Below are positions 1 to 51,517 of a stretch of 51,517 nucleotides of DNA, in pieces. The notes under the pieces are model-generated. The model saw only the letters and a program-made list of their open reading frames with translations. It made no database searches and had not been told where the DNA came from. The first letter of the stretch is position 1. Each line of letters opens with the position of its first letter. This DNA is from Centroscyllium fabricii (Eukaryota), in the NCBI GenBank assembly GCA_051313645.2, contig JBNRSN020000770.1, positions 62,001-113,517 of the forward strand, written 5' to 3'. Position numbers and translations under genes: made by a program.

Positions 1-973
1 TTGCAACTTCCTCTGGGGAGTCTGGCTGCTCAGGCTGTTCCTCCTGGCTAATGGGGGCGGCTGCTTACGATGTTCCTGTGGCACAGTAAAGAAAAGAGTC
101 AGAGAGGAGATGCCAAAATTACATGCACACTTAATATTACAGATTATTATAATTCCTTCTGTCAGAGCTTCAGAATCATTATGAACGACTCATGCAATGT
201 CAATGAGAGAAAACTATTCTGTCACCAGCTTGCTGTGGTGCACCCGTCTGTCTGTCCCCCACTTGCGTGCCTTCCTCTATTGCTAAGATCTCCAGGACTG
301 CCTCCTGCCAGGGTGCGAGGTTAGCTTGTAAGGGTGGCCTTCCTCATGTGCTATCTCTTACTTCTTATTTTGAGCTCTATTTTCCTGCAATTTGGGAGCC
401 AAGTGGTGTATAATTGAGAATAAGTGAGTGAACGCAGAGATTCCGTAGCATAGATATATTGAAGGAGATAAAGATGGAATGAGTTGGCAAAACCAAGACC
501 CCTTCAGTGTTTTGTCAGTTGTTTTCATAGCATCACAGTGATCGGGAGTGAGAGGGATGCATAACTGAGTATTTACGTGAATGTGACCATAGATGGAAAG
601 GGAATGGGTAAGGGTGCATGGATGTCAGTGTCAAGTGGGATGTGGAGTGGAATGTGGAGGAAGAGAGTGGTAATGCTGAGTGCTGGTGAGAAAAGGCAAT
701 AGGGATCAGATTCAGCGTGATGGGGATTCATAATCACTTTTCAAGTGCGCAGAAGATTATGAAATCTCTTCCTGCACTGAAGCCAGGTTCTGCAGGTTAT
801 TGACATTGTGTGGACCTCCTCTGCCACCTGGATCCACACAGAATTGGTCTGCTGGGGAGGCTTCAACCTCCCTGATGAAAGGACGCCGCTTTATTAGCTC
901 TTGTTCCCTCAACTAAAGCTTGCCATGACACTCCATCAAACCTGGGAGCAGACCGAGATCTGTCGCTGGCCAT
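1..973 (-). pseudogene. Spliced Myb/SANT-like DNA-binding protein relic (Harbinger second ORF; NAIF1/MSANTD-like)
   Basis: Hand translation: ATG at 973, MASDRSRSAPRFDGVSWQALVEG...WIQVAEEVHTMSITCRTWLQCRKRFHNLLRT, then a GTGATT donor at 737. TTGCAG acceptor at 385 precedes ENRAQNKK*...WQEAVLEIL. Stops and frameshifts present. Confidence 0.65.
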
Positions 974-1224
974 TTTGCCTCCCGCTCCTTTTAGCATGAA
1001 AGGGTAAAGTTTCGCAGTCTTCAGAAGAAGGAATGCTTGTTGCAGCCCCTAAATGCAGCAGCAATTATAACGTCATTGGAGCGGACTTTCGGTCAGAACA
1101 AACTCAGTTGCCAAGGACAATCAAGATAAAATTGCATCACTCTCCCACATCCATTTAGTTTCGGGTGGATAACCCGAAATGCGGATAACATGACACCATC
1201 CTGCACCTGAGTTAAAATCCAGCC
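1..1224 (-). mobile_element. Degraded PIF/Harbinger-type DNA transposon end carrying a Myb/SANT ORF relic
   Basis: Minus strand encodes a Myb/SANT-like segment. A terminus-like motif GCGGCTGGATTTT (minus, ~1212-1224) resembles the GGG-starting ends of other MITEs here. The other end lies outside the window. Confidence 0.55.
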
Positions 1225-1440
1225 GCAATAGTCAACGCGCTTCCTGTAGAATTTTCAATCACAGAAAGCCCTGGATGTACTGAGAAGCTAAAGATAAATA
1301 TTTGGAAGGCAGGAAAATTTCAGATCCTAATGGACAGCTCTGTACTGTCATCCCTTGACAGACAGATCCGCAGAATGAGGTGGTCAATGGACCTTTGTTC
1401 ATCGCACTGGATCATTTGTCAACACTCTGATATATTTCAC

Positions 1441-2360
1441 TTGCTGCAGCTGTACACAGTATTGGTGAGACCGCATTTGGAATACTGTGTGCAGTTTTGG
1501 TGTCCATACTTAAGAAAGGATGTACTTGCCCTGGAGGCAGTGCAGAGAAGGTTTACACGGTTAATTCCAGCGATGAGGGGGTTGACATATGAGGAAAGGT
1601 TAAGTAGGTTGGGACTCTACTCTTTAGAGTTCAGAAGAATGAGAGGCGATCTTATTGAAACGTATAAGATCGTGAGGGGCCTTGATCGGGTGGATGCGCC
1701 AAGGATGTTTCCAATGATCGGGGAGACTAGAACTAGGGGGCATAGTCTTAGAATAAGGGGGGGGCTCTTTTAAAACTGAGATGAGGAGAAACTTCTTCAC
1801 CCAGAGGGTGGTTAATCTATGGAATTCACTGCCTCAGGGAGCTGTGGAAGCGGGAACATTAAATAAATTTAAAACCGAAATAGACTGTTTTTTAGCAGAC
1901 AAGGGAATTAGGGGTTACGGGGAGAGGGCAGGGAAGTGGACCTGAGTTATGGTTAGTATAGTGAGACCTGAGTGATCTCCTGGACAAGTTTCGATCGCCT
2001 GGATTGGGGTCGGAGAGGAATTTCCCGGATTTTTTTCCCAAATTGTACTTGGGTTTTTATCCGGTTTTTCGCCTCTCCCAAGAGATCACACGGTTCTTTG
2101 GGTGGGAGAAGGGTGATAGTGGTACGAAGGTTAGGGTAGGATCAGCAATGATCATGATGGGTGAGGGGGCGGGCTCGGGGGGCCGATTGGCCTACTCCTG
2201 CTCCTATTTATGGGGTTCTTGTGTTCTTGTGTTCCTGTGTTCTTGTTTCTTCTGTTCTTGTGTTCTTGTGTTCAGCCATGAACGAATTGAATGGCGGTGC
2301 AGGCTCGACGGATCGAATGGTCTTCTCCTGCACCTATTTTCTATGTTTCTATGTTTCTAT
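1441..2360 (+). mobile_element. CR1-clade LINE 3' fragment (RT C-terminus + 3'UTR, two successive tails)
   Basis: LVRPHLEYCVQFWCPY...VQRRFTRLIP...YEERLSRLGLYSLEFRRMRGDLIETYK; tails (GTTCTTGT)n ~2215-2273 and (TTTCTATG)n ~2338-2360. Confidence 0.9.
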
Positions 2361-2384
2361 TGTTGGCATACAAGGCATCTTCCC

Positions 2385-2690
2385 CACGTGTGCAGCTGAG
2401 GCAAAACTCATAGGCGTGGTAAGCAGTGAAGAGGATACGGTCAGCATGAAAGTGTCAGATGGGTGAAAGAGACATATAAGTAGAAGATCAAATTTACCTC
2501 AAAGAAGTGTGAAGTGTTTAATTTTGGTACGAAGAATGAGGAAGGCACATTTAACTATATTGTTAAGGAGGGGCTGGAGCACAAAATCCTGGGGGTGTAT
2601 GTACACGAGTCTTTCAATTTGGCGGGACAATTTGAGAAGGCTGATAGAAAGGCATACGGGATGCTTGGCCTTTTAGACAAGGCAACACGT
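2385..2690 (+). mobile_element. Highly degraded CR1 RT fragment
   Basis: AAEAKLIGVVSSEED (ADDTKL-like), LGVYVHES and KAYGMLG motifs in different frames. Confidence 0.6.
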
Positions 2691-2694
2691 ACAA

Positions 2695-2881
2695 AAGCAG
2701 AGTTTATCCTGCAGAGGCCCTTCTCCAGGGCAGCCATAGGATCTGCCAAGACCATTCTTGCCAGGTCGGCAATGCCGGTTTTCAGCGCATGCGCTGTGCA
2801 TGCCTTAAACCGGCATTTCCGGTGTCCCTAATGGTGGGTACACAGCGCCTACCCACCCATAGGGATTGGAATATCCGGGCT
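2695..2881. mobile_element. Short palindromic MITE-like fragment
   Basis: Internal inverted repeat GCCGGTTT...GCGCATGCGC...AAACCGGC; ends in GGAATATCCGGGC, similar to other GGG/CCC-type termini. Confidence 0.3.
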
Positions 2882-2989
2882 ATGCTATTTTCAATTGAAC
2901 ATCAGGGCTTGCTGATATCCAATTACAGGTCAACCCAAACCAAATCTATCAGTTGATTCGAGATTTGTTGTGAAGGGTGGAGAGGTCAC

Positions 2990-3403
2990 GTTTAACTGTA
3001 TATATCAGTGAACAGGACCATGCACGTTTGGCTCCTCTGGATGAGCCAACTCTGTGTCCGAGTTTTAGTTCCTAGGTTGAAGCCGTGTGGTGCATTTGGG
3101 ATTCTTATTCTTATAAATGTCGTAGTTTTATACAATTGAGCCAAACCCATTTCCGAGGGTTGTTGAGAGTCAATAACATTGGCAGATATTATATGGTTTA
3201 GTACCCTCAAGGATATTCATGATTCTGTTGGTATTTTATGACAATCCGACAGCTTCAGCGCCACTTGGCCTGATAAATCTTATTTCAGATACATTTAGCT
3301 TTTTTATCTGTATTCAAAATTCAGACATGATGAGATTCGAACTCACGTTCCCTAGATTATTAGTCCCGGCCTCTGGATTACAAGTCTACAGTTCCTTAAC
3401 CTT
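2990..3403 (-). mobile_element. tRNA-derived SINE (SacSINE1/Deu-like head) relic
   Basis: Minus strand ...GTAATCCAGAGGCC...GAGTTCGAATCTC (B box, 3332-3344) followed by GCTGTCGGATTGTC; family name is from recall. Confidence 0.55.
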
Positions 3404-3543
3404 TTAAAAAAATATATATTAGTTTGCATAACACATATTTCGAGTAAAAGTGTATGACAAGATCTCTTTGTTTATCTGACTGTAACTAATAACCTTAGTC
3501 ATGCATTCGTACTAATTGCTCCCGGGGCAGGGGTTCCCTATCC

Positions 3544-3548
3544 TATAA
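3544..3548 (+). promoter_or_regulatory. Possible TATA box of the GPCR pseudogene
   Basis: TATAA about 90 bp upstream of the inferred start of exon 1. Confidence 0.25.
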
Positions 3549-3633
3549 CTAAGGGTTCCTTTGAGAAGTTGAGCACATTCGCTCAGTCAGTGCCTTCTTT
3601 TCAGCACCACAGTCATCGTTACTTCTCACAGAA

Positions 3634-3704
3634 ATAGGGATATCCAGTGAATTTTCAGATTGAAATCATTTACTGTCCTGTTCCTGCGGCTGTTGGTATC
3701 CCTG
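3634..3704 (+). pseudogene. GPR139/142-like GPCR pseudogene, exon 1
   Basis: GYPVNFQIEIIYCPVPAAVGIP followed by G|GTTGGT donor (phase 1); the start codon is disrupted (ATAGGGA instead of ATGGGA). Confidence 0.7.
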
Positions 3705-5616
3705 GTTGGTACTACATCGAGTTATTAAATTTGTAAATATATGTTAGACTGTTGGTGCCTCCTCTGTAACATTAGATTTCTATTATCGCTTTGCTCTACA
3801 GCCGCCTATTCATTGGTATACGTTACATTTATAGTAATTTGTTATTTGAATATGTTGAGGCCTCTGTTGAAACAATGACGTTTATTGAGCGGTGTCGCTG
3901 GTAGGTTTACAGCAGGGGTGTTCTGTACGTGGGGTGTACTCTCTCTTACCTAAAGCAGATAATGACCTCAAACCAGAAATAAATAGTCTTCGGAATCTTT
4001 GACATATCTATTTGTATGATGGTGTTAAATTTTATACTCGTGTAATTCGGGTATCAGTTACTCTGGTAGTGTCAACTGTACTGACTCGTAATTTCTGTAT
4101 GAGCCACAACTGGATTCCCTCCATGAATCTTTTTGGAAGATTACTCTGAACGAATTTGACATTATTACTGTTTTGTATATGATTGATATCACTGGTGTAC
4201 ATTGATATACATGGATATAACTGGTGTACATTGAAAGTAAAGTAGTTTAATAGCAAGTTCAACTTTACTGACCTGTTTCACATTCGCTGAATCTAGACAA
4301 TGGCATGAGAGGACCTAGGGTAACATTGTTCTATTCGCGATCATATATGGCCATGTTGTATGGAGCTTTGTATTATCCAGTGAGTAGCAACTGTACTCAT
4401 TGATTTCAGACGTTATTTACCATGTGATGAGAATGTATGTCCGGTAGATGTCTTGTGATTAATGCGGGTAACATTAACTATGCTGCAATTCAAACTGGCG
4501 ATAACGAATCGGCAGCCTGCTTTCCATTCATCAGGTGGTTATTATATTGAAGTCAATGTTGCCGACTCGCTATCACCCGCTTTATATTATTGCACAACGT
4601 CAAAATCTACAATGACGTGTGAAAATGTAGACGGATCTCTCTTCACATGATTTGTGTCGTTTAACTGAAAAATTGAATCGCTCAGATTGTCACATGATGA
4701 ACACGTTGCCTGAATTTCTGCGGGAATTCCCCCGATCTGATCTATTTGCATGAGTCCACGTGACATCTCTGATGTGCGCGTTTGCCTGGAGCTGCCATCC
4801 CTTTTAAGTTGTGTTGCATATACTCTTTAGAGTCGGAATGTCACAGGACTTCAGAGCTGCAGTTTGTTCGGACTGACGCCGATATTCTGCTGAATTTAGA
4901 TCGTCATATCGGTGTAAATCCTTGGATGTTGTAGCAATTAGTGTTCAAAATCGGACTTATCAAGAGGATACGAGCAAGTCCATATAATTTCTTGAGAAAC
5001 AGCGGCTCACAGAGACAGTGTCAAAACGGGGGAAAGGATGAGGGATACACTGAAAATCACCACGTTAGAAATAAAGAAAAATGGGCGACAATTTCAAATC
5101 GAGTGCAATGAAGCAAAGAAACGCAGAGCAGCAGATTTTTTGCTGAAATTGTAACGTGGAGTTAATCTTAATGTGTAGCCGGATTGAAAAATGTCCCTGT
5201 ACTGAATCCTCTCAGGTTCAGGGAACAGCTTCTAACTGATGCCGTGTAAAATAGACTGTGTAGAATTTCCCAGCTTTTCTTTGATTCTGATTATGTTAGT
5301 CGCCTTTAAACCGTCATCGACCAATGCACAATTTTATTTTATTAATTTATTATTACCTCTAATTCTACTCGGGGCTCACTGTTGGGAGGCATTCTTTGTT
5401 TAACATTACTTTACCCTTTGAGTTATTCAGTGATTTTATGTTTTTGTCTATCACCATATTGTACCCCTTCATTTCATCACTGCTTCATGTTGCTTTAGAT
5501 TAAAGCTCCGGGAATTTCTCAATTCATCCCTTATTTCTCGTATTATTAATGTACCATCACCTTTTACCTTGTAAAATCATACCTTTTGTCATTTAATCTT
5601 TCCTGCCGCCCACCCA

Positions 5617-6327
5617 TGCATAAGAGATTAGCATGCAACATTAAGGCTCATGAGATTGGGGGTAAGGTATTTACTTGGATACAGAACTTGTTGGCAGATA
5701 GAAAACAGAGAGGTGGAATAAACGGGTCATTTTCCGAGTGGCAGGCAGTGACTAGTGGAGTACCGCAGGGATCAGTCCTAGGACCCCAGCTGTTAACAAT
5801 ATATATTAATTGTCTGGACGAGGAAAATAGATGTAATATCTCCAAATTTGCCGATGACACAAAGCTGTGTGGAAGAGTATTCTCTGAGGAGGATGTCGTG
5901 AAACTCCAGTACGATTTGGCCTGGTTGGATGATTGGGCAGAAACATGTCAAATGTGAGCTTATCCAGTTTGATGGCAAAAACAGTTTATCCAGTTTGATG
6001 GCCAGTAAGTAAAGAACCAGGGATCATAGTCTAAGGATAAGGGGTAAGCAATTCAGAATTGAGATGAGCAGGAATTTCCTCTCCCAGAGAGTGGTGAAAC
6101 TGTGGAATCATCTGCCACAGGGGGCGGTGGAGGCCAGTTCATTAAATATATTCAAGAAGGAGTTAGATATATTTCCTAAGGCTAAAGGGATCACGGGATA
6201 TGGGGAGAAGGCAGGTACGGGGTGCTAAGTTTGGATGATCAGCCATGATCTCATCGAATGGCGGAGCAGGCTTGAGGGGACGAAATGCCTACTCCTGCTC
6301 TTATCTTCTATATCTCTATGTTTCTAT
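5617..6327 (+). mobile_element. CR1 LINE fragment with internal deletion (in the GPCR intron)
   Basis: VTSGVPQGSVLGPQL...KFADDTKL, then a jump at ~5960-6010 to the 3' end and a CTATGTTTCTAT tail. Confidence 0.85.
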
Positions 6328-6329
6328 CC

Positions 6330-6560
6330 TATCACAGGTCTTCCACTTTGTTATTTCCTCCCCTTCCCCCTTTCCCTGCCTCTGCCCTTGCTTAAAGTCT
6401 GTTATATCTCTTTGTTTTTTTTCCAGTTGCAAAGAACGGCCATCCATGTCAAACATTAACTTTGTTTCTCTCTCAACAGCAGCTGCCTGACCTACCGAGT
6501 ATTTCCAGCATTTTCTGTATTTATTTCAGTTTTCCAGCATCCATAGAATTTTGCTTCCGA
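6330..6560 (+). mobile_element. Penelope-like element terminal-repeat relic
   Basis: ...AAACATTAACTTTGTTTCTCTCTC...GCTGCCTGACCT..GAGTATTTCCAGCATTTTCTG; homologous to 23770-23866. Confidence 0.5.
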
Positions 6561-7595
6561 TGTTATCTTCATTTTCCCAAACTTCCAATCTAGGAACTAA
6601 TGTTTGATTTCGTTTGTTTTTCCTATGATTTTTTCAGTTACAGTGAATTCTCATTTCCTTTCTTATTTTATATTTTGTGCTCTCTGTGTTCTCTGAATTG
6701 ATTGCTGAGTTTACTGTTCTGTTTCGCCTTTCACTTCCTTATTATTTAACGTCACATCAATTTATTTCTTAAATTAAACTTTCAATTTTGTTGTTTTAAG
6801 TCATTATAATTTTTGTCAGTTTTTCCCGTTATAAATGGTATATATTTCGTTATCTTAGTGAAACTTCTCTTCTTATCACTGTTCTTTGTTTGATTGTTTT
6901 TCTATATAATTTCAAGTGATTCCCGTTTGACTATTGATTGTTGCTGTTGAATCAGTCCCATGATTTAATTTCTCAGCCCAGTATTTAGTTCAATATTCAC
7001 CGCCACTCTAATGGAAGCTCTCTGCAATGATGTTGTCTCTTCTCTGGGTTGCACAAATTCACTGCTGTTTATAAATTTAACGACGATTTTTTCTTATTTT
7101 ACTCCATTCCATTTTTCATTTGCTCTTTTAATTTCTCCGTTTTTGTAACCTCACATTTCCTTATTAAAGTATTGCTTTCAGTTTTATTTTTCTTTTGCAA
7201 CCGCGCGATTTATTGTGGATTTTCACTCTTTAATTTGATTTCACTACACTGTAATCTCCATGCTTATTTTCCATTTGATGTTGCTTCACTTTGCCAAAAG
7301 CTCACAATTCATTAGTGAATTATTTGTCATGTACTGAACTGCATCTAATATTATAAGTTGCAATTGTTTATATTATTGCACATATTTGCAGTCGCCGTTT
7401 TCATTTACTGTTTTATTCTTTTCCGTGATGTTTGTCTCAGTCAATCTGCATCTAATAAATCGGTGCTCAGTGGCTGACACTGAATTCCATAGTCGCAAAT
7501 CACTATAAGATGTTGCATTATTTATTTTCCTATGATTTCTATCTTTTACTTCAATTATTACTTGAATGTTTTGCGACGTTCCCCAGAGCAGCTGT

Positions 7596-8410
7596 AGAAC
7601 ATAAGGCCACAAGAATTAGGAGCAGGAGTTGACCATCCAGCCCTTGGAGCACGCTCCGCCATTAAATAAGATCAGGCTGATTTAAACCTCAACCCTACTT
7701 TCGCACCCGATCTCCATATCGCTTGATTCTTCAAGAGCCCAAAAATCTATTTATCTCAGCTTTGAAAATATTCAACGACCGAGCATTCAACCGCACTTTT
7801 GGGGCACAAAATTACAAAGTTTTACAACGCTCTGAGTGAATAAATTCCAACTTATCTCAGTCTCTAATGGCTAACCTCTTATCCTAAGACTAGTCAGCTA
7901 GTTTTAAACTTTCGCAGCCGGGGTAAACAATCTCTCAGCATTTACCCTGTCAATTCCCCTAATAACATTAAATGATTTAATATGATCACCACTCATTGTT
8001 CTAAACTCCAGAGAGTATCGGGCTAATCTACTCAATCTCGCCTCGTAGCTCAACACACTGATCCCAGGATTCAATCTAGTGATCTTCCTTGCTCCGCCTC
8101 TAAGGCAATAATATCCTTCCTGTGATAAGGAGATCAAAGCTGTGCACAGTCCTCCAGGTGTCGTCTCACCAAAGCCCTTGCTTCAGGTCTTCATCACATC
8201 TGTACTCCAACCTCCTAGCATTAAAGGCCAACATTTAATTTAACCCCCTAATAGTACATGCATGCTAACTCTATGTGTTTCCTGTACCGGGCACCTTAAT
8301 CTCTCTGACCACAAACAGTTAATAGTTCCTCATCATTTAAAAAATCGAATTTGTTTTTTTATTCTTCGTACCAAAGCGAACAACCTCACATTTCCCGAAA
8401 TTCGCCACGT
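7596..8410 (-). mobile_element. Degraded CR1 LINE 3' fragment
   Basis: Minus ORF LSYEARLSRLARYSLEFRTMSGD, KCEVVRFG, and a reversed 3' tail near 7600. Confidence 0.85.
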
Positions 8411-8576
8411 TATTGTTCAAACACTTGTCTGTATTCCATTGCAAGCTTTTGGTGACTTCCTCGCTGCTACCAATGGGGTAGACAGCAATAATGCTGCAAT
8501 TGCCACAGAATATTCTGGTACACAAGCTTTTATGGTGACATTAGTGATTATTTGCTTGTTCCCCCCTTTCTTACAG

Positions 8577-9460
8577 TTAAATTGGTGGCGATTGTGATCC
8601 TGTCGCGAGGAAAGTGTGGACTCTCCAAATGTATCACTCGCTATCTGGTGACCATGGCAGCGACCGATCTCGCTGTGATTATCACTGATATGATAATGCA
8701 TCGTATTAATAATATGTAGTTTCGTGTTCATAACGTTTGTGTGCTCTCTCAGACAAGTCCTGTATATCGTGTCCCTTGACTGTTCGGTTAGGTTTACTGT
8801 CCTTTTCACCTTTGATCGCTGTATAGCAATTTGTTATCAGAAGCTCAAACCAAAATTTAGCACTCAGAGAACTGCGACTCTGATTATAGCAGCCGTTTGT
8901 GTGGGGAGCTTTTTGAGAAGCATTACAATTTTCTTTGTATACAAACCTATGGTTGTAATTGACAATGTCCCATGGTACTGTACTGCAAAAGCAGAATACT
9001 GGACTTCAACATTCTGGAAGGCATACCAAGTCATCAACAGCATTTTAACTCCTTTATTGCCGATCTTATTAATCTTAGTGTTCAATGCTTTAACTTTTGG
9101 ACACTTTATAGCGGTAAACCGGGTCCGCAGTGGTCTCCGGAGGAATAGTGATAATCACAATGACACAGAGATTGAGAACCGGAGAAAATCTATGATTTTG
9201 TTGTTCGCTCTATCGGCAAATTTCATACTTTTATGGATGACGTTTCGTGTACATTCGTTGAATTGGCAATTAGTAAACTTTAATTATCAGAACAAATATT
9301 TGAATCACCCTGTGTACATCGCCCAGCAGTTTGGGTTTATGCTGCAGCTTCTCAGTTCCTTCACAGACACATGTAACTATGGACTGACACAGAGAACATT
9401 CAGAGATGAACTGAAGTGTGGGATTACATTTCTTTTTACACTAAATGGGAAGTTACATAA
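8577..9460 (+). pseudogene. GPR139/142-like class A GPCR pseudogene, exon 2
   Basis: Polypyrimidine-TTACAG acceptor at 8576; KLVAIVILSRGKCGLSKCITRYLVTMAATDL; in-frame TAG at 8717-8719 plus frameshift; then the listed ORF 8724 with TM3 FTFDRCIAIC and TM4-TM7. Confidence 0.85.
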
Positions 9461-9815
9461 GAACATTATAATTAGGAGCAGGAGTCAGCCATGCGACCCC
9501 TCAGACCTGCTCCTCCATTCAATAAGATCATGGCTGATCTTCCAACTCAACTTCAATTTCCCGCCCAATCACCATAAACCCGTGAATCTCCTCGAGTCCA
9601 AACATCTCTCGATCTCATCCTTGGATATACTCAACGACTGACCATCCACAGCACTTTGAGGTAGAGATTTCAAAAGATTCCCAGCCCTCTGAGTGAAGAA
9701 ATTCCTCCGCAGCTCAGTCTTCAATGGCCGACCCTTTACCCTGAGACTGTGCCCCTAGTTCTATAATCTCTGGCCCGGTAAACAGTGTATCAGCATCTAA
9801 CCTGTCAATGACCCT
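9456..9815 (-). mobile_element. CR1 3' tail inserted at the GPCR C-terminus
   Basis: Reversed CR1 3'UTR (TAGGAGCAGGAGT...GATCATGGCTGATC...GAAGAAATTCCTCC); the GPCR ORF reads into it. Confidence 0.8.
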
Positions 9816-9989
9816 CAGATATAATTATTTCATAATAAAAATAGAGAAGAATTCCTAGCATTGGAAATTACTTTTGTTGTATTTCGTAAAGCTCTGTGTG
9901 CAGGTACTTAGCAGAATGAAGACTTCGTGGCCAGATATATGTAGGTAAATTGAACTATTAAAAAGGGCAGTTAGTGCTTAAGGGAAGGG

Positions 9990-10237
9990 GGTGGCTGTCT
10001 TCTCGTGTCTTACATGAAACCTGCCTATTTTAATCCGGCCACTAGACCGTGTGTTTACAAGAAGTAACACCGACGAACCCTTATAGGTATCCTGCAGGCT
10101 AGAAATGCTCCTGGGTTTGTGTTGCAAGATCGGCGGTATCGGATCGGCCGCCCGTTATAGACAGCACCGGATATTCAGTTCCAATGCCGATCCGATAACA
10201 CCCGTTTTGCGTAACCACCCGAGACGAATTTCTACCC
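9990..10237. mobile_element. Harbinger-like MITE fragment
   Basis: CpG-rich patch ending GAATTTCTACCC (reverse GGGTAGAAATTC; compare GGGCCAGAAATTC at 33804). Left boundary uncertain. Confidence 0.35.
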
Positions 10238-10379
10238 TCTGTTAATTTATCCAGAACATTTTCTACAATCAAAACTAAAACAGAATGAAGGCGGTAAATG
10301 AGCGGTATTAATCAGGGAATCTCCAAACGGTTCCCATCAGGTGGAGCAGGCAAAGAATGTGCTCTTAATCAGGGGCCCC

Positions 10380-10946
10380 CGTGCACAGCATGGAATGGGC
10401 GCTCTTTTCAGAGGCTGAAAAGCGGAGATTATGGAAAGCATTAATTCAATGTCAGCAGACATTAATGAAGGCAAAGTTGGTATTGGGAAGCCCAGGAAGA
10501 TACTAGTTAACAGGAGGGGTTAGTGAATGCAATCAGAGCTGCTGACATCGCGTTCAAATCGCCGTTTTTTTCTCTTTCACCAAAATATATAAAAACCTTC
10601 ACATTTACAAGCTGAAAGACGACAGACAAATATCTCCAAAGGAATCAAAAAAATAATAACTTTAAACGTGCTTTTTTACTTCTCAAAGCTGCCTGCAGCC
10701 TCTTAAGACTGCTTTTTATATGTGCAGCAAAAGGGAGACTTCTCCACGTGATACACCCGCATTTTGAGCAGCTGCCTACAGGAAGTCTGCAGCTCAAAGT
10801 CTTCCTGTGTAGGAAGCTGAAGACCCTTGCCCATCAGCACAGGAAGTTCACGTTTCTGGTAATCACCCGAGCTGCAACGCCACGAGCCCTTTCTGACCCC
10901 CCTTCGTGGGGGTGCAGCTCTTCTGGAGCACAGGAAAACAGGGTCC
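10380..10946 (+). mobile_element. Harbinger-like MITE, right part
   Basis: ~10715-10946 is homologous to ~24975-25202 and ends in the same TIR, GGAGCACAGGAAAACAGGG(T/C)CC. Left boundary uncertain. Confidence 0.6.
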
Positions 10947-13900
10947 ATCATGTCTAAATACCAATCATTCCCCAGTGTAGATGATATCATGTCTAATTAA
11001 CAATTATTCCCCAGTGTAGAGGGTATCATGTCTAATTAACAATCATTCCCCAGTGTAGAGGATATCATGTCTAATTAACAATTATTCCCCAGTGTAGAGG
11101 GTATCATGCCTAATTAACAATTATTCCCTGTTGTAGAGGATATCATGTCTATTTAACAATTATTCCCCAGTGTAGAGGGTACCATGTCTAATTAACAATT
11201 ATTCCCTGTTGTAGAGGATGTCATGTCTATTTAACAATTATTCCGCAGTATAGAGGATATCAGGTCTAATTAACAATTATTCCATGTTGTAGAGGATATC
11301 ATGACTAATTAACAATTATTCCCTGTTGTAGAGGATATCATATTTAATTAACAATTATTCCCTGTTGTAGATGATATCATGTCTAATTAACAATTATTCC
11401 CTGTTGTAGAGGATATCATGTCGAATTAACAATTATTCCCCAGCGTAGAGGGAATCATGTCTAATTAACAATTATTCCCCGGAGTAGAGGGTATCAAATC
11501 TAATGAACAATTATTCCCTGTTGTAGAGGATATCATGTCAATTTAACAATTATTCCCTGTTGTAGAGTGTATCATGATTAATTAACAATTACTCCCTGTT
11601 GTAGAGGATATCATGTCGAATTAACAATTATTCACCAGCGTAGAGGGTATCATGTCTAATTAACAATTATTCCCTGTTGTAGAGGATATCATGTCTAATT
11701 AACAATTAGTCCCTGTTGTAGAGGATATCAGGTCTAATTACAATTATTCCCTGTAGTAGAGGGTATCATGTCTAATTAACAATTATGACCTGTTGTAGAG
11801 GATATCATGTCTAATTAACAATTATTCCCCGGTGTAGAGGGTATCATGTCTAATTAACAATTATTCCCTGTTGTTGAGGATATCATGTCTAATTAACAAT
11901 TATTCACCAGTGTAGAGGATATCATGTCTAATTAACAATTACTCCCCAGTGTAGAGGGTATCATGTCTATTTAACAATTATACCCTGTTGTAGAGGATAT
12001 CATGTCTATTTAACAATTATTCACCAGTGTAGAGGGTATCATGTCTAATTAACAATTATTCCCTATTGTAGAGGATATCATGTCTATTTAACAATATTCC
12101 CCAGTGTAGAGGATATCAGGTCTAATTAACAATTATTCCCTGTTGTAGAGGGTTTCATGACTAATTAACAATTATTCCCCAGTATAGAGGGTATCATGTC
12201 TAATTAACAATTATTCCCCAGTGTAGAGGGTATCATGTCTAATTAACAATTATTCCCTGTTGTAGAAGGTATCAAGTCTAATTAACAATTATTCCCTGTT
12301 GTAGATTATATCATGTCAAATTAATAATTATTCCCTGTTGAAGAGGATATCATGTCTAATTAACAATTATTCCACGGTGTAGAGGATATCATGTCTAATT
12401 AACAATTATGACCTGTTGTAGAGGATATCATGTCTAATTAACAATTATTCCCTGTTGTAGAGGATATCATGTCTAATTAACAATTATTCCCCCGTATAGA
12501 GGATATCATGTCTAATTAACAATTATGACCTGTTGTAGAGGATATCATGTCTAATTAACAATAATGACCTGTTGTAGAGGATATCAGGTCTAATTAACAA
12601 TTATGACCTGTTGAAGAGGATATCATGTCTAATTAACAATTATTCCCCCGTGTAGAGGATATCATGTCTAATTAACAATTATGACCTGTTGTAGAGGATA
12701 TCATGTCTAATTAACAATAATGACCTGTTGTAGAGGATATCAGGTCTAATTAACAATTATTACCTGCTTTAGAGGATATCATGTCTAATTAACAATTATT
12801 CCCTGTTGTAGAGGATATCATGGCTAATTAACAATTATTACCTGTTGTAGAGGATATCATGTCTAATTAACAATTGTTCCCCAGTGTAGAGGATATCATG
12901 TCTAATTAACAATTATTCCCCAGTGTAGAGGATATCATGACTAATTAAAAATTATTCCCTGTTGTAGAGGATATCATGTCTAATTAACAATTATTCCCCA
13001 GTGTAGAGGATATCATGCCTAATTAACAATGATTCCCCAGTGTAGAGGGTATCATGTCTAATTAACAATTATGGCCTGTTGTGGAGGATATCATGTCTAA
13101 TAAACAATTATTCCCCAGTGTAGAGGATATCATGTCTAATTAACAATTATTCCCTGTTGTAGAGGATATCATGTCTAATTAACAATTATTCCCCAGTGTA
13201 GAGGATATCATGTCTAATTAACAATTGTTCCCCAGTGTAGAGGATATCATGACTAATTAACAATTATTCCCCGTTGTAGAGGATATCATGTCTAATTAAC
13301 AATTATTCCCCAGTATAGACGATATCATGTCTAATTAACAATTATTTCCCAGTGTAGAGGATATCATGTCATATTAACAATTATTCAACCAGTGTAGAGG
13401 ATAACATGTCTAATTAACAATTATTCCCCAGTGTAGAGGATGTCATGTCTAATTAACAATTATTCCCTGTTGTAGAGGATATAATGTCTAATTAACAATT
13501 ATTCCCCAGTGTAGAGGGTATCATGTCTAATTAACAATTATTCCCCAGTGTAGAGGATATCATATCTAATTAACAATTATTCCCCAGTGTAGAGTGTATC
13601 ATGTCTAATTAACAATTATTCCCTGTTGTAGAGGATATCATGTCTATTTAACAATTATTCCCCAGTGTAGAGGGTATCATGTCTAATTAACAATTATTCC
13701 CAGTTGTAGAGGATATCATGTCTATATAACAATTATTCCCCAGTGTAGAGGATATCAGGTCTAATTAACAATTAGTCCCTGTTTTAGAGGACATCATGTC
13801 TAATTAACAATTATTCCCCAGTGCCGAGGATATCATGTCTAATTAAGAATTATTCCCCAGTGTAGAGGTTATCATGTCTATTTAACAATTATTCCCCAGT

Positions 13901-15660
13901 GTAGAGGATATCAGGTCTAATTAACAATTATTCCATGTTGTAGAGGATATCATGTCTAAATAACAATTATTCCGCAGTGTAGAGGATATCAGGTCTAATT
14001 AACAATTATTCCATGTTGTAGAGGATATCATGACTAATTAACAATTATTCCCTGTTGTAGAGGATATCATATCTAATTAACAATTATTCCCTGTTGTAGA
14101 GGATATCATGTCTAAATAACAATAATTCCCTGTTGTAGAGGATATCATGTCGAATTAACAATTATTCCCCAGCGTAGAGGGAATCATGTCTAATTAACAA
14201 TTATTCCCCGGAGTAGAGGGTATCAAATCTAATGAACAATTATTCCCTGTTGTAGAGGATATCATGTCAATTTAACAATTATTCCCTGTTGTAGAGTGTA
14301 TCATGATTAATTAACAATTACTCCCTGTTGTAGAGGATATCATGTCGAATTAACAATTATTCACCAGCGTAGAGGGTATCATGTCTAATTAACAATTATT
14401 CCCTGTTGTAGAGGATACCATGTCTAATTAACAATTAGTCCCTGTTGTAGAGGATATCAGGTCTAATTACAATTATTCCCTGTAGTAGAGGGTATCATGT
14501 CTAATTAACAATAATTCCCTGTTGTAGAGGATATCATGTCTAATTAACAATTATTCCCCGGTGTAGAGGATATCATGTCTAATTAACAATTATGACCTGT
14601 TGTAGAGGATATCATGTCTAATTAACAATTATTCCCCGGTGTAGAGGGTATCATGTCTAATTAACAATTATTCCCCAGTGTAGAGAATATCATGACTAAT
14701 TAACAATTATTCCCCAGTGTAGAGGGTATCATGTCTAATTAACAATTATTCCCTGTTGTAGAAGGTATCAAGTCTAATTAACAATTATTCCCTGTTATAG
14801 ATTATATCATGTCTAATTAATAATTATTCCCTGTTGTAGAGGATATCATGTCTAATTAACAATTATGACCTGTTGAAGAGGATATCATGTCTAATTAACA
14901 ATTATTCCACGGTGTAGAGGATATCATGTCTAATTAACAATTATGATCTGTTGTAGAGGATATCATGTCTAATTAACAATTATTCCCTGTTGTAGAGGAT
15001 ATCATGTCTAATTAACAATTATTCCCCCGTGTGGAGGATATCAGGTCTAATTAACAATTATGACCTGCTTTAGAGGATATCATGTCTAATTAACAATTAT
15101 TCCCTGTTGTAGAGGATATCATGGCTAATTCACAATTATTACCTGTTGTAGAGGATATCATGTCTAATTAACAATTGTTCCCCAGTGTAGAGGATATCAT
15201 GTCTAATTAACAATTATTCCCCAGTGTAGAGGATATCATGACTAATTAACAATTATTCCCTGTTGTAGAGGATATCATGTCTAATTAACAATTATTCCCC
15301 AGTGTAGAGGATATCATGCCTAATTAACAATGATTCCCCAGTGTAGAGGGTATCATGTCTAATTAACAATTATGACCTGTTGTGGAGGATATCATGACTA
15401 ATAAACAATTATTCCCCAGTGTAGAGGATATCATGTCTAATTAACAATTATTCCCTGTTGTAGAGGATATCATGTCTAATTAACAATTATTCCCTGTTGT
15501 AGAGGATATCATGTCTAATTAACAATTATGACCTGTTGAAGAGGATATCATGTCTAATTAACAATTATTCCACGGTGTAGAGGATATCATGTCTAATTAA
15601 CAATTATGACCTGTTGTAGAGGATATCATGTCTAATTAATAATTATTCCCTGTTGTAGAG
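10947..15660. repeat. 39-bp tandem satellite, left arm (~120 units)
   Basis: Consensus ATCATGTCTAATTAACAATTATTCCC(CAG/TGT)TGTAGAGGAT, head to tail with no spacers. Confidence 0.98.
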
Positions 15661-18420
15661 AATCATAGAATCATAGAATCATAGAAATTTTACAGTGCGG
15701 ATAAGGGCCATTCGGCCCATCCAGTCCGCACCGGCCCAGGAAACTCCTCGCTATACTAACCCCATTTGCCCGCACCTGGCCCATAACCCTGTATGTTATG
15801 GTCCTTCATGTGCTGGTCCAAATATTTTTTAAATGTTGCGATGGTTTCTGTTTCCACCACCCTTACAGGCAGGGAGTTCCAGACTTCCACCACCCTCTGG
15901 GTAAAGAAATTTCTCCTTACCTCCCCCCTAAACCTCCCTCCCCTAATCTTGAATCTATGTCCCCTAGTACTTGACTCTCCCACCAAGGGAAACAATGCCC
16001 CTTTATCTACCCTATCGTGTCCTCTCATGATCTTGTAGATCTCAATCATGTCACCCCTCCACCTTCTCTTCTCCAGGGCAAACAACCCCAGCCTGTCCTG
16101 CCTCTCTTCGTAGCATAAGTCCCCCAGACCAGGTATCATCCTGGTAAACCTTCTCTGCACCCTTTCCAGGGCAACCACATCCTTCCTGAAGTGCGGTGAC
16201 CAGAACTGCACACAGTACTCCAGCTGGGGTCTCACCAGTGTATTATACAAGTTTAACATTACCTCCCTACTTTTGTATACTATGCCCTGGTTAATAAAGG
16301 CCAGAATTCCGTATGCCTTCTTAACCACCTTGTTAACGTGTCCAGCAACCTTCAGGGAGCTGTGCACCTGTACCCCTAGGTCCCTTTGTTCCTCGGTCCT
16401 TTTTAACGTTTTGTTGTTCATGGTATATTCCCTTAACCCATTTGGTCTACCGAATTGAATGACCTCGCATTTCTCTGGGTTGAACTCCATTTGCCATTTT
16501 TCTGCCCAATTAACCATTAGATCTATATCCTCCTGAAGCCCCTTACTATCCTCATCGTTGTTTACCACCCTTCCGATTTTCGTATCATCAGCGAATTTGC
16601 TGATCATACCCCCTACTCCCATATCCAAATCGTTGATGTATACTAGAAACAGTAAGGGTCCCAAAACCGATCCCTGGGGGACACCACTGGTTACTGGTTT
16701 CCAGTCACAGAAGCAGCCCTCTACCATTACCCTCTGTCTCCTATCCCCTAGCCAATTTTCGATCCACTGTGCCAAGTTGCCCTGAATCCCGTGCGCTCTA
16801 ACCTTTGTTATTAGTCTCCTATGTGGGACTTTATCAAAAGCTTTGCTAAAGTCCATATACACTACGTCCACAGTACTCCCTTCATCCACCCTCTTTGTTA
16901 CCTCCTCAAAGAATTCCAACAGGTTAGTCAGGCACGACTTACCTTTGACGAAGCCATGCTGACTGTCCCTTATGAGACCTTGTTTGTCCAAATGCGAGCT
17001 GATTTTGTCCCTCAGAATTTTTTCCATTACTTTCCCTACTACAGATGTAAGACTGATTGGCCTATAGTTACCCGGTTTGTCCCTACTACCCTTTTTAAAC
17101 AGGGGTACTACATTAGCCGTTCTCCAGTCCTCAGGTACATAACCTGACGCGAGAGAGGTCCTGAAGATTTGAGACAGGGGGACCGAAAGCTCTTCCCTGG
17201 CCTCGAACAGCAGCCTGGGGAACATTGCGTCCGGCCCTGGTGATTTGTCCACCTTTAAGCCTCCCAAGATTTCTAAAACTTCTTCCCATGTAGTGGTAAT
17301 ATCCTTGATTACCCCCCCTACACTCTGTCCGATTTCGATGTCGGTATTGTCCCTCTCTTTTGTGAATACTGAAGAGAAGAATTCATTTAGTACCTCCCCC
17401 ACCTCCTCAGGCTCGACGCACAGCTTTCCGCTATCGTCCTTAATGGGCCCCACTCTTTCCCTCGTGATCCTTTTGTTTTTTATATAACTATAAAAAGCCT
17501 TAGGGTTTTCCTTGATTTTACCGGCCATTGTAATCTCATGACCTCTCTTGGCTTTTCTTATCTCCTTCTTTAAATCACCCCTATATTTCTTATACTCCCC
17601 TAGTGCCTCCTCGGTTTTTAGCCGTTTATATTCATTGAAAGCCCCCTTTTTTTCTTCATTAATTTACATATATCCCTAGACATCCAAGGTTCCCTTTGTT
17701 TGCCTCCCCCACCCTTAATTTTTGCAGGAACATGTTCCTCCTGTATCTTCCCGACTTCCCCTCTGAAGGCCTCCCACTGCTCTGATGCAGATCTTCCTCT
17801 GAGAAGATGGCCCCAGTCTACTGCGGCTAAATCGTTCCTAATTTTATTGAAATCCACCTTCCCCCAGTTTAGTACTTTTACCCCTGGTCCATTTTTATCT
17901 TTCTCCATTACAATTTTGAAACTAACTGAATTGTGGTCGCTATCCCCGAAGTGCTCCCCCACTGTTACCTCCTCAATCTGACCGTCCTCGTTCCCAAGTA
18001 TTAGGTCTAATACCGCCCCCCCCCCCTTGTAGGTGACCCAACATATTGTTTCAAAAAAATTTCTTGGCTGCATTGTAAAAATGCTGAACCTTCCGTGCCC
18101 CTCACACTTTGATTTTCCCAGTTGATATTGGGGAAATTAAAGTCCCCTAATATTGTTACTTTATTATTTTCACTTATCTTCGTGATATGTTCACATATCT
18201 TATCCTCTACCTCCCTTTTACTGTTTGGTGGTCTATAATATACTCCCAGTAAGGTGACCCCCCTTTTTATTTTTTACCTCCACCCATAGTGCCTCGTTTG
18301 AGGAATCGTTCATTAGGTCGACCCGCCTAATGGCTGTGATTGAATCCTTAATCAGTATCGCTACCCCCTCTCCCCTTTTTCCCTCGTCTCTGTCCCGCCT
18401 GAAAACTCTATACCCCGAAG
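15661..18420 (-). mobile_element. Young 5'-truncated CR1 LINE inserted in the satellite
   Basis: (ATTCTATG)n tail at 15661-15686; RT ORF; endonuclease motifs GYRVFRRDR, GVYYRPP, LGDFNFP, LDLIL. The satellite register resumes at GTAGAG^GATATC with no clear TSD. Confidence 0.97.
15756..17528 (-). CDS. CR1 ORF2 reverse transcriptase portion (590 aa uninterrupted; ORF2 continues upstream through frameshifts)
   Basis: KSPGPD, NYRPISLTS, QHGF, DFSKAFDKV, GVPQGSVLGP, FADDTK. Confidence 0.93.
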   Translation of the reverse strand: MAGKIKENPKAFYSYIKNKRITRERVGPIKDDSGKLCVEPEEVGEVLNEFFSSVFTKERDNTDIEIGQSVGGVIKDITTTWEEVLEILGGLKVDKSPGPDAMFPRLLFEAREELSVPLSQIFRTSLASGYVPEDWRTANVVPLFKKGSRDKPGNYRPISLTSVVGKVMEKILRDKISSHLDKQGLIRDSQHGFVKGKSCLTNLLEFFEEVTKRVDEGSTVDVVYMDFSKAFDKVPHRRLITKVRAHGIQGNLAQWIENWLGDRRQRVMVEGCFCDWKPVTSGVPQGSVLGPLLFLVYINDLDMGVGGMISKFADDTKIGRVVNNDEDSKGLQEDIDLMVNWAEKWQMEFNPEKCEVIQFGRPNGLREYTMNNKTLKRTEEQRDLGVQVHSSLKVAGHVNKVVKKAYGILAFINQGIVYKSREVMLNLYNTLVRPQLEYCVQFWSPHFRKDVVALERVQRRFTRMIPGLGDLCYEERQDRLGLFALEKRRWRGDMIEIYKIMRGHDRVDKGALFPLVGESSTRGHRFKIRGGRFRGEVRRNFFTQRVVEVWNSLPVRVVETETIATFKKYLDQHMKDHNIQGYGPGAGKWG

Positions 18421-21400
18421 GATATCATGTCTAATTAACAATTATTCCCCCGTGTAGAGGATATCATGTCTAATTAACAATTATGACCTGTTGTAGAGGA
18501 TATCATGTCTAATTAACAATAATGACCTGTTGTAGAGGATATCAGGTCTAATTAACAATTATTACCTGCTTTAGAGGATATCATGTCTAATTAACAACTA
18601 TTCCCTGTTGTAGAGGATATCATGGCTAATTAACAATTATTACCTGTTGTAGAGGATATCATGTCTAATTAACAATTGTTCCCCAGTGTAGAGGATATCA
18701 TGTCTAATTAACAATTATTCCCCAGTGTAGAGGATATCATGACTAATTAACAATTATTCCCTGTTGTAGAGGATATCATGTCTAATTAACAATTATTCCC
18801 CAGTGTAGAGGATGTCATGCCTAATTAACAATGATTCCCCAGTGTAGAGGGTATCATGTCTAATTAACAATTATGACCTGTTGTGGAGGATATCATGTCT
18901 AATAAACAATTATTCCCCAGTGTAGAGGATATCATGTCTAATTAACAATTATTCCCTGTTGTAGAGGAAATCATGTCTAATTAACAATTATTCCCCAGTG
19001 TAGAGGATATCATGTCTAATTAACAATTATTCCCCAGTGTAGAGGATATCATGACTAATTAACAATTATTCCCTGTTGTAGAGGATATCATGTCTAATTA
19101 ACAATTATTCCCCAGTATAGACGATATCATGTCTTATTAACAATTATTTCCCAGTGTAGAGGATATCATGTCATATTAACAATTATTCAACCAGTGTAGA
19201 GGATATCATGTCTAATTAACAATTATTCCCCAGTGTAGAGGATGTCATGTCTAATTAACAATTATTCCCTGTTGTAGAGGATATAATGTCTAATTTACAA
19301 TTATTCCCTGTTGTAGAGGATATCATGTCTAATTAACAATTATTCCCCAGTGTAGAGGGTATCATGTCTAATTAACAATTATTCCCCAGTGTAGAGGATA
19401 TCATGTCTAATTAACAATTATTCCCCAGTGTAGAGTGTATCATGTCTAATTAACAATTATTCCCTGTTGTAGAGGATATCATGTCTATTTAACAATTATT
19501 CCCCAGTGTAGAGGGTATCATGTCTAATTAACAATTATTCCCTGTTGTAAAGGATATCATGTCTATATAACAATTATTCCCCAGTGTAGAGGATATCAGG
19601 TCTAATTAACAATTAGTCCCTGTTTTAGAGGACATCATGTCTAATTAACAATTATTCCCCAGTGCAGAGGATATCATGTCTAATTAAGAATTATTCCCCA
19701 GTGTAGAGGTTATCATGTCTATTTAACAATTATTCCCCAGTGTAGAGGTTATCATGTCTATTTAACAATTATTCCCCAGTGTAGAGGATATCAGGTCTAA
19801 TTAACAATTATTCCATGTTGTAGAGGATATCATGTCTAAATAACAATTATTCCCCAGTGTAGAGGATATCATGGCTAATTAACAATTATTCCCTGTTGTA
19901 GAGGATATCATGACTAAATAACAATTATTCCCTGTTGTCGAGGATATCATATCCAATTAAAAATTATTCCCTGTTGTTGAGGATAACATGTCTAATTAAC
20001 AATTATTCCCTGTTGTAGAGGATATCATGTCGAATTCACAATTATTCCCCAGCGTAGAGGGTATCATGTCTAATTAACAATTATTCCCCAGTGTAGAGGG
20101 TATCATGTCTAATTAACAATTATTCCCTGTTGTAGAGGATATCATGTCAATTTAACAATTATTCCCTGTTGTAGAGTGTATCATGATTAATTAACAATTA
20201 AACCCTGTTGTAGAGGATATCATGTCGAATTAACAATTATTCACCAGCGTAGATGGTATCATGTCTAATTAACAATTATTCCCTGTTGTAGAGGATATCA
20301 TGTCTAATTAACAATTATTCCCTGTTGTAGAGGATATCAGGTCTAATTAACAATTATTCCCTGTTGTAGAAGGTATCATCTCTAATTAACAATAATTCCC
20401 TGTTGTAGAGGTTATCATGTCTAATTAACAATTATTCCCCAGTGAATAGGGTATCATGTCTAATTAACAATTATTCCCTGTTGTAGAGGATATCATGTCT
20501 AATTAACAATTATTCCCCAGTGTAGAGGATATCATGTCTAATTAACAATTATTCCCCAGTGTAGAGGATATCATGAATAATTAACAATTATTCCCTGTTG
20601 TAGAGGATATCATGTCTAATTAACAATTATTCCCCAATATAGAGGATATCATGTCCAATTAACAATTATTCCCCAGTATAGAGGATATAATGTCTAATTA
20701 ACAATTATTCCCCAGTGTAGAGGATATCATGTCATTTTAACAATTATTCCCCAGTGAAGAGGATATCATGTCTATTTAACAAGTATTCCCCAGTGTAGAG
20801 GATATCAGGTCTAATTAACAATTATTCGATGTTGTAGAGGATATCATGTCTAATTAACAATTATTCCCCAGTGTAGAGGATATCATGTCTAATTAACAAT
20901 TATTCCCTGTTGTAGAAGGTATCATGTCTAATTAACAATTATTCCCTGTTGTAGAGGATATCATGTCGAATTAACAATTATTCCCCAGCGTAGAGGGTAT
21001 CATGTCTAATTAACAATTATTCCCCAGTGTAGAGGGTATCATGTCTAATTAACAATTATTCCCTGTTGTAGAGGATATCATGTCAATTTAACAATTATTC
21101 CCTGTTGTAGAGGGTATCATGATTAATTAACAACTATTCCCTGTTGTAGAGGATATCATGTATATTTAACAATTATTCCCCAGTGTAGAGGGTATCATGT
21201 CTAATTAACAATTATTCCCTGTTGTAGAGTATATCATGTCTATATAACAATTATTCCCCAGTGTAGAGCATATCACTTCTAATTAACAATTAGTCCCTGT
21301 TTTAGAGGATATCATGTCTAATTAACAATTATTCCCCAGTGCAGAGGATATCATATCTAATTACGAATTATTCCCCAGTGTAGAGGTTATCATGTCTATT

Positions 21401-23743
21401 TAACAATTATTCCCCAGTGTAGAGGATATCAGGTCTAATTAACAATTATTCCATGTTGTAGAGGATATCATGTCTAAATAACAATTAATCCTCAGTGTAG
21501 AGGATATCATGGCTAATTAACAATTATTCCCTGTTGTAGAGGATATCATGACTAATTAACAATTATTCCCTGTTGTCGAGGATATCATATCCAATTAAAA
21601 ATTATTCCCTGTTGTAGAGGATATCATGTCTAATTAACAATTATTCCCTGTTGTAGAGGATATCATGTCGAATTTACAATTATTCCCCAGCGTAGAGGGT
21701 ATCATGTTTAATTAACAGTTATTCCCCAGTGTAGAGGGTATCATGTCTAATTAGCAATTATTCCCTGTTGTAGAGGATATCATGTCAATTTAACAATTAT
21801 TCCCTGTTGTAGAGGGTATCATGATTAATTAACAATTAAACCCTGTTGTAGAGGATATCATGTCGAATTAACAATTATTCACCAGCGTAGATGGTATCAT
21901 GTCTAATTAACAATTATTCTCTGTTGTAGAGGATATCATGTCTAATTAACCATTATTCCCTGTTGTAGAGGATATCAGGTCTAATTAACAATTATTCCCT
22001 GTTGTAGAAGGTATCATCTCTAATTAACAATAATTCCCTGTTGTAGAGGTTATCATGTCTAATTAACAATTATTCCCCAGTGTAGAGGGTATCATGTCTA
22101 ATTAACAATTATTCCATGTTGTAGAGGATATCATGTCTAAATAACAATTATTCCCTGTTGTAGAGGATATCATGTCTAATTAACAATTATTCCCCAGTGT
22201 AGAGGATATCATGTCTAATTAACAATTATTCCCCAGTGTAGAGGATATCATGAATAATTAACAATTATTCCCTGTTGTAGAGGATATCATGTCTAATTAA
22301 CAATTATTCCCCAGTATAGAGGATATCATGTCTAATTAACAATTATTCCCCAGTGCAGAGGATATCATGTCATTATAACAATTATTCCCCAGTGTAGAGG
22401 ATATCATGTCTATTTAACAAGTATTCCCCAGTGTAGAGGATATCAGGTCCAATTAACAATTATTCCCTGTTGTAGAGGATATCATGTCTAATTAACAATT
22501 ATTCCCCAGTATAGAGGATATCATGTCTAATTAACAATTATTCCCCAGTGTAGAGGATATCATGTCATTATAACAATTATTCCCCAGTGTAGAGGATATC
22601 ATGTCTATTTAACAAGTATTCCCCAGTGAAGAGGATATCAGGTCCAATTAACAATTATTCCATGTTGTAGAGGATATCATGTCTAATTAACAATTATTCC
22701 CCAGTGTAGAGGATATCATGTCTAATTAACAATTATTCCCTGTTGTAGAAGGTATCATGTCTAATTAACAATTATTCCCCAGTGTAGAGGATATCATGGC
22801 TAATTAACAATTATTCCCTGTTGTAGGGGATATCATGACTAATTAACAATTATTCCCTGTTGTCGAGGATATCATATCTAATTAACAATTATTCCCTGTT
22901 GTAGAGGATATCATGTTTAATTAACAATTATTCCCTGTTGTAGAGGATATCATGTCGAATTAACAATTATTCCCCAGCGTAGAGGGTATCATGTCTAATT
23001 AACAATTATTCCCCAGTGTAGAGGGTATCATGTCTAATTAACAATTATTCCCTGTTGTAGAGGATATCATGTCAATTTAACAATTATTCCCTGTTGTAGA
23101 GGGTATCATGATGAATTAACAACTATTCCCTGTTGTAGAGGATATCATGTCGAATTAACAATTATTCACCAGCGTAGAGGGTATCATGTCTAATTAACAA
23201 TTATTCCCTGTTGTAGAGGATATCAGGTCTAATTAACAATTATTCCCTGTTGTAGCGGGTATCATGTCTAATTAACAATAATTCCCTGTTGTAGAGGTTA
23301 TCATGTCTAATTAACAATTATTCCCCAGTGTAGAGGGTATCATGTCTTATTAACAATTATTCCATGTTGTAGAGGATATCATGTCTAAATAACAATTTTT
23401 CCCCGGTGTAGAGGGTATCATGTCTAATTAACAATTATTCCCTGTTGTAGAGGATATCATGTCTAATTAACAATTATTCCCCAGTGTAGAGGATATCATG
23501 TCTAATTAACAATTATTCCCCAGTGTAGAGGATATCATGACTAATTAACAATTATTCCCTGTTGTAGAGGATATCATGTCCAATTAACAATTATTCCCCA
23601 GTATAGAGGATATCATGTCTAATTAACAATTATTCCCCAGTGTAGAGGATATCATGTCATATTAACAATTATTCCCCAGTGTAGAGGATATCATGTCTAA
23701 TTAACAATTATTCCCTAGTGTAGAGGATATCATGTCTAATTAA
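18421..23743. repeat. 39-bp tandem satellite, right arm (~136 units)
   Basis: Same consensus as the left arm. Confidence 0.98.
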
Positions 23744-23769
23744 GCACCGTCTGTTCTTTCAATTGAATC

Positions 23770-23866
23770 CTCATTCTGATGAATGTTTCCAGTCCTGAAA
23801 TGTTAACTCTTTTTCACTCTCCACGGATGCTGTTAGGGCTGCAGAGTATTTCCACCATTGTCTGTT
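23770..23866 (+). mobile_element. Penelope-like terminal relic with degenerate hammerhead core
   Basis: CTGATGA (23776) ... GAAA (23797) TGTTAACTCT...GATGCTG...GAGTATTTCCA. Confidence 0.5.
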
Positions 23867-23949
23867 GTTATTAAAGAACTATAACGGATCATCCCTGATG
23901 TATGAGGGGGATGTTAGAGTTTGGATCAGAAATTGTACAAAAGATAATT

Positions 23950-25202
23950 GGGCCCTGTTTTCCTCTGTGATAGTAAGTGCGTGCGCTAGGACCCTGTGGA
24001 CTCCTAATCGCATGCACCAATATCGCACAGAAGTTTCACCGTCAATTCCTCCCCGTTCCTGCGCTGCGTGGCAGTCCAACCACGCTAGTTGCGCAGTGTA
24101 TGCCCCGCCCACAAATCCCAAATTTAAATTAAAAACGCCCCCAGATCCCTAATTTAAATAAACAGATCCAGAGTCGGACCTTTGTGAGAGCAGGGAAGTG
24201 CGGAGCTGCACTCACAGACTCGGCGGGGGAGCAGCGCGGGCAGAGCAGCTGCTCAGAGGAAGAAACGGAAGGTAAGTCTCCCATTTTTTCCTTTATGATT
24301 TTTTAATAGCTAGAGCAGCGGTCTCCAACCGCCGGGCCACGGCCCATAACCGGGCCGCGGGACCGCGCCACCGGTCATCGAGAAGTCTTTGAATCCGCGC
24401 ATGCGCCGAATCATCGACCTCGTAGCGGCAACTGCAGGACGGGCCGCCGCTGCTGCTATCAATCCGACCCAGCTTAAAACTGCAGCCGGAGCGCTTGGGA
24501 ATCGGCACCCACCCCCCCCTGTTCAGATAGAAATCCATTGCCAGCACCCCCCCCCCCATGCTGAGATGGAAATCCTTCGCCAGCCACCCCCCCCGCAGAG
24601 ATAGAAATCGCTCGTCAGCCCCCCCCGCCCTGAGATAGAAATCGCTCATAGCGCCCCCCCCCGCTGAGATAGAAATCGCGAGAAATTGACAAGCCGAAAA
24701 CGGGCCGCGAACGCAAAAAGGTTGGAGACCACTGAGCTAGAGAGTTAAAAACTTCAGAAATTTAACTTTAAAAATTAGCGATTTGAAACAGTTAAATTAA
24801 CTTAAAATCGGATTTGTAAATTAAAAAAAAACTTTAACTTAAAAATTTAACGCTTCCGATCTGGCCACACTACTCCCAAAAACTGTAAACAAATTAAATT
24901 AAAGTTAAAAAATGAACATACCTGCTTCAGTAACTAAATCTTTTCCCTCACGCATGAGTTCACTACTCGTTTTTCTGTGTGCAGCTTGTGAGCCAGTTGC
25001 ACATGGAATCACTCTCCACAAATCACCGTTCTGACTGGAAATCGTCAGTGTAAGGTCTTCATGCGTTGGATGCTGACGGGCCTTAAAAATCAGCACAGGA
25101 AATTCCCGTTCATGGGCATCCCCTGTGCTGCACACCCACGGGGCATTTCTGACCCCCCTTTGTGCGTGTGCAGCTCCTCTGGAGCACAGGAAAACAGGGC
25201 CC
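23950..25202. mobile_element. Non-autonomous PIF/Harbinger-like MITE
   Basis: Perfect 15-bp TIRs GGGCCCTGTTTTCCT / AGGAAAACAGGGCCC; 3-bp flanks ATT/ACT (imperfect TSD). Confidence 0.8.
24316..24734. mobile_element. hAT (Charlie-like) MITE, 419 bp
   Basis: TIRs CAGCGGTCTCCAACC / GGTTGGAGACCACTG; perfect 8-bp TSD AGCTAGAG (24308-24315, 24735-24742); internal ~32-bp GAGATAGAAATC-poly(C) repeats. Confidence 0.93.
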
Positions 25203-26712
25203 ACTATAACAAAACCATATATAACGGGTTGTTGTACAATGCAAGAAATGTTTTATAATTGGTAAATAAATTAAGGATATGGTGTGTGTACCAGGAGCGG
25301 AATAAGGAAATTCCACAGAAAAATAATGGAATCCGGGTAAAGGTAATACAATAAATCAGGGACTAGTAGCTTCAGAAAGTAAGGGCTATATACAACAATG
25401 CTGGCCTCGGTGGTGGAGGAAACTCTCTCACCAGTGTTCTTGTATTTACTCAAGCATTTTCATCGGCTTTAAAAATCAGGATGTTGATTGGCCACATATT
25501 CATAAATATGATGTAATGATTACCTCAGCAGGATATGAGATTCCCACAGACCATATAGAGATCACCGGGACAGAACGTAAAACCTTTATGATGACTTTCA
25601 TACATGAGAGAAATTATAGAGATTTAGAGAATACATATATTTTTCATAATATAATTCGACAATGCAATAACTGGATGTGTACCGGAAAATGGGCATGTCT
25701 ATACTGCTAAGATTACAGCTTATGAGAAACCAAGTCATTCAGAACCACAAGAGGGTGTACCCGAGGAACAATGTCCCCAATTGACAATTATACCCACCTC
25801 TAAGGCAGTGTATCATGAAGTGATTCCAGATGTGGTCCCTTTTTACCTAAATTTAACAGAGGTGATAATGTCAAAGAGTTGCCCTGACAAAACAGCACAA
25901 CTAACTCATAGAATCCTGCAGCAGGTTTCTTATTAGTACAGGGAAAACGTGACCTTATCTATAGGTATAGACAAAACAGACATGCATCTGATCAAGCAGC
26001 ACACAATGATGTATGCGTTTGGTACGGGAATTGACTGATTAAACAAATTAGGGAATACCGTCTGATCATCAATCAGGGACGTCTCTCTACTGGGTTCACA
26101 AAGAAATACTTATCAGGGCTATCCAGTTATTATGATGATGCAGAGCTATGTAAGATCAGGAGTTCGATTAGGACCCACCCAGTCAAACACAAATAGCACA
26201 AGGTAGGGAGTCAAAGTTTGATGGGACAAATGAAACAAATTCCTAGTCTAATGAATCGAACTGGCCCCAAACAGTGATTTAGGATACAGAATGTAGGAGC
26301 AGTACAGGGGGATACTGTTGCCTAATTTCTCACGGCACCTCGATGGCGAGTCCCATTAGAAAAGCTATCATGTATTGAACCAAAATTCCAGGGATGCAAT
26401 AGAACCGAGGATGCCTTTTGGCTGTCCATACGGTTTACATGAACATTCAAAGGAGAGCTGTGGATACGGTTGCAGTGAATAAAGATTAAACTGTGCTATG
26501 GAAGTGACAGGCCCATCAGATGTAAGAACTAGAACAGCCTTCATATGAGATGGGAGGGAGTGTTTTACCACTTTAGAAAACTCCGATAGTCATGGAACAC
26601 TCGACAGTTCAATAGCCCCAGGGACCCACTGTGTCACCCCTGCAAAGACTACGGTAATATGAGGAAGAATTGTCCTTGTAATAGCCTCACATGGCCAAAC
26701 ATTACCACAGGT

Positions 26713-27256
26713 TGTCATAGGTTGGATTCCCCTTTAAATTTTAGGTGGCCTCTTCTCCCTTAAATTGGCCAGTACCTCGTTTACCACTGCATACACCTGA
26801 TTGGACAGCTCTAATCAACCAATATAGCTTGAGCTGTTTATAAGCTTCCACTTTGCACCAGGAGTTTGCCAGATCGTTAATTCTGTTACTGTGATACATG
26901 TGTTCTGTTCCTAGCTCTCTGATCCAGTCGATTTGTGTTACTGACCTGCTTACAGAAGAATTGGATTCTACTCTGCTGGAAATCTGTGTTGGAGTTTGTC
27001 CCTTCGGTGAAGCGGACTACCTGGAGAATTACTGTTTCTGCATTTGGACTTATTGCTCTCTATTACCTGAACTCTGTTTTGGACTTGTTACCCTCTATTA
27101 CCTGAACTCTGGTTTGGACTTGTTTGTCCCTGTGAACTTACTGCAGTTATTGACTTTATGTTTCTATATCTTCTGACGACTCGGAAATAAAGGAATTTTA
27201 TTTCTACGCTGGTTTCCGGTGTTTTGCATTTGGGCCCTACCATCAAGGCAATTACA
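26713..27256 (+). repeat. Chromovirus 5' LTR (544 bp)
   Basis: Direct repeat of 32745-33293; TATAAG at 26839; AATAAA at ~27186. Confidence 0.96.
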
Positions 27257-27268
27257 GAACTATCTGGC
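27257..27268 (+). promoter_or_regulatory. Self-priming primer-binding site
   Basis: GAACTATCTGGC; 27258-27268 is complementary (10/11) to GCCAGATCGTT at 26868-26878, 29 nt after the TATA box. No TGG tRNA-type start next to the LTR. Confidence 0.75.
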
Positions 27269-27273
27269 CAAGA

Positions 27274-28241
27274 ATGGACCCAGCAGACACACTGAAGCGT
27301 CTGGCACAGGTCGAAGACGCCCTATCACACCAGAGGCAGGCCTTGGGGATATTGATCACTCAAATGGAGCAGCTAACCGCCGCCTGGAACTCGCGGGCAG
27401 CGTCGGATCCGGCAGGGATTCCACCACCACCAGGCCCGGCTTCAGCATCGGTGTCGGCACACATGCCTCACCTACAAGGCCTCACACCCGAACCCCGAGT
27501 CGTAATACCGGAACGTTATGCCGGTGAACCTGAGCAATGTATTCCCTTTCTTACTAACTGTTCCATTCTGTTTTCATTGCAGCCCCGCACCTTTGCCAAT
27601 GAGATGGCAAAGGTAGCCTTTGTGATTAACCACCTCACTGGAAGAGCTCGTCTTTGGGGAACCGCCGAGTGGGAGAGAGAGACTCAGGCTTGCTCTTCTT
27701 TCAAGTGATTCGCCACCGAATTAAGAAAGGTGTTCGGCAGGTTACCTTCGGCTCTGAAGCAGCTCGGGGACTCATGAATCTGAGCCAGGGCAATCAGACA
27801 GTTGCTGATTACTCAATAGACTTCCGAATCAGGGCTCGGCTGAGTATTTGGAATTCGGCTGCATTATGTGACGTTTTTCTTCATGGGCTTGCAGGCTGCA
27901 TCAAGGCTGAACTGGTCTCCTATGATCTCCCTTCCACCCTGGATGAACTAATTAGTCTTGCCACCAGGATCGATCTCCGTATCCAGGCGCGTCGACGTGA
28001 GAGACTACTGGGAACGACTGGTCGACATCCTCCAAAACGGACTCAAGAGATATTCGTGGCATCCAGGAATACTGCGACAGCAGGGTCAGGGCCAGTGGAC
28101 ACCGAACCAATGCAATTCGGTCGCACCTGTATCTCATTGATGGAGCATAAACGACGCCACAGGGGTAATCTCTGTTTGTACTGCGGTCAGGCAGGCCAAT
28201 TTGTTTCCCAATGCCCAGCAAAAGACCGGACTCACCAGTAG
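27274..28241 (+). pseudogene. gag: Chromovirus gag (frameshifted near 27705-27730)
   Basis: PERYAGEP..C..FL, LTGRARLW, LSQGNQTVADYSIDFR, EPMQFG, zinc knuckle CLYCGQAGQFVSQC (His lost). Confidence 0.9.
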
Positions 28242-28329
28242 ATGGAGTCGTACTGGGGAGTCGAACTCCTACAAGACTCTCTCCCAATCCACGACCCTTG
28301 TGCCAGGCCAGACTTCTTCTTCCCAGTTG

Positions 28330-30349
28330 ATCCCAGACTCTCGCCACCTTTATTGACTCTGGAGCAGACATCAACATTATCGATGAAGATCTGGTCACAC
28401 AGCTGGAGATCGACCGGGTTCCACTGCCACAGCCAGTTCCTGCCAACGCCCTAGACGGCCACCTCCTGGGAACGGTGACACATCAGACCTCACCGGTTCA
28501 TATGCTTCTGTCTGGGAATCATCATGAAAACATACAATTTCATATCTTGAAATCACCTCGGCTTCCTTTAATTCTGGGACACACTTGGCTTCGCCGCCAC
28601 AACCCTCACATTGACTGGAACACGGGAGCTATTTCGGGGTGGAGTTCCTCCTGTCACCAGGTCTGTCTGAAACAGGCTACCGTCATCTGGCAGCCAGTAA
28701 CACCTCTTCCCGCTTCAGATCTTTCAGTGGTCCCCACCGACAACCATGATTTTAGGGAGGTGTTCAGCAAGGCTAGAGCCACGTCGCTGCCTCCACATCG
28801 CCCCTATGACTGCGTCATTGATTTGCTGCCAGGTTCTTCCCCACCCAAGGGACGTCTGTATTATTTGTCTGCACCTGAGAGGGAGGCCATGGAAACATAC
28901 ATCGGTGACTCTATGGCGGCGGGGATCATCCGTTCCTTTTCATCACCAGCTGGGGCTGGATTCTTTTTTGTGGGCAAGAAGGACGGGTCGCTGCAACCAT
29001 GCATCGACTACAGGGGTCTTAATGACATTACGGTGAAGAACCGGTATCCTCTTCCTCTCATCTCTTTGGCTTTTGAGTTGCAACAGGGGGCGACCATCTT
29101 TACAAAGCTGGATCTACGTAACGCTTATCATCTGGTCGATGAATGGAAGACTGCTTTCAACACCCCCTCTGGACATTATGAGTACCTCATTATGCCGTTC
29201 GGGTTAACCAACGCCCCGGCGGCATTCCAGGCCTTGGTTAATGATGTTTTACTTGACATGCTGAATAGGTTTGTGTTTGTGTACATGGACGACATTCTAA
29301 TCTTTTCCAAATCTCATGAGGAGCATGCGCACCACGTCCAGACGGTCCTACAACGGCTCCTGGAGAACTCATTGTTCGTGAAGGCAGAGAAATGTGAATT
29401 TCAGGTCACTACCTACTCTTTCCTGGGGTACATCATTGCGCAGGGGAGCATGCAGATGGATCCAGAGAAGGTGTCAGCTGTTCCGTCATGGCCTAGTCCT
29501 GAGACACGCAAACAACTACAGTGGTTTCTGGGATTCGCCAATTTTTATCGATGGTTCATTCGTAGCTACAGTACGGTAGCGGCTCCGTTATCGGCTCTTA
29601 CCTCCTCAATGGTGCCGTTCATGTGGTCTCCTGCAGCGGAGGAAGCTTTTCGAGATCTCAGGTCCCGGTTCACTTCTGCTCCCATTCTCCAGGTGCCTGA
29701 TCTGGATCAGCAGTTCGTGGTAGAGGTGGACGCATCAGATGTTGGAGTAGGAGCTATTCTGTCTCAACATTCGGCTTCAGACCAAAAGCTACATCCCTGT
29801 GCCTATTTTTCCAAGCGCCTTTCCTCGGCTGAGATGAACTATGACATCGGGAACCGGGAGTTACTGGCGGTCAAAATGGCATTGGAGGAGTGGCACCATT
29901 GGCTAGAGGGGACCAAGTTGCCGTTCCTAGTATGGACTGACCACAAAAACCTGGAATATATTCGCACGGCCAAGAGGTTGAATTCACGGCAGGCGAGGTG
30001 GTCTCTCTTTTTTACATGTTTCAAATTCACCCTCTCCTACAGACCTGGTTCCCGCAACGTCAAGCCTGATGTTCTGTCCCGCCAGTTCCAGAAGGAGGAG
30101 GGTCCCACTCCTGGATCGGACCTTATCCTTCCAGCTCCTTGTCTTATTGCTGCGGTTACGTGGGAGATCGAGGAGAGAGTGAGATCAGCCATGGGAGATC
30201 AGGCTGGACCCAGCGGTTGTCCTCCCGACCGTCTATTCGTCCCCATGAACATTCGACCGGTTGTTCTCCTATGGGCCCATGCTTCCAAGCTTTCCTGCCA
30301 TCCGGGGGCTCAAAGGACCAAGGAAGTTATATTGCGGAGGTTCTGGTGG
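28330..30349 (+). pseudogene. pol: Chromovirus pol: protease, RT, RNase H, start of integrase
   Basis: FIDSGAD upstream in the frame of ORF 28475; [12 protein letters not shown] (short deletion before DEWKTAF), [27 protein letters not shown]. Confidence 0.93.
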
Positions 30350-31322
30350 TGTAACGGACAGGTGTAAACGGAATGAGGGCGGGGCCCAAATGCAGAGACA
30401 CTGAAACGTCTTTGATAGCAAAACTCCTTTATCACAAAAACCCCGTAGAATAGCATAAACATACAAATATATAAGAAAACATATTGAACACAAGTCATAT
30501 GTAAAGACTGGCACAGACTTCCCAAAATAGCGAGTAATGGATAGAGGGGTGCCACGCAACCATGCGCGTCATTCTCCCGAGGAATACAAGTCCAGGCATA
30601 ACTGTCCAACTTAAACGAGCTCTCCTCTAGAAGCAGGACAACCACAATCCAAATACTTAAAGAGAAACGAACAAGTTCTCCTCTGCGAATAGGACATCAC
30701 AATCCACACTATCCGTAGAGGATTTGGCAACAGCTAATGCATACAGGTATCAAATGTCCAAACCTGGATTCGGATGAAGATACGAATGTCCAAGTAGTGG
30801 ATTCAGATCCACAAGCAGGGGAACGCCCTTACTCCACATATGAGTTGTCCATTGCTGGGTTCCAGATAGCAGAGCGCACTGTCAAGGCAGAGTGATCTGA
30901 TCTCCACCCCAATGCCTCTGTCGGGCAACACAGCCTGAGCACCAGAAATAGCAGAGTGCAAAATAAAGGCTGAGTCCGACGATCTCCAAACCTCCTTGCC
31001 TCTGACGGCAGCTCAGCACAGCAGCAGTAACCACTTCATCCAGTGACCTGAAGAATGTGTGGTAGAAGTCCAGTTCAGTAACACATTACAACACAATGAT
31101 CCCGCACTGCTCTCATGCCTACCTCCAGTTTATGAACTAAAACCAGCAAGCAAACCATTTGGTGATAGCCAATAACTTAGAGGCAATGAGAGCAGGACAC
31201 AACTAGCAATAGACAGATAATAGAATAATTAATGACATAACAGGGGAACCCAGTCCTCAAAACAGCTGTGAAGCACAGCAAAATCTGTTTTTCATTCTTA
31301 AAGGAACAGGCACCCTGTGACA
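30350..31322 (-). mobile_element. Solo LTR of a related chromovirus family (973 bp)
   Basis: TG..CA ends, TSD GGTGG (30345-30349, 31323-31327); shares GCATTTGGGCCC near the U5 end with the other LTRs; removal restores [22 protein letters not shown] in frame. Confidence 0.92.
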
Positions 31323-31327
31323 GGTGG

Positions 31328-32657
31328 GATACTCTGGAGGAGGATACCCGGGAATTTGTCAACGCCTGCTCGTTATGTAACCAACACAAGCCGTCTCGTC
31401 GGGCCCCTGCTGGTCTTCTGCAACCTCTGCCGATACCACATCGTCCTTGGTCCCACATATCCTTGGACATTGTTACTGGTCTGCCCTCATCAATGGGACT
31501 AACCACGGTCCTGACTGTGGTGGACCGATTCAGTAAGATGGCCCACTTCATACCTCTGCCTAAACTGCCCTCAGCGAAGGAGACAGCGGAACTCATGCTA
31601 CAACATGTTTTCCGGCTTCATGGGCTTCCTTTAGACGTAGTCTCCGATCGGGGTCCTCAGTTTACATCGTCATTCTGGAGGGAGTTTCGCAGTCTGATCG
31701 GGGCCACAGTCAGTCTGTCTTCGGGGTTTCATCCACAGTCCAACGGGCAGTCAGAACGGATGAATCAAGAGATGGAGAAGGTGCTCCGATGCATGGTCTC
31801 CCAGAATCCCTCTTCCTGGTCCCAGTTACTCCTGTGGGTAGAACACACTCACAACACTCTGACCAGCTCCACCACCGGACTCTCCCCGTTCCAGTGCGCC
31901 TATGGATTCCAGCCTCCATTGTTTCCGGACCTGGAGAAGGAGGTTTCCTGTCCGTCCGTCCAGGCATTTATTCAGCGTTGTCGCCATTCATGGGACCAGG
32001 CTCGGACTTTGTTGCTTCACTCGGCGGATCGATACTCGGCTGCTGCCAACCGTCGTCGTTCGGAGGCTCCTGAATATCAGGTTGGGCAGAAGGTGTGGCT
32101 CTCCACTAAGGACCTACCTCTCCAAGTGGAGTCGAAGAAGCTTGCTCCCCGTTTTATTGGACCCTTCGAGGTCCAGAAGATCATCAACCCAGCTGCTGTG
32201 AGACTCAAGCTCCCTCAACCCATTGCGGGTTCATCCCACATTTCACGTCTCACGCAACAAACCAGCACGTGCGAGTGCTTTGGTACCTGTTGCCACGCCC
32301 CCTCCACCTCCTCGTATGCTCGACGGTGGGCTGGTCTACACTGTTCATCGCCTACTTCGCTCCCGTCGTCGAGGGAGAAGACTTCAGTACCTGGTGGACT
32401 GGGAGGGGTATGGTCCAGAAGAGAGGTCCTGGGTTCCTGCTCGCCACATAGTGGATCCTCAACTCATTGTCGATTTTCACAGGAGGCATCCCGACCAGCC
32501 AATTAAGAGGACTGCGATCCCTGGGGAGTCTGGACAAGGGCCCGGTCCCGTGCAGTTCAAGGAAACCCTGAACGAGGAGGTAGAATCTGCTAATGAGGGG
32601 GATTCCATTCAGTCCTGTGATGAGATGGACATGGAGGAGGGCCCCGAGGACTGTTAG
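31328..32657 (+). pseudogene. Chromovirus integrase core, GPF motif and chromodomain (frameshift ~32222)
   Basis: [33 protein letters not shown]; [32 protein letters not shown]. Confidence 0.93.
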
Positions 32658-32744
32658 TCCCTCCTCCGCACCCCTCCACCCACCCGATTCCGGCATTTGG
32701 TGTTTTGGGACGTCAGGAGTCGTCCCTTGAGGGGGGGGGGGTTC

Positions 32745-33293
32745 TGTCATAGGTTGGATTCCCCTTTAAATTCTAGGTGGCCTCTTCTCCCTTAAATTGG
32801 CCAGTACCTCGTTTACCACTGCATATACCTGATTGGACAACTGTAATCAACCAATATAGCTTGAGCTGTTTATAAGCTTCCACTTTGCACCAGGAGTTTG
32901 CCAGATCGTTAATGCTGTTACTGTGATACATGTGTTCTGTTCCTAGCTCTCTGATCCAGTCGATTTGTGTTACTGACCTGCTTACAGAAGAATTGGATTC
33001 TACTCTGCTGGAACTCTGTGTTGGAGTTTGTCCCTTCGGTGAAGCGGACTACCTGGAGAATTACTGTTTCTGCATTTGGACTTATTGCTCTCTATTACCT
33101 GAACTCTGGTTTGTACTTGTTACCCTCTATTACCTGAGCTCTGGTTTGGACTTGTTTGTCTCTGTGAACTTACTTCAGTTATTGACATTATGTTTCTATA
33201 TCTTCTGACGACTCGGAAATAAAGGCATTTTATTTCTACGCTGGTTTCCACGCTGGTGAATTGCATTTGAGCCCTACCATCAAGACCATTACA
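32745..33293 (+). repeat. Chromovirus 3' LTR (549 bp)
   Basis: Matches the 5' LTR with a few percent differences by eye. Confidence 0.96.
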
Positions 33294-33803
33294 CAGGTAG
33301 AATATTATTTTAAAATAAATCTAGAAGATTATGTTGCAAGGTTCGAATCTGACATCCCTGAATTAGCTGAAGCATTAATCGAGCTAATAGGTCAAGGGAG
33401 CACCTCTCAACAACATTATCATACATTGGTGCAAGGAAACAAACACATAGCTGAGGAAATTCCAGACATCTAGATTCAGACCCAATGGTGGGATATAGGA
33501 GCAAATATAGACTTTTCTCATTGGATTAGAATAACTTCACATGTACTGGTCATAGCCCAACTCAAAGTATTAATATGCGTACTACTATACACCTGCTAAC
33601 GGAAACACCTGATGTCTAATACACAATCCCGTTTACATATGATCACAACCCAAAAAACCTCAGAGTTACACACACGAAAGGGAAGTAATCCATATGTAAG
33701 AGTTTAGTTTTGAGGGGTCGGATAACGCCTCACCCTCAATATAGGGATTTGGAGAATAAGGTTATTTGTATTATTTAGTAAATTAAGTTTGTATATATTT
33801 AAT

Positions 33804-34341
33804 GGGCCAGAAATTCGAGTGGCCCGCAGCAGTTGCATCCACACGGAGGCAGGCCCACGGATCGGAGCTTTCCGATGCTGAGGGAGAAGTGCCCTCAGCA
33901 TCAAACGCAGGAGTGAGTTGCACCCAAAAATCCCGATGGAAATCGGTGATAATTGCTGCGTGATTCTGTGGGCAAGTTGCCCACAAGCTGCACGGGAGAA
34001 AAGCAGTAGTAACTCGTGCGTGAGGGAGAGCAGTGCGTTCCTAAACCAGGTAAGTTACTTTTTTACCTTTAATTTTAAGTTTTAACAGTTTTGGGGAGTA
34101 ATGGGGCCAGATCGGTAGTATTAAATTTGGAAGTTAAAGTTTTTAAAAAAACATTACAAACCGGATTTTCAATTACTATACCTATTCCAAATCGCTAATT
34201 TTTAAATTTAAAGTTCTGAAATTTTTAACTATTTAGTTAAGTTAACAAAATAGGAGAAAAAATAGCTGAGACTTATCTCCGGTGAAAAGCTGCTCTGGAG
34301 GCGCTGCTCACTGCCGAGTCTGTGGGTGCAGCGCCTCACGT
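33804..34341 (-). mobile_element. Harbinger-like MITE fragment, truncated at an LTR
   Basis: Starts GGGCCAGAAATTC; ~34085-34335 is the reverse-complement homologue of ~24200-24890 but lacks the hAT insert. Confidence 0.7.
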
Positions 34342-36579
34342 TGTAACGTTGGGGTGTGGGGCCCAAATGCAAAGACACTGAAAAGGCTGTCTAGAGCTAG
34401 AACTCCTTTATTACTTATAAATTACAGAAAACATAATGAAAATGCATCCATACCATACAAACTATATAAACATATAAACAAGTATTCAACAGAAACCTGG
34501 CACAAGCTTAATACAGAAACTGCTTATATGTAGTAGTAATGAAAAGTCCAAATACTGAGTACAGATGATGCAAACAATGTCCAACTCTACCCCCAGAACA
34601 CTCGGCCAAGAGCATCCCTGGATATAGTCTTCCACGAAGAAGTAGGAAACCGGTCTTCCTCAGAACTCCCAGGACACTCGGCCAACAGTATCCCTGGATG
34701 TAGCCCTCCTCGGAGAAATCGGAAACAGGTCTTCCTCTAAACTCCCAGGACACTTGACAAAGAGCATCCTGAATATAGAAAAGATCTCATTGCAGCAGAA
34801 CTGAAATGTCCAAATATTGGAGTACCGGTAGTAGAAGGCAATGTCCAGAATAAGAGATGGAACTCTCCTAGAGTCCGCCCTACAGCAGGAACTCATCTCT
34901 ACCAGAGTCTTCAGAAGGAGAAATCCCTTATTCAACTAGCAGGGAAAAGCCCTACCAACACAGCCTCCTTCGGAGCTCTAGAGTCTTCAGATCATAACAA
35001 GCAATGTCCATAAAGTATAAAATGGAAAGTCCAAACCTGATTACAGGTGATGAAGAACAGTGTCCAGAAAGTAGAATTTAGGAATCTTCCAGAGTCCACC
35101 CTTCAATAGGAACTCACACTTCCCAGAGTCTTCTGAAGAAGAAATCCAAAACCACAGCTCACTGCCTCCCACGGGGCTAGAAACACCTCCTGTGTGTCCT
35201 AGTACTGCAAAGTGTTACAAGCTCACTTGGTAGAATAAAGAGCTATAATGATCCGGCGACTCCCTAGCCAAAGCACCCAGCTTATAAGCTGAGCAAGCAA
35301 ACAAGAATACATTAATGCTAGCCAATAAGATTGCAGGTATTGATAACCAGGAACACACAGGTATGTGAACAGTTAATTGAGGTACAATGAACCAACACAG
35401 AAATTCAAAATGGATTCCTTAAAGGGGAATGCATCTGTGACATAATTCCAAAATGGATTCCCTAAAGGGGAATGCATCTGAGACAGAACCCCCCCCCCCT
35501 CAAAGGACGACTGCTGACGTCCCAAGTACCCAAATACCGAAAATAAGGTGGGTGGAGGGGTGCTGAGGAGGGACCAACCGTCCTCCAGGTATAAAAGAAT
35601 CCGAGGATCTAGACGCTTCAGTGTCTGCGGGGCCCCTAATCTGGCCGGATTATTCTGTAACGCTGAGTGGTGGGGCCCAAACGCAAAGACACTGAATAAC
35701 GCTATCTAGAGCTAGAACTCCTTTATTACATATAAATTACAGAAACCCTAATCTAATGCATCCATACCATACAAAATATATAAACATATATACAAGTCTT
35801 CAACAGAAAACTGGCACAAGCTTAATACAGAAACTGCTTATATGTAGTAGTAATGAAAAGTCCAAATACTGAGTACAGATGATGCAAACAATGTCCAACT
35901 CTACCCCCAGAACACTCGGCCAAGAGCATCCCTGGATATAGTCTTCCACGAAGAAGTAGGAAACCGGTCTTCCTCAGAACTCCCAAGACACTCAGCCAAC
36001 AGCATCCCTGGATGTAGCCCTCCTCGGAGAAATCGGAAACAGGTCTTCCTCTAAACTCCCAGGACACTTGACAAAGAGCATCCTGAATATAGAAAAGACC
36101 TCATTGCAGCAGAACTGAAAGGTCCAAATATCTGAGTAACGGTAGTAGAAGGCAATGTTCAGAAAAAGCGATGGAACTCTCCCAGAGTCCGCCCTTCAAC
36201 AGGAACTCATCTCTTCCCAGAGTCTTCTGAAGAAGAAATCCAAAACCACAGCTCACTGCCTCCCACGGGGCTAGAAACACCTCCTGTGTGTCCTAGTACT
36301 GCAAAGTGTTACAAGCTCACTTGGTAGAAAAAAGAGCTATAATGATCCGGCGACTCCCTAGTCAAAGCACCCAGCTTATAAGCTGAGCAAGCAAACACGA
36401 ATTCATTAATGCTAGCCAATAAGATTGCAGGTATTGATAACCAGGAACACACAGGTATGTGAACAGTTAATTGAGGTACAATGAACCAACACAGAAATTC
36501 AAAATGGATTCCTTAAAGGGGAATGCATCTGTGACAGAATTCCAAAATGGATTCCCTAAAGGGGAATGCATCTGTGACA
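34342..36579 (-). mobile_element. Non-autonomous LTR mini-element: LTR 35656-36579, 170-bp internal region (PBS + PPT), LTR 34342-35485
   Basis: Two long direct repeats with TG..CA ends; PBS GAATAATCCGGC next to the 5' LTR; 35486-35580 matches the chromovirus 3'UTR/PPT (32655-32744); no coding relic; no TSD. Confidence 0.85.
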
Positions 36580-39500
36580 CTACACCTGACTCCAGTGCCT
36601 CACTACCCAGTCTGGGCCTACACCTGACTCTAGTCCCTTGTCCCGGTCTGATCCTGCACCAAACTCCATTCCCTCACTACCCAGTCTGGGCCTACACCTG
36701 ACTCCACTCCCTGACTCCCCAGTCAGGGTCTACAACTGACTCCAGTCCCGCGATACCTGGTCTGGGCCTACACATGACTCCAGCCCTCGCTACTCGGTCT
36801 GGGCCAAAAACTGACTCCAGCCCCTCACTAACCGGTGTGATCCTGCACCTGACTCCATTCCCTCAATATCTAGACTGGGCCTGCCCATGACTCCAGTCCC
36901 TGAGTACCCACTCTGTGTTTACACCTGACTCCAGTCCATCGATACCCGGTCTGGGCCTACAACTGACTCCAGCCCCTCAATACCCGGTCTGAGCCTGCAC
37001 CTGACACCTGTCCCTCACTTTCTGGGTTGAGCCTGCACCTGAAACCAGTCTCTCAGTACACAGTCTGGGCCTGAAAATGACTCCAGCCCATGACTACACG
37101 TCTGGGTTTACACCTGACTCCAGTCTCTCACTACGCGTTCTGGGCCTACACCTGACTCCAGTCCCTCACTACACGTTCTGGGCCTACACCTGACATCAGA
37201 CCCTCACAAACTGGTCTGGGCCTACACCTGAATCCAGTCCCTCACTGCACGTTCTGGGCCTACACCTGAATCCAGCTCAACACTATGCTGTCTGGGTTTA
37301 CACCTGACTCCAGTCCCTCAATACACTTTCTGTGCCTGCACCTGACTCCAGTCCCTCACTACACTGTCTGCGCCTACACCTGACTCCAGTCCCTCACGAC
37401 CGAGTCTGGGCCTGCACCGGACTCCAGTCCCTCACGACACGGTCTGGGCCGACACCTGACTCCAGTCCCTCACTATCCAGTCTGGGTCTGCACATGACTA
37501 CTGTCCCTCACTACACGGTCCGGGCCTTCACCTAACTCATGTCCCTCACTACACTGTCTGTGCCTACACCTGACTCCAGTCCCTCACGACCGAGTCTGGG
37601 CCTACACCTGACTGCAGTCCCTCACGATACGGTCCGGGCCTTCACCTGACGCCAGTCACTCACTACACAGTCCAGGCCTTCACCTGACTCCAGTCCCTCA
37701 CGACCGAGTCTGGGCCTGCACCTGACTCCAGTCCCTCAGGACCAAGTCTGGGCCTGCACCTTACTCCAGTCCCTCACGACACGTTCCGGGCCTTCACCTG
37801 ACTCATGTCCCTCACGACACAGTCCAGGCCTTCACCTGACTCCAGTCCCTCAGGACCAAGTCTGGGCCTGCACCTTACTCCAGTCCCTCACGACACAGTC
37901 CGGGCCGACACCTGACTCCAGTCCCTCACTACACTGTCTGCGCCTACACCCGACTCCAGTCCATCACGACACGGTCCGGGCCTTCATCTGACTCCAGTCC
38001 CTCACGACACGGTCCGGGCCTTCACCTGACGCCAGTCCCTCACGACAATGTCCGGGCCTTCACCTGACTCATGTCCCTCACTACACTGTCTGCACCTACA
38101 CCCGACTCCAGTCCATCATGACACGGTCCGGGCCTTCATCTGACTCCAGTCCCTCACGACACGGTCCGGGCATTCACCTGACGCCAGTCCCTCACGACAA
38201 TGTCCGGGCGTTCACCTGACTCATGTCGCTCACTACACTGTCTGCGCCTACACCTGACTCCAGTCCCTCACTACCAGGTTGCGCCTACACCTGACTCCAG
38301 TCTCTCACGACCGAGCCTGGGCCTGCACCAGAATCCAGTCGCTCACTATCCGGTCTGGGCCTACACGTGAGTCAATCCCCACATTAACTTGTCTGGGCTT
38401 ACACCTGTCTTCAGACATTCGTTACCCAGTCTGGAAATCAACCTGATACCAGTCCGTGGTTACCCAGTCAGCACCTACACCTGATTCCAGTCCCTCACTA
38501 CCCGGTTTGGACAGACAACTGACTCCAGTCCCTCGATACCAGGTCTGGGCATACACATGATTCCAGTCCCTCACTATGTGGTCTGAGACTTCTTCTGATT
38601 GCAGTCCCCGACAGACTGGTCTGGGCCTGCACCTGACTGCATTCCCTCACTACCCAGTCTGGGTCCACACCTGGCTCCAGTCCCTCGATACCCGAAGCGG
38701 GACTGCACCTCACTCCAGACTCTCGGTACCCGTTCTGAGGCTGCACATGACTCCAGCCACTCACTACGCAGTCTGGGCCGACACCTAACGGCAGTCACTC
38801 GATACCCGTTCTGGGATTAAACCTGACTCCTGTCCCTCGATACCCGGCCTAGGCCAAAACCTGACTCCAGTCCCTCGGTACCCGGTCTGGGACAAAACCT
38901 CACTCCAGTCCCTCGGTACCCAGTCTGAGCCTACAGCTGACTCAAGTCCCTCACTACCCAGTCTGGGACTAAACCAGAAACCAGTCCCTCACTTCCCATT
39001 CTGGGCCTGCACATGACTCCTGTCCCTCACTACCCGGTCTGGGTTTACACCTGGCTCCAGTGCCTCACGACCCAGTCTGGGCCTACACCTGACTCCAGTC
39101 CATCAGTACCTCGTCCGTGGTCGACACCTGACTCCTGTCCCTCACTCTCCGGTTCGGGCGTACACATGACTCCAATCCCTCACGACCTGGTTTTGGCCTA
39201 CACCTGAATCCAGTCGCTCAATACCCGGTCTGGTCCTACACATGAGTCCATCCCCACATTAACCTGTCTGGGCTTACATCTGTCTTCAGGCATTCGTCAC
39301 CCAGTCTGGAAAAGCACCTGACACCAGACCCTGGTTACCCAATCAGCGCCTACACCTGCTTCCAGTCCCTCACTACCCGGTCTGTGCCTACACCTAACTC
39401 CATTCCCTCAAGACCCAGTCTGGGCCAGCAAAAGGCTCCAGTCCATCTCTACCAAGTCTAGGCCTACACCGGACTCCATTCCCTCACGCCCGGTCTGGGC

Positions 39501-40305
39501 GTACACCGGATTCCATTCCCTCATGACCCAGTCTGGCCTACACCTGAATCCATTCACTCACTACTCAACCTTGGCCAGCAGAAGGCTCCAGTCCACACAA
39601 CCAAGTCTAGGCCTACACCTGACTCCAGTCCCTCAAATCCCGGCCTGGGCCTCCACCTGATTCCAGTCCCCCGTGACCCAGTCTGGGCTAACGGCTGACT
39701 GCATTACCTCGCTATCCAATTTGGGCTTGCCAATGACTCCAGTCCACCACAACCAAGTCTAGGCCTACAACTGCCTCCAGTACCTCGATACCCGGCCTGG
39801 CCTATACCTGACTCAAGTCCCTCACTAAACTGGCCGGGATTTCCACCTGACTCCATTCCCTCACTAGCCAAACTGGGCCTGCAAATGACTCAATTCCATC
39901 ACAACCAAGTCTAGGCCTACACCTGGTTCCAGTCCCTCACTAACCGCTTTGGACCTACAACGGACTCCAGCCCCTTGATTCCTGGCCTGGGCCTACACAT
40001 GACTCCAGTCCCTCGATACCTGGTCTGGGCCACCAACTGACTCCAGCCCCTCACTACCCTGTGTGATCCTGCACCTGACTCCATTCCCTCACTACCCAGA
40101 CTGGGCCTGCATCTGACTCCAGTCCCTCACTACCCAATCTGGGCCTGCAATTGACTCCAGTCCATCACTCCCACGTCTAGGCTTACACCTGACTCCAGAG
40201 CCGCAATACCCGGTCTGAGCCTACCCCTAACTCCAGCCCCTAATTACCCGGTCTGGGCATGTACATGATGCCAGTCCCTCACTACCCGATCCGATCCGGG
40301 CCTTC
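36580..40305. repeat. 38-bp degenerate tandem satellite (~98 units)
   Basis: Consensus GTCTGGGCCTACACCTGACTCCAGTCCCTCACTACCCG. Confidence 0.95.
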
Positions 40306-40539
40306 ACTTTCGGTCCTGTCAGTCATAATGGGCATTGTGTGTTGGAGAAAGGGTATTGACAGGTAATTGGCTCCTATATCAGTAGTGGGTCAGTATTGGG
40401 AAAATCTGTTATGTATAATAACGAAATGTTACAATTGTAAATTGGGTGCAGTACCAGAGAGACCGGTTCCCGGCTAAATGGGCCTCAGTGAATTATAGTT
40501 GCACAACCATAATTTGAGGAACACGTCTCCGCTTTAAGG

Positions 40540-41270
40540 ATTCCAGCGCGCAGACTCGCCACTGAAGCATAATGATGTAATCACGCAGGGCAGGGAATGA
40601 TGTAATGTTGCTGGGCGCCAATTGAGGACAGAGGCTGCATCTGGATTGGTGGAATTGCAGCGGCTACACGCAGCGATTGGTTCACTGAGCTGTCGATCAG
40701 CGTGTGGTCTGGGAGGCGGGAGGTGAGCTGCTCAGGTGCTGGAGCGACCGTTTGATTGGTTGGCGAGTTGTCTATCATCGAACGGGTGGGCGGATCCCCC
40801 AGAATGACGCTCGCAATTGATTGGGGCGGCTGTCATTCAAGCAACTGGCGGCTGTGATTGATCAGCGGGACCCTCAGTGGGCGGGCCTGGGGTATGAGGG
40901 GCGGTAACCCATCAGAGCTGGAGGCGGAGGCAGAGCCCCGGGATCGGGCAGGTGGAGGAAGAGGAGGTACGATCACAGACCAGGCGGCCCCACCGGGGTG
41001 CGGTTCCCAATCCTCACCATGGCCCTGCCCCGGGACTAGGCTTCAAACCTCCAGACAGAGGTGGAGGAGGAGGATGGAGAATCGGGCAGAGAAGTCCAGA
41101 AAACCCAGAGAGTGGGAAGAATTTCGAGGGCCTGGAAAACCCTCTCCTCTTTCTCCTCTCTGGTGGAAATTCCCACCTCTGGACTTCACAATGGGAGCTT
41201 CCTATGTAAACATGTCACGCTTCAATTCCCACTCGTGCCAGAGCGGCTGCTGCAGAAGCTGAGATTACGT
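40540..41270. promoter_or_regulatory. CpG-rich promoter-like island with CCAAT and GC boxes
   Basis: CCAAT/ATTGG at 40618, 40645, 40676, 40755, 40820; several GGGCGG; no recognisable TE or protein. Confidence 0.5.
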
Positions 41271-41279
41271 CGAATATAC

Positions 41280-41503
41280 GCACAGCAAGAGACCATTCAG
41301 TCCAACCATTCCATGCCGGGATTAATGCTCCACTCGAGCCTCCTCCCATCTTTCCTCATCTAATTCTATCAGCAAAACCCTCTATTTCCTTTCCCCTCCT
41401 ATGCCTTTCTAGCCTACCCTTAAATGCATCAACACTGTTCGCTTCAACCACTCCCTGTGGCAGTGAGTTCCTCATTCTCGTCAGTCTCTGGGTAAAGAGG
41501 TTT
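41280..41503 (-). mobile_element. Old CR1 3' end, piece 1 (host of two LTR elements)
   Basis: LFTQRLTRMRNSLPQGVVEANSVDAFKGRLE; continues at 46040. Confidence 0.85.
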
Positions 41504-41982
41504 TGTTGTGTTCGCTGGTGGGCGAAAGAACTCCTGAGACTGATGAACAGCAAACAACCTTCTTTATTCGTTCACATTACAGAGAGAGCGTTTCGCTCCC
41601 TTGCGCTTGAATTAGTAGCCCCCGTGACGTCAGCATGCATGGGTGCGATGACGTCGGCGTATCTGCGTGTTTGTGCGCATCGGTCACGTTGTGCGCATGC
41701 GCGGGGACATCTTGGCATCATCATGCATGTGCGCGACGACGTAGGCGTGTCAGCATCGGCATCGAGGGAGTAGCACACCTCGGGTCCCGTGCATCCAGAG
41801 TCCGTGAGTCCGGCGGATTCGCCGTTCAGTCCGTGGCGATCCGCCACAGAGTTCCCCCCTGAATCCATTTAGGAGGAATGGACGAGTCGTTGCGGCGGTC
41901 TGATGGGTCGGCCGGAGCGGCTCTTAGCTGGAGATGGCTGGAGAGTCATGGTCGGGTGAGCTGGCTGTCCGGCAGGTCGACC

Positions 41983-44959
41983 TCATGGCGTTGGGTGGGC
42001 AATTAGTGTGGTTTCGCCGGGCTCAGTGTGCGCCGGCTTGAGTCTGTCGATCGACACAGTTTCAGTTCTGTTGCCCACCTGTAGTTGGAAAAACTTGTCC
42101 CCCGCCTGAAGCACATTGTATGGTCCGTCATATGGCGGCTGCAGAGGCTGTGTGTCGTAATGGACGAAGACGAACCGCGCCTGGTGTAGGCTAAGTGGGA
42201 CATGCGAGGTTGTTTCGCTGTGCCGGGACACAGGTACCAGGGTGAACTGTTGCGCCGAAGTGGCGAAGTCGAGGCGTTGCTGGTCGGCTGACCAGGGTGT
42301 CGTGGCAGCAGGCAGGAACATGCCGGGTACGTGCAGCGGCTGGCCGTAGACGGCTCCGCTGCCGATGTGTGGAGGTCTTCTTTGACTGTGGATCGGAAGC
42401 CAAGTAAAACCCATGGGAGGCGGTCAGTCCAGGAGTTCCCCCTGAGGCCGGCATGTAGAGAAGCTTTCATGGATCTGTGGAAGCGTTCACACAGACCGTT
42501 GGCTGGTGGGTGGTACGCCATGGTGTGGTGCAAGGTCACCCCGAGGCTCTTAGCGACGGCAGTCCACAGTGCTGAGGTGAACTGGGGCCCTCTGTCGGAC
42601 GTGATGTCGGCGGGCATGCCGAATCGGGCGACCCACATGGCGGTGAAGGCTCTGGCGATGTCCGCAGTGGTGGTGGAGGCCAGTGCTATTGCTCCGGGCC
42701 AGCGAGTGGTGCGGTCCACGATAGTGAGCAAGTGGGTGTTGCCCTGTGAAGGTAGCAGGGGTCCCACGATATCCACGTGGATGTGGTCAAATTTTCGTGC
42801 GGGGACGTCGATCTGCCCGAGGGGTGCTTTTGTGTGCTGGTGCACCTTTGCCCGTTTGCAAGCCATGCAGGAGTTGGCCCAAGTACGAACATCTTTACTA
42901 AGGCTGCGCCAGACAAAGCGTTTGGCTACCAATTTGAGGGATGCGCAGGCGCCGGGGTGGGAGAGGTTGTGGAGCGTTTCGAATATGTGCCTGCGCCAGG
43001 ATGCTGGGACGGCGGGCCGGGGTTGCAGCAGGGTAACATCACACTTGGCGTTAGTGGCAGTGAGGCTGCAGGCAACGGTGGCCAAGCACAGGCTGGGTAG
43101 CGTGGTGGGCGCGGAGAGCATGTCCGAGTCTGTGATCTGGTACACTGCGAGTTGGGCGTAGTCAACTGCCAGGTGAGTGGTGTTGATGGTTGCGTGGGAG
43201 AGGCACTCGGCAACCATGTTGTCTCGGCTGGAGATGTGTTGGATGTCGGTGGTGAATTCAGACACGGTCGCGCGCTGGCGCTGCTGTCTGGTGGACCAGG
43301 GTTCGGCTGTCTTTGCCATCGCGAATGTCAGGGGTTTGTGCTCAACAAAGGCAGTGAATGGGTAGCCTTCCAGCAAAAACCGGAAATGACGGACTGCCAG
43401 GGAGAGGGCAAAGTGCTCGTGGTTGCAGGTGCTGTATTTCACTTCTGGTGGGCGCAGCTGGCGGCTGAAGAAGGCGAGGGGTTGCCAGGTGCAGTCAACC
43501 CACTGCTCATATACAGCACCGACCGCGTAGTCGGAGGCGTCCATGGTGAGCGCCACCTTGGCGTTGGGCCATGGGTGTGCAAGCAGGGAGGCGTTGGCTA
43601 GTGCGGACTTGGTGGAGTCGAAGGCGGCGTTTGTTTGCGCCGTCAATTCGACCGCCATTTTGCCACACTTCCCGCGGAGGGCTTGGGAGAGGGGGCCCAT
43701 GAGGGATCCCGCTTTAGGGATAAAACGGTTGTAAAAGTTCACCATCCCGAGGAACACTTGGAGGCCCTGGACGGTGGTGGGATGGTGGAATTGTTGGACG
43801 GCTTGTACATTTGTGGGCAGGGGAATGGCCCCGGCCTGGGTTATGCGGTGGCCGAGGAAGTCGATCTGGTCGAGACCGAACTGGCACTTGGCGGGGCTGA
43901 GGATGAGGCCGTGTTCGCTGAGGCATGTGAACAGGGCCTTAAGGTGTTCGAGGTGATCCTGCTTGGAGGAACTGGCTACCAGGATGCCGTCCAGGTAGAT
44001 GAACAGGAACTTCAGGTCACGTAGGACCGAGTCCATGAGCCGCTGGAACGCCTGCGCCGCGTTTTTGAGGGTGAAGGGCATCCGCAAGAACTCGAACAGC
44101 CCAAAGGGGGTGATGACTGCGGTCATCGGGATGTCGCGGCATGGACGGGTACCTAGTGGTAGCCACGCACCAGGTCGACTTTGGAGAAGACTGAGCAGTT
44201 GGCCAGTCTGGCCGAAAAGTCCTGGATGTGCGGAACTGGGTACCGATCTGGCGTAGTGGCGTCATTGAGGCGGCGGTAATCCCCGCATGGGCGCCAGCCC
44301 CCGTCGGGTTTGGGGGCGATTTGGAGCAGTGAGGCCCAAGGGCTGTTGGAGCGGCGGATGATGCCGAGTTGCTCCATGGTGGCAAACTCGTTCCGTGCGA
44401 ACTCCAACTTGGCTGGGTCTAGCCTGCGGGCGTGGGCGTGCACCGGTGGGCCGGTGGTGGGGATAAAATGCTCTACCCCGTGCTCGGCTACCTTGGCGGT
44501 GAACGTCGGGTTGGTGAGGGACGGGAATTCAGACAGAAGTGCCGAGTAAGCGTCTGTGGCCCGGGCATGGCACAGTGCGGCCATGTTGGCGGGCTGGGCA
44601 GGGGCCGTGGCGCCTGGGATGGGGGTCATGGAGTTGATGTCCATGAGGCGGCGCCGGCGCATGTCGACCAGCAGTCCGTGGGCGCATAGGATTTCTGCGC
44701 CGATGATTGGCGAGAGTATCTTGGCGGTGAAAAACTCCCATGTATAGCAGCTCCCTGCGAGATGGAGTTGGACCATGCGGGTGCCGTACATCCGGATGTT
44801 GGACCGTTGGCCGGGCCTCGCGTGCCTGTTTTGATTTTGAGTTCAGAGGCGGGCACAATGCTATGCTGGGCCCCGGTGTCGCAAAGGAAGCAGCGTCTGG
44901 TTTTGCCAACCGTGATGTACAGGAGGCATCCAGCGTGCCCTACGGACATGGTGGGGGCT
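41983..44959 (-). pseudogene. pol: CsRn1-like pol (PR, RT, RH, IN), frameshifted, catalytic YLDD changed to YLDG
   Basis: FLCDTGA; WRPCGDYRRLN, FSKVDLVRGYH; DASDYAVGAV; HVDIVGPL, TSDRGPQF, NGLCERFHR; PYDGPY. Confidence 0.92.
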
Positions 44960-45651
44960 GATGTATGTGCGGTCTTGAAGGTGCAGTGTTGCATGCACCG
45001 TTGCGCCCTGGCATCGAACCGGGTGTGGTAATAGCAGTATCCTGGATTCGGCGGGTTTGGGGAATGTGGCGGTCATGTGGGCCTATTGTCTGGTCCTGGC
45101 GACCGCGTGGTGGGAGTGGCTGGTCGTGCCGTGGCGGTGGCTGCCAAGTCCGTGTTGCCATGGCCCTGTTGTCCCGCCATCAGTCTGTCGGCCAGACTGG
45201 CGTCCGAACTCCAGAACCTGGCAGACCTAGCAACGATTGTGGGGCGGATGCTGGGGATAAGCTGGTGTATAATGAGCGTCCAGAAGAGGGATCCCGGTGG
45301 ACTCTCGTCTGTGAGCGAGAGCATGTGGGAGAGGAGGCGCGATGGTGAAGCGTCACCAAGGCCCTGGAGGGCAAGGAGCTGGCTGCAGCGCTGGTAATGG
45401 GAGGTAGTGAACCTTTTAAGGAGCGCGGCTTTAAGATGTGTGTCCTTGCCCTGCTGCGGTGGATTCTGAAGCTCTGCCCAGACTTCCGTCACCGTGGAGC
45501 TCCCCAGTGAAGCGACGAGGTAGTCGTACCACACGTCTTCTCCATTGACCCGGTGTAGTCTGAACCGGGATTCTGCCTGAGCAAACCAGGCTTGGGGCTG
45601 ATGTACCCAAAACTCAGGCAGCCGGACCATGGCTGTGCTTGCATCTACCAT
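44960..45651 (-). pseudogene. gag: CsRn1-like gag
   Basis: VRLPEFWVHQPQAWFAQAESRF; CYYHTRFDARAQRCMQHC at ~44985-45040 after a frame break. Confidence 0.85.
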
Positions 45652-46039
45652 CGTTGTGTTCGGAATGCGTTCCGAACGTCGGGGTCACCGATGTTGTGTT
45701 CGCTGGTGGGCGAAAGAACACCTGAGACCGAGTAACAGCAAACAACCTTCTTTATTCGTTCACATTACAGAGAGAGCGTTTCGCGCCCTTGCGCTTGAAT
45801 AAGTAGCCCAGTGACGTCATCACGCATGTGCGCGATGACGTCGGCGCGTCTGTGTGTTTGTGCACATCGGGCATGTTGTGCGCATGCACGGGGATGTCTT
45901 GGCATCATCATGCATGTGCGCGACGATGTAGGTGCGTCGGCACCAGCCTCGAGGGAGTGGCGCACCTCGGGGCCGGTGCCTCCAGAGTCCGTGAGTCCGG
46001 TGGATTCGCCGGTCAGTCCGTGGTGATACGCCACAGTTT

Positions 46040-46321
46040 CTACTGAATTCCCTGTTTGATTTCTTGGTGACTACATTATATTGAAGGGCTCTCGTCTTGT
46101 TCTTCCCCACAAGGGCACACATTCTCTCTCTACCGACTCCATCAAAGTTTATCATATTTTTCACACCTCCGCCTTTCCAACCTGTCCATCCTTTCCTGAT
46201 CGGTACACCACCGCATTTCTGGTATTATCCTTGTGAATCTTCTCCGCACCCTCTCCAGTGCCTCTATATCCTTTTTGTAATATGGCGACCAGAACTGTAA
46301 GCTAAGTCTGGACTAACCAAG
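46040..46321 (-). mobile_element. Old CR1, piece 2 (continues at 51490-51517)
   Basis: Reversed QFWSPYYKKDIEALERVRRRFTRII; joins ...CTAACCAAG|GTTCGATAC across the Mag-like element. Confidence 0.85.
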
Positions 46322-49300
46322 TGTAATGTTAACTGCATGCTTGAAGTAGTAGTTTAACAGCAAGTTATATAGGAGCTCCTTTTATTAGGTCTTTTCTCAT
46401 TGACTCCCAGACTAATCTGAAGCGTGGTCAAGATGGCGTCGGCTCCCACCAGGAAATGATGTCAGCCGTCAGTCAAACCCCTGCTGTCTTTACGACAGCT
46501 GCAGTTATCCATATATCTTCCCCCTTCAATGTGTACATAGTACATTTACAGGCATAACACAGTAATAACTTACTTAACATAACATATGTACATAATATAC
46601 AAACAGTCCGTGTAATTACCCCATGGAACCATTGCCAGGTACTCCTTTCCCAGGATTTATTAACTATTTAGTTTTTCACTCGTTTCTACAGGTCCATTTT
46701 GATTTCAGGTTTTCTAGTTCGCTGTGACCTGCGCAGCTGAACAGGTGTTTGCAAAATCTCCCCCGTTGTGTTCCTTAAGTTCATGTCTGTACCACACAGA
46801 TCCCATGTCCCATGGTCCCCACTGTGTCCTTCGTCACTCTGTGACGTTTCCCTCATCTCCTCTTCCTCTCTATCCTCTTGAGTGTGAAATGTCACAGTGG
46901 TTTTCAGTAGGTGCCTCCTGTTTCTGCGATAAATATCGCCATTCTCTGTCATGACACTGTATGACCAGGGTGCAACCTGTTGTAAAACTGTGGCTCTTTT
47001 AGACCAAGACTCCGGCCCTTGAATGCAAACCATGTCACTCGCCTGTAGCGGCACTAGCATTGTGGCTGTGCGGTCATGAAATGTCTTTTGATTCCTTTGT
47101 AGTTTCCTAGCCTTATCTGCCCACCCATCATCTATGTGGTCGGGTGCAACATAACTGGGAAGTCGTGTCCGGATTGTTCGCCCCATTAGGAGTTCAGCTG
47201 GCAACTTGCCACTTGCTAACGGGGCCGCCTTGTATGACATCATGGCCAGATATAGATCAGCGTTGCTGTATGCAGCTTTCTTTAACAGCCTTTTCACAAC
47301 CTGTACCACCTTCTCCGCTTTTCCATTAACCTGGGGATAGTGTGTGCGGGAGGTTATATGATTGAATTCCTACACTGAGGCAAATGCCCTAAACTCCTGA
47401 CTTGCGTAGTGAGGGTATTGTCATATACCAGAGTTAGAGGGATGCACTGTCTGGCAAAAATTGACTTCAAGTGCGTTTTCACACCTCTTGATGTCGTGCT
47501 GGACAACAGAACCATCTCCGGATAGTTGGAGTAGTAATCACTGATTAACAAATAGTCTTTCCCTTCATAATGCAATATATCAGTTCCGACCTTTTCCCAA
47601 GGCTGTGATGAGAGCTCTGTTGTAATGAGGGGCTCTTTTGTTTGTTTGTAGTGGTACTCCTGGCATGTAGCACACTCGCTGAACAACTGATCAATATCAG
47701 CATTCATGTTTGGCCAGTATGGTGCCCCTCGTGCTCTTCTTTTTGACTTTTCTGCACCCAGGTGCCCTTCATGTATCCGGTTTAGCATTTCTCGTCTCAT
47801 AGAGGTGGGCACCACTATCCTGTCAGACTTAAGCATTATTCCATTGACCACGGAGAACTCCCCCTGAATTTGATAATATTGTTTGCAGGACCCTTTTTTC
47901 CAGCTCTCTATTAGGTTGATCATGAAATTACTTAGGACCGGGTCCTTTGCTGTCTCTGACGATCACTGATAGTTGTTCTTGTGAGGCTGGCAATGCTGCG
48001 CGGACCATGTCCACATGGAGAGCCAGATCCTCTTCTGATTCACTGTTTTCTGTGGCGTAAGGCGCAGCCCTGGAGCGTGCGTCTGCAATATACATTTGTG
48101 TCCATGGCACATATGTTATGTCAAAATCGTAACGCTGAATTCTCATCATTAAGCATTGTATCCTTGGTGACATAGCACACAGATTCTTCTTTACAATCCC
48201 TAGCAGTGGCTTATGGTCTGTTTCTAGGATTAACTTGGGAAGAACATAGATGTAGGTATGACATTTTTCACACCCAAATGCTAAGCTCAGGCATTCCTTC
48301 TCGATTTGCATGCACTGGCACTCTGTAGCTGTCATAGAATGTGACGCATATGCCACCAGTCGATATTCCCCTTCATCATCTTGTAGAAGGACAGCCCCAA
48401 GTCCATCCTTAAAGTCGTCTGTGGACACTTTTATCCTCTTTTTAGGGCAGAAGATCTTCAGGAGGGTTTCGCTTGCTAGGATGTGTAGCAGCCCCTTCCA
48501 TTCTCTCTCATGTTCATGTCCCCATTGGAACTCTGTCTCTTGGTGCAGCAGTTTTCTCAGATGAACAGTTTTTGCTGCTAGATTTGGAATACATTTTCCT
48601 AGGTAGTTAACCATGCCAAGGGCCTGCGGAAACGCCTATTTGTCCTCTGGTTTCTCCATGTCATGTATTGCCATTATGTTTGATTTGTCTGGTTGGATCC
48701 CCTCTGTGGAGATCTTGTATCCTATGAATGTTATTTCCTTTACACTGAACTGGCATTTATATTTATTTAGCTTGAGTCCATACTGCTGTATTCTCTGGAG
48801 TGCTTTCTCCAGCCTGATGTCGTGCTCCCTTTAAGTGGAGCCCCACACCACCGTAATCATCCACGTACACCCGCACTCCCTCCAGGCCCTCAATGCTCCG
48901 CTCCATAGCTGTATGGGAGATTTCTGGGGCGGAGATAATGCCAAAGGGCAGACGCTGGTAGGAGTATCGACCAAACGGGGTGTTAAATGTGCACAGCTTG
49001 GCACATTCTTCATCTAGTTTCATCAACAGGGGAATAGAGTTTAAGAACCGGGAGGTCATGCTACAGCTGTACAGGTCACTGGTGAGACCACACTTGGAGT
49101 ACTGTGTGCAGCTCTGGGCACCGTAATACAAGAGAGATGTGGAGGCGCTGGAGAGGGTGCAGAGGAGATTCACCAGGATGCTGCCGGGAATTGGGGGAAA
49201 GTCGTACGAGGAGAGGTTGAGGGAGCTGGGACTCTTCTCCCTGGAACGGAGAAGGAAGAGGGGGGACTTAACAGAGATGTTTAAAATGATGAAGGGGATC

Positions 49301-51484
49301 GATAGAGTAAACGTGCAGAGACTGTTTCCCCGGGTGGGAAGAACGACAACAAGAGGGAACGAGCACAAGATTCAAGGAGGAAGATTCAGAAGGGATGGCA
49401 GGGGCAAGTTCTTTACACAGAGAGTGGTCGGGGAATGGAATAGGCTACCATCTGAAATAGTGGATGCGGACAGTCTGGGTGCTTTTAAAAGGATGATAGA
49501 TAGGTATATGGAGGGGAAGGATGAGTAGGGAGGACAGGAAAAATCAGAGACGGACTAAGCACGGCACTACATTGAGGGCCCAAGGGCCTGTACAGTGCTG
49601 TATGTTCTATGTTCTATGTAACTGCCAGAAGCCATGCAAGGCATCCATTTTGGAGAAAACTTTTGCTTCAGTCATTTCACTGACGATTTCCTCTCTTTTT
49701 GGAATTTGCTAGTGCTCTCTTTTTACATTGGCGTTATGGTCCTTGGGATCCATGCAGACTCGCAATTTATCAGTATTCTTTGAGTTAACCCAGACCATCG
49801 AATTTACCCAATCTGTTGGCAGCTCAATCTTCTTTATAACAGCTAGTCCCTCCATGCGGTCTACTTATTTTCTCCGTTTTTTCATAGAGGGCCACGGGAA
49901 CTCTTCCTGGGTGCGTGGATCACAGGTTGTGCATCCTCCTTCAGTGTTATGGAGTATGTGAAGTTTAGCGCTCCAAAACCCTGAAATACCTCTGAATATT
50001 TGCGTACTATAGTCTCATAGTTCAGATTGGTATTTTCTATAGGTCATGTTGCACACAGTTCAGCTCATTGACCGTTTACTGCATTTTTACTAAGCCCAAG
50101 TCCACACAGACCTTATTTAGCAGCAGTGACTCATGTCCTTCCAGCACTATGACAAACGTGAGGAAGTGCCTTCGATTTTTAAACTTCACCATCAATCTAC
50201 ACGTTCCTTTTGTCTCGATGCTTTGGCCATTGTATGCCTTCAGCGATACTGTATTGTTTAATTTTTTAGGTCTCACATTAAGATTCCGTGCATCACTGCA
50301 GCTTATCAGATTTGCCCTAGGCCCTGTATCAAGCTTGAAGGGGATTATTGTGCCATTTACCAGCTAGGGAACTATCCAGACATCCTTCTTTGGCACTATG
50401 GGCTGTGCTTCAAGATGCACCATTGCCACATACTAAGTCTCCGCTCCCGCCTCTGCAGCCTCAAAGTATGCATCGTCTTCTTACTTTCGCCTTTCTATTC
50501 CCAGAAACACATTTTGCAAATGTGATTTCTGTATTTGCATTTTGTGCAATTCTTTCCATAAGCAGGACACTGCCTGGCCACGTGTTTATTCCTGCACTAT
50601 CTGCATTTGTGAGACGTCATTTTGTTGTACTCTATGGACCCTCTTGGCTTTCTAGAGTCCCTTCTGTGGACAACATTCACCAGCAGGTTTTGCGGCCCCA
50701 GGGTGTTCCCATCAAAAGTGTTCATGTGAATGGCTGAAAATTCACTTGCTTGACAAATTTTTACCGCTGCCGCCAAATATAATTAATTGTCTCTCAGCAT
50801 TCTCCCCCTTAACCTTTTATCCGGTATTCCGAATACGACTTGATCCCGTATCATCGATTCTTTCAAATCATTAGAGTTGCATGTTTGTGCTTTCATTTTT
50901 CAGTCCGTAAGAAATAAATCAAAGGATTCCCCTTGCTTTTGCACCCGAGAGTTGAACACAAATCTTTCATACGTCTCATTCTTTTTTGAGCGCAGAATGC
51001 TTCAAACTGTTCGATAACTTTATCAAAATCATTTTTAGCATCTTTGGATGTAAAATTAAATGTGTTGAACAGCACACTTGCCTGTAAGCCTGCAACTGTT
51101 AATAACAAAGCTACTTTCCATGTTCCCGAAGTCGTGGAAGCTTCAATGGCTGTTAGGTAGAGGAGAAAGCGTTGTTTGAAGAACCACCGATTCTCATCCA
51201 CATTCCTTTGAGTTGTAGGTTAGCCGAAGGTTTAATTCCTTCCATCTTCCATAGTCGATCCTTTTCATTAGTTTAATGATCCTGGTATCATGTAATGTTA
51301 ATAGAATCCTCGAAATAGTAATCTAGCACCAACTTATATTGGAGCTCCTTTTAATAGGTATTTCCTCATTGACTCCAAGACTAATCTGAAGCACAGGCAA
51401 GATGGCGTCGGCTCCCGCCAGGATATGATGTCAGCCATCAGTCAAACCCCTGCTGTCTTTACAACAGCTGCAGTTATCCTTACA
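46322..51484 (-). mobile_element. Full-length Ty3/Gypsy element, Mag-like (K02A2.6-like pol), decayed
   Basis: 194-bp LTRs 46322-46515 and 51291-51484; TSD CCAAG; PBS TGATACCAGGA (tRNA-Leu-like, degenerate); PPT GAAGGGGGAAGA; gag WFFKQRF..KVALLL, PR KLDTG, RT RLPFGI/YVDD, RH TDHKPL, IN HEGHLG..CATC. Confidence 0.92.
49021..49618 (+). mobile_element. CR1 3' fragment inserted in the Mag-like RT
   Basis: LVRPHLEYCVQLWAP..., ORF 49139-49528, (TGTTCTA)n tail; removal restores GFWQLKLDEECAK exactly, with no TSD. Confidence 0.93.
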
Positions 51485-51517
51485 CCAAGGTTCGATACAG
51501 TTTTAGCATAACTGAAC

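What the first reader, a model, noticed from the sequence alone, without database searches (positions are those of the whole stretch)
34342..36579. Non-coding LTR mini-retroelement with kilobase LTRs, a 170-bp core and a self-priming site
Seen: LTR(924 bp)-PBS-~60 bp-3'UTR/PPT-LTR(1144 bp) on the minus strand. The PPT-proximal ~95 bp matches the autonomous chromovirus 3 kb away, but the LTR bodies differ from the chromovirus LTRs. Knowledge: TRIMs have short LTRs and usually a tRNA PBS. Inference: a minimal parasite of Tf1/sushi chromoviruses that keeps only cis signals and needs no tRNA, possibly an undescribed family.
Basis: partly seen in the sequence, partly recalled or inferred. Interest (0 to 1): 0.7.

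Follow-up and report, generated by a model that had tools for sequence, protein, structure and literature searches.

The report
Self-priming mini jumping element in shark
This is a stripped-down, protein-less jumping element in a shark-type genome that appears to start copying itself with a piece of its own RNA and to borrow enzymes from full-size relatives; it is real and probably repeated many times, and it combines known features in a way we did not find described for vertebrates.

Summary
The anatomy is confirmed: LTR 924 bp, core 170 bp, LTR 1144 bp, minus strand, in a cartilaginous-fish genome. The core is nearly all signal: an 11-nt primer site matching the LTR 29 nt after the TATA box (10 of 11; two compensatory changes against the neighbouring sushi-type chromovirus), a 46-nt arm that folds back on U5 as far as the poly(A) signal (z -4.9), and a 100-nt 3'UTR with a conserved hairpin and PPT. 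The arm starts as the decayed gag start. No genome was held. Contigs of four public runs cover the LTRs and core far more deeply than nearby sequence, and one diverged contig runs from PPT into the arm, but by only 20 letters: a multi-copy family is likely (about 75%), not proven. Self-priming is standard for Tf1/sushi elements, and long-LTR/short-core and vertebrate TRIMs are published; the combination was not found in nine paper searches, but Repbase/Dfam could not be checked. Verdict: new variant of a known kind, moderate interest.

The parts
35656..36579 (-). 5' LTR, short subtype (924 bp), sushi-type termini; inferred U3 ~228 nt, very long R, short U5
   Evidence: terminal motifs fit those tabulated for Sushi LTRs in PMC3601003
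36375..36380 (-). TATA box (LTR position 200)
   Evidence: same 29-nt spacing to the primer motif in the chromovirus LTR and (variant box) in the solo LTR
36341..36351 (-). predicted self-primer = first 11 nt of the RNA
   Evidence: 10 of 11 complementary to the PBS; positions 4 and 9 covary with the PBS between this element and the chromovirus; position 8 is mismatched in both. Transcription start itself not measured
36308..36313 (-). 6-nt partner for the LTR 3' end (second duplex of the pretzel); weak
   Evidence: 6-7 bp run in all three LTR families, chance 0.09-0.20 each
35722..35727 (-). poly(A) signal of the 5' LTR, at the base of the U5-arm hairpin
   Evidence: only AATAAA in the LTR; 5 of 6 bases paired in the fold
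35644..35654 (-). primer-binding site (self-priming type, no tRNA-type TGG start)
35591..35636 (-). 46-nt arm complementary to U5; first part (to 35611) is the decayed gag start (start codon lost, 2-nt deletion), last part (35610-35591) has no counterpart in the chromovirus and reaches the poly(A) signal
   Evidence: (z -4.92)
35486..35585 (-). 3'UTR homologous to the chromovirus from three codons before its pol stop; includes conserved hairpin 35522-35505 and PPT 35501-35489
   Evidence: hairpin also in L001 and L002
34342..35485 (-). 3' LTR, long subtype (1144 bp), with an extra ~220-bp unit at about 35147-34927
   Evidence: joints of net -220 in 4 of 4 runs laid
36580..40288 (.). 38-bp satellite array forming the upstream flank, cut mid-unit at the LTR
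33800..34341 (.). high-copy MITE-like repeat forming the downstream flank, cut at the LTR; its missing ~250 bp is not on the other side
26713..33293 (+). neighbouring sushi-type chromovirus (gag, PR-RT-RH-IN-chromodomain; frames broken; 5-bp TSD): relative used for comparison, not the parent
30350..31322 (-). 973-bp solo LTR nested in the chromovirus, 5-bp TSD; sister LTR family whose U5 pairs with the mini-element arm as well as the element's own U5

Best explanation
A copy of a multi-copy, non-autonomous LTR retrotransposon family derived from a sushi-type (Tf1/sushi, V-clade-like) chromovirus by loss of almost all of gag-pol. Inferred working: Pol II starts about 29 nt after the TATA box and makes a ~2-kb non-coding RNA; its first 11 nt pair with the PBS just past the 5' LTR inside a pretzel closed by the U5-arm stem; RT/RNase H of an intact sushi-type helper cleaves off the 11-mer and uses it as primer, as in Tf1; the PPT primes the second strand and helper integrase inserts the DNA. 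Freed from coding, the old U5-gag-start stem has become longer and reaches the 5' poly(A) signal, which may keep the RNA from being cut short in the 5' LTR. This particular copy is a recombinant of two insertions (one in a satellite, one in a MITE-like repeat), hence no TSD and unlike LTRs. Shown: anatomy, complementarities, covariation, mosaic LTRs, high depth in public runs. Inferred: start site, priming, helper use, poly(A) masking, copy number.
For: Primer/PBS 10 of 11 at TATA+29 in both this element and the chromovirus, with two compensatory changes; cross-pairings score only 8 of 11. U5+leader fold -54.4 kcal/mol, z -4.92, against z -1.61 for the chromovirus; the 25 nt with no chromovirus counterpart add pairing reached by 12 of 2000 shuffles and 17 of 2000 random window 25-mers, while the matching chromovirus piece is reached by 951 of 2000. 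Only 5 nt lie between arm and 3'UTR, which begins three codons before the pol stop. Longest ATG ORF in the predicted 1966-nt RNA is 78 codons. In one search all 30 bins are covered in 4 of 4 runs; the core bin 35541-35623 is 62, 48, 82 and 16 times the median of the six bins over 33300-33797 and exceeds 13, 13, 10 and 2 of 13 LTR bins; at most 0.04 of what was laid runs on into unlike sequence; X9 record 32 (112 letters, all laid, 8 differences, 1 gap, depth 35.9) runs 35493-35605, where the chromovirus would show 17 mismatches and 10 gap columns. Short and long LTR subtypes both occur in the runs (joint 34926-35155, depth 4700, 750, 665 in X1, X5, X9). LTR differences are clustered (0 of 20000 uniform simulations as extreme).
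Against: No TSD on this copy, so it does not itself show transposition as a unit. No second full copy was seen; record 32 has only 20 letters beyond the junction (tool asks for 31) and only 32 of 12,956 pieces and a fraction of loose ends (759 hidden) were displayed. The core bin includes 45 nt shared at 89% with autonomous 3'UTRs, so part of its depth may come from full-length elements; summed contig depth is not a copy number. The primer-PBS duplex alone is modest (-12 kcal/mol; 97 of 1000 shuffles of the local LTR stretch did as well). Poly(A) masking is equivocal: signal unpaired 0.05-0.11 in the 5' context against 0.42-0.55 in the 3' LTR alone, but 0.08-0.30 when this locus's real flank is included. 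The arm pairs as well with the solo LTR's U5 (-54.7) as with its own (-56.2, -55.4), so it is not specific to this LTR body.
Confidence: 0.75

Rival explanations
1. One-off deletion: the leader of one full-length insertion (in the satellite) was joined to the 3'UTR of another (in the MITE-like repeat), or one element lost its middle; the LTR family is abundant but normally encloses gag-pol, and the long arm belongs to the autonomous parent or is chance.
For: No TSD, two LTR subtypes, and both flanks are half-hosts, all of which a two-element deletion also explains. L001, from another organism, is an internally deleted sushi-type element that keeps gag, showing such deletions occur. No autonomous element with this LTR body was available to compare.
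Against: Breakpoint falls within 5 nt of both the arm end and the pol stop region; outer arm pairs beyond chance; a 7%-diverged contig at depth 35.9 joins 3'UTR to outer arm (worst-case chance 0.007); two autonomous relatives have acidic pol coding sequence, not an anti-U5 arm, upstream of the 3'UTR; few laid contigs run on into unlike sequence.
Confidence: 0.13
2. The junction is multi-copy but was amplified passively (tandem LTR-core-LTR arrays, satellite-associated or segmental duplication), not by its own reverse transcription.
For: The copy abuts a satellite and lacks a TSD; tandem and recombined copies are common among non-autonomous LTR elements in plants (PMC13570524).
Against: All signals for reverse transcription are kept and the arm looks improved rather than decayed; the window shows one unit, not an array.
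Confidence: 0.07
3. A mobile non-autonomous family, but primed by a tRNA or tRNA fragment; the match to the LTR is a relic.
For: One mismatch in the 11-mer; no tRNA library could be searched; Helenus families use tRNA halves (PMC10886601).
Against: No TGG start after the LTR; compensatory changes at two positions and fixed TATA+29 spacing; the parent group is self-priming.
Confidence: 0.05

Closest known systems
Tf1/sushi group chromoviruses (Tf1, Tf2, sushi-ichi; GyDB V-clade)
   Same: Self-primer at the RNA 5' end, PBS next to the 5' LTR, pretzel duplexes, Sushi-type LTR termini, PPT; the neighbour's Pol is 76% identical to a Takifugu protein.
   Different: No gag-pol; U5-leader stem about 45 bp against about 31 (broken) in the neighbour and extended to the poly(A) signal; LTR 0.9-1.1 kb, mostly R.
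TRIMs / LARDs / 'long TRIMs' (plant non-autonomous LTR elements; PMC13570524)
   Same: Two LTRs round a short non-coding core with PBS and PPT; long LTRs with short cores, chimeric and TSD-less recombinant copies are all reported there.
   Different: The six PBS types reported for 115 beet families are tRNA-derived; total length 2.0-2.2 kb exceeds the classical <1 kb TRIM limit; host is a vertebrate.
Helenus (vertebrate TRIMs of coelacanth, sturgeon, zebrafish; PMC10886601)
   Same: Non-autonomous, Gypsy-dependent LTR elements in fishes.
   Different: Helenus has a tRNA-derived Pol III promoter in short LTRs, tRNA primers and 4-bp TSDs in animals; here a TATA-type LTR, no tRNA gene or Rfam match, self-priming.
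biv-TRIM (PMC6934838)
   Same: Animal TRIM without a canonical tRNA PBS, with inverted repeats in the core.
   Different: 202-218 bp repeats; authors propose no mechanism; no primer/PBS covariation shown.
HIV-1 polyA hairpin (PMC2645353, abstract)
   Same: RNA structure that occludes AAUAAA to repress 5' polyadenylation.
   Different: In HIV the hairpin is local and present at both ends; here the partner strand lies outside the LTR, so it can form only at the 5' end. Function here is inferred only.

Membership tests
Tf1/sushi group (cis signals) | PBS complementary to the RNA 5' end rather than a tRNA | tested here: met
   10 of 11 at TATA+29, two compensatory changes; start site itself inferred
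Tf1/sushi group (cis signals) | Pretzel duplex between PBS-downstream leader and LTR | tested here: met
   z -4.92, about 45 bp
Tf1/sushi group (cis signals) | Pretzel duplex between LTR 3' end and sequence after the primer | tested here: inconclusive
   6 bp; chance 0.16-0.20 for this LTR, 0.09-0.17 for the two others
Tf1/sushi group (cis signals) | Sushi LTR terminal motifs | tested here: met
   5' LTR ends fit both motifs tabulated in PMC3601003; the 3' LTR differs at one 5' position
Tf1/sushi group (autonomous member) | gag-pol with chromodomain integrase | tested here: not met
   only ~10 decayed gag codons; no Pfam hit for the 110-codon frame over the core
Tf1/sushi group (cis signals) | RNase H cleavage after the primer and self-primed cDNA | not testable with these tools
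   needs RNA/cDNA ends
Non-autonomous LTR retrotransposon (TRIM in the wide sense of PMC13570524) | Two LTRs, PBS, PPT, no coding capacity | tested here: met
Non-autonomous LTR retrotransposon (TRIM in the wide sense of PMC13570524) | Target-site duplication | tested here: not met
   this copy has none; other copies not seen
Non-autonomous LTR retrotransposon (TRIM in the wide sense of PMC13570524) | Multiple dispersed copies of the same LTR-core-LTR unit | tested here: inconclusive
   deep coverage of LTRs and core in 4 of 4 runs, one contig crossing the junction by 20 letters; no genome
TRIM (classical definition) | Under 1 kb, terminal repeats 100-250 bp, tRNA PBS | tested here: not met
   2238 bp, LTRs 924/1144, self-priming PBS
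Helenus / Cassandra (TRIMp3) | tRNA- or 5S-derived sequence in the LTR | tested here: not met
   0 Rfam matches at E<=1 over 33300-36700; 0 tRNA genes in the window
Any catalogued Repbase/Dfam shark LTR family | Sequence match to a library consensus | not testable with these tools
   libraries not available

The most novel reading that the evidence does not exclude
An abundant, undescribed vertebrate family of tRNA-independent minimal retroelements whose whole core is RNA structure: after losing gag, the U5-gag-start stem was extended into an arm that both frames the self-primer and masks the 5' poly(A) signal, and one conserved core is shared by several unrelated-looking kilobase LTR bodies (core depth exceeds every LTR bin in two runs; the arm pairs equally with the sister solo LTR). 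It would define by natural deletion the minimal cis set for sushi-type retrotransposition.
Probability: 0.35. Interest if true: 0.62.

Novelty: new variant of a known kind. Interest (0 to 1): 0.42.

Why it matters
Self-priming has been worked out only in yeast Tf1; for the vertebrate sushi group it rests on sequence inspection. A natural deletion derivative that keeps 170 bases shows which cis signals such an element needs (primer site, U5 stem, 3'UTR hairpin, PPT) and supplies covariation evidence for self-priming in a cartilaginous fish. Elements like this are invisible to protein-based annotation and to LTR finders that ask for a tRNA PBS, so a deep repeat family in shark genomes may be annotated as loose LTRs. 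It is a tidy extension of known biology rather than a new mechanism.

Tried and rejected
Genome-wide BLAST of the core: no genome held. No RNA holder listed among 9 runs; says nothing on expression. 3'UTR/PPT motif scans: 0 hits in viral contigs, 0 in prokaryote genome contigs, 2 in metagenome contigs, neither a mini-element: L001 keeps gag and part of protease, L002 is a pol end. Integrase searches gave 3 and 11 loci, 34-50% identical, too distant to compare leaders; not analysed further. Searching protein collections with the 110-codon stop-free frame across the core to catch other copies: 0 of 3 candidates; 2 hits among representatives were rejected as summed weak scores on repetitive unrelated proteins (best single stretch 6.4 and 14.8 bits). 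Whole-RNA folding gives the primer-PBS pairs probability 0; uninformative, because that duplex crosses the U5-arm stem and the program cannot form crossing pairs. Rfam and tRNA scans blank. Earlier scan notes: nothing by sequence or place. Idea that the neighbouring chromovirus is the parent: rejected, LTR bodies do not align and PBS/primer differ. Idea that the 5' LTR simply lost 220 bp in place: not sufficient, since 8 sites in its single unit side with unit 1 against 41 with unit 2, differences cluster elsewhere too, and net -220 LTRs are deep in the runs.

Full report
Observation. The minus strand carries an LTR at 36579-35656 (924 bp), a 170-bp core and an LTR at 35485-34342 (1144 bp), both with TG...CA ends. 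The LTRs differ by 36 substitutions and by a 220-bp extra unit in the 3' copy. The host is a cartilaginous fish, probably a shark: the named best relatives of a receptor gene in the window are all sharks and rays. Three kb away lies a 6.6-kb chromovirus (26713-33293, + strand) with gag, protease, RT, RNase H, integrase and chromodomain hits in broken frames, a 5-bp TSD, and a Pol up to 76% identical to fish elements including a Takifugu protein; I read it as sushi-type (V-clade) from that and from its domain order. Its LTR aligns with the mini-element LTR only over the last ~65 nt.

The core, base by base. Positions +2..+12 are complementary at 10 of 11 to LTR position 229-239, 29 nt after the TATA box; the next-best site scores 7. 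The chromovirus shows the same 10 of 11 at the same spacing, with different bases at primer positions 4 and 9 that are matched in its own PBS; crossing the two gives 8 of 11. A nested solo LTR of a third family has a like motif at the same spacing. [quoted passage not shown] The duplex energy alone is not striking (97 of 1000 local shuffles as good); the case rests on position and covariation. Positions 20-65 (35636-35591) pair with U5: -54.4 kcal/mol, z -4.92, against z -1.61 for the chromovirus. The first half of this arm is the decayed gag start (start codon lost, 2-nt deletion). The last part has no chromovirus counterpart, adds pairing reached by 12 of 2000 shuffles and 17 of 2000 random window pieces (chromovirus control 951 of 2000), and ends on the poly(A) signal, pairing 5 of its 6 bases. 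Five bases later begins the 3'UTR, homologous to the chromovirus from three codons before its pol stop, with a small hairpin also present in L001 and L002 and a 13-purine PPT. The third pretzel duplex is only 6 bp and not significant alone. The predicted 1966-nt RNA has no ATG frame over 78 codons.

There is no TSD. The upstream flank is a 38-bp satellite cut mid-unit, the downstream flank a high-copy MITE-like repeat lacking about 250 bp that its relative at 23951-25202 has, and that piece is not on the other side. LTR differences are clustered: 6 in 365, 11 in 116, 3 in 288 and 16 in 155 bases (segments chosen by eye; with ten fixed bins 0 of 20000 uniform simulations were as uneven). So two insertions have been fused here. 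That fits LTR-LTR recombination between two family copies, but also a one-off deletion between two full elements, which is the main rival.

Is it a family? No genome is held. Nine public runs from three studies hold 0.06-0.22 of the words; I laid four of the nine on 33300-35760 at 82% likeness (contigs only). All 30 bins are covered in all four. Median summed depth over the LTR is 30,258, 55,194, 3,776 and 2,431 against 1,222, 2,868, 88 and 72 over 33300-33797; the core bin 35541-35623 has 75,949, 136,593, 7,185 and 1,161, above 13, 13, 10 and 2 of the 13 LTR bins. The tool warns that this is no copy number, and 45 nt of that bin are shared at 89% with autonomous 3'UTRs. At most 0.04 of what was laid runs on into unlike sequence, and no joint or loose end at the junction is among those displayed, but 759 loose ends and 12,924 pieces were hidden. 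One displayed piece, X9 record 32, is laid whole over 35493-35605 with 8 differences and 1 gap at depth 35.9: it joins PPT and 3'UTR to the outer arm in a diverged copy. The chromovirus would differ there by 17 mismatches and 10 gap columns, and the worst-case chance of the 20 arm-side letters is 0.007; yet 20 letters is under the 31 that the tool asks for to count a bridge. Joints of net -220 bp occur in all four runs (deepest form 4700, 750 and 665 in X1, X5, X9), so short and long LTR subtypes are both real. I put a multi-copy mobile family at about 0.75.

How it most likely works. Shown: anatomy, complementarity, covariation. Inferred from Tf1: transcription from about 36351, self-priming by the 11-mer, PPT priming, integration by a helper's integrase; the helper is an intact sushi-type element, not the broken neighbour. 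Inferred and weaker: because R is some 650 nt or more long and the poly(A) signal lies in both LTRs, the element must avoid ending in the 5' LTR; the extended arm covers the signal only there. HIV-1 uses a hairpin over AAUAAA for this (PMC2645353, abstract). Predicted accessibility is 0.05-0.11 at the 5' end against 0.42-0.55 for the 3' LTR alone, but 0.08-0.30 with this locus's flank included, so the support is partial. The arm pairs equally well with the solo LTR's U5, which suggests one core type shared across LTR families, or simply conserved U5 ends.

Comparison. Non-autonomous LTR elements form a size continuum; long LTRs with short cores, chimeras and TSD-less recombinants are described in sugar beet, with six tRNA-derived PBS types across 115 families (PMC13570524, part 1 of 12 and passages). 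Fish TRIMs exist (Helenus), tRNA-primed (PMC10886601, part 1 of 6 and passages). biv-TRIM lacks a canonical PBS and has no proposed mechanism (PMC6934838, part 1 of 5 and passages). LTR-only elements are the commonest class in a zebrafish survey (PMC8672886, passages). Self-priming in Tf1/sushi, Tcn1 and TAR lineages is summarised in PMC6317226 (passages); Sushi LTR termini come from PMC3601003 (passages). Butler 2001 and Lin and Levin 1997 I did not see; I know them only as cited there. Nine searches listed no paper whose title or opening describes a self-priming non-autonomous element in a vertebrate; the library lacks most subscription papers, I read no supplements (family tables there could bear on this), and Repbase and Dfam, where such a family would most likely sit, could not be searched. 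An unchecked earlier scan note (e1-7502298) reports a fungal self-priming mini element, so the pairing of features is not unique to this window; I did not test it.

Verdict. Real; works like a Tf1/sushi element without genes; not a classical TRIM by size or primer; family status likely. New variant of a known kind, interest 0.42; the boldest reading (abundant shared-core family whose arm doubles as a poly(A) mask) has probability about 0.35 and would merit about 0.6.

Noticed in passing
window 36344/35647 and the matching chromovirus positions: Primer position 8 is a C mismatched to the PBS in both the mini-element and the chromovirus, although positions 4 and 9 covary; a shared mismatch may be a feature of this group rather than decay.
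   Followed up: partly
window 30350-31322 (-): 973-bp solo LTR nested in the chromovirus integrase, perfect TSD; unrelated body but the same primer-like motif 29 nt after a TATA-like box and a U5 that pairs with the mini-element arm; a short duplication at its 3' end.
   Followed up: partly
window 27183-27205: In the chromovirus the poly(A) signal sits in a local hairpin inside the LTR, an HIV-like arrangement different from the long-range arm of the mini-element.
   Followed up: partly
window 26713-33293: The chromovirus Pol is up to 76% identical to relatives whose named members are mostly teleost and 70-72% identical in DNA to L002 although the host looks like a shark; possible horizontal transfer, not tested.
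   Followed up: no
L001:1-1163: Another internally deleted sushi-type element: gag and protease start joined to the chromodomain end, 3'UTR hairpin, PPT and LTR.
   Followed up: partly
window 8697-9641 (+): Stop-free frame of a GPR139-like receptor; named best relatives are all sharks and rays (70-75% to Heptranchias and Heterodontus). Used only to place the host.
   Followed up: partly
window 10947-23743 and 36583-40288: Two satellite arrays, 39-bp (about 326 copies, interrupted by a LINE RT frame at 15756-17663) and 38-bp (about 98 copies).
   Followed up: no
window 41504-46036 (-) and 46322-51482 (-): Two more Gypsy-type elements with LTR pairs (346 bp, 89%; 192 bp, 87%), the first with a DUF7041 gag and no chromodomain hit.
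   Followed up: no
window 25205-26712 and 33294-33797: The chromovirus sits inside a low-copy repeat with broken, unidentified reading frames.
   Followed up: no
window 36491-36579 and 35402-35485: Both LTRs begin with a 43-bp tandem duplication, giving two LTR-start motifs; joints skipping 44-48 bp in runs X2 and X9 show single-start variants.
   Followed up: partly
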